From Eukaryota sp. GEM-RC1 (taxonomy: Eukaryota): a stretch of 64,000 nucleotides of DNA. Every line of letters begins with the position of its first letter. Within the stretch, counting starts at the first letter, position 1. The notes under the pieces were generated by a model, which had not been told where the DNA came from, ran no database searches, and saw only the letters and a program-made list of their open reading frames with translations. The translations under genes were made by a program, and so were the position numbers. Of this stretch, positions 1 through 64,000 are shown one piece after another. The stretch spans positions 1,922,001 through 1,986,000 of the forward strand of contig JAUFOQ010000006.1 in assembly GCA_040285855.1 (NCBI GenBank), read 5' to 3'.

Positions 1-463
1 GACTTTTGAGTATTGTGTTTACTTGTGTTTCTCAGTTTGATTACTGCTAGCTCTATTCACTTTCTATGTGTGATCTTTTTCTATGCATGATGTGTTTTTT
101 TGGCATTGTAGTAGTGTTGATGTTATTCGTCATTGAATAAATTGTAACAAGACTCAATGTATTACAAATCTAACAATATATGCTAACCTTATTTGCATGA
201 CTTAATCGTTCTGTGCAATAAGTTCTGGAAATAATTGCTTCTTGAATTAGTTACACACACTTTCGATTTTGAATAGACATAATTTCAGCGTTGTCAACAA
301 CTTCATTTGTTGACCTGTGCTAATCTACCGGGATTTAGCAAAATTAAACAAACAAACGGGAACGATATGACGATATTTTCAGGTTCAATTCTATTCCTTT
401 GATGTTGAGAACAGATCTGTCTTCTTTAGGCGACTATTGCGTAGCGAACATGAGAGCTTTCTA

Positions 464-1453
464 TATTGTAGGCAAAACCGATTTGGAGGATACAGTAAGT
501 ACTTGTATTGCTTTTTTGAAAGAGAGGCTCTTATTTTGTAAATTATCATTATCCTGAACCACAAGATATTAACCAAAGTATACGTCTTTACAAATTTGTT
601 AATAAATTGACAAGGAGTTTGAACTCTTGGACTTTAATAATCGTATTAGCTTGGCTAAAACTAATAGTCCCGAGTTCGCTGCTTTTTAATCGATCTTTGT
701 AATAGTGGACCTTCTGGATTTATTTCTCAAATTCCAAAGGTGTATGGATTACATCTATCTGATGAAGCTTGGATGATCAATATGCGTCTTCGTATTGTAG
801 GCAAAACCGATTTGGAGCATACAGTAAGTACTTGTATTGCTTTTTTGAAAGAGAGGCTCTTATTTTGTAAATTATCATTATCCTGAACCACAAGATATTA
901 ACCAAAGTATACGTCTTTACAAATTTGTTAATAAATTGACAAGGAGTTTGAACTCTTGGACTTTAATAATCGTATTAGCTTGGCTAAAACTAATAGTCCC
1001 GAGTTCGCTGCTTTTTTAATCGATCTTTGTAATAGTGGACCTTCTGGATTTATTTCTCAAATTCCAAAGGTGTATGGATTACATCTATCTGATGAAGCTT
1101 GGATGATCAATATGCGTCTTCGTATTGTAGGCAAAACCGATTTGGAGGATACAGTAAGTACTTGTATTGCTTTTTTGAAAGAGAGGCTCTTATTTTGTAA
1201 ATTATCATTATCCTGAACCACAAGATATTAACCAAAGTATACGTCTTTACAAGTTTGTTAATAAATTGACAAGGAGTTTGAACTCTTGGACTTTAATAAT
1301 CGTATTAGCTTGGCTAAAACTAATAGTCCCGAGTTCGCTGCTTTTTTAATCGATCTTTGTAATAGTGGACCTTCTGGATTTATTTCTCAAATTCCAAAGG
1401 TGTATGGATTACATCTATCTGATGAAGCTTGGATGATCAATATGCGTCTTCGT
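464..1453 (+). repeat. Three tandem copies of a ~330-bp unit within a non-LTR retroelement remnant
   Basis: Units start at 464, 793 and 1123 (TATTGTAGGCAAAACCGATTTGGAG...ATGCGTCTTCGT). They are near-identical, differing by one T in a T-run and a couple of substitutions. Confidence 0.95.
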
Positions 1454-2140
1454 TTGGCTATTTGGCCTGCAAATTTATTAAACTATTCAACGTGCTCTTG
1501 TGGAGCTAATGGTGTTTTTCGTCATTTAATTAATTGTCGTTATTTTATTCATCTCCGTGCAGTAATTCATGATGGTGTACGTGATTCTTGTTATTCCATG
1601 TTTAAAGCACATGGTTTTCACTCTAAAGTTGAACCAGTTTTGAATCATCTTTCAGAAAATGAATTTACTGATCAAAAACGAGGGGATCTACATACTCCGT
1701 GGCTTAAATCGAGTCAAGCATTAATGGATTTTACTACAGTAGATGTATGTAACAAATCTTGTGTTAGTAGGATATTAGATTCTTCTTTTAATCCATTAAC
1801 AGCAGCTGAAAAGCTCAAACACACCAAGTATGACTCTCAAGTAGAAGAATTAAATAGAAACTCATATTCCAAATTTGTGTTTCAACCTTTTGCTGTTTCT
1901 CTTTTTGGATCTATTAGTCCTGCTGGTGATCAATTTTTCAAGGATTTCGAAGAATTGTGTAAAGAAAAGAAGCGTAAGTTTAGAATGGCTGAATGGAAAA
2001 ACCGTATAGTGTTTTCCATATATCGGAATATGCCTTTCTATTTCTCTAGATTAATTGAGAAATTGTACAAGTTTGGTGTGAAGGTTCATGTAGATAAACG
2101 TAATCTTTTACCGGGTGGTGATGAAGTCGTTTGGATTTAA
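464..2140 (+). mobile_element. 3' fragment of a CRE-like (restriction-like endonuclease clade) non-LTR retrotransposon
   Basis: ORF 1286-2140 has the post-RT CCHC motif (CSCG...HLINC), then IHDGVRD, KVEP, RGDL, DFTTVD, AEKLKHTKY and FQPFAVSLFG. This is the RLE endonuclease signature of CRE/R2-group elements. No RT core is present. Confidence 0.75.
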
Positions 2141-3439
2141 TCTTAGTATTATTTGTTTGTTTTTACAATTTCATAGTTTGTAGAAAGGTTACCTTATTGG
2201 GTGCCGAATAAACATCTCTCTTAAATTTGTTTGACCAAAAGTATTGATAACATTCCTCAGAAATATATATCATACTACCACAATTGATTGTCACTAAACA
2301 TATTTTCAAGAAAATTCAGAACTTTCCCGTGATTTTAGTACAGTGCTGTAAGAAACTGAGTACCGAAAATAATGACGAACGTCACTTTTTCCCAACGAAA
2401 ATATGAATGCTCATAATACTGGTTAACATGTGTCAGTTATGCAATAAATAGTTACTTTTTTGACCCAATAATTTGAAGAGATTTCAGCTAAACTGTATTT
2501 TAGTGAAGAAGTTTTTTACCTAAAGAGAACTACTATAACAATTCTTAAGTGTTTAATTTAACAACACCAATTACCAGTTCGCGTAGTGCTCGGCAATTTA
2601 TTACAATATGTGTCCTTTTAACTTTTTCCACAATTGAATGGGGTTCTGCATAACCAGATAAATCATGAAGCACTCTCTTACCTCGTTACGAACACAGTCC
2701 AAAGACAAAGACATCCTGGATTATTGACCTAGTTGTAGATTTGGGTCAAGAAATTTTGTTTGTTACATTTGGTAAACGCATGTCACATCTCTTTCTTCTT
2801 TTGAAGATTGAATGTTGCTCTATCTCTGTTTGGTAGAGTGACCTGCAGACATTGCTAATAATGAGAGCTTAAATCGTACAATGCCTTTGATAGCATTTGT
2901 TCTTCATGCAGCTCAAACATATGCTATTTCAACAATCTGTGACCGTGTTCTTGATTCATTCGCATCTTTACTATGCATTGCTGTACCAGAGTACAACTAT
3001 GTCTGAAAAGAAGAAAATAGATAGAAACTTGGTCTAGGTGTTTGTTCTGTAGGTACTCTTTCACGAGATGATTGCTGTCTGCGCCGCTGTTTTCACCTGT
3101 TCAGTGTGTTCTTGACCGTCTCTTTAGTGCCTTTAATAGGACTTCAATACACTTTCCACGCTCTTCTTAACCTGTGTAACGTGTGTTACAGAACCTTGGC
3201 ATTCTCTCAGTTCTGACTTGTCATCAACAACACCTTTTGATGACTGTCTATATAATCTTTCCTCGTCAATCAATTCCTTGCCATCTTATCCTACCCCTAC
3301 AGTCATACCAGTAACAATTTAAGCGTTGACGATTCCCTCCCTCCCAGTATGTGGGAATCGTTCCTTATCATTTTATACCCACCAAGTGATTGTCATTTGG
3401 CTCCTCTCAATCCAATTGCACATTGTTTATAAACCACAG

Positions 3440-4103
3440 CAGGCCCTCTCATAAGATAATTTAAAATAATTTGAACATCCAAAAGTGCCAAAAATAAATG
3501 TGAAATAAATATAATTAAAACAAAATAAAACCCAAATAAAAACAAAATATTTTAGTATACATCTAATCTGAGTTAGTATCGATGATTACACAATCCATTT
3601 GATCATCCCTTTCTTGTCGAAATCGGTTAGTTGACTTTCTGCCTCGTATAATTGCTCTAACTGTGTCGTCATTCCATAGACATCTGTGGATCTTCAATAT
3701 TAGTTCAATGTTCAGCATCGTAAACGACAATGAGAATCATTCAATGATCATATGCCCGGGTATAGTCGCTGGATTGGCTTAGAACACAGGTAAAGGCTCG
3801 TCTGTATTGGTTCGGTTCGACATAGAAATTGCAAAGTTTGAGAGAAAATGTCTCAACTTTAATTTTTGTCTGAACTTGAGCATTTCACACATCATGTTTC
3901 AAGTCAATTAACAACCTTGAGCACTAAATTAACTCATGTATTATATAGATCAATGAAGTTTACTTTCCGACATTTTATTTATATTTATTTATATTTTATT
4001 TTATTTTGTTTTATTTGCATGATCGCCAAAAAGGCTCAAAAATAAATAGAAATAGAAATAAATAGAAATAAATAGAATTTATATTTATTTATGAGGAGCC
4101 CTG
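3440..4103. mobile_element. hAT-type non-autonomous element (MITE), 664 bp
   Basis: Perfect 8-bp TSD AACCACAG (3432-3439, 4104-4111); imperfect TIRs CAGGCCCTCTCATAA / CAGGGCTCCTCATAA (12/15); AT-rich subterminal AAAT(A) repeats. Confidence 0.85.
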
Positions 4104-4496
4104 AACCACAGACTCCTAAGATTGTTATCGACAAGAAATACTGTAAGTCTCTATGATTGTTTTGCCATTTAAAGTAGTGTATGTTCTATCGAAAACAAAA
4201 GTGCTTTATTCTATAAACTTACGCTAAAGAATATAAAATAGACATATAAATCTTCCCCATCACACAACATTCACCACCACCAAACAAACTCTTCCAGATA
4301 TCATCAAAGTAATTGTTCATAGAAGGAAATAAAGCAAATACTAGACGATCTCTCCAAAAACCACTGTTGAACTTTTTACCGAAATCATTACACAAATCAT
4401 TAAACGAACATAAAAGATGAAGTATAGAAGTTATTAGCTGCAGTACCTACTGTAAATTTCCATATAAACAAAATCCAAAAGGTTGAAAATTTTAAC

Positions 4497-6313
4497 TTGA
4501 AATTCAAATCAATTGAAATCAATTTTCGAAAAGAACTATTGACTATGTTTAACCTCAACCATCCGTGTGTTCTACGAGTTTTTGGACTTGTTTGGCTGCC
4601 TAACAATCAACTCGGTATTGTTATGGAAAAGGCATCCAGTTCGCTTACTGTACCTTCCTCAGTTTCATCTCGCTCCTTAACTTATGCTAAACAGATCGTA
4701 GAAGCACTTCTTCATCTTCACTCCCACAACATTCTACATGGTGATCTCAAACCAGAAAACGTCTTGATTGTAGGAGGTGCAGCGAAATTGAGTGACTTTG
4801 GAACCTCAAAAGTTCTTTCAGAAACAACTACACACAAAACTCATCAAATGAATTATACATTGAAATATGTGGCTCCTGAAGCTCTCTCAAATAGAAAGTC
4901 TCTCAAATCTGATATCTACAGCTTTGGCCTGATGCTTTATGAATTGTTTTGTAATGAAATTCTTTTTGAAGGTTATGATGTTGCTGCAATCTGTGGTGTC
5001 AAAATGTGTGATTTGAAATTGAAATTTCATCCAAATGTTGACCAACGTGTTGTTGATCTGATTTCAAGATGTTGCCACATGGATATGAATGAAAGACCGC
5101 ATCTAGAAGATATTTATGAATCTTTGAACAAACTATTAGAGGAATTTTCCAAGAATTGCGAGTCTATTGAAGAGGAATTGAAAAAGAGAAGGCCAAAGCT
5201 CTCCAGTTGGAATCAGAAATTCTTCAAATCTCTAAAGAATTAACTGTTGCAAAGAAGTTTCAACATGATTGTTCTACCTATGAGTCTCAATTGAAACAGG
5301 TACGTGATCAGTTAGATGCTGAAGTCATCATCAGTAAGGAGCTTCGATCCACAAAAGAAATGCTAGAGAACGATGTTTCCCGTTTACAAGAGACTGTAAG
5401 ATCAAACGCCAACAAAATATCAAATTTGGTGGATGAATTGTCTGAAAAGTCTACAAGAACTACAGAGCTTGAAGCAACTCTCTCTGATCTTAAGAACAAA
5501 TTTCGGGTTGTGAAAAACACGCGAAGTAAATCAACTATTCGAAATCGAGGTGAAACTTTCCTAGCTCTGATACGGGTTGTTTGGGCCTTACTACGTTGGT
5601 TAGTTGTGACTCTTTGGATGACCTGTCGTACCAACTACAATCGTTGTAAGAACTGGAATTTTAAGTCCAAGTCAGTTTACCACACTGAATTGGACTTTTC
5701 AAAAGCTAGGAAGTTAGCTGATTATACACGTCTTGTTAATGGGCTTCCACCATATGAACGCATCAGACTTCGTCATTGTCATAAAGTGACGGTCTTGAGA
5801 GCTTCACATGTTAATGATATCTCTGTCTTACCATATTATCCTAACCTTGAACAATTGAGTTTGAGATTCTATGGTGATATTACTCTCACTTGTATTTCCA
5901 ATCTTACAAAGCTGACCAAGCTAGATTTGCGAAATCCCGTTTTTGATGATATTTCACCTTTGCGTCACTTGACTAACTTGCAGATGCTTGCCATCTCCAG
6001 CTCAAAAGTTATTGATCTGAGTCCCTTGTCATGTTTAATTAACTTGCAGATGCTTAATCTATCAGGAACTGGTGTTGTTGATACCACCCCACTTCAACAA
6101 TTAAAGCAACTTCATACTCTGGATTTGTCTCATACCAAAGTTCAACATATTAAACCCCTCTTAGACTTGACTTCTCTTAAGTATCTTTCTTTAGATCATA
6201 CTCGTGTTGACGACAGTGAAGTGCTGGGTCAGTTAAGGAAATCATTGGTTACTTTGACTGCACGTTGTTGTCCTGCCGACCCCTACAGCATCAGTATCAG
6301 ATTTAGCAAGTGA
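4497..6313 (+). CDS. Protein kinase (TKL-like) - coiled coil - hydrophobic segment - LRR protein; N-lobe appears truncated, possibly a pseudogene
   Basis: HGDLKPEN, DFG, APE and SDIYSFG kinase motifs. One missing A in the A-run at ~5181 joins ORF 4497-5243 to ORF 5207-6313, which has 22-aa LxxLxxLxLxxTxVxDxxPL repeats. No GxGxxG or VAIK upstream in frame (stop at 4425). Confidence 0.75.
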
Positions 6314-7337
6314 TTTTCATCCCCTTTTTGTCGTTCTAATTGCAGTTGTTCATTAAATCGAATGTCTTGGGTTTATCTTTGATAAATTTCTATTATGGTC
6401 GTTTCGTAAGTGCTGAAAAAGTAGGAAATAAACTTTACCCTCGATATAGTGCCGCCATATTGGCAGACATTCATAATGTAAAAAATTTGAGTTCGGAAAA
6501 TATGTATTTGTTACTAGAGAGAAATCACTACTATTCTTGTTTGCAAATTTGATGATTGCTTGCAACTAAAGTAGTGTTTTGTTTTATGGTCCCATTGTTG
6601 CCAGACTCAAGCAGCAATTTGAATGTTCTTTGTTGAACTATGATCACGTGAGTCTCTATGAGTGTTAGACTATTTTAAAATAGTTACATCACCTCAAAAA
6701 CTTAGAATTTTGTCACTTTACTGGGAATGTCCAATTATCCGAAGTTTTGAGGAATATAAATTACAGCATATATTCTAATGTTAGTGCCATGGCCCTTGTG
6801 TAATAAATCCACTACTGTACTCTCATTTCTCCATTCATATGACTAAGACCAATACTAAGTGTTAAGTAATTCCACTTGTAATTTCCACTTTTTGTAGTTT
6901 TGGTTCAGTTGAATGAATCTATGCGCGCAAGTCTTTGGTAGGTAAACGGTGTCATTTGATGTACTATAAAGCCCTGTTTATGAATGAATAAATATATGGA
7001 TTTAAAAATACTGTGTTGGGAGTGGAGGTTCATTATACCCAATTTATATCAAATGTGAAAGAACTACTCCATTTGGATTTCCAGAATATTGTTAGTTTTG
7101 ATATAGGAAAATGCCAAGATGAAAAAAATGGGCAAGAAGAATCATGGAAAATGTCCCAAACGAAAGAAGTACCGTATTCCAACATTGAGATTGTATGTAC
7201 AGTACATATCCTCAAGAAAAAACAGCCGTGTCCAAAAATAGACTTAAGGAAACGCGGAAAAGCCCAATCGGATGTTTGGTAATAAGGAATCGATACTTTA
7301 CAAATTCTCCCCCTCTGTCGATTGTCGGATATCAAGA

Positions 7338-7834
7338 ATGGACATCATCGAAAAACATAAATGTGCGCATCCTAAGTGCGATAAGTTAGTTCCTGTCAAC
7401 GTCCACTACAAAAATGGCACTTGTTCTTCTCTTTGCAGGTTTGTCTTTTCGTGTTTAATCGAAGCAAACGACTTTCAGACTTGTTGTACAGGCGGAAGAT
7501 CCGCGATATGTCTGCTGTAAGCGTCCACAAACCTCCGAAGCCCTCAAGGTCTTCAAAGGAATCGCATACGATACCCATTTATAAACCCATCCCTCTAAAG
7601 CCTCGACCGATGCATACGGGGTTTTTGGGCTTCCAGTCGGGGGCACCCTTTCAGCCTCCCATCTACTCTCCTGCTGTTGGGTACTCTAACGGTTTATCTC
7701 CATCTCAATCGCCTTCTCCTACCACCGAACTCCATCAGTATCGTTCTGATTTTCCCTCTGGTTTCGCCACCCAGTCGAGACACTCACAGTACCACCCTGC
7801 ATACATGGCGACCCCGCAAGACATTGTGAATTGA
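7338..7834 (+). CDS. Hypothetical protein with N-terminal Cys cluster and Pro/Ser-rich tail; probable 26-nt intron 7439-7464
   Basis: ATG at 7338 (MDIIEKHKCAHPKC...CSSLC). Removing GTTTGT...TTTAAT.GAAG joins it in frame to ORF 7421-7834 (SKRLSDLLYRRK...). Confidence 0.5.
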
Positions 7835-8023
7835 CCTCATCTGTTATAGTTTTATTAGTCTGTTATAGTATTACCAGCACTTTATTTAATATACATATAG
7901 TTTGAAATGAATTGTTATATGAGATCTAGATGAAACCAAAGCGTAACAGATACTCTATTGAGAAATCCGAATGATGTACAGGTTATCACCAACATCTCAC
8001 ACTCTCACATCATACTGACAAAC

Positions 8024-10089
8024 ATGAAAAAAAGCGGTAGTCTAAAATTTGTCGATACATTCGACTCATCTTCTTCAGGAATTATGGTACGGTCTTGGAA
8101 TCCATTATCATATCTTTCTTCAACTTCTTTTGGCTCATCACAGATGTGTGAAGAAAAGGCTTGTATGTATGAAGGAGATGCTGTACTTGAAGACATTCGA
8201 CCATCTGCTGAAGACATCCTTGACGAAGGTGAGATGTACTCTCATGTGAAGTACAGAGGACGAAGACCCTCCATTATTGATAAAACAATACACTTTCCAA
8301 CCATTGAGTCTGGGGTCTTGTCAATGGTGTTAAGGTTTTGTTCTACACTAATGAGTTCGGGAGAAACAGTTGCAGCAGATTTTCTGGAATCAATACCCGA
8401 CTTGAACGTCATTGAGTTGCTGAAGACGTCCACCTTTATGGAGATTGATGCATTGAGTCTCTGCCTGTGCAATCTACTAGCTAATAGACCAGAATGTATG
8501 TTTTAAGCGCATCTGACTTTAGTATGGACCAACATGACCAAGCTTCCTTCAATATTTTGCGAGGAAGTATTTCTCAGAGCTTCAATCTCAAACCTTGTAG
8601 ATAATCCATTGATCACTGAGAAGTGGTGGCGAATCATGGCAATGAGAAGATTCATATCAGAAGCCAAAGATAGTGTGTCAACTCCAGATAGAGTGAAATC
8701 GCCAGGTTTGTCAAAGTGGTTGAAAGAGTTTGACGATAGAATGGAATCGCCACATGTTGTAATCAGGAAGCATCTATCTTCGATGCATCGAAGTTCGATG
8801 GAAGAACACGAACCAGAAAAGAAATTGCTTTCGTCGTCCACTCCCTTTACATTTCATGAAGACATCCCGAATGGTTGCCATATTGTAGCTCCTCATCCCA
8901 CCAGTGTCAAGGGTCAATCTTATCCGGGATTTTGGAAAAGTGTCTTTCTCCAAAACTCGATCCAAGTTCAATGTGCAAAGTCTTCAATCATGACTACTGA
9001 TGAATCCAAGGATCGTTTGGCTGAACTTATCAGAAATGCCAATACAGTCACAGAACTCATCATCCGAGTTTCAACTCCTTCTATTGTCACCCACGCTTTG
9101 ACATATGGCTTTCTTAATTCATCTCTCTCCTCTCTTGAGTCTCTTGATCTCTCTAAAGTTGGTCTTGATGCCAGCTCAGCACTCGCTCTCGCTGCTTCTC
9201 TAGCAGGGAACACTACACTTCTCCGTCTTAATCTTGGTAACAACAAACTCCGTAATGAAGGAGCGCTGGCTTTATGTCGAATTCTCCAGACCACCCATCT
9301 TAAAACTCTTCACGCTGAACACAATGCTCTTGGCATCAACGCTGGAGTCACCATCTCCCAAGCTCTCTCCCACAACCGCCATCTCACTAAACTGGCACTT
9401 GGATACAACCAACTTAGAGGCAGAGGTGTGGCCGCCATCGCCAATGCTCTCAAACAGAACTCCATCCTCACTGCTCTTGACGTTGCCAACTGTTACATGG
9501 GTAACGAAGGAGCTCTAGCTCTAGCTGACTATATTAAATCCTCTTGTTCTCTCTCACTTCTCAGAGCCTGGGATAGTACAATGGGAAGAGAGGGGGTCAC
9601 GCTATCGCTATGGCTGTAGCTACCAACCATTCCTTGTTAGATGTTGGTGTTGGATACTCTTCTTTATCTAACGATGATCGAGAGTTAATTGAAGCAGTAC
9701 TAACTAGGAACAACTCTGCTAAAACTAGATCTAGCTCTGAGTTTTCCCCTGCTCCGCGACCTCCCTCTTCTGACATCTTTGCTGAACGACGTAAACATGA
9801 ACGAGATTTGTTGTATGGTGCGGATACCGTGTTTAGTGATCAATGGTTGTTGATAGACGAACATTGGTTAAGTAAGTGGAGAGCCTTTGTAGCTAGAGAT
9901 TCCAAGGAGAATCCACCTGGTCCAATTAGTAATGATAGATTGATAGATGAAGGCGGAGTTCCTAAAGAGGGAATGAGGAAGTTATATGATTATAGGGGGG
10001 TTTCAAGACAAGTGTATGGTCTGTTTGAATCTATTTATGGAGGAGGACCACCTATTATTAGGCAGACAATTGATTTGTATGCAGTTTAA
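8024..10089 (+). CDS. SKP1/POZ-like domain + RNI-like LRR + C-terminal DUSP domain protein
   Basis: IHFPTIESGVLSMVLRFC...ELLKTSTFMEIDAL (SKP1/ElonginC-like); 28-aa RNI-type LRRs; WLLIDEHWLSKWRAFV..PPGPISNDRL..DYRGV..IYGGGPPIIR (DUSP). Joined by a 27-nt intron and one missing G in the G-run at ~9592. Confidence 0.75.
8496..8522 (+). other. 27-nt spliceosomal intron
   Basis: GTATGT donor, CTGAC branch point and TTTAG acceptor. It removes the in-frame TAA between two same-frame ORFs, giving ...RPELWTNMTK... Confidence 0.85.
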
Positions 10090-10158
10090 GTAATTTAATT
10101 TTTTAAAAATGATGGATATGTCATTTCTTTTTGTCAATAAATATATTGTTAATAAATT

Positions 10159-11417
10159 CTATACATGTACATAGACATCGCTATTGTCTTTTAAACATTG
10201 ACGATACTTCTCATTGTCAAGTTCTTTCATAGCACATACATAAGCAAAACGACGAGGGAAGATCAACGCACTACGTAAGTTAATGTACTGATTCCAAAGA
10301 TCATCATCTTTTGCAATACTTGAAATCAAATTGAGTAAAGATTTCGTGGACAAACCCTTTAATCCATAAACTTCTTTAACTGAATACTCAGTCACCCAAT
10401 CAGCCTTCCTTTTTCTATTGGATTCGAGTAAGTTGACGTACCATGATTGCATATCAACAATTCCCGAGTCATCAAAAGAAACAGATCTAAAGTTGGGATT
10501 ATTAGTGTAAACTGGGGATAAAGCGCCACCTAAAAACAAGGGTGAGGTTAAATCTCCAACAAATCTAAAATCATCAGCGTGGATATGACCAAAGAATTGT
10601 CCTATTACTGTTTTACCATAAGAATTGAGAATTGAAACGTATTTCTTAGTAAAGAACTCTTGCCATAAGAGAGAATCGTCATAGGCATTGGATCCTGGAC
10701 TAATATGACCCATGATTATGACCTTCTTGTTTTGAGATTGACATTGACGGAGATTGTTGGATAGCCATTCCAGTTGACCATGAGGATCAGGACTTCTTCC
10801 TTGTAAATCCATAGCAAAGTAAGAGAATGCATCGTGATGTTTCGGAGAGAAAACATTGGTGTTGAGCACTAGAAACACAGTGTTTGGTATAATTGAATGG
10901 TTCTCCCACCGGTAAAACCCACCTCTTGACAACTCAGTGGTAGCTTTAAAGTCATACAAGTGCCGGCCCCATATGTTTGCCACGGCTGAAAAGTCAATAG
11001 ACTGATAGCCAGGGAACACGTCATTGTTTCCTAAACAAGAAATGATTGGAATGTTGGGGTATCGATTGGCTATTTCCTCAGTTACATTCTTCATGACTGA
11101 AAGAACTTCTTTTCACTGTAAAGATCATGAGCTGCCATGTCACCACCAAAAACAATAAACGAAGGATGTGGAGCAACACGTTTTGCAGCATCAAAGGCAG
11201 AAGTCATTAGTTTATAAGGGGGATCGCAACCAGGTCGACCAAAGACAGCTCTAGCTGATTCTGGCAGGGGAAGGGCTTTACGACACCAATCCCCAGCGTT
11301 TCCACCCATAGAGAGTTCTAAATAATGTGGATCGTAATGTAGATCAGAAATGTAAAGGAAATATGGCAAGTCTGCAGCATATACCAAGGTACAGAGAAAA
11401 AGAATATACAGGATCAT
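10159..11417 (-). CDS. Acid sphingomyelinase-like (SMPDL3-like) metallophosphoesterase, secreted
   Basis: Signal peptide MILYILFLCTLVYAA; motifs SDLHYD, GDMAAHD, LGNND, GHISPG and GHIHADD; one A-run indel near 11110. Confidence 0.88.
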
Positions 11418-11486
11418 AGCCTCTTTTGGAAGGTTTAGAGTGCTTATCAAACAGACAAGGAAAAGTTGCCCCTTCAACAAAAGTTC

Positions 11487-13352
11487 ATGTCTCTGCAGTT
11501 ATCAATATCATCTTCTATTCATCTACCGGGGTCTTCTCCTGTACTCCGTACACTTGGTCTCAATGTTGTAGACAATACTATCATAGTTACCACTGAAGCT
11601 TCTATCATTCTCTATGAAAACGAGGAAATTGTAACCACCTGGATCCTTGCTCCAGGTACATTTACCACCGGTTTCACTTGCCCAGCAGTTGCTAGCTCTT
11701 CAAATTCCACTGGTCGCTTCTGGGCCGTAGTTGATAACTACAAAGTCATAACCTGGACCCGCAATGAACGATTCCTTCCTGATCGCTCAATATTCTCATC
11801 ATCTTCTACCATTGTCAAAGTTCACCCCTTCCAAAACTTTGCAATCTGCTCACTTGAGAACAACCATCTAACTACAGTTCTTCAAGATCCTACACATCCC
11901 CACTCAACTTCTCTTGAACAAGCTTCGGTTATCCCCTTATCCGTGGGTTTATATTCAAGTAACAAGGCCATTCTAATTGATAGTTTTTATACAACTCTTG
12001 CAGGATCACCTAGTTTAATTACCGTGACTAAGAATCCCAACAAATCTACTTCAGTTAATTGTTACTCGGTTGATCCTGTTAATTGCACGGTTGTTCACCA
12101 AAAGACGTTCAACTCTATCTTTAACGATCTTGTGTGTTGTGATATCTCTGCTCTTAATCGATTGTTATTAGTTAATAGGCAACAGATTGAGATTCTGTCG
12201 TTAGGTCTCACTGAGGCAGTTACTGTAGCCACTGTTAAACTTCCTTATGGAATCAAGAATAATCCAATCACGTGCTCTTTCCTATCTGATGATTCATACG
12301 CTGTTTGTAGTAACGATGCACTGATTGTCAATCAAAGAGGGGTATTTACCCCTCTTGGTGACGTTTTCGAGGGTGATTTACGATATGTTACAGCAATGAA
12401 CCACAAAGTCATCATTATGGACGACTTCTCTGTCCATTTCATATCCCTTCCCTATGTTTCTTGTCTTGCTGATCTCCTTGCTTCTTCGATTGATGTTATC
12501 CCAGACGAAGAGTTTGACGAGGAGAATGTAGTTGAAGTATTTTACTCTTTTTTAAGAGAAGAAGATGTTGACTTAGCCTATGGAATCAGATTCTTTGATT
12601 ATTGTGTGGAAAAAGACATTTTTGATATAGCTGCAGCTGTTTCCTTCCTTATACCGGATCTACCTACAGAATGCACAATTAGAGCACTAAGAAAGCTTCT
12701 ATTAGCTGATGACGTCACCCCACGATTCAATGTCCAAATCCCTTGGAAAATGTTTTTAACTAGTGTTTATCAAAAGCTTGGACAATCTACTACTGCTGAC
12801 TTCCAGTATACCAATGTTAAGGATCCTGTTCAATGGTGGAATACTCACATTGAACCTGTGCTAGCTAATCTGGACAACTTAGAGCCGGCAGTTGAGGAAT
12901 CAATGGAGGAAGCACCCGGGGTGAGACCTGAAATTCCCTTTGTGTTTGACAAGTACGTTGCTGTATTGTCGTTTATTCATGGTTATAGTACACCAATGTT
13001 AGTGGCTCAAGCGCTTAAGTCAGTTATTGTCCCTTCGCAGCTTCCCGTCTTCATTGCCAACATGACAAATGTTGTTGGAGCTACTATTTTCAAGTCATTT
13101 ATGCATCCTTATGTTAGACATGGATTAAAATGCTGTCTACCAATATTTGTGTCTGCTCTCATTGACGCCAACGTGGTTTCACTTGCACTTTTCCCTGATC
13201 GTAACTCTCTCATTAGACTCAATGAACTTGTGCTGTTGATGCTACATGAAGCTAGTACTGCTCTGGAGGTGGTGGGGATTTCATCTGCCATTGATGTTAC
13301 TTATAGGACACCAATGAGGGAGGTGTATAAGACCGAGGAGGTGTTGTTATAG
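11487..13352 (+). CDS. NOL11: Nucleolar protein 11 (NOL11/Utp8)-like SSU processome component
   Basis: N-terminus IIVT..IILY...W......FTCPAV....G.FWAVVDN.KVITW resembles the NOL11 N-terminal propeller. IPDLP..C..AL and SALIDAN resemble its C-terminal helical region. Recognised by eye, not by search. Confidence 0.6.
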   Translation: MSLQLSISSSIHLPGSSPVLRTLGLNVVDNTIIVTTEASIILYENEEIVTTWILAPGTFTTGFTCPAVASSSNSTGRFWAVVDNYKVITWTRNERFLPDRSIFSSSSTIVKVHPFQNFAICSLENNHLTTVLQDPTHPHSTSLEQASVIPLSVGLYSSNKAILIDSFYTTLAGSPSLITVTKNPNKSTSVNCYSVDPVNCTVVHQKTFNSIFNDLVCCDISALNRLLLVNRQQIEILSLGLTEAVTVATVKLPYGIKNNPITCSFLSDDSYAVCSNDALIVNQRGVFTPLGDVFEGDLRYVTAMNHKVIIMDDFSVHFISLPYVSCLADLLASSIDVIPDEEFDEENVVEVFYSFLREEDVDLAYGIRFFDYCVEKDIFDIAAAVSFLIPDLPTECTIRALRKLLLADDVTPRFNVQIPWKMFLTSVYQKLGQSTTADFQYTNVKDPVQWWNTHIEPVLANLDNLEPAVEESMEEAPGVRPEIPFVFDKYVAVLSFIHGYSTPMLVAQALKSVIVPSQLPVFIANMTNVVGATIFKSFMHPYVRHGLKCCLPIFVSALIDANVVSLALFPDRNSLIRLNELVLLMLHEASTALEVVGISSAIDVTYRTPMREVYKTEEVLL

Positions 13353-13530
13353 AAAATTAGTCATTTTTTCATTTAATATTTTTAAATAGTTTTTTTTACT
13401 TAAAATACAGATTTAAATCGTACATATACACACAAAAACGGCTTCCTAAACGAAGCCCGTTGACTAACTAAAACTAAAAAGAATCAAAAACAGAAGAACG
13501 ATGGAGAGAGAAAGAAAAAACAGCTTAATG

Positions 13531-13965
13531 TTATATTGGATCCTCCTCATTGTCCTCAACGGTGTTTGGTAGAGAAGAAGAAGGCGATGGAGTATCCGCT
13601 GAAGAGTTTGGCATGATGAAGTTTCCTTTAATAGACGAAGAAGCAATGGTTCTTCCAATGGAATTCTGAGGATTGGAGCGTTGTACCGGACTCATAAAGC
13701 TCTGACGCTTATGGTGACCAAGAGTAAATGCTTGAACAATATCGACAGTGGTTGAATCCAATCCGTCTATACGTAGGAAATCGTCCTCATCGTCGGAAGC
13801 AATGTCAGCATCGTGTTCGACTTGATTTTGAAGATCTTCAGCTGTAGGAGCATTGTCATTGTGGACGTATGATCCACTGAAAGATGAATGCATAGATGTG
13901 TTGATTTCTGCTTCTATCTCATTAATCAGAGACTTTGACGAGCATATTGAAGCGATGGCTCCCAT
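13531..13965 (-). CDS. Small acidic hypothetical protein, possibly N-myristoylated/palmitoylated
   Basis: ORF 13531-14031. The likely start MGAIASICSS (13965) is an MG...C acylation-type N-terminus. Confidence 0.5.
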   Translation of the reverse strand: MGAIASICSSKSLINEIEAEINTSMHSSFSGSYVHNDNAPTAEDLQNQVEHDADIASDDEDDFLRIDGLDSTTVDIVQAFTLGHHKRQSFMSPVQRSNPQNSIGRTIASSSIKGNFIMPNSSADTPSPSSSLPNTVEDNEEDPI

Positions 13966-13999
13966 GGATGAAAAGAATACTGAGGAACCAATGTCCTGG

Positions 14000-16344
14000 A
14001 TGAATGTCAGAAGTTGCAGAAAGTTTCCCATTCATGTTTTCGATTCATGTCTTCCTCATTCTGTATCTAGTGTCAAGCAAGGAGATCCTGGTGGTTCTTT
14101 CTTTTTCTAATCAGCGATTCATGAACTTCTTGATAAACTCAAAAACACGAAACTCAAAAAACAATGTAGTATATGAAGCTTTCATTGCTTCCCTGTCAAG
14201 TCTTCTTGTGATATAATCAGAAGCTGCTGAATCTTGTGGTACTACTGGTCTGCAACTGAATGAATTAATAACTATAAAATTGCATTGGTGAATTACTTAT
14301 CGTCTGGTCCCAATACAAGCAACCTTAAATACTATACAAACATACCCTTTACTGTGTTTGTATTGGAATCTGCTTGTATTAGGGTCCTTTAAATCTCTCT
14401 TTTGGATGATCAAAAACTAGTCATGAAGAGCACCAACAATGGATTGTAAAATAAATAATGTCAATCAGTAGTCTTTAAAAGACCCTAGTCAACCATCAGA
14501 CCAAAAGAAACACCAAAACCTTCATCAATAACTTACTGGTCAAACAAGGTTTTCATTAATCTCATTACTTATAGACCAATCTTAGATGAAACTCTTTACT
14601 GAAGCGAGTGCCTATAGAACAAATACAATTGGAGTAAAAATTGAGAAACGTCATCAGTGTTTCCTAGAAATCTACATTTGAATGTCTTGCTTTTAAAATT
14701 CTACTTGGCTCGGCTGCTTAAAGAAGCAGAAGGCTTAAAGAAAAAAATCTAGCTTTCGCAAACTTTTGAAGTACAGTTCTACAGTTGCTTTGATTAACCA
14801 AATTCCACAGATTTATGGATTGTTGTTGAATGATCATCAATGGATCACAACATTCAGACTTCGATGTTTCTTGTGGCCCTCTAATTTACCCAATGATCTT
14901 CAATGTGAATGTGGTAAATTAGTTGCTTTTTCTCACCTTTTGAGTTGCAATCGTTTCATTACTTTTAGAACTTGCATTCATGATGCTGTCATAGATCAAA
15001 TTCATGCAATGTGTAAGTCCTACACATTCGAATCTTTCATTGAGCCACTGTTGAGATCACTTGAAATCAATCATTTAAAAAATAGTGATTCTGATGAGAC
15101 TTTTGGTAAAAGAAGAGCTGATGTCATCGTTCAATCAGTCAATGATGAACTAACGGTTGTTGGTGTGATTACTGTGGATGTTTGCAAAAAAAGTGCATTT
15201 TTATGGATGCTAAAAATGAAGTGTCTCCACTTGATTTTTCAGAACAATTCAAGAGAAACAAATATGATGTACCCTTGACTGCTCTCAAACATACTAGACA
15301 TGTTGAGTACAAATTACGTTTAAATTATTTGTTATTTGAAGGATCAAGAATGGGTAATTAACATGCATTTGAGATTGGGGCTCTGGCCTAATAGCTTACT
15401 TCAACAGTCTAAGTGTATCTGTAGTGCTTCAAAGCCTGCTTCACTTCGTCACATTGTTAATTGCCCAAATTTTATTCATATGAGATCTGTTCTTCACAAC
15501 AGTATTCGTGATCAATGTCTTTCTTTCTTCATTTAAATCAAACAGATTTCATGGTAAAATTGAACCTCTATTGTCCGCATTTTCTAATTCTTTCATTCGT
15601 GATAATAGTCGTGGTGATTTAATTGGTCCATGGTTAAATTGTAAAGAAGTTGTTTTGGATTTCACCATTCTTGAGTGGATCCATGTAATGATACTGCTAG
15701 TAGTAAAATATTGGATGACCATTTTTTACCTTTGCGTAATGTTGAAAATAAGAATTGTCTTCTTGTGATTATATTTCTAAATTGAATTCACAAAGACATA
15801 ATGCTTTGGTGTTTCAACCGTTCGGTATTTCAATTTATAGGAATATGGGTTCTGCCGCTCAAACGTTTTTGTCATCTTTTAATCAATTGTGTTGCGAATT
15901 TGACCATTAGTTCTTAGAGGGATCGTTTTGTGTTTTCTATATTTCGTTCAATGTTTCCAGTATTTCGATGGAATTTTGAAGAAACTCTTTGGGGTTCAAG
16001 ACCATGTCATGGAATAGTATTGTTAATTTTGTTTACGTCTTTAGATTTTTTGTATCTTTAAGAGATAAAAGATTATTTTAATTATGTCCTTTTCCAATTT
16101 CAATTTATGGTCGACTTGGTAAAGATGCTCTTTGTTTTCTCTCTGATTTTGAGAAAGTTGTCAAAAGAGAATGAACCAGAAATTTGATTTTAAGTTTTGG
16201 TTGAATCGTATTGTCTTTACAATATTTCAAACAATTCTGATTATGATTTCAAAAGTTTTAGTAGCTCTGAGTATTTTTTATGAAAAAAAAGCTGATGTGA
16301 GTTTTAATGGCATTGAATGTTGCTTTACTAATATTCAGTTCTAG
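14000..16344 (+). mobile_element. Degenerate CRE-like non-LTR retrotransposon (copy A) with RT remnant, interrupted by copy B
   Basis: RT-like VKQGDPGGSFFF.SAIH at ~14072-14122 and GLQLN. ORF 14766-15278 has CECG..HLLSC, IHDAV, IEP, RADV and TVDV. The sequence resumes after 16084 as CPFPISIYGRLGK...WLNRIVF. Confidence 0.7.
15317..16079 (+). mobile_element. 5'-truncated CRE-like fragment (copy B) nested in copy A
   Basis: LKDQEWVINMHLRLGLWP, CICS..HIVNC, LHNSIRD, KIEP and RGDLIGPW. Flanked by an AATTA duplication (15312-15316, 16080-16084); removing it restores EYKL|CPFP in copy A. Confidence 0.7.
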
Positions 16345-16479
16345 TTTTCGTATTATTCTTACTGATTTTGTTCCGTAAACTTACATTCAGAAAAAAGAAA
16401 TCTACAATGTAGTAACTCTCGTATTACAGACTGGGCCGTCAGATGTTCCAGCCTTATTTTAAATGAATAATGGCTAATG

Positions 16480-16705
16480 TTTTTCGTAGAACTAGTAAAC
16501 AAGAAGAGTCAGTTTAGAATGTCGTGATGGAAAAACCGTGATGTGTTTTCCATTTATCGGAATATGGCTTTCTATTTCTCTCGATTGGATGAAACACTTT
16601 ACAAGTTTGTTGTGAAGGTTTATGTTGAAAAACATAATCTTTTACTGGATATGGACGAAGTCCTTTGGATTGAGTCTTAGTATTACTTGTTTGTTTGTAC
16701 AATCA
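16480..16705 (+). mobile_element. Short 3'-terminal fragment of the same CRE-like subfamily as 464-2140
   Basis: Clear nucleotide similarity to ~1975-2170 (GTTTAGAATG...GGAAAAACCGT...TATCGGAATATG...TCTTAGTATTA). Confidence 0.8.
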
Positions 16706-16853
16706 TACCCTGTTCTACGCTTATATTTGGACCATGCTTGTATTGGGACCTCGACGATAACATCAATATGTGGGGTTTTGTTTTCTTGTTGTGTGTTTTT
16801 CTCCGTACATGAATCCGCTTCTATACTTAGGGTTCTAGGGTGCATTCTTGCTT

Positions 16854-16944
16854 TGATACCGTTTGGCTACAAAGGGTAGGGAAAAGATGTTTATAAATAA
16901 AATAATATGATCTTTTAACACTTCACTAACACCTGTGGCTAACA
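16854..16944 (-). repeat. 3' LTR (91 bp)
   Basis: 90/91 identical to 23578-23668. Confidence 0.95.
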
Positions 16945-18255
16945 TTACCTCTTCTCTTCTTTCGAGCTCCTAGTTCTCTTTGCTACAGGTGTCTTAACTT
17001 TGGAAGACGTCTTAGGAGTACTCTTACTACTGGAGGTACGTTTAAGCTTAGTGTTGTTATTACTAGACCTGTTTCTATTGTTACGAAATAAATCTAAATT
17101 GTCTAATTTTACAAAGTCACTATACGCTTTGGTGTTCTTGATGTCCTTGATGGGAACTGACGAAGTATCACCACCAAACCAAAGTACAGTGCAGAATTCA
17201 CCATCGGGTGTATCAAACCTATCTAGGATCTTAACCACGATGTGTTCTTCAGAATCCCCAGAAGCAATTGCTCTGTGGAGATCATGATCAGCAGGCAGAT
17301 CTGATTGAAAGATCTTACATTGATGAATGCTAGTCTTACTAACATATCCAGTGATCAGATTCTTTAATGAAACAGAAGATTTTGAATCAACTGAGACAAC
17401 TAGAAAAGGTCCAGTGTAGTTTCCATGGAGCTTACTTGTTTTGGCGACCTTTAACACAAGATCTCCTATCTTAAATGATTGACTAGTGTTAAACTTCTTC
17501 TTAGGCTTGAGTACTGATTGACGATCCTCTGCCTTTTCTCTTTTTTTCGTTAAACGTTCTAGTTTCATTTTAATGTCGTCAATAAACGAAACAGTCTTTG
17601 TTGATTTCTCAACAGCATCTAGTAAACCACTAGGATCTGCACCAGGACTTATGTCACTACCAAACATCAGTTCGTAAGGAGTATGCCCAGTTATTGAACT
17701 CTTTGTTGCGTTGATCTGCAACTGTACAGTTGGAATGTACGTTGACCAATTGTCATAATCATTGAAGTCCACAAGGAGACGACGTAGGCTTTGCAGAACG
17801 TCTCTGTGACGTCGTTCCACCAGTCCATTACTCTGGGAGAAATGAGGAATCGAACGACTTACTTCAATCGCCAGTAGGTTACATATTGCCTCGAAAATAG
17901 CATTGGCAAACTCCGTACCATTATCACTATGGATACAAAACGGTATTCCAAAGATAGCAATCACATCCCACACAAGACGATATGCTACTTCTCTACTGTT
18001 AAGTTCTTCGAGGGGGCTCAAAATGGTGTATCTGGTGAAAGAATCTACAAACACCAATAGGAATTGGTTTCCATTTTGATCTTTTGGAAGTGGACCGATT
18101 GTGTCGACATTAAGTCTAGCAAAAGGTCTATCAGCCCATAGAGAACCCGTCGATTCAATTATCTTTTTAGGAATAGGTGCCGTTTTCTGACACGCAGGGC
18201 ATTGCTGAACATGTTTTATCATGTCAGCTTTCATACTCTGGCCAAAAGTAACCAC
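16945..18255 (-). CDS. Integrase with C-terminal chromodomain-like region (3' part of pol, +1 break near 18240)
   Basis: HHCC (H..SGHP / CPAC); DDE (VDTIGP, HSDNGTEF, GLVERRH); EEHIVVKILD...GEFCTVLWFGGDTSSVP chromo-like segment. Confidence 0.9.
   Translation of the reverse strand: MVTFGQSMKADMIKHVQQCPACQKTAPIPKKIIESTGSLWADRPFARLNVDTIGPLPKDQNGNQFLLVFVDSFTRYTILSPLEELNSREVAYRLVWDVIAIFGIPFCIHSDNGTEFANAIFEAICNLLAIEVSRSIPHFSQSNGLVERRHRDVLQSLRRLLVDFNDYDNWSTYIPTVQLQINATKSSITGHTPYELMFGSDISPGADPSGLLDAVEKSTKTVSFIDDIKMKLERLTKKREKAEDRQSVLKPKKKFNTSQSFKIGDLVLKVAKTSKLHGNYTGPFLVVSVDSKSSVSLKNLITGYVSKTSIHQCKIFQSDLPADHDLHRAIASGDSEEHIVVKILDRFDTPDGEFCTVLWFGGDTSSVPIKDIKNTKAYSDFVKLDNLDLFRNNRNRSSNNNTKLKRTSSSKSTPKTSSKVKTPVAKRTRSSKEEKR
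16948..16963 (-). promoter_or_regulatory. Polypurine tract
   Basis: GAAAGAAGAGAAGAGG on the minus strand, separated from the 3' LTR only by the integrase TAA stop. Confidence 0.85.
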
Positions 18256-21200
18256 TATTGAACAATATTTCCAAACTTCGTTTCTTGTTTGGGTGTCCTG
18301 ACTGGACTAAGCCATGTAGCATGTAAAGAACTTTCTTTATTAAGCTAGATGGAATCAAAATCTTGTTCTTCGAGTTCATGTATACATTACTCATTGTACA
18401 CAAAGTTGAACCATTAAACAGTTGATCTCCTTGTTCTATCGCTTTAGATTGTTCTGACCTAATGGTGGATAACCAAGAGTCAAATAAAGGAAGTTTATTG
18501 TCTGTTGAGAGATTACGAAGGCACTTGATAGCTAATACGTTGGAGTCACGTGGAAGCATCTCAACATAGTCTGCATCATCATAAAGTAAGCCTTCATGAG
18601 AAAGGGTTAAATCACTTTTGATGGAAAGATTTGAGATCGTTAAAGATTTGATTGTTTCAACTGGGCGACGGTCAATGACACGTGATAACATGTCAGCCCA
18701 TTGATTGTTTGTACCAGCTACATGCTCTATCTCAAAATCAAACTCCGAGAAAATTGGAATCCATCGTTTGACAATACGATTCTTCTCTGGAGCTGAAATC
18801 AGATAAGCAAGGTTCCTATGATCTGTAAAGATCGTCAAATGCCTACTTAATAGGAAACCTTCTAAACTAGATTCGGTCAGAATCAAGAGAATGGCATACA
18901 GCTCTTTCTGGATAGCTGCCCAATTCTGTTGACTATCATTGAGTAAACGGCTATAAAACGATACAGGTCTAACTCTACGTTCTTCTAACGGAGTTCCTGG
19001 AGGAGCTGGGGGATTTTCTTCCTGCCAGATCACACCACCAACATCAATGTCGGATGCATCTGTGGATATGATAATGTTCTTATCAGTATCAGGTAAGTCT
19101 AAAGCCATATGGTTTATTATTTCGGTTTTAATTTTGTCTAATAAAGCATCATGGTCTTTTGTCCAAACAATTTTCTTGGGTTTACCACGAGTCAGTTTAT
19201 TGATTGATGCAGTCAAGTTCGAGTAGTTTGGAATCCATTCACGAACATAATTTAAAGCACCAAGTAAACTTCTTATCTCGGGTAAAGTTGAAGGAGCAGG
19301 TAACTCAATCAACGCCGAAACTCTTTTATCATCTATGCAACGGGTTTTATTACAAAAGTTGCTGCCGAGAATCTTATTAGGATGTCTAGAAGTGGTGAAC
19401 CTACACTTCTTCAATCCAATCCGTACTCTAAAACGTTCTGCTCGTTCCAGTACTAGATTTATTCTTGAAATAAACTCTTCAAAGGTATTGCCTACAACAA
19501 TTATATCATCAATATAAATGAAAACACCTTCGACATTGAAAATTTCCATCATGATGTTTTGAAAAATTGCTGGTACGTTTTTCAATCCAAAACATGCTCG
19601 TTTAAAGCTAATAGACATTCCAGGTATAGACACACTGGTCTTCTCGACATCTTCTTCAGCTACATTTAGCTGCCAGAATGCTTTAGGAAGGTCAAGTGTT
19701 CCAATGAAATTAGCTTTCGAAAGAAACTCTAGAACATCACAGATCCGTGGTAAATTTGGTTTCACCGGTCTGGTATTAGCATTAATCCCATCAAGTCCAC
19801 TGAAATCTCCAGTTAAACGAGGCTTACGGTGATCATTATAAACCACCAAGACTATGGGACTGCTGAACTTACCAGTTGATGGTACGGCCCATCCTTGTCG
19901 TATAAGTTCATTAAAAATTTCTTCGGCTATACGCTGTTTTTCAGGGTTAAGCCTTCTAGGAGGACGAAATACAGTGACACTTTCATCATAGAATGGAATT
20001 GTCATGGGTGGACAATCAATACCATCAGGATGTATATCTTCTGAAAAGACTTGTTTGTATTTACTGAGTAGGCTCAGAAGCTCCGTTCTTCTTGTAGAAT
20101 CATCCAATTCTATCGTGCAACCAGAGTTGTCAATGGTTTCTTCAAACAGATCTATATCTAATTGAGTGTTACCGTACTGATCAATAGTAAAATGTGTTGA
20201 ATTTGGTTTTATTGAACATTTTGATTGAACTCTATTAATCGAAATTGATGGAGACCTCATTCTCTCATCAAATTCACTCTCTGCATTGAGAATAGTGCTA
20301 TGTTCTTTATCTAATCTAATGACTAGACCATCATCCGAAAGCAACCCCAGTTCTTCTTGCAAGTCTCTACCAATGAGGAGAATTTTTGTTCCTGGAACTA
20401 CTGGTAGAGTATGCTTAACATGAATCTGGTTGGCCAAGCTGCCAACGTTGAACGTCAGAACACCTATTGCACTACCTAAGGAAGTAGCACGAATATTATT
20501 CGCTGAGATGTATTCAATACAACTATCAGTAGATGTCATCTCACAGTAGCGTATCAAATCTTGAGAAATGACTGAACATGATGCTGCTGAGTCAAATTCT
20601 CCTACTACTGGTACATTGTTGATTAACAATCGAATACATAAAGGACCCTTACCTTTAGAATCGAACCCTAGGTTCTGGTTGAGACTACGAATTGTTTCAA
20701 CAGATGATGTACTTCTACCCTTGCTTGAATGTGTGTTCAAAGCAGCCAATGGGTTCATGTACTTATGAGGTGTAGTGTGATTATCTCTAGATGTGTTATT
20801 TGTTGCAAGTCTGAAAATATAGTTATTCTGTTGTTTATTGGAACTAAAACGACGACTAAAAGATTGACTACGACTATCACCTGATCTACGTTTGTTGGAC
20901 TTTTTATCACTGTCAGATTGAGGTTTTGATCTACAATCAGTGGAGTAATGGCCCATTTTTCCACAGTTAAAACACTTAACCGTAGACTTAACATCTCCAG
21001 GTGTACCATGAGATTGAGAATGGGGCTTGTTTGCGGTATTTGGTCGATTTCTTCGATTTCTAGAAGGAAAACGACTGGAAGGAGTGGATAAGGACTTCAC
21101 AGCTGTGGAACGCTTGTAGGTAGTCCAGATCGATCTAACTTCTTGGAAGAATTGAGGTAGCTTATCATCCTCAGTTTTGAGACGATGATCCCATCTAAGA

Positions 21201-22429
21201 ACAAGTTCATTCAAAGCAATAATTCCTTTGTCAGGATTCAGTGTTTCTAACATCAACTCGGCTACTGTGGAAGCAGGGACCTTTGTTCGGACAGTTTCAT
21301 CACTCGACGTAGCTATCATCGCCATGGAACATTTGAGAACGCTAATTACGCCACGGAGGTATCGGTCAAAGCACTCAGCAGGGTCTTTGGAGCTACCCAA
21401 TCTTATTTCTTTAATTGCATCAATGGCTGTTGTAGTTGATGAGTATTGACTCTTGTTAATCAATAAACGCCAGATGTTTTGTTCAAGTACCTGACTACTG
21501 TTGTTAGTACCAATCAAATCTAACATTTTCCAATCATTCAAAGTTGTTTGATCTATGAAATGACTAATGCCAGCTGGATCAATTTCACACAATGCTGTCC
21601 TAGCAAGGTCGAATTTGTTCAAAGGAGTACCAATCCAGAGGTCATAATCGAAACGTTCAGTTTGTTTTCTGACATGAATGGCCCAATGAAAGAAGTCATG
21701 AATAAACTTCACAACCTCATAACTAGTGTCGTTTTTCAAGAACGGCTCTCTGTCTTTTTTCTTCTTGATCTTCTTGGGAGGAGTCACACCAGATGAGAGA
21801 ATAACAGAATCATGAAGGACATTGTCAGGACGTTCATCTTCAGAGGATTGACTAAGGTCGATGTGATTTTCAATCGATGGAGACAAATCAGGAAACTTGT
21901 TTGATTGTCTATCTCTTTCTGCTTTGGTTTTGTTGGCTTCAGCAATCAACGCGTTTCTATGTCGAATTTTCGGTTCTTCGAGTTCTTTTTTCGACATGAC
22001 TTTTGATTCTTGGTTCAAATCACGAGTGAAGTTCTCGGTTACACGGTAAACGTTTTCATGTTCTTCACTGGCAACAAACCGATCAACGTCTCCAAATTCT
22101 CCATCAAACTTTCTAGTTGAGAGAATATCACGTGAACCATCAGTGAAGCGGTCAACAGATTCTGGACGGAAAGGTTCACCAGGAACGTGAGCAGAAAGGC
22201 GAGCAGTTTGACGTAGCTCTTCAGGCTTGGGAAGAAGTGTACCAACTTCTCGTAAAGCACCATGAGCAACAGGAAGGACCTTTTGAGATCCACCAATGCC
22301 ACTAAACTGTTGGACAACCACAGAACCTTCATCAGGAACAGCTAAGGTCGTGTTTGATGCTTCCAAAGGTTGACTGTGGAAGGTTTTCATATCTATGACC
22401 AACGGGAAGGTGTCTAGAACTAACAGCAA
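18224..22429 (-). CDS. Gag-protease-RT-RNase H polyprotein
   Basis: CFNCGKMGHYSTDC zinc knuckle; FDSAASCS protease; LDLPKAFWQ, FGLKN and YIDD RT; TDASD, KELYAI and FTDHRNL RNase H. Confidence 0.95.
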   Translation of the reverse strand: MLLVLDTFPLVIDMKTFHSQPLEASNTTLAVPDEGSVVVQQFSGIGGSQKVLPVAHGALREVGTLLPKPEELRQTARLSAHVPGEPFRPESVDRFTDGSRDILSTRKFDGEFGDVDRFVASEEHENVYRVTENFTRDLNQESKVMSKKELEEPKIRHRNALIAEANKTKAERDRQSNKFPDLSPSIENHIDLSQSSEDERPDNVLHDSVILSSGVTPPKKIKKKKDREPFLKNDTSYEVVKFIHDFFHWAIHVRKQTERFDYDLWIGTPLNKFDLARTALCEIDPAGISHFIDQTTLNDWKMLDLIGTNNSSQVLEQNIWRLLINKSQYSSTTTAIDAIKEIRLGSSKDPAECFDRYLRGVISVLKCSMAMIATSSDETVRTKVPASTVAELMLETLNPDKGIIALNELVLRWDHRLKTEDDKLPQFFQEVRSIWTTYKRSTAVKSLSTPSSRFPSRNRRNRPNTANKPHSQSHGTPGDVKSTVKCFNCGKMGHYSTDCRSKPQSDSDKKSNKRRSGDSRSQSFSRRFSSNKQQNNYIFRLATNNTSRDNHTTPHKYMNPLAALNTHSSKGRSTSSVETIRSLNQNLGFDSKGKGPLCIRLLINNVPVVGEFDSAASCSVISQDLIRYCEMTSTDSCIEYISANNIRATSLGSAIGVLTFNVGSLANQIHVKHTLPVVPGTKILLIGRDLQEELGLLSDDGLVIRLDKEHSTILNAESEFDERMRSPSISINRVQSKCSIKPNSTHFTIDQYGNTQLDIDLFEETIDNSGCTIELDDSTRRTELLSLLSKYKQVFSEDIHPDGIDCPPMTIPFYDESVTVFRPPRRLNPEKQRIAEEIFNELIRQGWAVPSTGKFSSPIVLVVYNDHRKPRLTGDFSGLDGINANTRPVKPNLPRICDVLEFLSKANFIGTLDLPKAFWQLNVAEEDVEKTSVSIPGMSISFKRACFGLKNVPAIFQNIMMEIFNVEGVFIYIDDIIVVGNTFEEFISRINLVLERAERFRVRIGLKKCRFTTSRHPNKILGSNFCNKTRCIDDKRVSALIELPAPSTLPEIRSLLGALNYVREWIPNYSNLTASINKLTRGKPKKIVWTKDHDALLDKIKTEIINHMALDLPDTDKNIIISTDASDIDVGGVIWQEENPPAPPGTPLEERRVRPVSFYSRLLNDSQQNWAAIQKELYAILLILTESSLEGFLLSRHLTIFTDHRNLAYLISAPEKNRIVKRWIPIFSEFDFEIEHVAGTNNQWADMLSRVIDRRPVETIKSLTISNLSIKSDLTLSHEGLLYDDADYVEMLPRDSNVLAIKCLRNLSTDNKLPLFDSWLSTIRSEQSKAIEQGDQLFNGSTLCTMSNVYMNSKNKILIPSSLIKKVLYMLHGLVQSGHPNKKRSLEILFNSGYFWPEYES

Positions 22430-23561
22430 CGTTGTGATACGGATTGCTCAAGCTTTGACAATACCACGCTGAGTAAGCATACGTAACGTATCTACCATCG
22501 GCATCGAAACTAGGTTCCAATGGTTCAATCAAGATACCATGACGAGGATCCCATGAGTAATCCGAGGGATAACGATACGTATCCACAGCATCTCCATCAT
22601 ACAAATCACCGAGAAAGCGTTCAATAACTTGAGGGGAAATACCTGGAGGAACGTTCCTCAACAGATAGTGCCGTCTTTTAGGCATACGGTTGCGGATGAC
22701 AGGATGCCAAGGAGCGAACTTCGCCAAGTGCCACATGTCGTAATCAGAGATACCAACGCTGTTGTCTTGTGGACTTACCCAGCTATTTGGGATAGCATCC
22801 TTATGGAAGTGCTGTTCCTCAATAGACCCAACTAGCTCTTCGACTTTGTTGCCTCGATCTTCTGGAGAGAGACTCATCTTACGAGCTAGAAGTTCCTTTT
22901 CAACAAGAAGCTTCTGTTCTGCTTCGAGTCTTCTAGACTGCTCTTTGGCGAGAGATTCCTGTAACTTGCGAATCTCTTCAACCACTTCAGTTGACCTCTT
23001 TTGAGGAACTGGAACAACATCGGGAATGCTTTCTTTATTAAAACTATTTCTACGAGGAAGAATAGGGAGAGGAGACGCTGTTACAACAACATCATGAATC
23101 TCGGAATGCGGAGTACTGCTACTGTCAGCATCGCTTACTCTATACTTCTCTAACAAGCTTGGGATACGGTCTGAAATTACAGAGGGAGTATCCAAACCCA
23201 CTTCGCCATCCTTGCGGGAAGACGAAGTCCTTCCATCCTCAGATGGGCATCCACCTTCAGGTTGAACATCTACAACTCTACGAGAAGTAGATTCACCAAC
23301 CTCAGGTGAGATTTCCGTCACCTCCTTGTGGGAAGTGGGGCTTCTATCCTCAGATAGGCATCCGTCCTCAGACAGGCATCCATCCTCAAATGGGTCACTT
23401 TCAAAGTCCGACGAGTCAACTGACTCTTCTGTCTCAGGAACCAATGGCTCCTTTCGACGGGAAGACACTTTGGAGCTAGACTTAGATCTAGTCAAAGGTT
23501 TGTTTCTACGATTAGTTTTGTTTCCCGCTTTTGGGGGGTTAGTAGTCCTTTTCTTCACCAT
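22332..23561 (-). CDS. Upstream ORF1 of the gypsy element, unknown function
   Basis: ~409-aa ORF with ATG at 23561, just inside the 5' LTR boundary: basic N-terminus, acidic EDGCLS repeats, coiled coil and an aromatic-rich C-terminal domain. Overlaps gag-pol, which is in the +1 frame. Confidence 0.8.
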   Translation of the reverse strand: MVKKRTTNPPKAGNKTNRRNKPLTRSKSSSKVSSRRKEPLVPETEESVDSSDFESDPFEDGCLSEDGCLSEDRSPTSHKEVTEISPEVGESTSRRVVDVQPEGGCPSEDGRTSSSRKDGEVGLDTPSVISDRIPSLLEKYRVSDADSSSTPHSEIHDVVVTASPLPILPRRNSFNKESIPDVVPVPQKRSTEVVEEIRKLQESLAKEQSRRLEAEQKLLVEKELLARKMSLSPEDRGNKVEELVGSIEEQHFHKDAIPNSWVSPQDNSVGISDYDMWHLAKFAPWHPVIRNRMPKRRHYLLRNVPPGISPQVIERFLGDLYDGDAVDTYRYPSDYSWDPRHGILIEPLEPSFDADGRYVTYAYSAWYCQSLSNPYHNVAVSSRHLPVGHRYENLPQSTFGSIKHDLSCS

Positions 23562-23577
23562 CTTGGACAATAATTAT

Positions 23578-23668
23578 TGATACCGTTTGGCTACAAAGGG
23601 TAGGGAAAAGATGTTTATAAATAAAATAATATGATCTTGTAACACTTCACTAACACCTGTGGCTAACA
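23578..23668 (-). repeat. 5' LTR (91 bp)
   Basis: Direct repeat of 16854-16944, followed by TSD GCTT (23669-23672; left copy 16850-16853). Confidence 0.95.
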
Positions 23669-24297
23669 GCTTCCCCTTAAACAATTGTGAACATTTGAAT
23701 TCATGTTTGATTTTTATGCAATGGAAGTAGAACAAATTAGATCAGCCCGTTGTTTTTCACATTAATTTTTCAGCAGTGTAAGGATAATAAATATGATGCT
23801 CCAACGACAGTTTTTAAATGTACAAACCAGTCTCAGTGCAAGTTTTGCGAATTGCAAGGTTAATTTCAAGGTCTGCGTAGCAAATATGCTGCTAAGAAAC
23901 GGGTGTACAAGCGTTTGAAAATAACTTTCAATTAAATCGCAATGTGTTTACAAAAACAAAGACAAAACTTCGGGCCTACTTTAATCCTTGATTTAATTTC
24001 ATTATTTTTAGTATATCATCAATTCAATTCCTGCTATTACTGAAAGTGACGCTGGAGATTTACACATAAGCGAAAACACAACTCACAATGTGATGATTTG
24101 ATTGGTGTCTCCGCTTCGGATGAAAATAAAATACACTCAGTTCAGTTTATGGGAGGTTTGAACACAACTGATTAAAAACCGTAAATCAGACTGAAAAAAT
24201 GAACGGAAAATGACTTTTAATTACTGTTATTGTTATTTGTCAATTTGACCGTTTGATTTGTTACTACGGTGAAAATGGAATTATATACTCTAAAACT

Positions 24298-27200
24298 TTA
24301 TCGGTCAAAAAAGAACAATAATAAAGTAATGGTGTTTGTAGACACTAACCCTGAAAGAGAACAAATATTATACATAGTAATCAAGGTCATAATCATTAAA
24401 CACCAACTGTCCATAGCAGTTGCAACTGGCAACAGAAGAAGAAGAACTGTTGTTTGAATGATGTAATATAAAATTAGAGGTACAAACTCAGCAAAAACAA
24501 GCAGCAAGTAACCATATAGAAAGGTAATAGTTGGTAAATCTCGTTGTAAGAGAATAACAAGTAACAAGAAAATTGAGTGGATAAAACAAGCGATAAATTG
24601 GTTTAACGAATAATCATCAAAGTAAACAGCCCAATAAATGCCGGCAAATAGAACATTGATGGAAAAAGAACAGCGATAATCAGAAAAAAACTGTGTGTTG
24701 CTTTGAAAAATTACAATCATGCTTTTTCTTAATCAAATGACGAGATATACAGCTCATTATGAGGAACAGTATGAGTGGCGAGAGAATAAAAGTATCAAAG
24801 ACAAAAACAGTTGACATGTAGTCAACAAAAACTTTTGTGTCAGTAATTCTTGCTGAGAAAAGAAAAGATGGTAAAAACATCGAAATGAGGACTGGATTAA
24901 CTTTGATAAATAATTGAAATTTCCTAAATTTTCCCAAAAGCTTGGGAGTATTATGGGGAACAATGAGTAAATACCTCGAATCCCGACCGCGACTCAAATA
25001 GCGCAACAGTAGCTTATCACAGAAGAAACCAACTGTTAAGAAGAAAATCAACACAATCACACCAATAGTTAAATCAGAACGTTGTAAACACAAAAAGCGA
25101 CCATAACTCTTGATGTCACAAAACTGACACGTGTCACCAACTGCATTTGTCAAACGACATTCATTTCTTCTACAATTGAACCAAATGCCACACTCCTTTA
25201 CTGTTCCGAGTCTCACATCGTCCTTGTATCCTTCCAATAGAAATTTTAAATTTCCATAACTACACTCAGCTATCTTTGGACATTGTTCACAAGACTTGTT
25301 ACGATCTAAGGAGAACTTGGGACACACACAGTCTTCAATACTAGAGGCACCAGGTTTCAGTGTTAGCCTGGGATAGGGACATTCACGACAAATACTACTG
25401 AATTGATGGTCAGAATAGAAATTGGTTAAACATGGACTACATTCACCCGAGTTACTCAGCTCATACCCACTGTGACAATAACAATTCAAACCATCTCGTA
25501 GCTTGGGCGAGGGACAATTTGGAATTTGAATATTCAAGACAGTTTTGAATTGTTTAAATGTGACAATCAACTCCGCGTGTACTAAAGGAGGTCCTACAAG
25601 TTCAAAAGAACGATCATTAATCACACGAATAAGAAACGAATGTTCTAGTGACCAAAATAAGTCAGTAAAGTAGAGATCAAGTGTCACGTTATGAGTAGGA
25701 TGAATATAGACTAGGAAGGCGGAAAATGAAACTTTAGCACATGAATAATGGAAGTCATTCGAACTCTTACAGGGTTGAACATCTATAATCAGACACGTGA
25801 ATATTTGGTCTGATTTCTGAAGAATTGAAAAGTTCCAGAGGAACTCATTTTCTCCTAAAGAAATCAGAAATTGATGTTGACCGAACTTAAATTCCGGTTG
25901 TAACTCAAAAGTAGCGGTGTTATTGTGGAAGAATACTTGAGAATAGTCAAGTGAAGTGTTAATACTCAAACTACTACAATTACAATCAACAAGAAACCCA
26001 ATTGGGTCAGTACACAACAACTCAGTCGTTATGTTCAAAGTACCAGGTGAAAGCTCAAAAGTAGTTTCAAGAGGCTCAATAAAGACAGGAGATCGTGGTA
26101 AAATCAAGTGATTAAAAAGGACTTCACCATTATGACACTCATCACTTTGAAGTAAAACCGAAACAGTAAGACTACCTTGGAAGGTACCATTCCTAGTGGA
26201 ATTTAAATAGCCCTCTAAAGTAGAAAAGGAGATGAATTCTTTGTTGTCATAACCAATTGATACGTTGACGTTCACCAACTCCCCAGAAAATGTTCTTCCA
26301 AGACCAATGTCAACAGGGCTGAAGCATTCTTCACTAGAAAATCCGTAAAATTCTACTTCTAATAGATGAAAAGGGTTTTTGGCACTGAGATTCACTTGAC
26401 TTACAGAGAAAACGACGTCATTAGATTCACAAATTTTGGCAAATTCAAATCCACTGGGAATTTGGGTACATACAAATGACAAACTCTCTGAAAAAGTGTC
26501 AGTATTTGCAGTACTCACTGAAAAGGGAACATCATCAATTACACTTCCACAACTTGAATTCACAGTGATACGAATTCTAATGATATCGTGATCGTTCTCA
26601 AACTTATATACCATATGCTCCCCTATTTTCAACAAAAGAGAACACTCCTCAATTGCTCGAGCACAACACCGCTCCCCATCAAATATCTTTTGAACATCCA
26701 AATATTGAAATTCCAATCCCTTTTCAGAAATTGAAATAAGAGAGTCATTAAGTAAAGGCCATGAATCAGTTCCAAAGGAAGTAAAGCATACTTCATCTAG
26801 AAATGATTCACCACTGACTAAAGTTGACGTGATAAGGGTGTTGTATGCATAAACACTAAGAGTAACGTGTTGTTGAAAGGTTGCTATCAACACGTCATGG
26901 CATTCTAGTGACTCTTTTGAAACCGTTGAAGAAAAGAAAGTACCATCAATTTCACACAAGAAATCAACTGAAGGAACTATCGTTATTGATCTCAACGTTA
27001 CAGGACGTGCTTCGTATACAGACAAAAAGCATTCGGATTCAAAAGACAAATTAAAAACAGAAATTGTTTCAATAATGTAACTATGAAAACCTTCATGACT
27101 CCAAACGATTGAATAGTTGGACAAACCAAGTGGAAATGAAGCGTTTGATAGATTTATCGTATATGAATACTGGATAGTATTGTCGGTTTCCACTGTTGAT

Positions 27201-30200
27201 AAGGAAATATTGAAAGCGTCAATGGGCGGATCGATTTGAATAAATGAAGACGTCAGATAGTTGGAGAAAATTTGAAATTCTAGCAGTATTGGAAATTTTG
27301 CAGAAAACACGTGATCTGAGATGTACGAAAACAAAGGTGTTGGAACAATGTCACGTACAAGATTGAAACTGAAATAACTGTCAAAATATGTAACATGAAT
27401 ATCGAAGTAAATACTGCCTTCATTTTCAGTCATAAGAGTAAACTCAATCTTTCCATGTGATCCTTTCTCTTCTTTAAGATAGCCGTTTCCGGAACAATCA
27501 ATTTCACTTACATAATCAGAGCTATGAAACTGCAATTCAAAATGGAAATCAGATTGACTTTCCAAATACAGTGGTAGTTGTTGAGATATTAAAGGTAATA
27601 CAGATGCAACATTTGTTGACTGTTTGTGATTGCTTAGCACAATTGAGCTCACTTGATTGTCGGCAATCCAAACAGAATTCACCCAAATACTAAATGTCTC
27701 CGAGTCGAACCGTGATTTAGATAAAGATTTTCTATATGAGACAATAATTGTACATTCAGAATAGAATTTACTTCAATCACTGGTGGAATGACAACAAAAT
27801 TGTCCACGCGAACATCAAGATGAGTGTTGAATTCTGATTCAAATGATCTACCATAGAGATCATCTACAACGGGAGAATGTAAGTGGAGATTTAAAACAAT
27901 GACTGAATTGAAGGTATGATTAAAAGTAAAGTCAATGTGGTTGAACATTAGACAATCTTGAACAATACTAGTGTTATAATGTTCAATTCCTTCAACAGTT
28001 ATAGAAACAAACTCAGTAATTGGAGATCCAAACCATTGGAAAACTCGTGGTTGAATATTATCAATCTGGCAAATAATTGGTAAATGGAAAACAACATAAC
28101 AACCAATGGTATCACACAGAGTTAGATCTTGAATTGAGCCAGCAGTATTAGAAACAATTATTAAAACTCCAAGAGTAGAATTAGCTGAGTATTCAACAAT
28201 TGTAAATGAGGTTACAGTGGTAACAGCCAAAGAATCCATCGAAATCAAGTTATAACGACTGTAGATTTCAATGTGACAAGGGATATTAACAAAACAAACA
28301 AACGACGGATCCGTGGCTTCTAATGAAGAAACAGGAATGTTTTGAGCTGTAATAAGTTGAGGCGTGAACTGAATACTGACTGAGAAGTAGGAATCTCCCA
28401 GAAGAGGCCCAGTATCAATCCAAACGTGATCAGTTCCAATTGCGGAAATGGAAGAATTACTACCAGAAAGATAAACTTCAGTATTGTCAAAGCAGTTGAC
28501 CATGTATCCAAACCTGGTGCTAGTTAATACCAAATTGTTCTGAATAGGAGATAGAACTGGAGGAAAATGATCAAACGATGGAGCTGCCACAATTAGTCGA
28601 TGATTGTTGCTAGATTGGTTTCCAATTTTAACTGTAACGTTAAGGAGCGAGAATGAAACATCACAAACAAAAGGAACCATGATGACAATACGGTCATGTG
28701 AATGACTAAGAACATTAGCACGTGGAAAGTCTTCTAGTAATGACACATAGTCATAAGAAGTAGACAAATCCCTACCAATAATGGTAATTTCTCCAGTCAA
28801 TGGAAAAACAGTGGGAAGAATCTCAGTAATGACAGGCTTTTTGGAAACAAAATGACGCGATACTGCTGGAATTGTCAGATATTCGTGATAAAATCAAGTC
28901 ATGACAACCATGTCCTGGTTCGAATTTAAGAAACATGGAATCGTGATCGATGGTTATTTGTTCATTAATCAATGTAGTTGTACACTGAAATTCAATATCA
29001 AGAAGTCCAAAGTTATGTCCATGAGCCATCACAGATCCACCCACGGTTGGTGGAGAAAGAAGTGTCACTTCAATTGGACACATGCTAACACTAAGTGTAG
29101 TTCTAAAATGTAATTGAGGGAGGTTAAATGAAAAGACAATGGATGAAGTATAAGAGGTTGAAGAAATCAAATCTGAGACATGAAGAGTCAAGAAGTTGGT
29201 AGAAAATGACCATTCAAAAACACTGGCAAAACTTACAGAAACAACCATGACTTCTTCTACAAATCCAACATTTTTAAAATAGAGTAAAGACTCGCAATAG
29301 GAAGTATTGCAACAACTAGATGACGGAGAGAGGGAAACATTGGATAGTAAAAATGAGAGGTCAACAAAAGCATCAAGTCCTAATATTGTTGATACTTGGT
29401 CTATAGCAGAAGTCCTAATAATAACAGGAAAACCAGTAGAAAAAGTGGCAGCAGAATTTGACATATATAGGTCCGAAATGAATAATTGTTCTTTTAAAAA
29501 TTGAGTAGTTATTTCTGAGTTGATGAGTAAAATTGAGTTATATACATCACTGTCAAGTTGCAGAACAAGTAAAGTGGAATTGGTGAAAATGACAGTAGAA
29601 TTAACAATCTCGTAGATATAAGTGTTGGTATTTGTTTTAGATTGTGTGATGATGAAATTATCAAATTCCAATGTTGAGGAATTGATCGAAAAGATAATTT
29701 CAGTAGACACATTACTGATAGAAAGATTAACAGCTTTAATATTTGAAAAGTACGATTCGAACACTGAAGATAAGTTAGTCTGATTAATAAGAGAATTGGT
29801 GAAAGTAGTTGAAGAAGATTTTAAATCAAATAAATTGTTAATTGAACTACACTGCAACTTGAAAAAGTCGATGGATACTGAAGAATCCACAGATGAAAGG
29901 AAACGAGGCAATATAGATTGCACAATAATGAAGTCTAATAAAATCAATTGAGATCGTCTAATATTAATTAATTCAGACAGTTCAGAACTCTTAAAATCAG
30001 GCCTTGTTTTGATTGTGGTACGCTGAAGGTATCCATATGATCCATCCATCACAAGAACTCGATAGAGAGCTGCAGTTATGTTTAAGTCAAATGATGTAAT
30101 AGAAGAATTGTTGAGTCTTATGAGTGGATATGAAGAATTACCGGTAATAACTACCTCATTCATCTCCAAGGAAGAACTAGTCAGAATTAATGAAGTCGTT

Positions 30201-33200
30201 GGTGTGGAAAGCACGGAAGTGTAGTTCAAACTTACATTTGCATTACGAGCGGTCAAAATGGGGGCGGATTTCGGTAGATGAAGTCCGTCTAGAACAGATT
30301 CACTGATCAAAAATGTTGTGTCAATGATCTGAATAAAGTTTACAACAGTGAAATTTGTGAACAAATATTGTTGACCAATCGAGAAGTGACTACCAGAGAG
30401 TAACAGGTAGTTTACACAACTAAAGTTATTACCAACAATATACTTTAATGCTGACATTGATGAATTGATGATTTCAAACACTGTGAAAAACTCGACATTA
30501 TTTGAAAGAACACTTCAAACACATAAACATCAGAGTTTTCTGCTCGAATTAATTCAAAAGCTGTCAAATCAAATAATTCAATTGAATGGAGAACAATTCT
30601 TGAGTCAGATGTATCGAACAGTATCGTGTTGCTACCGAAACTCTGATGAAAAGTAGTATTGGCAATCACTAAATCAGAATTCTGATTGATTGACACTGAT
30701 GAACCTAACATGCCAAGAATTTCAGAATCATAAATTTTGAAAATACTTTCTGATATCCAAATAATTTCATCAACACCTGAACCATTGATGAAACTGTCTA
30801 ATAAAAATCCTGAACTGTTGGTGGCTGATATAAGAGGGATATTCGTGTTGAACAACTTGAGTGCCCAGACACTAAACTGGGTGTGATCAAACTCAAGAAT
30901 AGGATGTTCAAGAGTCTCAATACTAGTCGAAGGAAATTGTAGTGAAAACATTTCAAGATTAAAGTGACAGGATTTACACTTTATCAAAGACATTGTCAAT
31001 GAGTGAGTTATGTCAATTGAAATATTACCAATTTGAATGTTTGATTGATCTCCAGATAATAGACCTGATCCCATTAAATAATTGAAATTTGTTGAAAAAT
31101 TTGAATTAAAATAAAACACAGAGTCTTCTAAGTTAAACACATAATCAAGTCTAGAGTTGCTGACGTCAACATTCAGACACGAAACAGTAGAGCTCTTTGA
31201 ATCGATGAAAGAAGAAGTATCAAGATCGTGAGCATCAATCAAATCAAAAGTAATTGCAGAGTCATAAGTACTAAAAACAGATGCTGACGTTTCAACAGAA
31301 AAAAGAAGGCAATCACGTAAATCTAGCTCAGACTGATTTACCTCAAATAGACTAACTGAAGTCAAGTTGGTCCATGATACATCATAAAAGAAAACATTGG
31401 ACTGAATTACACTGAAAATGGTATTGTCAGAACATAAATTAACAAATCGAGAGGAATTAACTTTAATTTCAGAAAACGATGCCACAATAAACGAACCATT
31501 TGTGTTGAAAACCAGTGATTCGTATATATTCAGTTTAGAGCCAAATAGCGAAAGAACAAAGGAAGTGTTGACATTTGACATTTGAACATTGTTCCAATCA
31601 GACACAGTGTCTAAAAGAATCATCAACGGTCCAGTAATATTTGCAAAGCGTGAGTTTTGAATGGAAATTTTTGAGCTTCTGAGCTCCATTGGTGGCTCTA
31701 GTTTTTCATTAAAGAGATTATAAAATTGACAATACTCGACCACAATATGACTGTCATCAGCACTAATAAAGAGCTCACTGAGTCCCACTGGAGTCGTCAT
31801 CTCAGAAAGAGTTACTCTGAGACTTGACTGAACAATGACGAAGAAATTATTGGTGACAATATTAAAGAAAACAAAGTTTGTGAGCTCTAATTCCGATAAA
31901 GATAAGAGCTCGACAACTGAGTCAGCTCTACAGTTATTTAACGAAAGGAAATCAACAAAGACTTGACATTCATTGAAGTGGAAAAGAATATTGAATTCAG
32001 ATCTGGTAACAGATGAAGTATTTGCTGTAACAATGGAATCAATACAAGAAAAAGCAGTTACTGTCGAAAACAACTCAGAGAAATTGACATCATTGATATG
32101 AACAACAGCACGATCTTCCATAGTCAACAATTGCCCATTGATTGATTGGAAAACTGATTGATTTACTGAAAATAACGAATCAATAATACTCAATAGAGTT
32201 TGGGTATCGACTGAATTTACATGCAAAAGAGATAATTGTATTTCACTGTTGACAGAATTAATCAGATTGCCTGAGATATTGACAACACTAATTGAAGTCA
32301 TTGTCAACACAGACGAAGTTAGGGAAATTAGTTCTGATTCAGTGACAATATTAAGAAAATACCAGTTATTCGAAGTACAAACAGAGTTGGACAGACGAAT
32401 TGACGGTGTAGTAAATAGACAGTCTTCAAAACTAGCATTCGTAATCGTCAAATTAGTTTGTGAAACTGACATCGAAAATTTAAATTTAGAAGAATTTAAA
32501 TGTACACCATTCACGCTCACAATTGAATTTTCAGCATATGTGAAAAAGTAGATGTCACTTTCAGAACAATTTAGATTCAGAATCTCCATATTGGTTGAAG
32601 TGACTGTCAACAAATAGGCAGAATTAGTATAACGAATACCAGAATTTGAAAGAATTACAACTGAATCATGGACATCAAAGAACTTGACTGTGGTGATATC
32701 TTCAGTGAACAAATATGAAACAGAGAGCTCAGAAGATTCAATAGAGAAAGCTGTATCAAAACTACTGTTTACAAGAATCAAGTCGTACACTTTGCAGTCT
32801 GATAAAGATGACCAAATGAAAAATTCACTGTGTAAACCTGAGATGAATGAATTTAAAAGAGATAATTCGGTATCAGTGACAGTAGCAAATCCTGATACAA
32901 CAACTGAAGTATTGAAATTGATGTTGGAATGAAACAAAATTAAACTGCTTCTATGGGCAGCAATGATGGCATCATCAAAAACAGATTTCGCAATTGAAAT
33001 ATTTGAGATAGATACTGTTGACTCATCTACATCAAATAATCGATTGCAGTTAATATTAAAAGTATTTAAGTCCATGAATTCTACAACAACATTACACATA
33101 GCAAACACTGTTTCATTAACACAGGAACTTGTGATAGAAACGTTGTTCAGGATGGCAGAACTATTTTTAGACTTTAAGAGATATTCAGAAAAGACATGAA

Positions 33201-36200
33201 ACGTCACTGATGTTAAAAGAAGAGTTGACTTAGCATCTTGAGTCAACATGACATTGGAATAGAAACTTTCAATAGTAGAAGATGACATCATCACATCAGA
33301 CTTTTCAAGAAGTTCAAATACTGTATGCGTAGAAGAACCACTGATGAAAGAGTCGTTAATCCTCAGCTCTGATTGTTTTAATCTAATGAGAGAAGAGCTG
33401 ATTGATTGATAAGTAACTGCTGATAGGTTAGTGAATTCTAATGAAGAATGTATCAAATTAATGAAACCAGATGACGTGATATTGACTGAGAAACCGGTCA
33501 ATAAGACTGTAGAAAACTCAAACTCCATGAGATACTCAACATCTAACTGTAGTATCTCAATGTCGCCTAATCCAACTATTTCCCATAAAACGTTAGAAAC
33601 GGAGCCTAAACCTCTAGCATAAGTTCCTGAGGTAATATACACAGTTCCCTCATTTCCAAGACGCATAAACGCTCCCTGAAAAGAAGCACAAGGTCTTAGT
33701 AACGGACCACAACAAGGATTATCATCTCCAAAAGTAGTAATGTAAGCGGTACCTTCTATATAGGGAACTTCAGGGTCGAACCTTCCTATAACAGAGGTAT
33801 CTTTGTATTCAATGCCAAAAATAGATACACACGTACTTGTAAACGACTCAAATTGGCCAATGACAGTACTATTTGCTGAAATAATAGTGTATTCCTGTCC
33901 ATTCCAAGGATAATGAGGGTCAAAAATTAAATCTAATGTTCCAGCTAATTCAATAACAGACGTTGAAAAAGTTGGGTTGAAGACGATTCGTCTAGAATTG
34001 ATATTAAAAGAGTAGAATCTGAAGTTAATTGCAGTGGTTCATGAAAGATTAGACTATCTTGGGGAGTAATGATTGAATGGATTATAGTAGGAGTATGAAA
34101 GTCTCCACTTCCAGTTAAGGAGTTCCATGGATGAATGTAAAGAGGAAGGAACGTCCAGAGAAGGATTGATGTTGTATGTATAGCGTTGTTCATTGTAAAA
34201 GACACCTCCTTGGTAATGTTTAGCAAACCAGTGCCGTTAAGTAGGTCATTAAAGGTAACATTTGGTGACGAGGAAGTATCAAGAGATGAAACAAACAAAT
34301 CTAGAGTGTTTACGTCTGAGTCTAGAAGAAGATCATATCCCAAGAACAAGTTACCTTCAAGAACTACTTCTTTACTGGTATTAGAAACAATGAGACTTGA
34401 GTTAATCTCAGCATCTTTCAAATAGAGAAGTTGTGTTACGGTGACTGTCTTTGAGTTGAAGAAACTGCAATTGTTGCAACACAGAGAGTCAATGGTCACA
34501 GGAAATGATGAATTAAAACCAACAATTGAATAATGCAGATCCATGTAATCAATCCATTTTAGTGTGGCACCCACAGTAATTGATCCATTCTGAGTCCATA
34601 AAGACAAGGTAGAATCAGACGAGAGTTGAGGTTCCAGGTGACACTGACTGTCGTCTACAACGAGATTGACGGAAGAGACGTGTATGTCTGTAGAAAAAAG
34701 AGATCTGACTTGTTTACAACGTAGACCCATAAAATCGGGGAGTGTACAGTACCCACTGATTGAACAGTACTGTTATTACTCAGCAACCAAGAAAAATGGG
34801 TGCCAGCTGTTAAGACCGTTTTCGAATTGAACAGGGAGACTTGTCCTCGTCCGTGAACAATGAACTTGTCTGATGAGATGACATCTTTCTTTCCAGATGA
34901 AAAATTTTGAACATCATAGAGCTCCAAACTAGAAGTTTCAGGAACAACAAATGAACCATTAAAGTGGGGTTGATTCAAAACAATCATTGAAGAGTAATTA
35001 CCCAGGTTAACTATATTGTTTTGATTGAAGGTTAAGTTGAAAAAGATATGTTCACAATCAAAGGACATAGATGCAATGTTGTAAAGAAAAGAGTCATGAT
35101 CATTGAGAGAGAATAGCTTAAAGCCAGAATTTGGGGCACAACGAACTTCAACATCTTGTGGGAAATGTAGAGAAGTTTTGTTGAAGAAAAGAGTCTGACT
35201 GGAATCCGTAATAATCTCGTCAAAAACAGTGAAATTACTAGTAATGTCTAGAGTTTTTGTTCCATTACTATAAAGATTGAGCTGACTGACATTGAATTCT
35301 CCAACACCTTCAATACTTCCACAGTACCAATCAAACTTGTCAACGTGAAGATCAGTGTTGAGATTGATTGTGGGGCAATCGTTTTGACCAAAAACAAGAT
35401 GTTTCATGAAAGAAGGATGGTGAGAAAAAGCCAAAGGACCAGTGAAATTGACAAAATTTTGAAACATGAATAAAGTTTCAAACGACAAATGTCCGTGAAA
35501 ATGGGGTGTAATTATGAACATTTTTGAATGAAACAAAGAGACTTTCCCTTTCCAGGCAAAATTAATCTGTTATCTGAGAGTTTCACAAGTTCTTGTACTT
35601 CTTGAAAATTCAAAGCCCTTGAATAAATTCGAACTTCTCTAATTCTACCACGAAATTGGGTGTGAAGTGAAGCTCCATTCCACAAAGCTCCTAAAGGGTA
35701 AAAACTAGAAGGATCATTACAAGTGTACCAGTTAGAAGAGCTAGTTATCATTACTCCATTAATATAGAAACTAGCAGTAATGCCTGAAATGGAAACAACA
35801 ACAGAAATCCATTGATGACGTGGAAAAGTCACTGTTTGAGATTCTCGGGCCCAGTAAAATCGATTGGAATCTATGGAAATACCTAGTCTACATCTATTAC
35901 TAGACGATGCCGTACGAACACCAAAACCACCACTATCAAGCCAAATCTTTGCAACAAAAGTAGAATCTCTCCAACCATATACCCCTAGTCTATTAGGAAT
36001 ATTAAGAGTAGAAGAGTCCTTGGAAAACTCATAAAACCCACCTGAGGAATCCATCTTCCAATCAATATCAGAAAAAGAAAGTATTTGATGATGATTTTTG
36101 AATAATCATAAAAATTTGAATTAACACTCCAATCAAAATATAAAACAAGGTCAGAATCATTGACTAGAGGACGATCGATAAGATCAATAAATAAGGCTTC

Positions 36201-39200
36201 AACGTTAAAAAGCTCCAAACTAGAAGTTTCGGGAACATTAAAAAACCATTAAAGTGAGGTTGATTCAAAACAATCATTGAAGAGTAATTACCCAAGTTAA
36301 CTATGTTGTTTTGATTGAATGTTAAGTTGATAAAGATATGTTGACAATCAAAGGACATAGATGCAATGTTGTAAAGAAAAGAGTCATGATCATTGAGAGA
36401 GTATATTTTAAAGTCAGAATTTGATGCACAAAGGACTTCAACATCTTGTGGGAAATGTAAAGAAGTGTCGTTGAAGAAGAGTAACTTACTGGAAGACGGT
36501 GAAGACAGTAATTTAGTACTATGAGGTAAATCGAGAACAACCTTATTGAACATCAGTTTCTGGTTGGAGTGGGTAATAATACTGTCAAATACACTGAAAG
36601 TGTTTGTGGAGGTGATATTTTTGGTCCATTACTATAAAGATTGAGCTGACTAACATTGAACTGTCCAACTCCTTCAATACTTCCACAGTACCAATCAAAC
36701 TTGTCAATTTGAAGGTCAGTGTTGAGATTGATTGTGGGGCAATCGTTTTGACCAAAAACAAGATGTTTCATGAAAGAAGGATGGTGAGAAAAAGCTAAAG
36801 GACCAGTGAAATTGACAAAATTTTCAAATATGAATAAAGTTTCAAACGACAAATGTCCGTGAAAATGGGGTGTAATTATGAACATTTTTGAATGAAACAA
36901 AGAGACTTTCCCTTTCCAGGCAAAATTAATCTGTTATCTGAGAGTTCCACAAGTTCTTGTACTTCTTGAAAATTCAAAGCCCTTGAATATATTCGAACTT
37001 CTCTAAATTTACCACGGAATTGGGTGTGAAGTGAAGCCCCATTCCACAAAGCTCCTAAAGGGTAAAAACTAGAAGGATCATTACAAGTGTACCAGTTAGA
37101 AGAGCTAGTTATCATTACTCCATTAATATAGAAACTAGCAGTAATGCCTGAAATGGAAACAACAACGGAAATCCATTGGTGACGTGGAAAAACCACTGTT
37201 TGAGATTCTCGGGCCCAGTAAAATCGATTGGAATCTATGGAAATACCTAGTCTACATCTATTACTAGACGATGCCGTACGAACACCAAAACCACCACTAT
37301 CAAGCCAAATCTTTGCAACAAAAGTAGAATCTCTCCAACCATATACCCCTAGTCTATTAGGAATATTAAGAGTAGAAGAGTCCTTGGAAAACTCATAAAA
37401 CCCACCTGAGGAATCCATCTTCCAATCAATATCAGAAAAAGAAAGTATTTGATGATGATTTTTGAATAATCATAAAAATTTGAATTAACACTCCAATCAA
37501 AATATAAAACAAGGTCAGAATCATTGACTAGAGGACGATCGATAAGATCAATAAATAAGGCTTCAACGTTAAAAAGCTCCAAACTAGAAGTTTCGGGAAC
37601 ATTAAAAAACCATTAAAGTGAGGTTGATTCAAAACAATCATTGAAGAGTAATTACCCAAGTTAACTATGTTGTTTTGATTGAATGTTAAGTTGATAAAGA
37701 TATGTTCACAATCAAAAGACATAGATGCAATGTTGTAAAGAAAAGAGTCATGTTCATTGAGATAGTATATTTTAAAGTCTGAATTTGGGGCACAACGAAC
37801 TTCAACATCTTGTGGGAAATGTAAAGAAGTCTTGATGAAGAAAAGAGTCTGACTGGAATCCGTAATAATCTCGTCAAAAACAGTGAAATTACTTGTAATG
37901 TCTAGTGTTTTTGTTCCATTACTATAAAAATTGAGCTGACTGACATTGAAGTGTCCAACACCTTCAATACTTCCACAGTACCAATCGAACTTGTCAACGT
38001 GAAGGTCAGTGTTGAGATTAATTGTAGGGCAATCGTTTTGTCCAAAAGCAAGATGTTTCATGAAAGAAGGATGATGAGAGATGGTTAGAGGACCAGTGAA
38101 ATTAACGAAATTTTGAAATATGAATAACGAATCAACAGTCAAATGACCATGAAAATGGGGTGTAATAACGAACATTTTTGAACTAAACATGGAAACTCTT
38201 CCTGTTCCATGCAAAATTAATCTGTTATCTGAGAACTCCACAAGTTCCTGTACTTCTTGAAAAGTCAGAGCTCTTGAATAAATTCGAACTTCTCTAAATT
38301 TACCACGAAACTGACTGTGAGGTGATGACATATCCCACAAAGCTCCTAAAGGGAAAAAAACTGGAAGGGTTATCACAATTGTACCAGTTAGAAGAGCTAG
38401 CTCTTATTACTCCATTGATGTAAAAACTAGCAGTAGTGCCTGAAATGGAAACTATTAGAGAAATCCATTGGTGACGTGGAAAAACCACTGTTTGAGAGTC
38501 TTGGGCCCAGTAAACTAGATTTAGATCTACTGAAACACCTAGTCTGCATCTATTGTTATGATAGTTAGTAAGAACACCAAAACCTCCACTATCAAGCCAA
38601 ATTTTAGCAACAAAAGTAGAATCTCTCCAACCATGATTTCCTAGTCTATTAGGAATATTAAGAATAGACGAGTCTTTGGAGAATTCATAAAAACCACCTG
38701 AAGAATCCAACTTCCAATCAATATCAGAAGAAGATATTATTTGCTGATGATTTGCTGAATAATCATAAAAATTTGAATTAACACTCCAATCAAAATATAA
38801 AACAAGGTCAGAATCATTGACTAGAGGACGATCGATAAGATCAATAAATAAGGCTTCAACGTTAAAAAGCTCCAAACTAGAAGTTTCGGGAACATTAAAA
38901 AAACCATTAAAGTGAGGTTGATTCAAAACAATCATTGAAGAGTAATTACCCAAGTTAACTATGTTGTTTTGATTGAATGTTAAGTTGATAAAGATATGTT
39001 CACAATCAAAAGACATAGATGCAATGTTGTAAAGAAAAGAGTCATGTTCATTGAGAGAGTATATTTTAAAGTCTGAATCTGGTGCACAACGAACTTCAAC
39101 ATCTTGTGGGAAATGTAAAGAAGTGTTGTTGAAGAAAAGAGTCTGACTGGAAGACGGTGCAGACAGTAATTTAATACTATGAGGTAAATCGAGAACAACC

Positions 39201-42200
39201 TTATTGAACATTAGTTTCTGGCTGGAGTGGGTAATAATACTGTCAAAAACACTGAAAGTGTTTGTGGAGGTGAAACTTTTGTTGCATTACTATAAAGATT
39301 GAGCTGACTAACATTGAATTGGCCAACACCTTCAATACTTCCACAGTACCAGTCAAACTTGTCAACGTGAAGATCAGTGTTGAGATTGATTGTGGGGCAA
39401 TCGTTTTGACCAAAAGCAAGATGTTTCATGAAAGAAGGATGGTGAGAAAAGGTTAAAGGGCCTGTGAAATTAACGAAATTTGGAAATATGAATAAACTGT
39501 CGATTGCTAAATGGCTATAGAAATGAGGTGCTAAAATAAACAATTTCGAGTCAAACAAAGAGATTTTGCCTTCTCCTGATAGTATCAATTTGTTATCTAC
39601 AAAGTCATCAAGATCATGAAGTTCTTTGCTCGGCAATATACCCTTTACATTATAGAGCTCCAAACTAGAAGTTTCAGGAACATTAAAGGAACCATTGAAG
39701 TGAGGTTGATTCTGAACAATCATTGAAGAGTAATTACCCAAGTTGATTATATTGTTTTGATTGAATGTTAAGTTGATAAAGATATGTTCACAATCAAAAG
39801 ACATAGATGCAATGTTGTAAAGAAAAGAGTCATGTTCATTGAGATAGTATATTTTAAAGTCTGAATTTGGGGCACAACGAACTTCAACATCTTGTGGGAA
39901 ATGTAAAGAAGTCTTGATGAAGAAAAGAGTCTGACTGGAATCCGTAATAATCTCGTCAAAAACAGTGAAATTACTTGTAATGTCTAGTGTTTTTGTTCCA
40001 TTACTATAAAAATTGAGCTGACTGACATTGAAGTGTCCAACACCTTCAATACTTCCACAGTACCAATCGAGCTTGTCAACGTGAAGGTCAGTGTTGAGAT
40101 TAATTGTAGGGCAATCGTTTTGTCCAAAAGCAAGATGTTTCATGAAAGAAGGATGATGAGAGATGGTTAGAGGACCAGTGAAATTAACGAAATTTTGAAA
40201 TATGAATAACGAATCAACAGTCAAATGACCATGAAAATGGGGTGTAATAACGAACATTTTTGAACTAAACATGGAAACTCTTCCTGTTCCATGCAAAATT
40301 AATCTGTTATCTGAGAACTCCACAAGTTCCTGTACTTCTTGAAAAGTCAGAGCTCTTGAATAAATTCGAACTTCTCTAAATTTACCACGAAACTGACTGT
40401 GAGGTGATGACATATCCCACAAAGCTCCTAAAGGGAAAAAACTGGAAGGGTTATCACAATTGTACCAGTTAGAAGAGCTAGCTCTTATTACTCCATTGAT
40501 GTAAAAACTAGCAGTAGTGCCTGAAATGGAAACTATTAGAGAAATCCATTGGTGACGTGGAAAAACCACTGTTTGAGAGTCTTGGGCCCAGTAAACTAGA
40601 TTTAGATCTACTGAAACACCTAGTCTGCATCTATTGTTATGATAGTTAGTAAGAACACCAAAACCTCCACTATCAAGCCAAATTTTAGCAACAAAAGTAG
40701 AATCTCTCCAACCATGATTTCCTAGTCTATTAGGAATATTAAGAATAGACGAGTCTTTGGAGAATTCATAAAAACCACCTGAAGAATCCAACTTCCAATC
40801 AATATCAGAAGAAGATATTATTTGCTGATGATTTGCTGAATAATCATAAAAATTTGAATTAACACTCCAATCAAAGTATAGTACAAGGGCAGGATCACTG
40901 ACTAGAGGACGATCTTTAAGGTCACTAAATGAAGCTTCAACGTCAATAAGCTCTAAACTAGAAGTTTCAGGAATGTTAAATGAACCATTGAAGTGAGGTT
41001 GATTCTGAACAATCATTAAAGAGTAATTACCCAAGTTGATTATATTATTTTGATTGAAGATTAAGTTGATGAGGGTAAGTTGACAATCAAAAACATAGAT
41101 GCAATGTTGTAAAGAAAAGAGTCATGATCATTGAGAGAGTATAGTTTAAAGTCTGAATTTGGGGCACAACGAACTTCAACATCTTGTGGGAAATGTAAAG
41201 AAGTCTTGTTGAAGAAAAGAGTCTGACTGGAAGACGGTGCAGACAGTAATTTAATACTATGAGGTAAATCGAGAACAACCTTATTGAACATTAGTTTCTG
41301 GCTGGAGTGGGTAATAATACTGTCAAAAACACTGAAAGTGTTTGTGGAAATGAAACGTTTTGTTGCATTACTATAAAGATTGAGCTGACTAACATTGAAT
41401 TGGCCAACACCTTCAATACTTCCACAGTACCAGTCAAACTTGTCAACGTGAAGATCAGTGTTGAGATTGATTGTGGGGCAATCGTTTTGACCAAAAGCAA
41501 GATGTTTCATGAAAGAAGGATGGTGAGAAAAGGTTAAAGGGCCTGTGAAATTAACGAAATTTGGACATATGAATAAACTGTCGATTGCTAAATGGCTATA
41601 GAAATGAGGTGCTAAAATAAACAATTTCGAGTCAAACAAAGAGATTTTGCCTTCTCCTGATAGTATCAATTTGTTATCTACAAAGTCATCAAGATCATGA
41701 ACTTCTTTGCTTGGCAATAGACCCTTTACATTAGAGAGCTCCAAACTAGAAGTTTCAGGAACATTAAAGGAACCATTGAAGTGGGGTTGATTCTGAACAA
41801 TCATTGAAGAGTAATTACCCAAGTTGATTATATTGTTTTGATTGAATGTTAAGTTGATAAAGATATGTTCACAATCAAAAGACATAGATGCAATGTTGTA
41901 AAGAAAAGAGTCATGTTCATTGAGATAGTATATTTTAAAGTCTGAATCTGGTGCACAACGAACATCAGCATCTTGTGGGAAATGTAAAGAAGTCTTGTTG
42001 AAGAAAAGAGTCTGACTGGAATCCGTAATAATCTCGTCAAAAACAGTGAAATTACTTGTAATGTCTAGAGTTTTTGTTCCATTACTATAAAGATTGAGCT
42101 GACTGACATTGAATTGCCCAACTCCTTCAATACTTCCACAGTACCAATCAAACTTGTCCACGTGAAGGTCAGTGTTGAGATTGATTGTAGGGCAATCGTT

Positions 42201-45200
42201 TTGACCAAAAGCAAGATGTTTCATGAAAGAAGGATGATGAGAGATGGTTAGAGGACCAGTGAAATTAACGAAATTTTGAAATATGAATAACGAATCAACA
42301 GTCAAATGACCATGAAAATGGGGTGTAATAACGAACATTTTTGAACTAAACATGGAAACTCTTCCTGCTCCAGGCAAAATTAATCTGTTATCTGAGAACT
42401 CCACAAGTTCCTGTACTTCTTGAAAAGTCAGAGCTCTTGAATAAATTCGAACTTCTCTAAATTTACCACGAAACTGACTGTGAGGTGATGACATATCCCA
42501 CAAAGCTCCTAAAGGGAAAACACTGGAAGGGTTATCACAATTGTACCAGTTAGAAGAGCTAGCTCTTATTACTCCATTGATGTAAAAACTAGCAGTAGTG
42601 CCTGAAATGGAAACTATTAGAGAAATCCATTGGTGACGTGGAAAAACCACTGTTTGAGAGTCTTGGGCCCAGTAAACTAGATTTAGATCTACTGAAACAC
42701 CTAGTCTGCATCTATTATTATAATAGTTAGTAAGAACACCAAAACCTCCACTATCAAGCCAAATTTTAGCAACAAAAGTAGAATCTCTCCAACCATGATT
42801 TCCTAGTCTATTAGGAATATTAAGAATAGACGAGTCTTTGGAGAATTCATAAAAACCACCTGAAGAATCCAACTTCCAATCAATATCAGAAGAAGATATT
42901 ATTTGCTGATGATTTGCTGAATAATCATAAAAATTTGAATTAACACTCCAATCAAAGTATAGTACAAGGGCAGGATCACTGACTAGAGGACGATCTTTAA
43001 GGTCACTAAATGAAGCTTCAACGTCAAAAAGCTCCAAACTAGAAGTTTCAGGAATGTTGAATGAACCATTGAAGTGAGGTTGATTCTGAACAATCATTAA
43101 AGAGTAATTACCCAAGTTGATTATATTATTTTGATTGAAGATTAAGTTGATGAGGGTAAGTTGACAATCAAAAACATAGATGCAATGTTGTAAAGAAAAG
43201 AGTCATGATCATTGAGAGAGTATAGTTTAAAGTCTGAATTTGGGGCACAACGAACTTCAACATCTTGTGGGAAATGTAAAGAAGTCTTGTTGAAGAAAAG
43301 AGTCTGACTGGAATCCGTAATAATCTCGTCAAAAACAGTGAAATTACTTGTAATGTCTAGAGTTTTTGTTCCATTACTATAAAGATTGAGCTGACTGACA
43401 TTGAATTGCCCAACTCCTTCAATACTTCCACAGTACCAATCAAACTTGTCCACGTGAAGGTCAGTGTTGAGATTGATTGTAGGGCAATCGTTTTGACCAA
43501 AAGCAAGATGTTTCATGAAAGAAGGATGATGAGAGATGGTTAGAGGACCAGTGAAATTAACGAAATTTTGAAATATGAATAACGAATCAACAGTCAAATG
43601 ACCATGAAAATGGGGTGTAATAACGAACATTTTTGAACTAAACATGGAAACTCTTCCTGCTCCAGGCAAAATTAATCTGTTATCTGAGAACTCCACAAGT
43701 TCCTGTACTTCTTGAAAAGTCAGAGCTCTTGAATAAATTCGAACTTCTCTAAATTTTCCACGAAACTGAGTGTGAGGTGATGACCTATCCCACAAAGCTC
43801 CTAAAGGGAAAAAACTGGAAGGGTTATCACAATTGTACCAGTTAGAAGAGCTAGCTCTTATTACTCCATTGATGTAAAAACTAGCAGTAGTGCCTGAAAT
43901 GGAAACTATTAGAGAAATCCATTGGTGACGTGGAAAAACCACTGTTTGAGAGTCTTGGGCCCAGTAAACTAGATTTAGATCTACTGAAACACCTAGTCTG
44001 CATCTATTATTATAATAATAAGTAAGAACACCAAAACCGCCACTATCAAGCCAAATTTTAACAACAAAAGTAGAATCTCTCCAACCATGATTTCCTAGTC
44101 TATTAGGAATATTAAGAATAGACGAGTCTTTGGAGAATTCATAAAAACCACCTGAGGAATCCATCTTCCAATCAATATCAGAAGAAGATATTTTTTGATT
44201 ATAGTTTCCTGAATAATCATAAAAATTTGAATTAACACTCCAATCAAAATATAGTACAAGGGCAGAATCACTGACTAAAGGACTATCTTTAAGGTCACTG
44301 AATGAAGCTTCAACGTCAAAAAGCTCCAAACTAGAAGTTTCAGGAACATTAAATGAACCATTGAAGTGAGGTTGATTCTGAACAATCATTAAAGAGTAAT
44401 TACCCAAGATGATTATATTGTTTTGATTGAATGTTAAGTTGATAAAGATATGTTCACAATCAAAAGACATAGATGCAATGTTGTAAAGAAAAGAGTCATG
44501 TTCATTGAGAGAGTATATTTTAAAGTCTGAATCTGGTGCACAACGAACTTCAACATCTTGTGGGAAATGTAAAGAAGTGTTGTTGAAGAAAAGGAACTTA
44601 CTGGAAGACGGTGCAGACAGTAATTTAATACTATGAGGTAAATCGAGAACAACCTTATTGAACATTAGTTTCTGGCTGGAGTGGGTAATAATACTGTCAA
44701 AAACACTGAAAGTGTTTGTGGAAATGAAACGTTTTGTTGCATTACTATAAAGATTGAGCTGACTAACATTGAATTGGCCAACACCTTCAATACTTCCACA
44801 GTACCAGTCAAACTTGTCAACGTGAAGATCAGTGTTGAGATTGATTGTGGGGCAATCGTTTTGACCAAAAGCAAGATGTTTCATGAAAGAAGGATGGTGA
44901 GAAAAGGTTAAAGGGCCTGTGAAATTAACGAAATTTGGACATATGAATAAACTGTCGATTGCTAAATGGCTATAGAAATGAGGTGCTAAAATAAACAATT
45001 TCGAGTCAAACAAAGAGATTTTGCCTTCTCCTGATAGTATCAATTTGTTATCTACAAAGTCATCAAGATCATGAACTTCTTTGCTTGGCAATAGACCCTT
45101 TACATTAGAGAGCTCCAAACTAGAAGTTTCAGGAACATTAAAGGAACCATTGAAGTGGGGTTGATTCTGAACAATCATTGAAGAGTAATTACCCAAGTTG

Positions 45201-48200
45201 ATTATATTGTTTTGATTGAATGTTAAGTTGATAAAGATATGTTCACAATCAAAAGACATAGATGCAATGTTGTAAAGAAAAGAGTCATGTTCATTGAGAT
45301 AGTATATTTTAAAGTCTGAATCTGGTGCACAACGAACATCAGCATCTTGTGGGAAATGTAAAGAAGTCTTGTTGAAGAAAAGAGTCTGACTGGAATCCGT
45401 GATAATCTCGTCAAAAACAGTGAAATTACTTGTAATGTCTAGAGTTTTTGTTCCATTACTATAAAGATTGAGCTGACTAACATTGAATTGTCCAACACCT
45501 TCAATACTTCCAGAGTACCAATCGAGCTTGTCAACGTGAAGGTCAGTGTTGAGATTGATTGTGGGGCAATCGTTTTGACCAAAAGCAAGATGTTTCATGA
45601 AAGAAGGATGATGAGAGATGGTTAGAGGACCAGTGAAATTAACGAAATTTTGAAATATGAATAACGAATCAACAGTCAAATGACCATGAAAATGGGGTGT
45701 AATAACGAACATTTTTGAACTAAACATGGAAACTCTTCCTGTTCCATGCAAAATTAATCTGTTATCTGAGAACTCCACAAGTTCCTGTACTTCTTGAAAA
45801 GTCAGAGCTCTTGAATAAATTCGAACTTCTCTAAATTTACCACGAAACTGACTGTGAGGTGATGACATATCCCACAAAGCTCCTAAAGGGAAAAAACTGG
45901 AAGGGTTATCACAATTGTACCAGTTAGAAGAGCTAGCTCTTATTACTCCATTGATGTAAAAACTAGCAGTAGTGCCTGAAATGGAAACTATTAGAGAAAT
46001 CCATTGGTGACGTGGAAAACCACTGTTTGAGAGTCTTGGGCCCAGTAAACTAGATTTAGATCTACTGAAACACCTAGTCTGCATCTATTATTATAATAGT
46101 TAGTAAGAACACCAAAACCTCCACTATCAAGCCAAATTTTAGCAACAAAAGTAGAATCTCTCCAACCATGATTTCCTAGTCTATTAGGAATATTAAGAAT
46201 AGACGAGTCTTTGGAGAATTCATAAAAACCACCTGAAGAATCCAACTTCCAATCAATATCAGAAGAAGATATTATTTGCTGATGATTTGCTGAATAATCA
46301 TAAAAATTTGAATTAACACTCCAATCAAAGTATAGTACAAGGGCAGGATCACTGACTAGAGGACGATCTTTAAGGTCACTAAATGAAGCTTCAACGTCAA
46401 AAAGATCCAAACTAGAAGTTTCAGGAATGTTAAAGGAACCATTGAAGTGAGGTTGATTCTGAACAATCATTAAAGAGTAATTACCCAAGTTCATTATATT
46501 GTTTTGATTGAATGTTAAGTTGATGAGGGTAAGTTGACAATCAAAAACATAGATGCAATGTTGTAAAGAAAAGAGTTATGATCATTGAGAGAGTAAAGTT
46601 TAAAGTCTGAATTTGGGGCACAACGAACTTCAACATCTTGTGGGAAATGTAAAGAAGTCTTGATGAAGAAAAGAGTCTGACTGGAATCCGTAATAATCTC
46701 GTCAAAAACAGTGAAATTACTTGTAATGTCTAGTGTTTTTGTTCCATTACTATAAAAATTGAGCTGACTGACATTGAAGTGTCCAACACCTTCAATACTT
46801 CCACAGTACCAATCGAGCTTGTCAACGTGAAGGTCAGTGTTGAGATTAATTGTAGGGCAATCGTTTTGTCCAAAAGCAAGATGTTTCATGAAAGAAGGAT
46901 GGTGAGAAAAAGTTAAAGGACTAGTGAAATTAACGAAATTTTGAAATATGAATAACGAATCAACAGTCAAATGACCATGAAAATGGGGTGTAATTACGAA
47001 CATTTTTGAACTAAACATGGAAACTCTTCCTGCTCCAGGCAAAATTAATCTGTTATCTGAGAATTCCACAAGTTCCTGTACTTCTTGAAAAGTCAGAGCT
47101 CTTGAATAAATTCGAACTTCTCTAAATTTACCACGGTACTGAGTGTGAGGTGATGACATATCCCACAAAGCTCCTAAAGGGAAAAAACTGGAAGGGTTAT
47201 CACAATTGTACCACCTAGAAGAGCTAGCTCTTATTACTCCATTGATGTAAAAACTAGCAGTAGTGCCTGAAATGGAAACTATTAGAGAAATCCATTGGTG
47301 ACGTGGAAAAACCACTGTTTGAGAGTCTTGGGCCCAGTAAAATCGATTTAGATCTACTGAAACACCTAGTCTGCATCTATTATTATAATAGTCAGTAAGA
47401 ACACCAAAACCTCCACTATCAAGCCAAATTTTAGCAACAAAAGTAGAATCTCTCCAACCATGTCTCCCTAGTCTATTTGGTATATTAAGAGTAGACGAGT
47501 CCTTGGAAAACTCATAGAACCCACCTGAGGAATCCAACTTCCAATCAATATCAGAAGAAGATATTATTTGATTATAGTTTCCTGAATAATCATAAATTTT
47601 TGAATTGACACTCCAATCAAAGTATAGTACAAGGGTAGGATCACTGACTAGAGGACGATCTTTAAGGTCACTAAATGAAACTTCAACGTTAAAAAGCTCC
47701 AAACTAGAAGTTTCAGGAATGTTAAAGGAACCATTGAAGTGAGGTTGATTCTGAACAATCATTAAAGAGTAATTACCCAAGTTGATTATATTGTTTTGAT
47801 TGAAGATTAAGTTGATGAGGGTAAGTTGACAATCAAAAACATAGATGCAATGTTGTAAAGAAAAGAGTCATGATCATTGAGAGAGTAAAGTTTAAATTCT
47901 GAATTTGGGGCACAACGAACTTCAACATCTTGTGGGAAATGTAAGAAAGTTTTGTTGAAGAAGAGAATCTGACTGGAATCCGTAGTAATCTCGTCAAAAA
48001 CAGTGAAATTACTAGTAATGTCTAGTGTTTTAGTTCCATTACTATATAGATTGAGGTGACTGACATTGAATTGTCCCACACCTTCAATACTTCCACAGTA
48101 CCAATCAAACTTGTCAACGTGAAGATCTGTGTTGAGATTGATTGTAGGGCAATCGTTTTGACCAAAAACAAGAAGATCGAAAAGCAGTGGATCAGTTATA

Positions 48201-48673
48201 GTCGTAGAGGATAAGTCACCATCGAGCACAAGAGTAGCACGTGATGAAGTCATTCTCCCACGTTGGATGATGAGTTCGTCACGTATATGGATGGAAACGT
48301 TCATCACAGACACTGTACCAAGAGAATCAATGAGCAGTGAAGTCGTAACGAACAAGGATTCTGAACCTCCAGCTCCGCATAACACTCCTCCCTTCCAATG
48401 AGATGATTCAGTTACTGTAATGGAAGCATTAAGTTCAAGCTGTAATGTTGTGCTGTTGTGGACTTCCAAAGAAGAAAGTGTGTGATCGGTTAAAACCTTT
48501 ATGAGAATATCATGCTGTGTGTACGGGATGATGACGTCATTACTATCAGAAGGAAAGAAAGGGTCCCAATTGAAGTCGTCCTCCCAAATTCCTGACACTG
48601 ACGATATCCAATAGACATTTTGACCAAACGATAGACACAAGAAGGTCATAACCAAGACTGGAATCATGTTCAT
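24298..48673 (-). CDS. Giant (~8,100 aa reconstructed) cell-surface protein: signal peptide, beta-solenoid repeats carrying 8 LamG/ConA-like domains, long right-handed beta-helix, IPT/TIG-like and Ig-like domains, Cys-rich ephrin-receptor-like (GCC2/3) repeats, multi-pass TM C-terminus
   Basis: About 20 consecutive minus-strand ORFs abut or overlap, with breaks mostly at homopolymer runs. Motifs: MNMIPVLVMTFLCLSFG signal; LVLYFDW...W..VVSISG..ASFYING...LGA...FRG.FREVRIYSRAL (LamG); YITTFGDDNPCCG...PCASF beta-helix start; CSPCLTNFYSD...CRECPYPRLT...GASSIEDCVC. Confidence 0.85.
34900..48170 (-). repeat. Intragenic tandem array: 12 GQNDCPTIN beta-solenoid modules, 8 LamG inserts
   Basis: GQNDCPTINLNTDL occurs 12 times (~35380, 36740, 38030, 39400, 40115, 41480, 42200, 43490, 44860, 45570, 46860, 48150). 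Spacing is ~0.7 kb without LamG and ~1.3-1.4 kb with LamG. Confidence 0.93.
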
Positions 48674-49248
48674 GGCTGTTGAAATCTGTTGCAATGTCGG
48701 GAAAAATCACTTAGACTTGACTCAACGATACGGTGTTCAAAAATTGCAACGTGTTTTTCAAAAGATAACGTTATGGTGTCGGTGTCCAGAGAGTGTCTTT
48801 GATGCAGGCTTGTCAGTTAAGAAAAAACGTTTAAAACGTATTTATGATTGACAACGTTTTCTATAATCTGGATTGACACATAAAGCACGACTTTCTACTC
48901 CACTTTTGTCTTAATATGATAGATGTTATATCATGCATGTAGTTCTGACCAAACAAGACTGAAACAAACCAAGCGTAAAAGTTGGTGACAACATTATATG
49001 CTATTTGCTTCTGAGCGAAATGACCCTCATGTACACCCAAACATTGTCCTTGTAACTCACCCAATGTTTTCTTCCGTCTAGATATTCTTCAAAATAACAC
49101 GTATACAGGAGGTGTCTTATAACGTGTTATTTTGAAAAGACGTTTCCACTACTTGTCCACACATATACTGGTATTGACAGTGACGCTTTCATTGATAATT
49201 TAAACTTATGCTATAGTAAATGAAAAAGTGTACTGCACGTGTATGAAT

Positions 49249-49666
49249 CATAGTACGGAAAACACCGGGCGTGTTTGAACGCGGTGTTGAGTGTGAACGT
49301 GTTGTGAACGTGTTGTATTTTTTAAAGGGGTAGTTGCGGTGTTTTGAGTTGTTGATTGTTTCCAAGCTGTTCCATGAAAATAATCTCAAATATACGAATT
49401 CTTTACTGCATAAAAGGTGGTGAGACCAAATAGAAACTCTTTGGAGTCGTAATTGATAATCAGTGATTGAACCCCAAAACAAGTTATCCACTAAAGTAGT
49501 TAGCGTTTCAAGAAATTTAAGATATGAATATATATTTAAAGAGAGAATTGGATGAAAAGTTTATGTGGTTGGGTGGCGGTGTTGTAGCGGTGTTCAACAC
49601 GGTGTTGAGTGTGAACGTGTTCTGAACGTGTTGTAACCGGATGAACACGTATTTTTCCGGACTATC
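49249..49666. mobile_element. hAT-type MITE, 418 bp
   Basis: 8-bp TSD GTATGAAT (49241-49248, 49667-49674); TIRs CATAGTACGGAAAA / GATAGTCCGGAAAA; subterminal CGGTGTTGAGTGTGAACGTGTT direct repeats at both ends. Confidence 0.85.
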
Positions 49667-51582
49667 GTATGAATCATTACGTAAACCGTAACGTAATTGG
49701 TGTACAAAACACCAATTCTGTTTGAACGCTGTGTGGAATTTGATATATGGTTGAAGGTGTTGTATTATTTCTCAAGGAGTTGTAGTGTTTTTCTTTGTTT
49801 GTTGATCAAGATATTTGATTTTTATGAGAATAGACCAACTATGGGAGATTTACTAGTGATAAACTGCACAATAATAGATGAGAACAAAACTAAACCGCAT
49901 GTATTCGGAATTTTTGAGGACGGATTACATACGACATTTATACACCAGACCAGTTAGCCGTTGAATATGTATAGTTCATTGTGAGCGTCACTTTTGGTAG
50001 ATAGCTACTACTGAGACATCACATTTAGCGAGATGTGATGAGTTTCAATTCAGAAGAGCTACAAAATTCATGTGTTTTATCGCCAGTTGAGAAGATGATT
50101 ACATATACCAAAACCAATGTCACTAATACTGTTGGATTCTCTAGTAACCTTTATAAATCTGGGGTTTTCATTTTAGTTGCATTTTAGAACCCCATTCAAG
50201 AACACCACTACGAAGAACACTTTTTCTGTTTTCTACCTATCAACATACATTCTGTAGCAAAACATGCTAGTCCCTATGTCCCATTGTTTGTGAGGACCCT
50301 TAATCATGAAGAACCATGCTTCAAACAACAAAGCTCGTGTTATACATTGCTCTCAGTACCTGACAAACGTTCCTACATAGATCTAGAACTATACAATGCC
50401 TCATCGGTGCCACAGATATGGATATGAGTGTTGTCATCAAGTTTGTGTATCCACATTATGTTTTGTCCTCTGTATATGTCTGTAACAATACTAAAAACCA
50501 ACAACATATTTGAGGGTCCCTATCTTATATAAAAACAGACATTTTTCATGTTATTTAACAGATATCTATGGGTCTTTATTGAAAAGATTACAAGCCGATA
50601 TGGATTAGAGTTGCCGTTGACTGGACTCGAGTCAAAAACTCTAAGTACACTCGGGCACAGACTCGAGTCGCGCCGATCGTCACACACACAAACCAATTGT
50701 TCTCAAGTGAAGAAGATGTTGACCTCTTTGTCAACTTCGAAAGGAGTTGGGGTATAAACATTGAGTACAGGAACCTGGAGTACATAAATAAGAATGTTCC
50801 TTGTCAGGCTACTGAAAAATTGTACAAACTAAGAGACTGACGAGATGAAAGAGTGGGCGGAGGAATGTTAAAAGGTTGACCACTGTCTTCAGGAAAGATC
50901 AGAGGCTTCTTACATGGAGGGGAAACAATTTGATGGGCTACAACATGGAATTACGATGAGCATAAATCTGCTTGAAGGACGTAATGAAGAGAGGGGGGGA
51001 ATGGTTGGTTGCTCTCAGTCTTGAAGACATGAAAGCAGGGGATTTAGAGAGGGTAGATCTTGAGAAGGGTAGATCTTCTGAGCGAAATAGAAGACTTGAA
51101 ACGATAGAAGATTTCTGAGATCTCGGAAACAAACTGTAAGGAACAAAACTCTTTCGGGAAGAATCAGTGTAAACGGTACAATGAATCCAGTCTTCAGGAT
51201 TGTATTAAGCTTCAATAAGTGATGAAATCAAGACCAACATTCGGATGACAAGATGTCAGTTGTACTTACTGATAATTCATTCAAGATCTCATCAGCACCA
51301 GTGAAATCGTTGGTTGAGAGAAATGGAGGATCTTCTGCTTCGGCCGAAGATGCTGAAAGGCGAAAAGACGAATTGAATCGAACATGTAGAGATGGTGTCT
51401 TCTTAGTAAATGTAGATAAGACATCCCAAAGTAAAATTAAAAAGAAAGATATATTGACAAGATCAACCTATACATTGTCCATGTAGAGGACACTGAAAAG
51501 TGAAAAATGAAGACAATCGTCAATAAATGTCTTGACTGACATGACACTGTAGACACATCTATAAATACCAACAACCCACAAA

Positions 51583-52127
51583 ATGGTCCATTTTTTTGCT
51601 CACATGTCGATGTTCATTGATTCGACGGCTATGAGAGGCCTGTTTTTGGTGGGAAAGTCATCCTATCAAATCAGGTGGAATTCTACAGAAGCAACTTCTG
51701 TAGATATCTTGTATCCATACAGCCTGGGTGGGACCGGGCGGCAATATGCTATTCAAAGGCATCATTGTTCAAGCAAAACCCCAAGGAAGGCATTTTTGGT
51801 CATTGATCCAATTCAATCCAAATTTTTTATTTTTTCGAAGTCGAGGGTTTTTTATGGGAGTATGTGTGTTGTTTTTGGCAGTCAGGCCTATCATTTTTAC
51901 ATGCCCAGCATGGTGATAGAACCACCAGGGCAACACACTGCTTTCCAGCCCCCAAACTTGCCTCCTTGTAAAATTCAGTGGATCGGTGGTGGTGGTGGTG
52001 GTTTTGGTGGTGGTGGTGAAATTTTATTGAAGTGTCGTTTTTGCAAATTTCTGTCAGTTTTGATTGTAGACTGCAGTTCAAAATTGATCTTACGTCTGAT
52101 GGTGATGTGGAATCCAATCCAGGTCCA
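51583..52127 (+). CDS. Putative leader polypeptide (Gly-rich) ending in a 2A-like peptide
   Basis: ATG at 51583 follows TATAAATA (51560). ORF 51583 joins the 2A frame if one base is added after 52020 (e.g. T-run 52022-52025). No recognisable domain. Confidence 0.35.
52086..52127 (+). other. 2A/StopGo ribosomal skipping peptide motif DLTSDGDVESNPG|P
   Basis: Exact D(V/I)ExNPGP consensus (52104-52127) with the upstream DLTxDG typical of viral 2A peptides; same strand as, and 128 nt before, the exonuclease-Fanzor ATG. Confidence 0.8.
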
Positions 52128-52255
52128 CAATCTAATCCCAATTCTGATCCCATCGGTACAAGATTGAGTGTTCCTTTTATTCGACTTGATGATTCGACTT
52201 CCATTGTTCCCCCCTGTTAAAAAAAAGTCGAGTTGATAGTAGTTCTAGTCCTCCA

Positions 52256-55200
52256 ATGTCCAATCTCGAAATTTTAGCAAGAGTTGCCAAAAAGGCTCAA
52301 GTTGAGGCCAAATCGCGGAGAGCTCCCTTGAAAATTAATGGACAACGCCTGTCTAATAGAGTTTTTCCTGCTAAGAAATCTTGTCTCAAAGCTTTGAGGA
52401 AAATTAAGCCACATGACAACAACGAAAAACAGAATTTGATTGAATTCGGATGTGCTCAAGAACACCCTAATACTTATGCTCTTCCAAAAATTATGTCTAT
52501 TGACCTGGAGACAATGCATCATGATGATGAAATTCCAACAGCTATTACGGAGGAATTTAGTAAGCTTCGAGGAAAGGAATCGCTGAAGTTAAAAAAGATG
52601 AATTCAGAAGAGCATGATCGATGGATTGCTAGCCAAAAAGTTATGTCAGTTGCATTAATTTTTGGCCGTTTTAATGAAGAAAATTTTTACGAAGAAAAAT
52701 CAATTATTATCTGTGTCAACCTTTGTGCAACAAACCTACCTTCTCCAATTGAATGCAGTTTATCCCCAAGAACTGAAATCTATGTTGTGCCCAATGAGTT
52801 GGTCCTGCTCCATATATTGATGGACGTGATTCAAGATTACCAGCCAAATTTCATTACTGGTCACAATATTATTGGATTTGACTTCAAAGTTTTGGAAAAG
52901 CGTTTCCAGTTTTATCAGTTCCCATGGCCTGTTAATGTCCAAGAATCCAACCTTAATCCTTTATCTAAAAACTGGCGTGAAGTTGTTAAAAATAAACACG
53001 GATACTTGATACTTGATACTTTATTGTTTGCAAAACGTTTTCTCACAATGAAATTTGGAAACGATTTACCATCTCTTACACGAAATCTGATACACGAATT
53101 TTGTCTCAGACTTAAAAAGGAAGAACTTGGAAATCTTTTGCCCATTGATTGTTGGTGTGAAAGTACACTGGTATCTCTCTTAGTTGATTACAATTATCAA
53201 CACGCCAACTTAACTTTAAAACTTTGTATGCTCTTTCAGAGAGAAAAATTTATTCTTCCAACTTATAGAATGGTAAAGTCTACTCTTCCACGAATTTTGA
53301 AGCATCGTGATGTCTTTGAAAACATTGTGCAGCTAGCACCTCAATTTCACGAACTTCGTCGCCATACCCTACAGTGCCTGCAATTGTTTTTATCAGCAAG
53401 ATTTGAACGTGGCGAAGCGTTACCTGAAATTACTGAACAAATGATTACGTCTGTAATGACTCGAATAAATTATCTCTGTGCCCAATTTTATGGTCAGCCC
53501 TATAAACGGCCCAGTAGTGCAATTGATGCGGACTTAGAACGATTTGTCATGGGAAAAGCACAATTCGACAGCAACTCAATTCACAAGGGCTATCGTATTC
53601 AGTTAGAAGCAAATGAAGGCCATAACTTTCCAATGTTTCCTCCTCAAGGCTTCTCTAGACCACCAGAATACATTGCTCCAGTACTCCTGTGTAACATTAA
53701 CAACAACTTGAAACTCCACTTTGAAAAACATATTAATCGTTTCATTAACGTATATTTTGGAAAAAACAGTCTGAAGAAGAAATTTCAAATTTAATTAAAG
53801 AGCTGCCAAAAGAAGAACGACCTGATTGTCAACAAACTTTAACTTTGTATCGTTTTGCTCTTCGACAGATTAAAGACATTTTTACTGCTGAATCTGTCGA
53901 TAACTTCAACTTGTTACTTTCAAATCAATTTTGCCTAGAAAAGTTTGAAGAAGATTGGAAGGATAAAGCAGGGGAAAAAGGAATGACACCTCACGAACAA
54001 GACTTTTTATACGATGCCTTTATTTACCCGTATGTCGTTGAAAAATTTGAAATTTTGCAGAGATCACCTCCTTTTGAATTAAGAGTGCTTCGACCATTTA
54101 CTAAAATTTTGGAACTCGAAAAAAAGCCTCAATTATTCATGCCGGCAGCCATAACTATGAATCGTTATGTGAAGGAGAAAGAAGCAGCGGCTTTTCATTG
54201 GTTTCCCGCTGTAACCACGGTAATCCCAGGCTACTTTCCTATTGATACTAGAACTTTGTGGAGTATCGTTAGGCAAAACAAAAAAACCAAGGATCTGAAG
54301 TTCATGAACAACCAGGCTGAGGTGACCAAGTTCAAACCAAAAGACCAACATGATTTTTGGAAAATGTTTGTAAACTTCGATTTAAAAGAATTCAAAAAGA
54401 AAGATTATGTGTTCAACAACATTATCCACAGTGACGGTCAAAACTGTTCACTTGAGTTAGTTAGGCGTGACTTTGCTGGTGAAAAAGAGGTAAGGATGAT
54501 TTACAAGGAAAGATTAAAGAAGTTTATTGTAAAGACTTGAGAGCAGAAAAATTTACAACAAAAAAAGTAGTTGTCTGTGACCCTGGAAAAAGGGATCTAC
54601 TTTATTTTGGTGTAAGAAATGAAGAACAAATTCAAGAAAACAAGTGTAATTGGCTGCGACTGACACAATGCAAATGGACTGTGGTAGCAAGAAAGCAACA
54701 ACACCTGCTAAAAGGTGCCAGAAGAAAGTTCAAAGTTAGACCATCAAGAAATAGATCAAATCAAGATTCTGAAAGTACTCCACCGCTCACAATTGAAGAA
54801 ACTGATAGCTTGCTTTCAGGATTAAGTCCAAAATCTGCCACGTTTGCTGATCTCGAAGCTTGGGTCCAGGCCAAAATGAAACAAGTGACGTCAACCGCTT
54901 GGTTTTACTGTTCTGCCTTATGGCGCATCCAAAAAATGCGTTCCTACATCCATAAGCAGAAAGTAGAGTCCTGGTTGTTGAAGTCACTCGAATCGACTTT
55001 TGGACGAAGAAGAGAAGAACTACTGATCTGTATGGGTGATTTTGGGGCAAATGGTCAAGTAAATTTGAAACATCACAGACCGACAAGAGGAATCGGATGG
55101 CGGTCTTTCTTGAGAAGAAATGGATTTGAAGTCGTTTTATTGAATGAAAAGAAAACGTCCAGTTGCTGCCCAGATTGTGAAAGTGAGGTGAAGAAGTTCC

Positions 55201-55404
55201 ATAAGATCGAGAATCCAAGACCCTACAGAAGAGAAAAAACTCCAAAAGTGCTTTTGTCATGGTCTACTTGAGTGTCGAAGCGAGAATTGTAGAGGATCAA
55301 GCGAGAGAAAGTATTGGAATCGTAATCAGCTTGCGTGTTTGAATATGTTGAGAATAGTAGATGGGTATAGAGAAGGAAGAGGAAGACCTGAATATCTCTC
55401 GTAG
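52256..55404 (+). CDS. Family-B DNA polymerase 3'-5' exonuclease domain fused to Fanzor1 (TnpB-like RuvC), ~1,050 aa reconstructed
   Basis: ExoI SIDLET, ExoII GHNIIGFD, ExoIII YNYQH. Then Fanzor1 blocks: MVKSTLPRILK, NNLKLHFEKHINRFINVYF, WFP..TVIPGYFPIDT, IHSDG.CS, RuvC-I VCDPGKRDL, GDFG..PTRGIG, RuvC-II LNEKKTSSCCPDC, HGLLEC..C, RuvC-III WNRNQLACLN. Three single-base breaks in A/T runs (~53761, ~54482, ~55252). Confidence 0.88.
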
Positions 55405-55545
55405 TTAGTAACGTAGTATAACTTTCCCCGGAGGGAGTATGCAGAGATGTATACTGTATTGCCTTCGGATTTTGTAGAGTAATTAAGGAAGATGTGTGAA
55501 AACAGTCCTCGGACTGAGTAGAAATGCATTTGAAATGAAATACAC
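55405..55545 (+). ncRNA. Putative Fanzor omega-RNA scaffold (locus 1)
   Basis: Directly 3' of the Fanzor stop. Hairpins AGTATGCA-GAGA-TGTATACT and CAGTC-CTCG-GACTG. Block ATGCATTTGAAATGAAAT(A/C)CAC is shared with the second Fanzor locus. Confidence 0.7.
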
Positions 55546-55679
55546 CTTTAGATTTGAAATTACGAGCTTGTCGTTTTATCAACGGATGTTGTCTTGACAC
55601 ACTTTATACATCTGACACAATAGTTATCATGAGTCAAAAGAGTCAGTGTTACACGAGTTCATGTACATGTAGTATGAAT

Positions 55680-56269
55680 CATGGAACGCAAATGTTCCGT
55701 ACCGCGGCGATTTTAGGCGTACCGTACCGTACCGTACCGTACCGTACGTACGTACGGTACATGTACCGGTACTGTACTTGGGACCGACTAAAATCAACCA
55801 TTACTGTTTTGAACATGATTATCCAATGTGAGATTTTAACAGTTACCATCGTCATAAATTCTACCGTTAGACATTGCTCAGGATATCAAAATCCTGATTG
55901 TCACATCTATTCAAATTTAGGGTACGTCATTTGCTGACCACAACTTCCCCAAAATGAGTTGTTTACGTAAGAACCTCAGCAATCGCTCGAAATCAACAAT
56001 AGTAGTAGCTTCTTCGAATTGCAATGCATTTATTGAGTGGCTACGACGGAATATAACAATGATACAGGGCCCAAAAACCCACAGATTGGATTTCTAAACG
56101 ATCAGATGATGCAGTATCAATTGGCACTAGTACTGTGTTTGACTAGTGAATCTCAAAAAATAGTATTTGTAAATCCATTTCGATCATTCATAAATAGGCT
56201 TTTTATAAAATCAAAGGACATCGGTACGGATAAAATAAATCGGTACGTACCAAAGATTTGCGCACATTG
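55680..56269. mobile_element. Degenerate hAT-type MITE, 590 bp
   Basis: Weak TIRs CATGGAACGCAAAT / CAATGTGCGCAAAT; flanks GTATGAAT / TAATGAAT (6/8); left (CGTAC)n repeats mirrored by CGGTACG on the right. Confidence 0.5.
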
Positions 56270-56669
56270 TAATGAATACACACGAATAATAAACACTTTG
56301 ACTTATTGTTCGGATGTTTGAAACTTATTCAGAACGACAGGCGATGCTACAAACTTGAGAAGAATTTAACAAAGCAGTTTAACTTGCAGATGACAAAACT
56401 TGTAGATCTAAGTCTACTTAATTCGGAACATGTCATCTTCAAAAATCTAGCAACAACACTTGTTCTGTTACAACAAATCTATCTCTCAACTTCTCTGTAT
56501 ACCAGTACATTGTACCACAATACGATTGGTATAAAAGACATTAATAATTGATGTATTATATCAAACAAATTTAATGAATACACCGTAAAAATCGCTGTAT
56601 TTAACAAACTTTAAATAAAAGAGCAGAATAAAACCAATAAAATAAAACACTAAAAAATGTACATGACCA

Positions 56670-58355
56670 CTAATCCATTTGATAATTGAACTGAGAATAA
56701 ATATAATGAAGAATATCGGATCGAATTTCATTATCTTCAAGGTTAATGCTAGTCAAAGTATTGTTACTCCTAAGAGTTGAAGCTATCATTAATGCTCCCC
56801 GACTAGTTATTCCTGTATCCAAAAGATTGAGAGTTTCAAGAGAGGTATTAACCTTGAGAAGATCGCTCCACTCCTTGGCACCAGCATCACCAATGTTATT
56901 GAACCACATATTTAAAAATTTTAAATTTGTGTTTTCCTTTAACCCATCAATGATAGCCTTGAGACCTCGCAAATCTATTCCATTGTCGCCTATTCGAAGA
57001 TGACAAAGCGGATGATTTGATTTTAAAATATCTCCAATAATTGAAATACCTTGAGAACCGATATTATTTGTCTCAATACACAATGAAATTATCCGTCCAC
57101 TGTCTCTAATTGCCGAGAGAATCTCCTGAGATCCTTTAGGTCCAATGTGATTGTCCCCCACATCAACATTACTCAAACTACAGTCTTGACTTCTCAAGAA
57201 ATCAGCCAGAACAATAGCACCCTTTTCTCCAAAGTTATTTTCTCCTAAATCAATCTTGGTTACTGATGTGTTGACCTTCAAGGCCTTAATCAGATTCTTT
57301 AAACAACATACATCGACTCCAGTATTCCTCAAACCAATAGATTTAAGAACGTTATTGTGTTCTAGCGCAGTGCATATATAGCCAATGCCTTCAGTACCAG
57401 CATCAGTGAATCTAAGATCAAGGTCAATCAAACTTGTGTTTGATTTGATTAGGTTTCCGATTGCCATTACACCCAGCACGTCGAACGAATTCTCACCAAT
57501 CGAGAGCTCTTTTAATGTCGTATTATGAGCTAGTGATTGAGCTATGGCAGTCGCTCCTTCATTCCCTATACTGTTAACTCCTAAATCAATAGAAACAAGT
57601 GATTTGTTTGCAGTCAAAGCTCCAGCTAAAGCGAAAGCTCCTTCGTTCTTGAACTTGTTACACCACAACTTAAGCGACGACACAGACTTATTGACCTTCA
57701 AAGCATCTGAGATCAACCTGGCTCCTTTTCTCCCAAACTTGTTCGTCCCCAGATTCAAATCAGTGAGAGTGTTGTTTGATTGAATTACAGAAGCTAAGGC
57801 AGTGGCTCCCTTACGTCCAAGGTCGTTGCAACGAATGTCAAGAACTCTAATGGAAGTGTTACTAGCTAGTAGAGTGCAGAAGGGTTCTATGAGATCTTTG
57901 GTTATGCTACGGATAAGGTCTATTTTAATGAGATTGGGGCAGAAGAATTTGGATGAGGGAGAGATGAGATCAAAGCTAGTACAACGAAGTTCAACCATTG
58001 AGACAGAAGAGAGGGGGAAAGGAAGGGAGCTAAGAGATTGAAGGTCAGGAAGTTCACCAAGTTCAATATGAAGGGGGTCTACGTTGAACATGTTGTAGAA
58101 GCTACGCCAAGCTTGATATTCTTCAGAACCAACAACAATTGTACGGGATTGTAGGATGGAGCGAGTAATAGACATACATGAGTGAAAGAAGCGGTTACTT
58201 ACAAAGCCGTAGTTTGAGAAGAGTTTTGATATGGATGATGTAAACTTTTCGGTCCAATATAGACCAGGTAAACGGTACATACGACCATAGCAGTGTTTTA
58301 ACACTAAGAAAACAATACTGTCAGAGCAATAGAAAGAAGGACATTCAATTGGCAT
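56670..58355 (-). CDS. RNI-like/NLRC3-like leucine-rich repeat protein
   Basis: About 14 28-aa repeats of type N.TL..L.L..N.IG.EGA.AIA.AL; likely start MPIECPSF at 58355. Confidence 0.9.
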   Translation of the reverse strand: MPIECPSFYCSDSIVFLVLKHCYGRMYRLPGLYWTEKFTSSISKLFSNYGFVSNRFFHSCMSITRSILQSRTIVVGSEEYQAWRSFYNMFNVDPLHIELGELPDLQSLSSLPFPLSSVSMVELRCTSFDLISPSSKFFCPNLIKIDLIRSITKDLIEPFCTLLASNTSIRVLDIRCNDLGRKGATALASVIQSNNTLTDLNLGTNKFGRKGARLISDALKVNKSVSSLKLWCNKFKNEGAFALAGALTANKSLVSIDLGVNSIGNEGATAIAQSLAHNTTLKELSIGENSFDVLGVMAIGNLIKSNTSLIDLDLRFTDAGTEGIGYICTALEHNNVLKSIGLRNTGVDVCCLKNLIKALKVNTSVTKIDLGENNFGEKGAIVLADFLRSQDCSLSNVDVGDNHIGPKGSQEILSAIRDSGRIISLCIETNNIGSQGISIIGDILKSNHPLCHLRIGDNGIDLRGLKAIIDGLKENTNLKFLNMWFNNIGDAGAKEWSDLLKVNTSLETLNLLDTGITSRGALMIASTLRSNNTLTSINLEDNEIRSDILHYIYSQFNYQMD

Positions 58356-59759
58356 GATGAGGAAGGGAAGAAGAAGTAAAATTTGAAATCTCTTCGATTT
58401 GCTAACATTGGGTTTTACAAAATTAATAAAGACAGAGGTATAGATAGACACAGTAACAGTACTGTGTCTCAGGTGACCTCCATTATTAGACTGCATACGT
58501 AGCGTTATCGACTACAATGTACATGTATATCTCCAAATTGACATTAACAACAACCATTTGAAAATTCACCCGAACAGTCGATTAGTACTGGACAAAACTT
58601 CAACTGCAAGGAGAGCACTAAGTGACTGTTGTTATAAAACCAGATGGATGGAAAATTTGAAGCAACATTTTGAAAGGAAGTTATTTCCGTGAATCACTCG
58701 AACTGATATATGTTATGTTTATAGACGAAGTGGACGACAATATATGTCAAAATAGAATATATGAAACACTAGACGGAAAATTGTAGGTCAAAAGTATTTT
58801 AGTTCTTTTACAACTCAACTCCGTGATAATTGATTTAACATTTCTAGGGGTAGATCGAAACAGATAAAAAACTCAAACGGTTATCCTGTTTTTCAGTTGT
58901 TTCCAGATCGTGAAAACATTTTGAAGTGATGATGTTAACATATATTTGACCACATTAGATGTATTGTTGTAACAGCAATAATTATTTGACTGGAATCAAC
59001 AAAAAGGACCATGTAGGGCAGCTCGACCAGAATTATTAATCAAATCAAGACCATTCTTATTAATTTGTATTTAAACATCCATATATCGTCACAGAGTTCC
59101 TTCTATGAGAAACACTCTGGCAGCACGAGTCCAGGAAAACAAGCTGCAGCGTTTAAGTGCAACTTCTAGAGAATCCAAAAACATCGACTTATCATCAAGT
59201 CTTATTATCAAGAACTGCCATTCTGTCAGAAAGGTTTCTGAAAAAGCACTACAATAGTCACGTTTAAGTTTTGTGTTACACTGTATTCAAGTGGATAACC
59301 TCATTATTGCATATGTAATTATGTAAAAGAACTAAAATTTGATATCATCAAAACAACACCCGTCGCTATCAAATCGTACAACAGCTTTGTTCTCATAAAA
59401 GGAACTCACAGCTAGTAAAACGTTGGTGGACATGATAGGAATTGTTTTAAAAAACTGTAGAACCGACGCGGTTCAACAATAACATAAGATGAATACGTAA
59501 ATTCATAAAGGGTTAGTTCATTCAGATTAACCATTTTCACAATCAACTCAATGAATAGGGATCAATTTGGATGTTTGATCTTAATTTGGTACTTGAAACC
59601 AGTATAAGAATAGTCAACACAGTAGAGGCTACAACGAATGTGTATGGTCCAATTTACGTGTAATATAATCTAGGTGTAGAAACTAAAAAAACGGGGTTTA
59701 TGATCAGTCAGTGAAATAAATGCATTTACAGAAGTTAATAACTAACAGACACTAACTAA

Positions 59760-60602
59760 AGTATCTAAACTATGATCCTTCTGTCCATCATCGAACAACT
59801 TACCTAAAATTGAATTATAATATCTGTGCATTGAACGAAACAACGCAAAAATATCCTACTCAACCAAAAATTTTCATTGAAAACTTTACCGTACCCAGAA
59901 CACAATTTACCAAAGGAAGTTAAAAATCTTGTGCAGCTGGTCCAATATTACCGTATATCGACATCGCAAAAGGTTGAAACACAAAAGAATTGTACCTGTC
60001 AACATTCAACTGGTTAATTAAGTGACAGTACTTTGTTTTTTTTCCTTTTCCAGCCACTTCAAGAGCAGAAAAATCATCATCAAAAATTTTGGAAATTGAT
60101 CTTGAATTACAAGGATCAACAGTCGTGAAATCCATGATAATTTCCTGACAAGATAACCAAGGACCAATCAAATCACCACGACTTCTATCAACTTTTGGCT
60201 GATCAGAAAGATTAGCAAGTAAAGGTTTAATTTTTCCATGAAAACCATTAGCCTTAAACATATCCAAACATGTATCCCGGATACCGTTGTGAATAATTGA
60301 TCTAAAATGAATAAATTTATGACAGTTAACTAAATGATGAAAATTTGAAGCCTTTGAACGACCACAAAGACATGGAGAATGCTTCAAAAGACCTGAAGGC
60401 CATAAACCTAACCTAAGTCTCATGTTTATACACCATTCATGATCCTTAAGATTAAAACAAAATTTTCTTGACCAACGAGAAACAAATGAAGACGCAGTGC
60501 TTGAAGAAATATCATTCAAAAAGCACAAAAAGCGGGACTCTTAGTGCGGGACTCTCTTGCCAAGCTAATATATGTAGAAACTTAATCAGTGAGTAAACAC
60601 CC
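59760..60602 (-). mobile_element. 3' fragment of a CRE-like non-LTR retrotransposon, abutting the Fanzor locus 2 end
   Basis: ORF 59920-60528: WCINMRLRLGLWP, CLCG..HLVNC, IHNGIRD, RGDLIGPW and FQPFAMSIYG. Upstream TATTAGCTTGGC (ISLA) matches the 464-2140 copy. The 5' boundary is uncertain (60570-60602). Confidence 0.75.
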
Positions 60603-60706
60603 GTGGATTTCATTTCAAATGCATACACCTATATGCACTATCACCACAGTTTGACACATTGTGCCACTCATTTGCAAGCCTTTTAGGACGAGCTAACTTA
60701 TAAGAT
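60603..60706 (-). ncRNA. Putative Fanzor omega-RNA scaffold (locus 2)
   Basis: Directly 3' of the Fanzor stop. Hairpins ACTGT-GGTG-ATAGT and TGCATAT-AGGT-GTATGCA; shared 18-nt block at 60607-60624. Confidence 0.7.
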
Positions 60707-63700
60707 TCAGGATTCCGGTTCTTGATTCTCTACTTGTGAGTCTTTGGGTACATCTCTCTGGGCCTTACTTGGGCAATTTCTTCTATCATGTCCTGGTTGT
60801 CTACATATCGTACATGTACGAGGACTTTTAGGAGGCACAGGTCTTTGAGGACACTTTGCCGTTGTATGGCCTTCCATATGACAAAACTGACACTTACTCA
60901 CACTCTTCTTCTTGGGAACCTGATCTGTAATCCCACCATCCTCGATAGTTATTGTTTGAGATTTTGGTCTCTCGAGGACAGCAGGTCTACCTTGACCTTG
61001 GATAATTCCATTTACAATGTTATAAATGTTAATAGCAGAGTTGAAGTCTCTATTCCAGCGGACATGACATTTAGCACACTGAACTAAGCCCCATGGTGAG
61101 ACTTTGTTGCTCTTCAATCTTTCTTTCATGAATGGCAACTGTTTGGTCCATTCATCATCAAAATTACGTTTCACAACATTGCCTAATTGATTGTGTTCCA
61201 TCACTTCTTTTTTCAATTTCTTCTCCTCCTTCTGTAACTTCTTCTTCCACAGAGGATCAATGACTTTGACAAAGTCAGGATTGGAACAGATACCTTCCTG
61301 GTCTTCAGCAGCACAAGCAGAGCAACATTTGCTTGTCATAAATTCATCAACTAAGAAAACTTTAAATCCAAATTTTCTTAGTAAGTTTCGAAGAGTAGCG
61401 CCTTTTACTGTACTTGCCTTACCCCTTCTTCTTCGGAATTGAGTGTCATTCCAATCCCCAAAACCAACAACGACTTCATTGGGATCACCATATTGGAGAG
61501 CTAATCTGTGGACCAAGTTTTGTTCCCTTCGTTCTTTTCTTGAATATTGGGTAAGGCGTCTACGTCTAAAAAATTTTTCTTCATAAAGGCCTTCTGTTGT
61601 AGCAGGTATTTGTTGAGTTGGTCCTTTCTTAGGTAGTTTCTTTGATGGTCCTTTCTTAGATAGATTCTTTGATGGTCCTTTCTTTTGATGTAATCCTTCA
61701 GCAGTTGCTTTTCCAGTTGTGGTTGATCTCATTAATGCACAGAAAACTTCATTGTTAACCATGTATCTTGAAAATTCTTCCAATTTACATGATTTTCTTC
61801 TTGGAGTATCAGAACTGTAGGAATCCAGTATTTTCTGACCATTCCACACACTCTTCTCAAACTCAGTTGAGTACCTCTGTAATCGTTCACTTTCGGTCAA
61901 TTTGACAATTCCTCTGTTGCCACGTTTCCTTTCAAGTTTTTTGAAATTTCGTTTTTCCTTTCGTTCCTTTTTAGCTTTTTTTCTTTTTTTGTTTCTTTGT
62001 CAATTTTTTTGGAACTGTGATGGCTGATTTTTTCTTGGTTTCCATCTAGATTTGTTAATATCTGCCTTTCTCTCCCCAGCAGTGTATCGGAACACCTTCC
62101 ATTTGTCACGCCTTTTCCACTTTACAGGTTGTGGGTTAGTGTCTTGCTTCCAATCATTTAATTGTTTTTTCATTTTTTCAAACTTCCCCTTTTCTTAGAA
62201 GATAATGGAGCAATCTTTCTTTTTCTAACTAGGGTAACTGGCTTGGGCTCAATTTCCTTCTCACTTGAGGAATCATCCTTCTCAACTGAGGAATCAATAG
62301 ATTGTTCATTGGAAGTAAGATCAATTTCTGTAACACAAGCATTGGCCATTCCATTTTCTATCAATTGTTTTGTTTCATCGACTTCAAATTTCTCACACGC
62401 CTCTTCCTCATCAGTTTTTAAACTGGCACAATACATGAGATCATGTTGGTTGGGGTCAACAGCAACAATTCTCTTAGATTTTAAATTCAGCTCTTCAATT
62501 TCATCTTCACTTAAGGAATCAATATAACGCTCATTTGAAGCAAGATTAACTGCTATAACATTTTCACGGGCATTTCCATTTTCATCAAGTAAATCTTTCC
62601 TCATCATCAACAAACTACAACTTAAACCGTCTGACAAAATTGAAGTGTATTTAAAGTCATAGGATAATGACTCTGGAATAGCCTGAGGTTTTAATACTGA
62701 ATTCCAAATAGGTTTCCGTACATCATTATAGTTATAGGGAAGATCCCTACAAAATATTTCGTGAAACCATTGCGTATCGAACCTGATATGATTTGGAATT
62801 AAAGATTTAGACAACGGGAAAGGATTGTTTGCTCTTACACCAGGACAATAGTCTTCAATGAGACGGTTCAAATATAATGCATGACTTAAAAAGTATAACG
62901 GATCACTCTTTTCGGCATAGTAGATCGTTTTCTCCATCTTTCCTTCAAAATAATTAAACAAATAATTGAAGAATAATATACTCAAGTGAGATTCCGGATT
63001 GGTAAAAACTTGCTTGTCATCAAAATTAATTTTGGAAATTTCACCATTAATGATCAATTCTCTAACTTCATTAATCCTTTGACAGAGTTCTTGTCTTTGG
63101 GTTTTGTCAGTAAGAGCTTCCATTCTCTCTTTCTTTTGAGTAACCAAGTTAAAGACTTGAAAAACATACTCATGAAAGTGTTGGCTCATGTTGTTCTTAT
63201 AATTAGTAATAATTTCGGTTGCAACGTAACCGAGAGGGTTAGACAAATATAGTCCACTTGGAAACACGATCCTATCTCTGCCAACCATTTCACCAGCAGT
63301 TTCTAACAGAGGGATGTAGTTTGATAGGAAGTGTTGGGCGAACTCCTTCTTTGTAGTTGTTGTTTTTGCATTAGAAATGATGTTTTGTAAAGAGTTTTCC
63401 ACAGTTTTAATATGATCAGTACTGTTGAAAAATTGGTGATTTGGAATCCACATCATGGCCAACAGTTGTGACATTGGAGTCAACTTAAAGTAAGCTCCCC
63501 AGTCTGGTAATTCAAATTTGGTAGTTTGAATTTTAGTAAAAAGGTCAAGTTCAGGTTCACCAGTTTCATTTTCATCACCGTCTTCTTCTAAAATATGGCT
63601 GTCTTCTTCTGAAATTTCGGATTCAATTGTACGATCCAAACCAAAATCAGGGTCTGAAGTCACAGGCAATTCAGTTTCTTCTTCTAATTGTTGAGGCACA

Positions 63701-64000
63701 AACTCTTCACTTAAAACTTCTGTTTGTTCAGTGTCTGAAACTTCTGTGTCTGTTTCAATTTCTTCTTTAACAGTGAAAATGTAGTCAGATGGAGGTAGTA
63801 TCTCTTTGACCTTGTCGAAAATTAGAGAGTTGTGAAACTTAGTTACGAAAAAATGTTTCAACATATGAGTACCACGAACTCTGACTTGATGAGCTCTCTT
63901 AGCACAAGACTCCATCCAATTGGCTTTAGTCTTTGATACAACATTATCTAATCGTTTCTTCACTGTCTTCAATGGTGGTCGTTCTCTTAATTTTTGCTTC
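60707..64000 (-). CDS. Fanzor1 (TnpB-like RNA-guided RuvC nuclease) with two C-terminal CCHC zinc knuckles; 5' end outside window, ~1,100 aa or more
   Basis: KTVKKRLDNVV, YVATEIITNYKNNMSQHF, FPLSKSLIPNHIRFDT, ILSDGLSCS, ERYIDSL, RuvC-I VAVDPNQHDL, VFRYTAGER, FGDW, RuvC-II VDEFMTSKCCSAC, WGLVQCAKC, RuvC-III WNRDFNSAIN. Breaks fall in poly-A Lys-rich tracts (61900-62200). Confidence 0.92.

Follow-up and report, generated by a model that had tools for sequence, protein, structure and literature searches.

The analysed window (the whole 64-kb stretch of DNA) probably carries one copy of a multi-copy mobile family in which a leader, a 2A/StopGo peptide, a PolB-type exonuclease and a Fanzor1 nuclease are encoded in a single reading frame, broken here at homopolymer runs, and in which the 2A skips the Gly-Pro bond; we put the probability of this reading at roughly 0.6. 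The decisive evidence is comparative and comes from divergent clusters of relatives. As the 2A of distant relatives lies in the same frame as the exonuclease, the ribosome likely splits the nuclease from its leader. The features of the element are presented in Table 1.

Table 1. Features of the exonuclease-Fanzor element, in window positions.
Feature	Position	Strand	Basis
TATA-like box and putative leader start codon (ATG 51583, A at -3)	51560..51585	+	sequence
Candidate leader ORF with terminal Gly run; one base more within 52019-52083 needed to reach the 2A frame	51583..52083	+	sequence
2A/StopGo motif DLTSDG-DVESNPG/P (motif 4 and core octamer; skip site at the slash)	52086..52127	+	sequence; PMC12846837
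Spacer following the skip site; as far as C6 the 2A frame has coding-like codons	52128..52217	+	codon usage
Basic N-terminal part of the exonuclease frame, low in structure, with LLKKSR and an internal ATG at 52256	52193..52500	+	sequence
C6 run, likely one base short; sole homopolymer of the 25 nt within which the 2A frame must enter the exonuclease frame	52209..52214	+	sequence; inference from other breaks
PolB-type 3'-5' exonuclease	52490..53215	+	PF03104 E 1.8e-16; alignment
Fanzor1, split into four pieces by frame breaks (A6 53761, A5 54482 and ~55234-55255), zinc-finger cysteines, stop 55402	53255..55404	+	alignment
Candidate omega-RNA scaffold	55405..55545	+	22-nt likeness to the 3' region of the second Fanzor
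9-nt direct repeat, candidate target duplication, within chance	55590..55598, also 51528-51536	+	sequence

Identification of the 2A motif

The 2A motif, DLTSDGDVESNPGP, lies on the plus strand in a frame that is open from stop to stop over 52020-52220 and has no ATG. In a six-frame scan of the 64 kb it was the single match to NPG[PH] or D[VI]E.NPG. The core octamer DVESNPGP (52104-52127) fits the definition (D/G/C/N)(V/I)ExNPGP, and the preceding hexapeptide DLTSDG is the recognised StopGo upstream motif 4, both as given in PMC12846837. From the base composition, GD[VI]E.NPGP is expected 1e-6 times per window, or 0.24 times in 250,000 windows; once the upstream DL is also required, the expectation falls to about 3e-9 per window. 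The perfect 2A consensus that the earlier note had described upstream of the exonuclease-Fanzor was thus recovered, and by sequence the DLTSDG-DVESNPGP of the window was confirmed as a genuine match to the published StopGo class. The residues in front of the motif are less typical. Phe stands three residues before the Asp of DLT, where Trp is commonest (32 of 72 distinct DLTxDG contexts, against 6 with Phe), and Ile at -1, a position held by Arg or Lys in 50 and by Ile in none of the 72 contexts. In class B peptides a Trp-to-Phe change lowered activity 2.3-fold.

The 2A in divergent relatives

A conserved in-frame 2A in relatives had been proposed as a check, and it was found upstream of the exonuclease in four of nine divergent ExoI-bearing clusters (P0006, P0008/40/41, P0012 and P0023); the near-identical records do not span the junction. 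The exonucleases of the divergent clusters are 19-37% identical. Leader, 2A, exonuclease and Fanzor are present in single records of P0006, P0008 and P0041, and 2A with exonuclease in those of P0012, P0023 and P0040; the records of P0012 and P0023 stop inside the exonuclease, before any Fanzor part. In these six records the 2A is inside a continuous ORF, whereas the window as assembled is one base short on each side of it. NPGP was detected in 6 of 52 proteins, always upstream of the exonuclease and 48-293 residues before ExoI; the corresponding distance in the window is 126 residues if the frames are joined. Full polymerases and ordinary Fanzors, 18 proteins with 13,054 residues in all, contained no NPGP. 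The four 2A clusters sit on three separate branches of the exonuclease family clade, which stands apart from full PolBs (100/99). The variants in these relatives stay within the class: Trp was found three residues before DLT/NLL in P0006, P0008/40/41 and P0023, while P0006 and P0008/40/41 have the p14 His, for which about 90% activity is reported (PMC12846837). In P0006 a Ulp1-type (C48) protease fold starts right behind the skip site. All the relatives are automatic gene models in which false splices are possible.

The records of the other five divergent clusters had no 2A, and the P0003 family none in the 139-1070 residues before ExoI. A word-indexed search returned 0 longer relatives among 6,190 candidates; its blanks are weak, since the tool missed the existing P0003, P0035, P0036 and P0041.

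It can scarcely be credited that the motif is a chance match or part of an unrelated fragment adjoining the Fanzor gene. In the assembled window its frame differs from that of either neighbour, but the very low chance expectation and the same position and class of 2A in four divergent clusters already contradict such a coincidence. The single-frame order leader-2A-exonuclease-Fanzor is instead supported by sequence as the architecture of the family. The encoding of all four parts in one reading frame, inferred in the earlier note for the window, is seen in the relatives P0006, P0008 and P0041, whereas the link of the window element to ATG 51583 has neither codon signal nor conservation. The basic, NLS-like patch suggested near the new N-terminus is clear in two of the four clusters (11 K/R in the 50 residues after the skip site in both P0012 and P0023), weak in P0008/40/41 (5-7) and absent from P0006 (0), so the NLS idea is not general.

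Frame junctions

The previously described C6 run (52209-52214), TAA (52218) and Gly-rich frame from ATG 51583 were all located. The C6 run is the sole run of six C in the window, which has three C5 runs. Within the 25 nt from 52193, where the exonuclease frame opens, to the TAA it is the only run of three or more; the change from the 2A frame to that of the exonuclease must fall within this stretch, and its sole homopolymer is the likely break site and is probably one base short. Codon usage steps from frame 0 to 2 to 1 through leader, 2A and exonuclease, and the coding-like codons of the 2A frame continue to 52210.

The other breaks are of a similar nature. Among 20 overlaps of successive long same-strand ORFs across the window, 15 need one base more and 5 one base fewer, and runs of 4-7 are present in all of them; with the two overlaps inside the exonuclease-Fanzor element excluded, 13 of 18 need one base more. 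The final break of the element (~55234-55255) needs no added base: one base fewer is required there. The near-identical family comprises 10 other records on 5 contigs with 91-98% identity. At A6 (53761) and A5 (54482), 6/6 and 3/3 near-identical copies, respectively, read through with one base more, and the four shifts of these copies' own are each one base short, at A runs. On this comparison the breaks of the window look like homopolymer losses. In the tandem gene the single-base gaps were mixed, 5 of 15 falling at runs of 5-7; the other 10 lie at runs of 1-2, and several of these are probably alignment edges. P0004 and P0037 share an early end away from any long run, and from their sequence some copies seem to be genuinely broken. 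P0049 is nearly identical to the window in sequence, shifted tail included; not being independent of it, this record was excluded from all counts.

None of the 10 near-identical records spans the C6 junction: five begin at Met 52256 and the other five further downstream. These starts would be expected if the 2A were ancestral but a relic in the window subfamily, with a real C6 and TAA and translation from ATG 52256, or if the copy were dead; the atypical residues before DLT, the His at ExoIII in 4/4 spanning copies and the P0003 family with no 2A are in line with this. However, gene models would start at 52256 anyway unless both upstream junctions were intact, because the 2A frame has no ATG, while the 14-residue motif is perfect, the codons remain coding-like to 52210 and the other breaks are copy-specific one-base losses. 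A relic is consequently rather improbable. Far less probable is a real C6 bridged by programmed frameshifting or a tiny intron: the shift required is -1, and inspection shows a 17-nt GT..AG at 52216-52232 whose removal would bring the frames together, but the C6 run is out of slippery-heptamer phase, relatives show no shift at the 2A-exonuclease junction and four further breaks of like kind occur in the same element. A base probably lost from C6, as one of several homopolymer errors in a single frame, is the reading that we retain.

The candidate leader

That the Gly-rich ORF is the leader of the exonuclease-Fanzor can be inferred from sequence less firmly than the link between 2A and exonuclease. 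The junction at 52022, proposed earlier, is not fixed, as any of seven runs between 52019 and 52083 would do. The open frame from ATG 51583 was equalled by chance in 303 of 20,000 shuffles, and codon usage gave no signal over 51580-51940. The candidate leader matched no Pfam family in the Pfam search and had no likeness to the P0041 leader in sequence comparison; for the latter, all Atlas leads were below 0.9.

Exonuclease and Fanzor domains

The ExoI D-x-E and the ExoII Asp of a PolB-type DEDDy exonuclease are both present in the window (ExoI as DLET with Asp at 52502, ExoII as GHN..FD in the alignment). The ExoIII Y-x3-D was not matched; the window reads YNYQH, with His for the usual Asp, as do 4/4 near-identical copies spanning the site. 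Those divergent relatives whose sequence extends to ExoIII have the Asp. By this substitution the exonuclease of the window subfamily may be impaired. The relatives carry ExoI, II and III as does the proofreading exonuclease of family B DNA polymerases (PF03104), and Pol delta was the best non-Fanzor structural match. In contrast to those polymerases, the polymerase domain is absent, the exonuclease is fused directly to Fanzor and it forms its own clade; the window subfamily further differs from PF03104 exonucleases in the ExoIII His. When metagenomes were scanned with the exonuclease piece, 20 sequences matched the pattern and none was confirmed. PMC3627910 cites DEDDh nucleases as accessory proteins of P and piggyBac elements. 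Engineered Cas-exonuclease pairs exist as well.

The identity of the nuclease was approached through the relative P0036, which aligns to all four Fanzor pieces of the window and matches known Fanzor1s by sequence with E 4e-31 (SpuFz1) and 4e-24. The top seven Foldseek rows for its predicted fold were Fanzor1 (model pLDDT 60.8, the RuvC part below 50). On sequence and model together the window nuclease is assigned to Fanzor1. Aligned via P0036 to SpuFz1, its RuvC triad is D-E-N (D 54579, E 55146, N 55324). GtFz1 is active with such a D-E-N triad, and the activity of SpuFz1 was raised by D606N (both in PMC11423790). A dead nuclease, considered from the RuvC-III Asn, was dropped since GtFz1 with D-E-N is active (same source).

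The sequence and fold match extends along the Fanzor length of SpuFz1, PpFz1 and GtFz1, taking in the N-terminal, RuvC and TNB parts, and the D-E-N triad is shared with GtFz1 (PMC10432273 and PMC11423790). Like Spu-1, the gene is multi-copy with no transposase seen beside it; a transposase-like ORF was absent from the six short flanking frames scanned. A candidate RNA region lies behind its stop. Unlike known Fanzor1s, the window protein would have about 1,090 residues, a size due to the N-terminal exonuclease, and is preceded by a 2A; no terminal inverted repeats were found at the window element, and its RNA, TAM and cutting are predictions. The final 22 nt of the candidate omega-RNA match 21/22 the region behind the window's second Fanzor. 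Its folding was no better than that of shuffles (z -1.0, with a second value of -1.1), and Rfam gave no match within 50000-64000.

Activity of comparable 2A peptides

The closest peptide found in a published screen shares 13 of its last 14 residues with the window 2A and was classed as skipping. The motif 4 2As with DLTxDG (PMC12846837; class B-like of PMC12338488) agree with the window in DLTSDG, D at p12, S at p15 and the NPGP end, and with the relatives in the kept Trp and in the p14 His variant of two clusters. They differ in being described from RNA-virus polyproteins, whereas the window carries a nuclear mobile gene; an exonuclease-Fanzor was encoded at 0 of 123 viral and metagenomic loci bearing the DLTxDG motif.

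The 2A may be in frame and yet yield no separate downstream protein, either stalling or dropping the ribosome as a pure attenuator or being read through into a leader-fused product. Among 12 DGDVE peptides in a human-cell screen, three skipped, five gave drop-off only and four were inactive, i.e. 9/12 would fit such a case, as would the reduced protein levels reported in the same paper for most retrotransposon 2As. Furthermore, the 2A core motif by itself is insufficient, and the leaders share no domain worth co-expressing. On the other hand, motif 4 examples skipped at almost 100% in reticulocyte lysate (PMC12846837), the nearest tested peptide skipped, and the folded protease of P0006 begins exactly at the downstream Pro. 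We regard the absence of a separate product as unlikely, though as a reading to be taken seriously, and favour skipping at the Gly-Pro bond.

Discussion

Cellular 2A peptides have been described mainly from retrotransposons and a few marine gene families. Those of APE-type non-LTR retrotransposons (L1Tc, Ingi, CR1, L2, Crack; PMC3708506, 10.64898/2026.06.17.732966) resemble the present one in lying near the N-terminus of a single mobile-element ORF before a nuclease domain, in having sometimes a deubiquitinase-type domain nearby and in the lower downstream output proposed for them. The downstream part differs: here a PolB exonuclease is followed by a RuvC nuclease of the RNA-guided type, and neither an APE endonuclease nor a reverse transcriptase was found behind the 2A by Pfam in the window pieces and relatives. 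We found no literature report of a 2A or an exonuclease on a Fanzor, and no report of 2A use in Giardia or Trichomonas among the matches listed. Splitting a protein from its leader by a 2A during translation is known from RNA viruses and retrotransposons and is not known from Fanzor genes.

In the proposed mechanism the ribosome would skip the Gly-Pro bond at the 2A and free from the leader an exonuclease-Fanzor that begins with Pro and is about 1,090 residues long; arithmetic from the frame offsets gave about 1,093, in agreement with the size proposed earlier. The most likely purpose would be a fixed nuclease N-terminus without the variable, partly hydrophobic leader, together with restraint on the amount of a DNA-cutting enzyme, since ribosomes dropping off at the 2A would make less of it. 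Once released, the protein would bind an omega-RNA transcribed from the DNA behind the stop codon, and the D-E-N RuvC site would cut DNA as in GtFz1. Trimming of the 3' ends produced there is the predicted task of the exonuclease, which would either help the element to be copied into the break or scar the target. There is about an even chance that this Fanzor lineage works as a self-processing, virus-like polyprotein, in which an active 2A frees a nuclease-exonuclease fusion that cuts and trims, and extra enzyme modules are placed behind the skip site, such as the Ulp1-type protease of one branch.

If true, StopGo recoding would extend to a mobile element of the DNA type and to the gene of an OMEGA nuclease. 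With a 2A before an RNA-guided nuclease kept across branches 19-37% identical, the role of cellular 2As becomes testable, and five natural peptides are at hand with which skipping, drop-off and nuclease dose are measurable. In this family, moreover, Fanzor and exonuclease are fused in nature, as genome engineers do by hand; the fusion has a D-E-N active site, and one subfamily whose exonuclease is possibly dead provides a built-in comparison.

The 2A motif and its context

The 2A peptide reported in the earlier note, DLTSDGDVESNPGP, was confirmed at 52086-52127 and was the only NPGP-type match in a six-frame scan of the window. Given the base composition, a window should contain the nine-residue core GD[VI]E.NPGP 1e-6 times, and this core plus upstream DL 3e-9 times; a chance match was considered extremely improbable. 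In the available part of PMC12846837, the StopGo core is given as (D/G/C/N)(V/I)ExNPGP, and DLTxDG (upstream motif 4) goes with D at position p12 and S at p15 of the peptide. The window peptide shares all of these. The residue before DLT is Ile and not the usual Arg or Lys, and Ile was found in none of 72 distinct DLTxDG contexts, in which the Trp position held Trp (32), Phe (6) or Ser (0). The exonuclease-Fanzor profile gave no matches in the 123 viral and metagenomic loci with the motif, and the six window ORFs used as a control were found.

Features of the window
Feature	Coordinates	Strand	Remarks
Similar ORFs	1265-2137; 14739-15275; 59923-60540	+; +; -	Mutual likeness
Three overlapping long ORFs	16948-23573	-	Integrase-like motif in the last, by eye; two one-base-less junctions
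Very large secreted-type gene	24301-48706	-	Many frame pieces; 10-12 near-identical internal repeats, 0.7-1.4 kb spacing
Gly-rich frame piece	from ATG 51583	+	First of six frame pieces
2A frame piece	52020-52220	+	Stop-to-stop, no ATG
PF03104 PolB exonuclease, then start of Fanzor	52193-53794	+	PF03104 E 1.8e-16
Fanzor frame piece	53749-54540	+	P0036 alignment
Fanzor frame piece	54483-55271	+	P0036 alignment
Fanzor frame piece	55192-55404	+	P0036 alignment
Second, divergent Fanzor1	60710-64000	-	Runs off the window end; broken once, near 62175; D-E-D triad

Frame breaks and the junctions of the 2A frame

Four of the five junctions among the six frame pieces want one base more and the final one wants one base less. 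The same error type had been claimed across the window; this held for 15 of 20 long-ORF overlaps, which need one base more, but not for the last junction of the element. Eleven near-identical records were found, of which P0049 was left out as it follows the window itself; the other ten were 91-98% identical and came from 5 contigs. One base more and read-through were detected at A6 (53761) in 6/6 and at A5 (54482) in 3/3 spanning copies, and each of the four frame changes peculiar to the copies lay at an A run lacking one base. We infer that the break pattern matches homopolymer under-calling. The copies P0004 and P0037 have an early end in common, not at a long run, and therefore some copies may be truly decayed.

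The 2A frame has to give way to the exonuclease frame within 52193-52217, where the sole run is a C6, the only one in the 64 kb. With scores derived from the codon use of 17 other long ORFs, the favoured frame was that of the leader over 51940-52090, that of the 2A over 52060-52210 and that of the exonuclease from 52240 onward. It is very probable that the 2A frame is linked to the exonuclease frame; a programmed shift or a micro-intron as the way of joining was regarded as highly unlikely. The near-identical records begin at Met 52256 (5/10) or further downstream (5/10) and none covers the junction, as if the exonuclease-Fanzor began at 52256 and the 2A were a relic; such starts are, however, expected either way because the 2A frame has no ATG, and the relic was considered improbable.

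The Gly-rich leader is likely linked to the 2A frame. Between 52019 and 52083 there are 7 runs that could lack the base, and a place before 52077 is preferred because Phe then stays at the Trp position. The candidate leader comes with a TATA-like box, its start context is rich in A, and its 152 open codons were matched in 303 of 20,000 shuffles. The codon signal was absent over most of its length, and no resemblance to the leader of the relative P0041 was detected. The relatives' leaders that are visible span 75-247 residues (10 residues in P0012), are Ser-rich or hydrophobic and gave no Pfam families.

The exonuclease-Fanzor

The unbroken relative P0036 (1,096 aa) was aligned with all four nuclease pieces and matched the known Fanzor1 proteins SpuFz1 (E 4e-31) and PpFz1 (4e-24). 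The structure search with its model (mean pLDDT 60.8, the RuvC part low) resulted in Fanzor1 structures in rows 1-7, followed by family B polymerases. The RuvC triad is D 54579, E 55146 and N 55324; according to the available text of PMC11423790, active GtFz1 has Asn at the third position, and the activity of SpuFz1 was raised by D606N. Both ExoI and ExoII are intact in the window, and ExoIII is YNYQH there and in 4/4 spanning copies; the ExoIII Asp is retained in those divergent relatives long enough to reach it. A neighbouring transposase was not found, which is likewise the case for the Fanzor1 element Spu-1, for which action in trans has been suggested (PMC10432273, available part).

Relatives carrying a 2A

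The search of 1.84 billion representatives resulted in 30 matches at E <= 0.001. NPGP was present in 6 of 52 scanned proteins (matches and cluster members), every time upstream of this exonuclease, and in none of 18 control proteins. The peptides were WKKDLTVDGDIHPNPGP in P0006, WIKDLTADGDVHKNPGP in P0008, P0040 and P0041, DEDVEANPGP in P0012, whose record begins 10 residues ahead, and WIRNLLLDGDVEANPGP in P0023. P0006, P0008 and P0041 continue into Fanzor; the other three records end in the exonuclease. The named relatives, P0023 apart, have three source labels of unclassified eukaryotes; among the matches listed, the label shared by P0006 and P0041 turns up in literature about the metamonad Skoliomonas. 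From the final Pro to ExoI there are 48-293 residues in relatives and 126 in the window if joined.

An in-frame NPGP was present in 4 of 9 divergent clusters with ExoI seen. The 2A was absent from the records of the other five: P0005, which shares 81% identity with P0012, has only 3 residues ahead of ExoI; P0002/31, P0011 and P0025 have 65-122; and the P0003 family, with 139-1070 upstream residues without 2A, is the real counter-example. In the exonuclease tree, which was built from 16 rows, two of them less than half filled, and did not resolve the deep forks, the family formed one clade apart from 5 full polymerases (100/99), with the 2A bearers on three separate branches; the between-cluster identity was 19-37%.

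His at p14, the variant of P0006 and P0041, occurred in 7/72 distinct DLTxDG contexts (L001-L123) and is reported as functional in the available part of PMC12846837. In P0006, the predicted skip site is followed directly by a SENP8-like C48 protease, with a feature score of 0.94 and a TM of 0.68; the Pfam search itself did not report it. P0006, P0040, P0041 and P0042 come from two exonuclease-Fanzor clusters; their leaders begin with the same Ser-rich repeats, and they differ in the 2A and downstream parts, a pattern pointing to swaps of 5' segments among families. P0035 is a 2,027-residue gene model of a DEAH-type helicase and an exonuclease-Fanzor without 2A, either a real fusion or a false splice.

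Candidate omega-RNA and other elements

The 22-nt motif behind the exonuclease-Fanzor stop is the same at 21/22 positions behind the second Fanzor, which has a zinc-knuckle-like C-terminal tail and no exonuclease in the part seen. Folding of the candidate omega-RNA regions was not significant. Between 55491-55545 (+) and 60603-60648 (-), the motif differs by one base at its end (ACAC vs CCAC), and a short upstream word differs correspondingly (GUGU vs GUGG; two sequences, by inspection); the omega-RNA may thus have a compensated stem at its 3' end. GTACC/GTAC units at 55709-55795 form a self-complementary array, some 300 nt downstream of the stop codon of the exonuclease-Fanzor.

The three similar ORFs look like pieces of the C-terminus of non-LTR retrotransposons with a restriction-like endonuclease. 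The minus-strand one, for which the Pfam search gave nothing, starts directly behind the candidate RNA region of the second Fanzor. The three overlapping long ORFs are probably an LTR retrotransposon.

Discussion

The components are known, and we could not find the arrangement of 2A, exonuclease and Fanzor described in the literature. Fanzor is not mentioned in the available parts of the 2A surveys, the eukaryotic one included; among the matches listed, the literature on Fanzor with 2A peptides and exonucleases consisted of engineering papers and reviews, and none of the papers on skipping or on the lineage named Fanzor. The word exonuclease is absent from the available text of the Fanzor papers PMC3627910, PMC10711439, PMC10530073, PMC13565253 and PMC10432273, and that of PMC6338049 mentions both, but apart. 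Four accessions and three peptides looked for in four supplement files of PMC13405545 were absent there; the peptides may be listed without comment in other published supplements.

In the 3,994-row table of PMC13405545, a peptide with 13 of the last 14 residues the same as the window's is classed as skipping, and of 12 DGDVE peptides 3 skipped, 5 gave drop-off only and 4 nothing. In the available part of PMC12338488, 5 of 7 class B peptides with Trp-to-Phe were still active, at 2.3-fold less, and the 2A core alone is insufficient according to that of PMC3708506. That the 2A is in frame and gives drop-off only or no skipping was considered unlikely. For retrotransposon 2A, down-regulation of the downstream product has been proposed (PMC3708506, available part).

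We give a probability of roughly 0.6 to the following reading. The leader, 2A, exonuclease and Fanzor1 would be translated in a single frame from one mRNA, and StopGo at G|P would free the exonuclease-Fanzor, about 1,093 residues long, so that its N-terminus is fixed. The omega-RNA would be supplied by the DNA behind the stop codon. Unpaired 3' tails can be clipped by polymerase proofreading domains in break repair; here RuvC would do the cutting and the exonuclease would shorten the 3' ends, and partial ribosome drop-off at the 2A would keep the dose of the nuclease limited.

Follow-up and report, generated by a model that had tools for sequence, protein, structure and literature searches.

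Fanzor1 proteins are eukaryotic RNA-guided nucleases, and structures have been solved for SpuFz1 (PDB 8gkh), PpFz1 (9cf0) and GtFz1 (9cer). In SpuFz1, residues H21 and T22 are described to contact the first guide-target base pair of the R-loop, which lies beside the TAM (PMC10432273). The non-target strand is cut downstream of the 5' TAM, after base 16-17 by SpuFz1 and after base 14-17 by GtFz1. According to PMC11423790, GtFz1 carries the catalytic triad D-E-N and cuts, and the exchange D606N raises the activity of SpuFz1. The guide corresponds to the 3' end of a read-through transcript (literature on Fz1), and Fanzor1 guide scaffolds are reported to include the terminal repeat (PMC10711439). 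Accessory nuclease domains are found in other mobile elements, for instance DEDDh domains in P and piggyBac elements (PMC3627910) and, as described in PMC6338049, DnaQ-like domains in the polyproteins of LTR elements.

Layout of the locus and state of the window copy

The locus described here is located in the window, i.e. the whole stretch of 64,000 nucleotides that was analyzed. One open frame (52193-53794, first ATG at 52256) carries an exonuclease followed by the start of a Fanzor1 (Table 1); it enters the WED region at 53261 unbroken, and no indel correction is needed, as had been claimed by a first-pass annotation of the window. The coordinates given there for the frame 52256-53794, for ExoI, ExoII, the position of ExoIII and the sequence FQREKFILP proved to be right, and its placement of RuvC-I/II/III and the zinc finger behind three breaks agrees with tblastn searches using relatives, which locate the frame switches near 53765, 54485 and 55255 and spread the Fanzor body downstream of the exonuclease frame over three more frames. 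It had overlooked, at the otherwise correctly placed ExoIII, that the catalytic Asp is replaced by His: the motif reads Y-N-Y-Q-H in the window, and the relatives possess Asp at the final position. The window ORF matches the Pfam family DNA_pol_B_exo1 (PF03104) with an E-value of 1.8e-16 (60.7 bits, cut-off 23), which upholds the earlier assignment to the PolB exonucleases, for whose withdrawal a missing match of the N-terminus had been named as the reason. The exonuclease domain contains a charged helical insert after ExoI. The polymerase domain PF00136 is absent from the window ORF and from all scanned family members and is present in the control PolBs P0013-P0016 and P0029; the family possesses an exonuclease without a polymerase domain and does not belong to the Family B DNA polymerases. 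The Fanzor part of the window gives a weak match to PF07282 (E 0.0077, under the cut-off), and its RuvC-III motif reads W-N-R-N, whose final Asn had likewise escaped the first-pass annotation. The leader in front of the exonuclease is possibly a nuclear localisation region; no Pfam match was obtained for the upstream frames 50941-51483.

Table 1. Features of the exonuclease-Fanzor1 locus (positions in the window)
Feature	Position	Strand	Basis
Perfect 10-bp hairpin, possible left-end feature	51682..51704	.	1 of 2 hairpins with stem of at least 10 in 64 kb
2A-like (StopGo) peptide	52086..52127 (GDVESNPGP at 52101-52127)	+	Six-frame motif scan
Frame switch, 2A frame to exonuclease frame	52209..52226, C6 and A8 runs	+	Translation, tblastn
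Leader, basic, poorly conserved, about 91% identical to P0003	52256..52480	+	Translation
PolB-type DEDDy 3'-5' exonuclease domain	52481..53245	+	PF03104, alignment, model of relative P0046
ExoI D/E	52502/52508	+	Translation, alignment to relatives
ExoII N..FD	52865-52882, D at 52880	+	Translation, alignment to relatives
ExoIII position	53189-53203; Tyr 53189, His 53201-53203 replacing Asp	+	Alignment to relatives
FQREKFILP	53234	+	Translation
Short linker of fixed length, exonuclease to WED	53246..53260	+	Alignment
TYRMVK, Fanzor1 WED start	53261	+	Translation
Fanzor1 WED/REC region	53261..54480, split by frame switch at A6 run 53761-53766	+	Family profile, tblastn
Frame switches	A5 run 54482-54486; T4 run 55252-55255	+	tblastn of relatives (near 54485, 55255)
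Fanzor1 RuvC-I/II/III and C4 zinc finger	54483..55404	+	Translation, tblastn, alignment
RuvC-I D; relocated RuvC-II E; RuvC-III N	54579; 55146; 55324-55326	+	Translation
Zinc-finger Cys	55167, 55176, 55273, 55288	+	Translation
Stop codon	55402-55404	+	
Candidate omega-RNA scaffold and right end	55405..55545	+	Shared 22-nt motif

The window copy is damaged. Four frame switches are found, one before and three after the exonuclease, three of them due to a missing base and one to an extra base, and all of them are located at runs of 4-8 identical bases; for comparison, 52% of 30-nt windows hold runs of at least 4, 24% of at least 5 and 6% of at least 6 identical bases. In a neighbouring repeat gene, the same one-base loss is present in 4 of 12 repeats. 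The assemblies of Skoliomonas, the genus discussed below, are described as built from nanopore reads and corrected with Illumina reads (10.1101/2023.05.03.539051), and residual nanopore error would fit both the one-base changes at homopolymer runs and the loss in the repeat gene. Inherited slippage or decay fits equally well, and inherited lesions would also fit the close relatives P0003 and P0036, which both stop at the same position. His at ExoIII occurs in the window copy alone, none of whose close relatives covers the site, and this exchange probably leaves its exonuclease crippled. Because of this His, another copy is probably the better choice for assays; since the window copy lacks the fourth exonuclease acid and is interrupted by frame breaks, the case for exonuclease function rests on the relatives.

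Downstream of the Fanzor, a 22-nt motif (55524-55545) recurs with 21 of 22 matching bases on the minus strand behind a second, distant Fanzor1 (60603-60624); the second 18-mer match compares with 0.03 expected by chance. As the terminal repeat forms part of Fanzor1 guide scaffolds, 55524-55545 is likely the right end of the element and the end of the scaffold. The folding signal of the candidate omega-RNA is weak (z -2.49 for 55425-55545 and -0.43 to -1.21 for three other spans), and no Rfam match was obtained. Searches of the window revealed no left end, target-site duplication, transposase or guide array, and upstream no sequence that convincingly repeats the right end in inverted orientation; a left terminal repeat candidate at 50166 (13 points over 19 nt) was not accepted. 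Four metagenome loci containing the right-end motif were dismissed as chance matches, none having a protein match to the family. Copies are numerous, scattered over different contigs and partly decayed, and this copy number suggests that the element is likely mobile. Homing by Fanzors is itself extrapolated from bacterial TnpB.

Members, range and conservation of the family

A phmmer search of 1.84 billion representatives yielded 32 matches at E <=0.001. The twelve best come from family members or pieces of them, and the weaker ones include true PolBs, which match in the exonuclease only, and plain Fanzors, which match in WED/REC only. Cluster look-ups revealed that the family members are named hypothetical proteins of Eukaryota sp. 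TZLM3-RCL, TZLM1-RC and GEM-RC1 and are encoded on many contigs; the GEM-RC1 name is attached to those most similar to the window (91-92% identity). TZLM1-RC presumably belongs to the same genus as the other two, Skoliomonas. RCL and GEMRC are described as Skoliomonas isolates, which are free-living anaerobic metamonads (10.1101/2023.05.03.539051). As judged from these sequences, the exonuclease-Fanzor1 fusion is a multi-copy family in three skoliomonad (anaerobic protist) genomes, so that the search for further copies, which the first-pass annotation had proposed, returned a family with conserved catalytic residues. When 4,928 candidates were compared by words, none emerged as a longer relative of the window ORF, a miss in sensitivity, as phmmer detected relatives. 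Scans of viral contigs gave no exonuclease-Fanzor family member; 102 pattern matches in such contigs led to two loci, both Fanzor1, whose ORF lists are free of an exonuclease-fused ORF. None of 162 matches in a metagenome protein scan belonged to the family, and a phage collection contained no match to it. The negative viral, metagenome and phage scans are weak evidence on the range of the family. In a protein atlas, only plain Fanzor-like clusters were found (score 0.76, under the lead threshold).

The catalytic sites were mapped on 57 family proteins, all of them gene predictions, by pairwise alignment to P0046. The ExoI D is present in 30 of 30 relatives and the ExoI E in 29 of 30; the ExoII D was found in 29 of 30 mapped rows, the exception, P0063, being a spurious low-score alignment of a protein without exonuclease domain. 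The ExoIII Asp is conserved in all 26 relatives covering the motif, 25 of which have Tyr four residues earlier. All eight mapped exonuclease and RuvC residues are combined in one predicted chain in 9 of the 57 proteins. Because many of these rows are near-identical copies, six subfamily representatives, which are 17-49% identical in the exonuclease domain, provide a fairer test of conservation: invariance is restricted to 23 of 220 ungapped columns, which include those of all four exonuclease acids.

The 26 relatives that reach ExoIII all continue into Fanzor, and none stops there or joins another domain; the first-pass annotation had regarded a lack of the exonuclease domain in other members as the sign of a chimera, and the opposite was found, with Asp and Fanzor in 26 of 26. 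In an alignment of nine sequences, the window and eight relatives, no gap occurs across the linker between exonuclease and WED, which leads into the strand that forms the start of plain Fanzors, and P0001, which is 92% identical to the window, covers the junction. In a WED/REC tree, which is unrooted, contains few outgroups and leaves out the second Fanzor of the window, the exonuclease-bearing rows lie on one side of a branch (9 vs 7 plain Fanzors, support 97/94). An exonuclease tree, likewise unrooted with few outgroups, without a host polymerase and with 3 of 11 PolB rows dropped because their motifs were not found, places the fusion rows on one side of a branch as well (7 vs 8 PolBs, support 95/97). 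The gapless linker and both trees make a single origin of the fusion likely.

Profile searches assign the two halves of the protein to different families. Positions 82-264 (approximately) of the family profile match PolB exonucleases, and positions 272-940 match SpuFz1 (E 6.7e-71), PpFz1 (3.7e-68) and GtFz1 (2.6e-27). The single-sequence model of the window protein was uninformative (pLDDT 33). The relative P0046 was modeled with AlphaFold2 from 41 sequences (pLDDT 76.8), with a pTM of 0.59, at which the relative orientation of the two parts is unreliable. Residues 1-243 of this model resemble PolB exonucleases (Z 15-16, rmsd 3.2-3.7, 164-183 residues aligned), in agreement with the earlier assignment, and no solved Fz1 chain aligns to them in the fold comparison. 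Residues 248-940 resemble residues 18-631 of SpuFz1 (Z 24.4, rmsd 6.4, 551 aligned), and the fold matches to solved Fz1 structures range from Z 18.7 to 24.4. Among the PolBs, Pol delta is the best match by sequence (E 2.6e-11), yet several are tied by fold, namely Pol alpha, Pol epsilon, ASFV PolB and E. coli Pol II. Since residue 248 of P0046 aligns to residue 18 of SpuFz1, whose H21 and T22 contact the first base pair, the exonuclease would be attached where the R-loop starts.

The RuvC-I D is present in 23 of 23 relatives covering the site and the RuvC-II E in 19 of 20. In RuvC-III, the third residue is Asn in the window and in all 19 relatives that cover it; coverage of RuvC-II and RuvC-III comes from two subfamilies and the window. 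Decay as an explanation for this Asn was rejected, as it is found in all 19 relatives and is active in GtFz1. By analogy with GtFz1, in which the triad D-E-N is active, the RuvC domain of the family is probably alive. The strict Fanzor1 motif of 2013, which ends in 'RD' (PMC3627910), is unmatched; the accepted active GtFz1 also has Asn.

Upstream of the exonuclease, GDVESNPGP, which the first-pass annotation had also overlooked, is the only 2A-like motif in the six frames of the 64 kb. It fits the 2A-like signature GD(V/I)ExNPGP, although according to PMC3708506 the motif alone is insufficient for ribosome skipping. A 2A-like motif was found in the N-terminal part of 15 relatives, 10 with the canonical D-V-E-x-N-P-G-P core and 5 with His in place of Glu, and five predicted proteins (P0006, P0008, P0043, P0045 and P0047) combine 2A and exonuclease. 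Some relatives possess one or two Ulp1/C48 protease domains between 2A and exonuclease; the matches of P0045 and P0049 exceed the Pfam cut-off, those of five further relatives stay under it, and the His/Cys motifs are present in more. The window copy is without protease. The N-terminal modules of the family are freely swapped, and no 2A motif is located between exonuclease and WED. Sequence comparison shows an architecture of 2A-like peptide, optional Ulp1 protease, exonuclease and Fanzor1.

Proposed function and rival readings

A single-stranded free 3' end is the usual substrate of proofreading exonucleases. After the cut of a Fanzor1, the TAM-side part of the displaced strand would be single-stranded and carry a free 3' end, and an exonuclease tethered at the start of the R-loop might shorten it in 3'-to-5' direction towards the TAM. 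Trimming would block simple re-ligation of the break. It would also take away the stretch from the TAM to the cut, which is absent at the left junction of the element-bearing allele and, as a non-homologous tail, would hinder copying; the 3' end could then serve as primer when the element is copied into the empty site. The 2A-like peptide would free the enzyme from a leader translated upstream. It is about an even chance that intact copies are RNA-guided cut-and-trim enzymes serving the maintenance of their element. The full scheme, in which a natural eukaryotic RNA-guided nuclease with its own end-trimming exonuclease cuts, pares the displaced strand to the TAM, leaves a break primed exactly at the insertion junction and is expressed via 2A, is put forward tentatively, at somewhat below even chance. 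The term 'resection' refers in recombination to 5'-to-3' degradation, the opposite of the 3'-to-5' direction of cut-and-trim. The first-pass annotation had spoken of a natural cut-and-resect enzyme; the natural fusion stands, but a 3'-5' enzyme removes 3' ends and makes no 3' tails for recombination, so that 'cut-and-trim' is the better name. Comparable end processing by PolB exonucleases is described in other systems: T4 43Exo affects the efficiency of td intron homing (PMC2988022), and yeast Pol delta is reported to remove as many as 40 nt from the 3' end of an invading strand (PMC10868807).

The same two activities might mutate or degrade their targets, such as excision scars, competing elements or invading DNA, instead of restoring the element. 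Trimming of 3' ends produces a 5' overhang, by itself no advantage for strand invasion, and this speaks for such a destructive role, as does the background statement in PMC12923547 that exonuclease fusions are used to raise the indel rates of RNA-guided nucleases. This reading is nevertheless unlikely, as the many scattered, partly decayed copies look selfish rather than domesticated and no guide array was seen in the window. It is distinctly unlikely that the exonuclease is an accessory transposon domain acting independently of the Fanzor cut: DEDDh and DnaQ-like domains occur in other elements, as Ulp1 does here, and the N-terminal modules are exchanged freely; however, the protease is optional and far from the Fanzor, whereas the exonuclease is joined to WED by a gapless linker in nine sequences without an intervening 2A, and 0 of 26 relatives covering ExoIII end there or join another domain.

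The exonuclease might also process RNA. Other DEDDy enzymes are RNases, and the guide is located at the 3' end of the read-through transcript, so that the domain could trim the 3' guide end of the omega-RNA; the sequence and fold matches, however, go to proofreading domains of DNA polymerases. Alternatively, a silent RuvC, to which the Asn in 19 of 19 relatives might point, would turn the protein into an RNA-guided exonuclease, as the first-pass annotation had considered; this has become less likely, since D-E-N is reported to be active in GtFz1 and Asn to improve SpuFz1 (PMC11423790), and since the RuvC-I D (23/23) and RuvC-II E (19/20) are conserved. Taken together, these two options are very unlikely. 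A one-off dead chimera or an artefact of assembly or gene prediction is scarcely credible: the window copy is damaged and the relatives were predicted on nanopore-based assemblies (10.1101/2023.05.03.539051), but the junction is crossed by an open frame in the window and keeps the same order of parts in distant subfamilies of three genomes, including the 92%-identical P0001, by which a one-off chimera is ruled out at the family level.

Comparison with described systems

The fixed distance between exonuclease and WED across deeply diverged subfamilies suggests that the fate of the 3' end after cutting is of consequence for the element. According to PMC12923547, artificial fusions to TREX1, TREX2 and T5 all impaired evoMmeFz2, an engineered Fanzor2, and an attached exonuclease is thus not automatically useful; the natural pairing has co-evolved, and nine intact-looking predicted proteins are candidates to be tried for editing. 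If the full scheme is true, the enzyme would be a ready-made editor with a built-in repair bias and would make it possible to ask directly if homing is driven by Fanzors.

Among the literature matches listed, with most subscription papers outside their scope, no description of a natural Fanzor-exonuclease fusion was found. The word 'exonuclease' is absent from the main text of PMC10432273, PMC10530073, PMC10711439, PMC3627910, PMC11423790 and PMC10691335; the Fanzor lists in their supplements, which lie outside this scope, could hold such a protein. Since accessory DEDD-type domains are already known in other transposons, the new part is the fixed fusion of such a domain to an RNA-guided nuclease.

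The family shares with SpuFz1, PpFz1 and GtFz1 the whole-length body of WED, REC, RuvC and zinc finger and the relocated RuvC-II Glu, and with GtFz1 also Asn as the third catalytic residue; in contrast to all three, it possesses an N-terminal PolB exonuclease, an upstream 2A-like peptide and optional Ulp1 proteases. The motifs ExoI, ExoII and ExoIII and the fold are those of the PolB proofreading exonucleases, but the polymerase is missing and a charged helical insert follows ExoI. GD(V/I)ExNPGP near the N-terminus of a mobile-element ORF is described for the APE-type non-LTR retrotransposons L1Tc, Ingi, CR1, L2 and Rex1 (PMC3708506); here, the 2A precedes a chain of protease, exonuclease and Fanzor, and no reverse transcriptase was seen. 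The job proposed for the exonuclease, removal of 3' bases after a site-specific break, is the same as that of T4 43Exo in td homing and of yeast Pol delta, which are host enzymes acting in trans, whereas the activity would be built into the nuclease here. The engineered TREX1, TREX2 and T5 fusions on RNA-guided nucleases also unite a nuclease and an end-processing enzyme in one chain; these fusions are artificial, whereas the one described here is natural and conserved.

N-terminal modules of the exonuclease-Fanzor1 relatives

Among the predicted skoliomonad members of the exonuclease-Fanzor1 family, the 2A leaders of P0006 and P0053 are near-identical despite their distant exonuclease subfamilies, and so are the protease leaders of this pair; the same discrepancy between near-identical 2A leaders and distant exonuclease subfamilies is seen for P0023 and P0045. 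These sequence comparisons therefore suggest that N-terminal modules have been swapped between family members. In the predicted protein P0039 (2027 aa), a DEAH-type helicase (PF00270, PF00271) is joined to the exonuclease-Fanzor; the fusion may be genuine, or two genes may have been run together in the prediction.

A second Fanzor1 in the window

The window contains a second, distantly related Fanzor1, which shares the 22-nt right-end motif with the main element. Its RuvC triad is D-E-D, with an acidic insert placed after RuvC-I, and its C-terminal end carries two CCHC-like knuckles whose match to the zinc-knuckle family PF16588 (E 1.4e-4) does not reach the cut-off. The reading frame switches once, near 62170, at T6 runs. 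Since its start falls outside the window, an exonuclease may be encoded upstream. In the viral-contig locus L001, two transposase-like ORFs (2032-5560), which by their motifs we take to be of the Tc1/mariner type, lie directly upstream of a plain Fanzor1.

Flanks and other repetitive sequences

Other features of the window
Feature	Position	Strand
Similar-looking fragment 1	1265-2140	+
Similar-looking fragment 2	14739-15278	+
Similar-looking fragment 3	59920-60540	-
LTR-type retrotransposon	16945-23573	-
Very large surface-protein-like gene	24680-48706	-
TATA-like sequence, then open frame (~195 codons)	51559-52167	+
Short non-coding repeats (43 nt, 93%), palindromic GTAC-rich tract; either side of main element	49259-49799 and 55709-55795	
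Second Fanzor1	60707-64000	-

The open frame following the TATA-like sequence overlaps the 2A motif of the main element in a different frame and has no Pfam match; it is perhaps a leader upstream of the 2A peptide. The repeats and GTAC-rich tract on either side are possibly small mobile elements. The surface-protein-like gene consists of about 12 tandem repeats with laminin-G/lectin domains and is broken by several frame switches, and one single-base loss is common to 4 of the 12 repeats.

In the LTR-type retrotransposon, overlapping frames encode a zinc knuckle, a reverse transcriptase, an RNase H and an integrase. None of the three similar-looking fragments, two of which share 48% identity, has a Pfam match, and one sits just beyond the right end of the second Fanzor1; judged by their motifs, the fragments resemble that end of a non-LTR retrotransposon which carries the zinc knuckle and the restriction-like endonuclease.

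Follow-up and report, generated by a model that had tools for sequence, protein, structure and literature searches.

We have found that two highly divergent Fanzor1 genes of Eukaryota sp. GEM-RC1 carry in their 3' flanks a nearly identical 22-nt motif, which probably represents a mariner-type inverted repeat (a remnant or still working); both genes would then share a transposon end that also supplies the 3' part of their omega-RNA scaffolds. Both genes lie in the window, by which we mean the whole stretch of 64,000 nucleotides that was analysed. An element end that doubles as the 3' part of a scaffold is an already known arrangement, and the omega-RNA scaffold itself is an expected feature of such loci; what appears to be new is an exonuclease-Fanzor1 polyprotein, which we describe at the first of the two loci.

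Two Fanzor1 genes from separate lineages

52256..55404, + strand: locus-1 exonuclease-Fanzor1 gene, in four frames, with RuvC D at 54579, E at 55143 and N at 55324
60707..64000, - strand: locus-2 Fanzor1 gene, its 5' part beyond the window, with RuvC D, E and D intact

Judged by sequence both genes are Fanzor1, and nuclease activity is predicted for them. Each encodes the RuvC-I Asp and a RuvC-II Glu six residues before the C4 zinc finger, and the closest solved structures for both are SpuFz1 and PpFz1 (E 1e-10 to 1e-19), not Fz2 or TnpB, one of the two structure comparisons having been queried with the relative P0028. A preliminary description of this DNA had called the two genes very divergent, and indeed their RuvC regions are 27% identical and they fall into separate clades (support 0.999 and 0.995) in a tree of 116 columns and 103 of 105 sequences. 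Proteins nearly identical to these, which bear the NCBI label Eukaryota sp. GEM-RC1, fall into clusters of 14, 26 and 7, where one member each of the clusters of 14 and 7 may be the window copy itself. The two genes belong to separate multi-copy lineages.

The RuvC-III residue is Asp at locus 2 and Asn at locus 1. We rule out the Asn as a sign of decay, since it is clade-wide (P0060, P0210, P0211, P0071 and P0072) and is known in GtFz1, where it is compatible with activity according to the available text of PMC11423790. Frameshifts lie near 53764, 54485 and 55255 at locus 1 and near 62185 and 62005 at locus 2, with a homopolymer run at each, and the other copies are frameshifted at different positions. 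Such frameshifts fit, rather than prove, sequencing error, the alternative being decay. The accessible part of PMC11316075 describes GEM-RC and TZLM3-RCL as Skoliomonas isolates and states that Nanopore reads, corrected with short reads, were used to assemble such genomes. We also note that proteins of the locus-2 family end in a C-terminal tail, possibly RNA-binding, in which two CCHC knuckles lie (60892-60851 and 60814-60773, - strand), that the P0002/P0028 family has one such knuckle, and that in the locus-1 clade the predicted protein P0075 joins Fanzor to a DM10 domain, perhaps through insertion into a host gene.

A motif shared by the two 3' flanks

55524..55545, + strand: shared 22-nt motif, locus 1; core at 55527-55537 like the subterminal block of mariner-type Fanzor1 ends
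60603..60624, - strand: shared 22-nt motif, locus 2; 21/22 match to the locus-1 motif

The 18-mer ATGCATTTGAAATGAAAT, reported earlier as exact in both 3' flanks, has just two exact copies in the 64-kb window, at 55524-55541 (+) and 60607-60624 (-), and is followed at both loci by (A/C)CAC, as had also been stated, so that 21 of 22 nucleotides are identical. It begins 119 nt past the Fanzor stop at locus 1 and 82 nt past it at locus 2, and when the two genes are compared as DNA, the best match lies here (E 2e-4). The sharing is beyond chance: the longest word common to random pairs of 250-nt windows is 15 nt (more than 15 nt in 0 of 2950 pairs), and none of 100 shuffles contained two matches to the core pattern. 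The RATGTGT-x-AAA element described upstream is present at both loci as ATGTGT-N-AAA, 32-35 nt before the motif, with one further occurrence in the window. The stem and inner hairpin proposed between these elements are likewise found at both loci; the pattern occurs in 226 of 50,000 random 60-mers, a figure that flatters it because it was defined from these very sequences. Since both loci have ATGTGT-N-AAA together with this rare stem-hairpin pattern, the two flanks appear homologous over their final ~55 nt, and the combination probably reflects constraint at the RNA level beyond that on a DNA end.

Outside the window, the exact 18-mer gave eight matches in viral contigs, which is chance level, and the 22-mer pattern occurred at two loci in prokaryote genomes; none of these adjoins a Fanzor. 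Three viral 17-nt matches to locus 2 lie inside a phage coding region and were set aside as chance.

Likeness to IS630/Tc1-mariner element ends

The motif core CATTTGAAATG is similar to the subterminal block found in inverted repeats of the IS630/Tc1-mariner type, and it is for this reason that we regard the motif as a likely element end and 3' part of the scaffold. In a giant-virus Fanzor1 omega-RNA the same 11-mer core lies ~30 nt from the 3' end, with no TAM given (PMC10432273). We scanned the best 80 of 262 viral Fanzor1 loci, which are close kin and not independent; 76 have enough flank and 51 flanks are distinct. Within this set of the best 80 of 262, nearly all distinct flanks (49/51) close with CATTTTAAATC-N5-GGGTG-TA-like sequence 41-103 nt past the stop, an inverted copy lies upstream in 26 of 44 testable elements, and the elements are flanked by TTTA/TAAA or TATA, at a TTTAAA-like target (24 elements). 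Eight of nine ORFs tested in these best 80 loci encode a DDE_3 transposase, all of them directly inside the left repeat, the ninth ORF lying outside it. A metagenome set of 29 loci, from which 12 were dropped (five without the C-terminus, two short, five duplicates), had a mariner-type end at 10 of its 17 distinct flanks. The window core followed by GGTGT has at least 133 matches in at least 126 viral loci; among the matches listed, 108 have the viral spacing and one lies behind a Fanzor, as seen in the flanks of the 80 loci only. With so many viral matches and one behind a Fanzor, the core plus GGTGT appears to be a general transposon end.

55541..55561, - strand: inverted-repeat-like sequence over the previously proposed guide 1; 17.8 bits, tied best in the window
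50141..50185, - strand: candidate degenerate left inverted repeat of locus 1, aligning to 55522-55566; suggestive

A two-block matrix of the viral end gave its two top window sites, at 17.8 bits (the next scored 13.8), at 60621-60596 (-), in the correct orientation for locus 2, and at 55561-55541 (-), inverted at locus 1. The chance level is 0.43 such hits per resampled 64 kb, or 113 in 20,000 given the 18-mer. These figures apply to a matrix in which the spacer could vary over a range chosen with the window already in view; in the viral ends the spacer is fixed at 5 nt. A subterminal block like CATTT(T/G)AAAT(C/G) is present at both loci. In place of the fixed 5-nt spacer, GGTG and TA, locus 2 has an 8-nt spacer and GGGTG followed by TT, and locus 1 lacks a sense-oriented GGTG; we therefore describe the window ends as like, or derived from, mariner ends and do not file them as members. 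A covariance model of 29 viral ends placed neither locus among its 14 matches at E up to 10, and the 64-kb window holds no DDE transposase.

For an inverted left copy, locus 1 offers the degenerate candidate at 50141-50185, and the left end of locus 2 lies beyond the window. The candidate is the top gapped match to the locus-1 end among 1684 tiles and is best or tied in four of five scoring schemes; its match beyond CAC is weak by itself (556 of 20,000 when anchored). It has no clear flanking target duplication, and in an ungapped search for a left-end copy of the motif the closest sequence had 5 mismatches in 22.

The viral elements (L009-L088) showed two further features. A long-range helix pairs the terminal repeat and duplication with sequence at the end of the ORF, with double changes at one pair in 5 of 29 sequences, and there is a covarying hairpin too; these helices supply a usable scaffold model. 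In some of the elements, moreover, the transposase is separated from the Fanzor by a gene of MUG113 or NUMOD-like type.

Predicted folds of the flanks

55407..55566, + strand: candidate omega-RNA scaffold, locus 1, predicted; 3' end at 55549-55566 preferred over 55545
60594..60706, - strand: candidate omega-RNA scaffold, locus 2, predicted; terminal GGGTG-TTTA at 60602-60594

The flanks had been put forward as omega-RNA-like, and both do lie 3' of the ORF, the expected position of Fanzor omega-RNAs; the resemblance of the motif to mariner-type ends makes it likely that they are right ends. At locus 1 the predicted fold consists of a stem at 55428-55468 capped by the GAGA hairpin, a stem at 55490-97/55524-31 around the hairpin at 55503-55516, and a closing helix at 55412-17/55559-64. 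The hairpins named previously all exist in the sequence, as does the GAGA stem (55436-55455); a stronger basal stem (55428-34/55462-68), with a pair probability of 0.96, had been overlooked. The fold predicted at locus 2 comprises a hairpin at 60666-52, a stem at 60649-44/60606-01 and a hairpin at 60639-18, and here ATGCATT prefers a nearer partner, at 60639-31 (probability 0.82-0.96). Pairing of RATGTGT with ATGCATT, as first suggested, belongs to the minimum-energy fold at locus 1 but at locus 2 is less stable than the best fold by 9.5-10.1 kcal/mol, and the two flanks cannot be said to share one preferred shape; a bound protein could still select the suggested fold at locus 2. Folding of the two flanks showed no significant gain over shuffles (z -1.45 and -0.34), and an Rfam search of them gave no match above noise. 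ORFs that span the flank were judged spurious and are absent from the protein collection, in which one of ten look-ups gave an entry.

It is possible, though in our view unlikely, that RNA binding explains the sharing of the motif: both proteins would recognise one RNA feature, the RATGTGT/ATGCATT fold would form in both RNAs and CAC would be the boundary. Such a reading would account for the halt of flank identity at CAC, for the presence at both loci of a rare stem-hairpin pattern whose inner hairpin has changed fully, for the optimality of the suggested fold at locus 1 and for the failure of the viral covariance model to find either locus. It does not sit well with the penalty of ~10 kcal/mol at locus 2 or with the signals that pass CAC at both loci. 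Moreover, 18 invariant bases would not be expected from RNA binding alone by proteins that are 27% identical, because published Fz1 scaffolds vary widely past the first stem (available text of PMC11423790). The earlier notion of a conserved scaffold is therefore kept in so far as the flank ends look homologous, but not as a matter of RNA only, since origin as a transposon end explains the sharing at least equally well.

The scaffold likely ends past CAC

Similarity had been said to stop after CAC, which was taken as the boundary between scaffold and guide. Pairwise identity of the two flanks does end there; CAC amounts, however, to three matching bases after a mismatch, and with only two sequences compared it cannot be fixed as the boundary. 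At locus 2 CAC is directly followed by GGGTG-TTTA, like the viral Fanzor1 end GGGTG-TA(A/T)A. Predicted helices pass CAC by 2 nt at locus 2, where the stem 60649-44/60606-01 spans it with a probability of 0.41-0.95 depending on the folding window, and by 4-19 nt at locus 1, where helices extend to 55549 or 55564, with probabilities that reach 0.67 and 0.90 in some folding windows and are lower in others. Because GGGTG follows, helices cross and the alignment with 50141-50185 runs to 55566, both the CAC boundary and the guide predicted from it at locus 1, CTTTAGATTTGAAATTACGA, are doubtful; that guide itself scores as inverted-repeat-like and aligns to the candidate left end. The scaffold likely ends near 60594 at locus 2 and at 55549-55566 at locus 1, as far as the sequences indicate, and the guides would therefore start there. 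Fanzor1 scaffolds that contain the inverted repeat and the target duplication are described in the accessible portions of PMC10711439, PMC13565253 and PMC10432273.

The surroundings of the motifs

59675..60582, - strand: 5'-truncated, T-tailed repeat copy, not a Fanzor element; 10-bp target duplication at 60573-82 and 59675-84

An attempt to place the locus-2 end through an interrupted neighbour gene was abandoned, since the neighbour proved to be an independent insertion, 20 nt past CAC, that carries a duplication of its own. This repeat, at 59675-60582, belongs to a 37-member family (proteins at 90%) and is likely a non-LTR retrotransposon; the 37 proteins resemble what we take to be the C-terminal endonuclease region of non-LTR elements. 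The same family recurs at 300-2140 and 14739-15870, and three 330-bp tandem copies of a related repeat piece lie at 464-1420. Elsewhere in the window we noted a palindromic 87-bp MITE-like element with GTACC repeats at 55709-55795, 140 nt past the locus-1 end; an LTR retrotransposon at 16853-23660, with repeats at 16853 and 23577 and ORFs that we labelled by eye as gag-like knuckle, protease, RT and integrase-like; and at 24680-48694 (-) a very large gene, repetitive and surface-protein-like, which contains long tandem duplications and numerous frameshifts.

Sharing of the motif might also have arisen without a shared transposase, through a single swap of 3' ends (by recombination or gene conversion) or through capture of a host DNA signal. 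That only two copies are compared, that the window lacks a transposase and that Fanzor elements with exchanged parts have been described (available text of PMC3627910) are all in keeping with such an event. We nevertheless think it quite improbable: the upstream parts have diverged and the 18-mer is exact, which suggests constraint, and the resemblance to viral ends would have to be a coincidence. Harder still to credit is a separate 5.1-kb element (55524-60624) between the tail-to-tail Fanzors, with the two motifs as its inverted repeats and the ATGCAT palindrome as its duplication. Formally the motifs do make an inverted pair that is 95% complementary, but the interval contains an LRR gene and an independent insertion with no transposase, similarity reaches outside the pair toward the Fanzor stops, and the orientation fits Fanzor right ends. 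Insertion of a second element at the TA in the locus-1 motif is a minor possibility, against which no partner repeat is found downstream. A chance match in AT-rich DNA, for which the viral and prokaryotic copies away from any Fanzor might be cited, is effectively refuted by the random pairs and shuffles above and by the same position and strand of the motif behind homologous genes.

An exonuclease-Fanzor1 fusion with a 2A-like motif

52481..53245, + strand: DNA-polymerase-B-type 3'-5' exonuclease domain (PF03104, E 1.6e-16)
52086..52127, + strand: 2A-like peptide D-V-E-S-N-P-G-P, the only NPGP in the window's six frames
51583..52167, + strand: 194-aa ORF with a glycine run and no known family, following TATAAA at 51560

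At locus 1 the Fanzor is preceded by an exonuclease domain with motifs at 52496, 52859 and 53189, which we take to be the ExoI, ExoII and ExoIII of PolB-type (DEDDy) exonucleases. ExoI has D-x-E, ExoII has N-x3-F-D, and the fold is that of a PolB exonuclease; in the Y-x3-D of ExoIII, His replaces Asp in the window and in all five near-identical copies that cover the site. Because of this replacement the exonuclease activity of the window copy may be weak or lost. The ExoIII Asp is kept in P0060, P0210, P0211, P0212, P0065, P0067 and P0070. Five of the seven members of the locus-1 cluster have the exonuclease domain, and P0044 is unbroken as far as RuvC-I, so the junction is no assembly join; the frames from exonuclease to RuvC are also unbroken in P0060, P0210 and P0211.

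A search of 1.84 billion representatives returned 256 relatives; among the 150 of these that were listed, eight have the exonuclease domain and seven of the eight match the Fanzor profile. Three proteins labelled TZLM3-RCL, P0060 (1281 aa), P0211 (940 aa) and P0210 (1846 aa), are whole and have all exonuclease and RuvC motifs, P0034, labelled TZLM1-RC, retains the end of the exonuclease domain, and the fusion clade spans at least three labelled isolates. The predicted structure of P0211 (mean pLDDT 82.6, pTM 0.64) matches both Fz1 structures and polymerase delta (~260 columns).

The 2A-like motif of the window agrees with D(V/I)ExNPG-P and has a GDVE core, following the definition in the available text of PMC12338488, where no Fanzor is mentioned. 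It is out of frame with its neighbours and lies next to homopolymer runs. In P0210, P0212, P0067, P0068 and P0101 a 2A-like motif stands in frame before the exonuclease, the E position deviating in two relatives, and in P0210 and P0212 Ulp1 protease domains lie between the two, which makes P0210 a 2A-Ulp1-Ulp1-exonuclease-Fanzor polyprotein of 1846 aa. The 194-aa ORF, absent from the protein collection, may be the leader that precedes 2A in the polyprotein.

A viral scan with P0211 gave no exonuclease-Fanzor fusion, and neither the fusion nor a 2A motif was found at any of 109 viral and metagenome Fanzor loci (the viral ones being the best 80 of 262); two exonuclease matches at these 109 loci are long separate ORFs, not fusions. 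In the literature, covered by titles and abstract openings with Repbase, most supplements and subscription journals outside the scope, we found no fusion of an exonuclease or 2A motif with Fanzor. Term searches of the available text of PMC10432273, PMC10691335, PMC13565253 and PMC6338049 gave none, nor did those of the available text of PMC10711439 and PMC10530073, for which 'exonuclease' was not among the terms. Repbase or the supplements may list such fusions.

Discussion

If the motif is indeed a transposon end, a common transposase that recognises it and acts in trans would keep the motif alike while the proteins diverge; alternatively, one element family may have captured both Fanzor genes. 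The flank would be transcribed together with the gene, fold and bind the Fanzor, and ~15 nt of flanking DNA would be taken as guide. The Fanzor could then cut the empty site left after excision so that the element is restored, in line with a model in which cleavage of the vacated site by the nuclease promotes restoration (PMC13565253, in its available text). The locus-1 Fanzor might be released from an upstream leader through 2A ribosome skipping. Where relatives have kept their catalytic residues intact, the exonuclease could trim the ends of the guided cut, and trimmed ends would hinder simple re-ligation and so favour copying of the element; we infer this trimming role. Put together, we entertain, at slightly less than an even chance, a protist RNA-guided endonuclease with a built-in 3'-5' exonuclease, freed through ribosome skipping from a virus-like polyprotein composed of a leader, 2A and optional Ulp1 proteases, and using an omega-RNA end that is a domesticated giant-virus mariner repeat common to unrelated Fanzor families. 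If true, a transposon has evolved a cut-and-trim nuclease, in free-living protists.

A motif common to two distant Fanzor lineages makes it testable whether the transposase or the RNA is the keeper of element ends, and also whether the two proteins can exchange guides. The exonuclease-Fanzor1 fusion outweighs the scaffold in importance, since intact full-length representatives of 940-1846 aa are ready for expression; it would reveal how a transposon shapes the repair of its own guided break, and the 2A-Ulp1 polyprotein layout suggests an unrecognised mode of Fanzor expression. The parts of the fusion have precedents in other elements. P and piggyBac elements have DEDDh nucleases (PMC3627910), LTR polyproteins have DnaQ-like domains (PMC6338049) and non-LTR elements have 2A peptides (PMC3708506), in none of which, as far as the available texts go, is the part joined to an RNA-guided nuclease.

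Among characterised systems, SpuFz1, PpFz1 and GtFz1 (PMC10432273 and PMC11423790, available text) are like both loci in the RuvC Glu six residues before the zinc finger, in a 3' flank, here with predicted structure, at the probable element end and in being multi-copy, and SpuFz1 is matched by the predicted structure of the relative P0211 with a target TM-score of 0.79-0.82. Their scaffolds have no sequence likeness, by eye, to the window flanks. In contrast to these systems, locus 1 adds the N-terminal exonuclease and 2A-like motif, locus 2 adds the two C-terminal CCHC knuckles, and the window loci are without a perfect inverted repeat pair. Unlike Fanzor families with alike termini are known from within one genome: CRe-1, 2 and 3 share theirs with Helitron2, and DFa-1, 2 and 3 with Sola2, a sharing explained by one mobilising transposase (PMC3627910, accessible part). 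Here the superfamily is another one, merely ~22-55 nt are common and the partner transposase is only presumed. Compared with the giant-virus mariner/IS630 Fanzor1 elements (PGv-1 type, available text of PMC3627910; L009-L088), locus 2 has a longer spacer and no TA, locus 1 no sense GGTG, neither a transposase in cis, and the distance from stop to end exceeds the usual viral 41-46 nt. Of 44 viral and metagenome ends (the viral ones from the best 80 of 262 loci), 18 have a closing hairpin of at least 5 bp, against 5.6 in shuffles; at locus 2 the hairpin that closes on the block is 7 bp long, and a simple hairpin of this kind is missing from locus 1. Both loci have the end block CATTT(T/G)AAAT(C/G) of the giant-virus elements, and the preferred fold of locus 2 has its parts in the order of the viral end: hairpin, AAA, stem, hairpin, block and GGGTG.

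What the first reader, a model, noticed from the sequence alone, without database searches (positions are those of the whole stretch)
60707..64000. Very large, catalytically intact Fanzor with a twin CCHC zinc-knuckle tail
Seen: the D (62455), E (61343) and D (61046) triad and the CxxC...CxxC finger are intact. After RuvC-III come two retroviral-type knuckles, CQFCHMEGHTTAKC and CTICRQPGHDRRNC (~60770-60892). There are large acidic insertions in REC and after RuvC-I, Lys-rich inserts, and a 3x27-bp KKGPSK repeat (~61610-61690). The frame is open to the window edge, so further N-terminal domains may exist. Inference: the knuckles may bind or chaperone the omega-RNA or ssDNA. With locus 1, this suggests a lineage in which Fanzors readily gain accessory domains.
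Basis: partly seen in the sequence, partly recalled or inferred. Interest (0 to 1): 0.7.

Follow-up and report, generated by a model that had tools for sequence, protein, structure and literature searches.

The report
Giant multi-domain Fanzor with zinc knuckles
This jumping gene, likely from a single-celled eukaryote, encodes a Fanzor-type enzyme predicted to cut DNA under RNA guidance; it has two zinc-knuckle motifs at its tail that its sister copies share and an exonuclease-like domain at its front, its reading-frame breaks are likely sequencing slips, and the knuckles likely help it grip single-stranded RNA or DNA.

Summary
The motifs are real: D-E-D triad, C4 finger and two CX2CX4HX4C knuckles sit at the stated places. 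As assembled, though, the gene is broken between RuvC-I and RuvC-II by a -1 shift and a TGA, both at poly-A runs. These are likely read errors (about 65%): 15 of 19 other frame changes in the window lose a base, and 2 of 8 family copies read through the first break. No fetched twin-knuckle copy is whole. Both knuckles are present in 8 of 8 cluster members that reach the C-terminus. Three related families carry one knuckle; 0 of 79 metagenomic Fanzor1s carry any. The missing N-terminus is resolved: a PolB-type exonuclease domain with decayed motifs. Relatives add a Ulp1 protease and a 2A peptide, so the protein is about 1,400-1,750 aa, against the usual 600-700. A candidate guide-RNA/right end lies 100 nt past the stop. 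Verdict: a new multi-domain variant of Fanzor1, not found in my literature searches; knuckle function is untested. The scan earlier noted a different, N-terminal knuckle pair on a fungal Fanzor1 (e1-7323960).

The parts
62170..64000 (-). Frame A (609 aa, open at the window edge): REC, WED and RuvC-I of a Fanzor1. It is letter for letter the C-terminal 609 aa of P0189 (937 aa), whose extra 328 aa carry a PolB-type exonuclease domain
63555..63771 (-). Acidic low-complexity insert after the first REC helix (72 aa, 40% D+E; pLDDT under 50)
62455..62457 (-). RuvC-I catalytic Asp in a DPN motif (SpuFz1 also has D383/N385)
62247..62415 (-). Acidic insert after RuvC-I (56 aa, 34% D+E); much shorter in the single-knuckle sister family
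62170..62178 (-). Break 1: A6 run followed by TGA, a -1 frame change; P0177 and P0192 read through it
62000..62194 (-). Frame B (64 aa; includes FRYTAGER), ending in an in-frame TGA at 62002-62000
61976..62033 (-). Break 2: one A6 and three A7 runs in a Lys-rich stretch; P0192 follows a different frame of the window across it
60707..61999 (-). Frame C (430 aa): RuvC-II, C4 zinc finger (PF07282, 30.7 bits, cut-off 26.3), RuvC-III and knuckle tail
61619..61684 (-). 27-bp tandem repeat (2.4 copies) coding KKGPS/T units; 2 to 4 units among copies
61343..61345 (-). RuvC-II catalytic Glu, six residues before the first finger Cys (Fanzor-type placement)
61067..61324 (-). C4 zinc finger split by a 79-aa, Lys-rich two-helix insert
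61046..61048 (-). RuvC-III catalytic Asp (WNRD)
60851..60892 (-). Zinc knuckle 1 (CX2CX4HX4C, with an aromatic residue); found only in this subfamily
60773..60814 (-). Zinc knuckle 2 (CX2CX4HX4C, no aromatic residue); matches the single knuckle of three related families
60596..60706 (-). Candidate omega-RNA scaffold and transposon right end. Holds an 18-nt block (60624-60607) shared exactly with the 3' flank of the window's other Fanzor, and an end-like motif at 60623-60596
   Evidence: folding not significant
60581..60595 (-). Predicted guide segment (about 15 nt of flank), if the right end is placed correctly
   Evidence: inference and the 14-15 nt guide of SpuFz1
52104..55541 (+). Comparison locus: a second, diverged Fanzor1 with a 2A motif (52104) and PolB-type exonuclease, no knuckle, and the same 18-nt 3' block (55524-55541); also broken by frame changes

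Best explanation
This is the 3' part of a multi-copy Fanzor1 transposon gene whose likely single protein of about 1,400-1,750 aa is predicted to load a guide RNA from the ~110 nt behind its stop codon and cut matching DNA, with two C-terminal zinc knuckles on a flexible tether that likely act as an extra grip on single-stranded nucleic acid. SHOWN: Fanzor1 motifs and fold match; knuckles in frame with RuvC-II/III and kept in paralogues; exonuclease-like domain upstream; breaks at A-runs. INFERRED: (1) the breaks are homopolymer read errors in this copy (about 65%), and the family had active members recently (about 80%); (2) the nuclease serves the usual Fanzor role of re-cutting emptied donor sites so that repair restores the element; (3) one knuckle was gained once in this lineage and a second, aromatic one added later; (4) the knuckles hold the omega-RNA 5' part or the displaced DNA strand near the RuvC/finger region, an accessory rather than an essential role (about 45%, the largest share among the options); (5) in this subfamily the exonuclease, and probably the Ulp1-like domain, are catalytically dead and would act at most as binding modules.
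For: Foldseek matches with E<=0.001 are all Fanzor1 structures: 6 of 6 for frame C and 7 of 7 for P0189. Cluster P0181 has 14 members: 8 of 8 that reach the native C-terminus (7 besides the window's own) have both knuckles, 2 have the first and then leave frame, 4 end earlier. In the sister family 17 of 17 listed members that reach the C-terminus have one knuckle (only 15 of the 26 members of cluster P0001 were listed). P0077/P0206 and P0009 (another species) have one knuckle with different spacer residues, while the tail is only 39-55% identical between families. Knuckle carriers form one side of a branch (SH-aLRT 87) with the twin clade (100) nested inside. AF2: core pLDDT over 90, linker under 50, knuckle 2 at 84-90. 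Breaks: 15 of 19 other frame changes lose a base; 14 of 19 overlaps hold a run of 5 or more, against 4.9 expected (0 of 2000 draws); P0177 and P0192 read through break 1; four sister-family proteins read through both sites. Relatives P0005/P0171 are unbroken 1473/1479-aa 2A-exonuclease-Fanzor proteins. 3' end: an exact 18-nt block is shared by the two Fanzors (0 of 5000 real pairs reach 16 nt), and a profile from 26 metagenomic Fanzor1 ends ranks sites at the two 3' ends first and second in the window.
Against: No fetched twin-knuckle copy is continuous from RuvC-I to RuvC-III. Five of the 8 family sequences that reach break 1 (the window's own included) stop at the same place, which also fits a real shared lesion; none reads through break 2 into frame C. 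The 19 frame changes are not independent: four are copies of one repeated site and two belong to the other Fanzor. The intact relatives and the window's other Fanzor have no knuckle, so it is not needed for the family to spread. The tail scores under Pfam's zf-CCHC cut-off, and PDB matches are weak (best E 0.0023). The candidate RNA does not fold better than shuffles (z -0.2 to -1.5) and shows no covariation; a gapped alignment of the two 3' flanks was matched by 105 of 2000 shuffles. The end profile was built after I saw the likeness, needs a 7-nt spacer where all training ends have 4, and 18 of 100 simulated windows reach the same score somewhere. The tree is the quick one, and the knuckle branch is unstarred.
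Confidence: 0.55

Rival explanations
1. The breaks are real: this copy, and perhaps the whole twin-knuckle subfamily, is a pseudogene that spread passively, so the twin tail never works on a full nuclease.
For: Five of 8 family sequences stop at the same SLKK; none reads through break 2; exonuclease and Ulp1-like motifs are decayed in this subfamily. A-runs are mutation hot spots (general knowledge).
Against: Ordinary host genes in the window break in the same way and direction. The breaks fall at A-runs rather than at random codons. Two copies read through break 1. The triad and all finger and knuckle ligands are kept. The named relatives' assemblies were built from Nanopore reads corrected with Illumina reads (10.1101/2023.05.03.539051, passages).
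Confidence: 0.25
2. The knuckles bind double-stranded DNA, chromatin, the element's ends or a partner protein, like the C-terminal knuckles of DNA-transposon proteins, and have no role with the omega-RNA.
For: The knuckle shared by all four families lacks an aromatic residue. The nearest named Atlas cluster is a CCHC protein set with SWIM in 30% of members (score 0.86, a lead only); SWIM plus knuckle is the MULE pattern (recalled). Kolobok transposases also gained a CCHC finger late (PMC9587614, passages).
Against: The best, weak PDB matches are RNA-binding nucleocapsid, Xrn-type, TUT7 and Lin28 knuckles, and the RSV pair aligns without gaps. The added knuckle has an aromatic residue.
Confidence: 0.3
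3. The tail is a neutral hitch-hiker, a piece captured from another element and kept only by descent.
For: Tail identity between sister families is 55%, against 81-82% for the core. Knuckle-less relatives exist.
Against: All four ligands persist in four families across two species while the spacers change, and a second knuckle was added. Self-BLAST shows no DNA likeness to the Ty3 knuckle in the window.
Confidence: 0.12
4. The breaks are removed in the cell by short introns or by programmed frameshifting.
For: A 21-nt GT..AG stretch (62015-61995) would remove the TGA in frame; the window holds a 27-nt intron-like stretch at about 8496-8522. Break 1 is AAA followed by a stop.
Against: The candidate donor (GTTCCA) and acceptor (AAG) differ from the host example (GTATGT, TAG). 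Read-through copies carry the Met after the A-run, and P0192 follows another frame across break 2; both point to run length.
Confidence: 0.06

Closest known systems
SpuFz1, Spizellomyces punctatus Fanzor1 (PDB 8GKH, 9CEU-9CEZ; PMC10432273)
   Same: REC/WED/RuvC/finger layout, D-P-N at RuvC-I, Glu six residues before the finger, candidate omega-RNA between stop codon and right end; top sequence and fold matches.
   Different: SpuFz1 ends a few residues after the RuvC-III helix; here 112 residues with two knuckles follow the catalytic Asp. Here there are also long acidic and basic inserts and an N-terminal exonuclease-like domain.
PpFz1, Parasitella parasitica Fanzor1 with the FRI insert (PDB 9CF0-9CF3; PMC11423790)
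   Same: An enlarged Fanzor1 with an added domain; best fold match of the N-terminal model.
   Different: FRI is a ~100-aa insert inside RuvC that binds cyclophilin. Here the additions are terminal domains, and the inserts are low-complexity.
Mariner-type Fanzor1 elements with TIRs and TA duplications (PGv-1, PUl; PMC3627910), and metagenomic Fanzor1 loci L009-L088
   Same: The candidate right end resembles the end motif found behind 64 of 79 metagenomic Fanzor1 genes.
   Different: Longer spacer, and TT instead of TA after the motif; left end and transposase not seen. The link of that motif to PGv-1 was not confirmed in the supplement search. None of the 79 has a knuckle or exceeds 730 aa.
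CCHC knuckles of retroviral nucleocapsid (RSV NC 2IHX), Lin28 and TUT7
   Same: CX2CX4HX4C spacing, a tandem pair with a 12-residue basic/proline linker.
   Different: Below the PF00098 cut-off; knuckle 2 has no aromatic residue; fused to an RNA-guided nuclease.
DNA transposons with accessory DEDD exonucleases (KolobokD; P and piggyBac) and retroelements with 2A plus deubiquitinase domains
   Same: Mobile elements that carry 3'-5' exonuclease, protease or 2A add-ons (PMC9587614, PMC3627910, 10.64898/2026.06.17.732966; passages).
   Different: There the add-ons accompany a transposase or reverse transcriptase. Here a PolB-type exonuclease, Ulp1 and 2A are in one frame with a Fanzor.

Membership tests
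Fanzor1 | RuvC D-E-D triad with the Glu six residues before the zinc finger | tested here: met
   E219 and C226 of frame C; feature from PMC10711439
Fanzor1 | DPG-type RuvC-I motif | tested here: met
   DPN variant. Yoon et al. call it near exclusively DPG, but SpuFz1 has D383/N385, and 48 of 150 library hits have DPN
Fanzor1 | C4 zinc finger followed by RD | tested here: met
   PF07282 30.7 bits, cut-off 26.3; spacer 79 aa, above the 95th percentile (77) of 115 homologues
Fanzor1 | Fanzor1-type REC/WED fold | tested here: met
   Foldseek E 2e-11 to 1e-8 to PpFz1, SpuFz1 and GtFz1; next hit E 0.58
Fanzor1 | One continuous reading frame joining RuvC-I to RuvC-II/III | tested here: inconclusive
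   Not continuous as assembled; the error pattern and read-through paralogues argue for artefact; no reads available
Fanzor1 | omega-RNA encoded at the 3' end | tested here: inconclusive
   Shared 18-nt block and end-like motif; no significant fold or covariation
Fanzor1 | Lies within a transposon with defined ends and target duplication | tested here: inconclusive
   Multi-copy; right-end candidate at about 60598; left end outside the window; no clear inverted copy before the other Fanzor
Fanzor1 | RNA-guided, TAM-dependent DNA cleavage | not testable with these tools
   needs bench work
Retroviral-type zf-CCHC knuckle (PF00098) | CX2CX4HX4C spacing | tested here: met
   two copies
Retroviral-type zf-CCHC knuckle (PF00098) | Score above Pfam's curated cut-off | tested here: not met
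   16.5 against 20.8 bits; the tail passes PF16588 instead (31.4 against 26.2)
Retroviral-type zf-CCHC knuckle (PF00098) | Binds single-stranded nucleic acid | not testable with these tools
   needs binding assays
PolB 3'-5' exonuclease domain (PF03104) | Profile match | tested here: met
   P0189 30.7 bits, cut-off 23; Atlas structure hits TM 0.43-0.48; my AF2 model of this part is low-confidence
PolB 3'-5' exonuclease domain (PF03104) | Acidic catalytic motifs Exo I-III (labels recalled) | tested here: not met
   P0005 has DVE, FD and YCVND; the aligned places in P0189/P0178 read EVK, FP and SINKL
Ulp1 protease (PF02902) | Profile match and His/Asp/Gln/Cys residues in the twin-knuckle subfamily | tested here: not met
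   P0178 (one sequence) has no Pfam match and aligns Q to H and C to S; P0179, P0196 and P0199 of the related family pass the cut-off with all four residues

The most novel reading that the evidence does not exclude
Skoliomonad-type protists host a lineage of giant Fanzor1 polyproteins (2A - Ulp1 protease - PolB exonuclease - Fanzor - CCHC knuckles) that are self-contained RNA-guided copying machines: the nuclease cuts, the tethered exonuclease trims the ends, the protease tunes host SUMO-dependent repair or silencing, and the knuckles anneal or load nucleic acid so that the element spreads without a transposase of its own.
Probability: 0.12. Interest if true: 0.85.

Novelty: new variant of a known kind. 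Interest (0 to 1): 0.58.

Why it matters
Fanzor1 proteins are described as compact (mostly 600-700 aa; PMC11423790, passage), with PpFz1's ~100-aa insert as the noted exception. This lineage more than doubles that size by fusing an exonuclease domain, a SUMO-protease domain, a 2A peptide and one or two zinc knuckles to the nuclease. It forms a natural series with zero, one or two knuckles and with live or dead exonuclease. That series makes it testable what accessory domains do for RNA-guided homing in eukaryotes, and whether natural exonuclease or knuckle fusions change guide loading or editing outcomes. The knuckle tail alone is a modest add-on; the whole architecture is the more surprising part.

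Tried and rejected
No whole genome is held for the window. No sequencing run was listed, so breaks and expression could not be checked with reads. A search for homologues of 754-2150 aa with frame C found none (weak evidence). Single-protein scans of metagenome and viral contigs found no close relative. The 18-nt block has 8 exact matches in viral contigs, none with a Fanzor (0 of 8), and it is not enriched behind 78 metagenomic Fanzor1 genes, so it is lineage-specific. Folding of the 3' region is not significant. MAFFT did not align the long 3' flanks usefully. No convincing left inverted repeat was found before the other Fanzor (best 13 of 16). Capture of the knuckles from the window's Ty3 element has no DNA support. 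The AF2 model of the exonuclease part is under pLDDT 50 over most of it and was not used. The careful tree did not finish; the quick tree was used, 6 of 75 rows were dropped for lacking a motif, and P0009/P0077 were not given to it. Intron and programmed-frameshift readings were considered and ranked low. No complex prediction was run. Searches of earlier findings by place, by sequence and by two word sets gave nothing.
Full report
1. OBSERVATION. Two CX2CX4HX4C motifs lie at 60892-60851 and 60814-60773, in the same stop-free frame as RuvC-II/III; chance expectation is about 6e-5 per 100 residues. The acidic inserts, the Lys-rich finger insert and the 27-bp repeat (2.4 copies) are present. The gene is not continuous as assembled: frame A (609 aa, open at the edge) ends in AAA-AAA-TGA at 62170, frame B (64 aa) ends in TGA at 62002-62000, and frame C (430 aa) follows.

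2. IT IS A FANZOR1. Frame C passes PF07282. Its AF2 model has a confident core, and its 6 Foldseek matches at E<=0.001 are all SpuFz1 or PpFz1. The model of P0189 matches 7 Fanzor1 chains at E 2e-11 to 1e-8, with the next hit at 0.58. The Glu lies six residues before the finger, the Fanzor fingerprint (PMC10711439, passages). DPN instead of DPG is shared with SpuFz1 (PMC10432273, passages; alignment).

3. ARE THE BREAKS REAL? No reads were available. In the rest of the window, 15 of 19 frame changes between overlapping ORFs of at least 150 aa lose one base. 14 of 19 overlaps contain a run of five or more, against 4.9 expected (0 of 2000 draws). A/T runs drop at length 5 to 6, and none exceeds 8. 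These rows are not independent (four copies of one site, two in the other Fanzor), and this gene's own breaks are not among them. Break 1 is at an A6 run. Of 8 family sequences that reach it, 2 read through (P0177, P0192), 5 stop at the same place (the window's own included) and 1 leaves frame shortly before. At break 2, P0177 stops like the window and P0192 follows another frame of the window, which points to A-run length but gives no whole copy. Four sister-family proteins read through both sites. The named relatives come from Nanopore assemblies corrected with Illumina reads (10.1101/2023.05.03.539051, passages). I put the chance that this copy is really intact at about 65%.

4. THE KNUCKLES ARE A FAMILY TRAIT. 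A tail-based search found 3 clusters among 28 candidates. In cluster P0181 (14 members, 97% identical over the query region), 8 of 8 members that reach the native end have both knuckles, 2 have the first and then leave frame, and 4 end earlier. The sister family (81-82% core, 55% tail identity) has one knuckle in 17 of 17 listed members that reach the end. P0077/P0206 and P0009, the latter from another species, also have one. Among the best 150 library hits 4 have a knuckle, all from records named as Eukaryota sp. GEM-RC1 or TZLM1-RC, which the paper above places among skoliomonad metamonads; the median tail after RD is 40 aa, against 112 here. None of 79 metagenomic Fanzor1 ORFs (from 80 loci) has one. 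In a quick ML tree of 69 cores the 7 knuckle carriers form one side of a branch (87, unstarred), with the twin clade (100) inside. This fits one gain and a later second knuckle. AF2 puts the pair on a disordered tether, knuckle 2 at pLDDT 84-90. The tail is under the zf-CCHC cut-off. Weak PDB matches are RNA-binding knuckles, best RSV nucleocapsid at E 0.0023. The nearest named Atlas cluster has SWIM in 30% of members, a lead only. 'Retroviral-type' therefore describes the spacing, not the origin.

5. THE MISSING N-TERMINUS. P0189 (937 aa) ends letter for letter in frame A and adds a PF03104 domain whose acidic motifs are replaced. P0178 (91% identical) extends 240 aa further into a region that aligns with the Ulp1 domain of P0199, but with Q to H and C to S (one sequence). 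P0179, P0196 and P0199 (47-49% identical to P0189) begin with a 2A motif, then a Ulp1 domain with His/Asp/Gln/Cys, then the exonuclease domain. That they are the front of the single-knuckle family is my inference. P0005 and P0171 are unbroken 1473/1479-aa proteins with 2A, an exonuclease with intact motifs and Fanzor, without knuckle. The window's other Fanzor has 2A and exonuclease. Summed lengths give about 1,425 aa from P0189's start and at least 1,660 with P0178's extension. A 2A in the twin-knuckle subfamily itself was not seen.

6. THE 3' END. Both Fanzors in the window are followed by the same 18 nt; among 5000 real pairs of 300-nt stretches the longest shared word was 15. Behind 64 of 79 metagenomic Fanzor1 genes lies a common end motif. 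A two-block profile from 26 distinct examples ranks 55563 (inverted, next to the other Fanzor's 18-mer) and 60623-60596 (right orientation, this gene) first and second in the window. No real 200-nt stretch of 2964 scores as high, but 18 of 100 simulated windows do somewhere; the test was post hoc and allowed a free spacer. Folding is not better than shuffles and shows no covariation, and a gapped alignment of the flanks was reached by 105 of 2000 shuffles. The right end near 60598 and a ~110-nt scaffold are thus a reasonable, unproven reading. It would leave the knuckle codons outside the RNA, so their conservation is more likely at protein level.

7. MECHANISM. By analogy with SpuFz1 and the homing model (PMC13565253, passages), the protein would load the right-end RNA and cut emptied donor sites. 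The knuckles, tethered behind RuvC-III, most likely add grip on single-stranded nucleic acid (omega-RNA or displaced strand; about 45%). The alternatives are dsDNA, element ends or a partner protein (30%) and a neutral tail (12%). They are accessory, since relatives without them exist. All functional steps are inferred.

8. LITERATURE. 'Fanzor' with 'zinc knuckle': 0 papers. Listings for Fanzor with CCHC/Ulp1/2A/DEDD/metamonad (25 of 134 shown), TnpB with knuckle terms (20 of 413), Fanzor with 'exonuclease domain' (4 of 4) and searches showed no paper on this architecture. I saw passages of PMC3627910 (also section 7 whole), PMC10432273, PMC10711439, PMC10530073, PMC11423790, PMC13565253, PMC9587614, PMC6338049, PMC12338488, 10.64898/2026.06.03.729735, 10.64898/2026.06.17.732966 and 10.1101/2023.05.03.539051; none of those passages describes such fusions, and the two 2A surveys do not mention Fanzor or TnpB in their main text. 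In 12 of the 14 supplements of PMC3627910 no NPGP and no knuckle-type GHN/GHD word was found, apart from one unrelated GHNA (line-wrapped sequences can hide motifs). Supplements of the 2023 surveys, bioRxiv supplements and Repbase were not seen and may hold these proteins. An earlier scan note (e1-7323960, unchecked) reports N-terminal CX2CX4HX7C knuckles on a fungal Fanzor1, a different add-on.

9. VERDICT. Observation partly confirmed; new variant of Fanzor1; interest 0.58. The family-level architecture is solid. The integrity of this copy and the role of the knuckles are open.

Noticed in passing
window 52104-55541 (+): Second Fanzor1 with a 2A motif (DVESNPGP at 52104) and a PolB-type exonuclease domain (PF03104, 60.7 bits), no knuckle, several frame changes; its RuvC-II region reads LNE and RuvC-III reads NRN.
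   Followed up: partly
window 55541-55563: Directly after the shared 18-mer of the second Fanzor lies an inverted copy of the Fanzor1 end-like motif (top profile score in the window), possibly the left end of a small related element; a CGTAC-repeat palindrome follows at 55709-55795.
   Followed up: partly
window 59923-60540 (-), 1265-2137 (+), 14739-15868 (+): Several diverged fragments (31-60% identical) of one Cys/His-containing protein that looks like the C-terminal end of a non-LTR retroelement (label recalled; no Pfam match). One begins about 55 nt beyond the Fanzor's candidate right end.
   Followed up: partly
window 16853-23668 (-): Ty3/gypsy-type LTR retrotransposon with RT, RNase H, integrase, one zf-CCHC and 92-bp direct repeats (99% identical) at 16853-16944 and 23577-23668.
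   Followed up: partly
window 24683-48706 (-): A 24-kb gene of internal repeats, split by many frame changes that recur at the same T- or A-runs in each copy; used as a control for homopolymer errors.
   Followed up: partly
window ~8496-8522 (+): A 27-nt intron-like stretch (GTATGT...CTGACTTTAG) removes an in-frame stop in a host gene, suggesting very short introns.
   Followed up: no
P0005, P0171 (named Eukaryota sp. TZLM3-RCL): Unbroken 1473/1479-aa 2A-exonuclease-Fanzor1 proteins with intact exonuclease motifs: the best candidates for a bench test of the fusion.
   Followed up: partly
P0219: A twin-knuckle copy whose second knuckle ends like that of the single-knuckle family (GHNKTTC), hinting at exchange between the families.
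   Followed up: no
L009-L088: 64 of 79 metagenomic Fanzor1 genes are followed within 18-152 nt of the stop by one strongly conserved end motif.
   Followed up: partly
window 464-1453: Three near-identical 330-bp tandem copies covering the start of one of the retroelement-like fragments.
   Followed up: no
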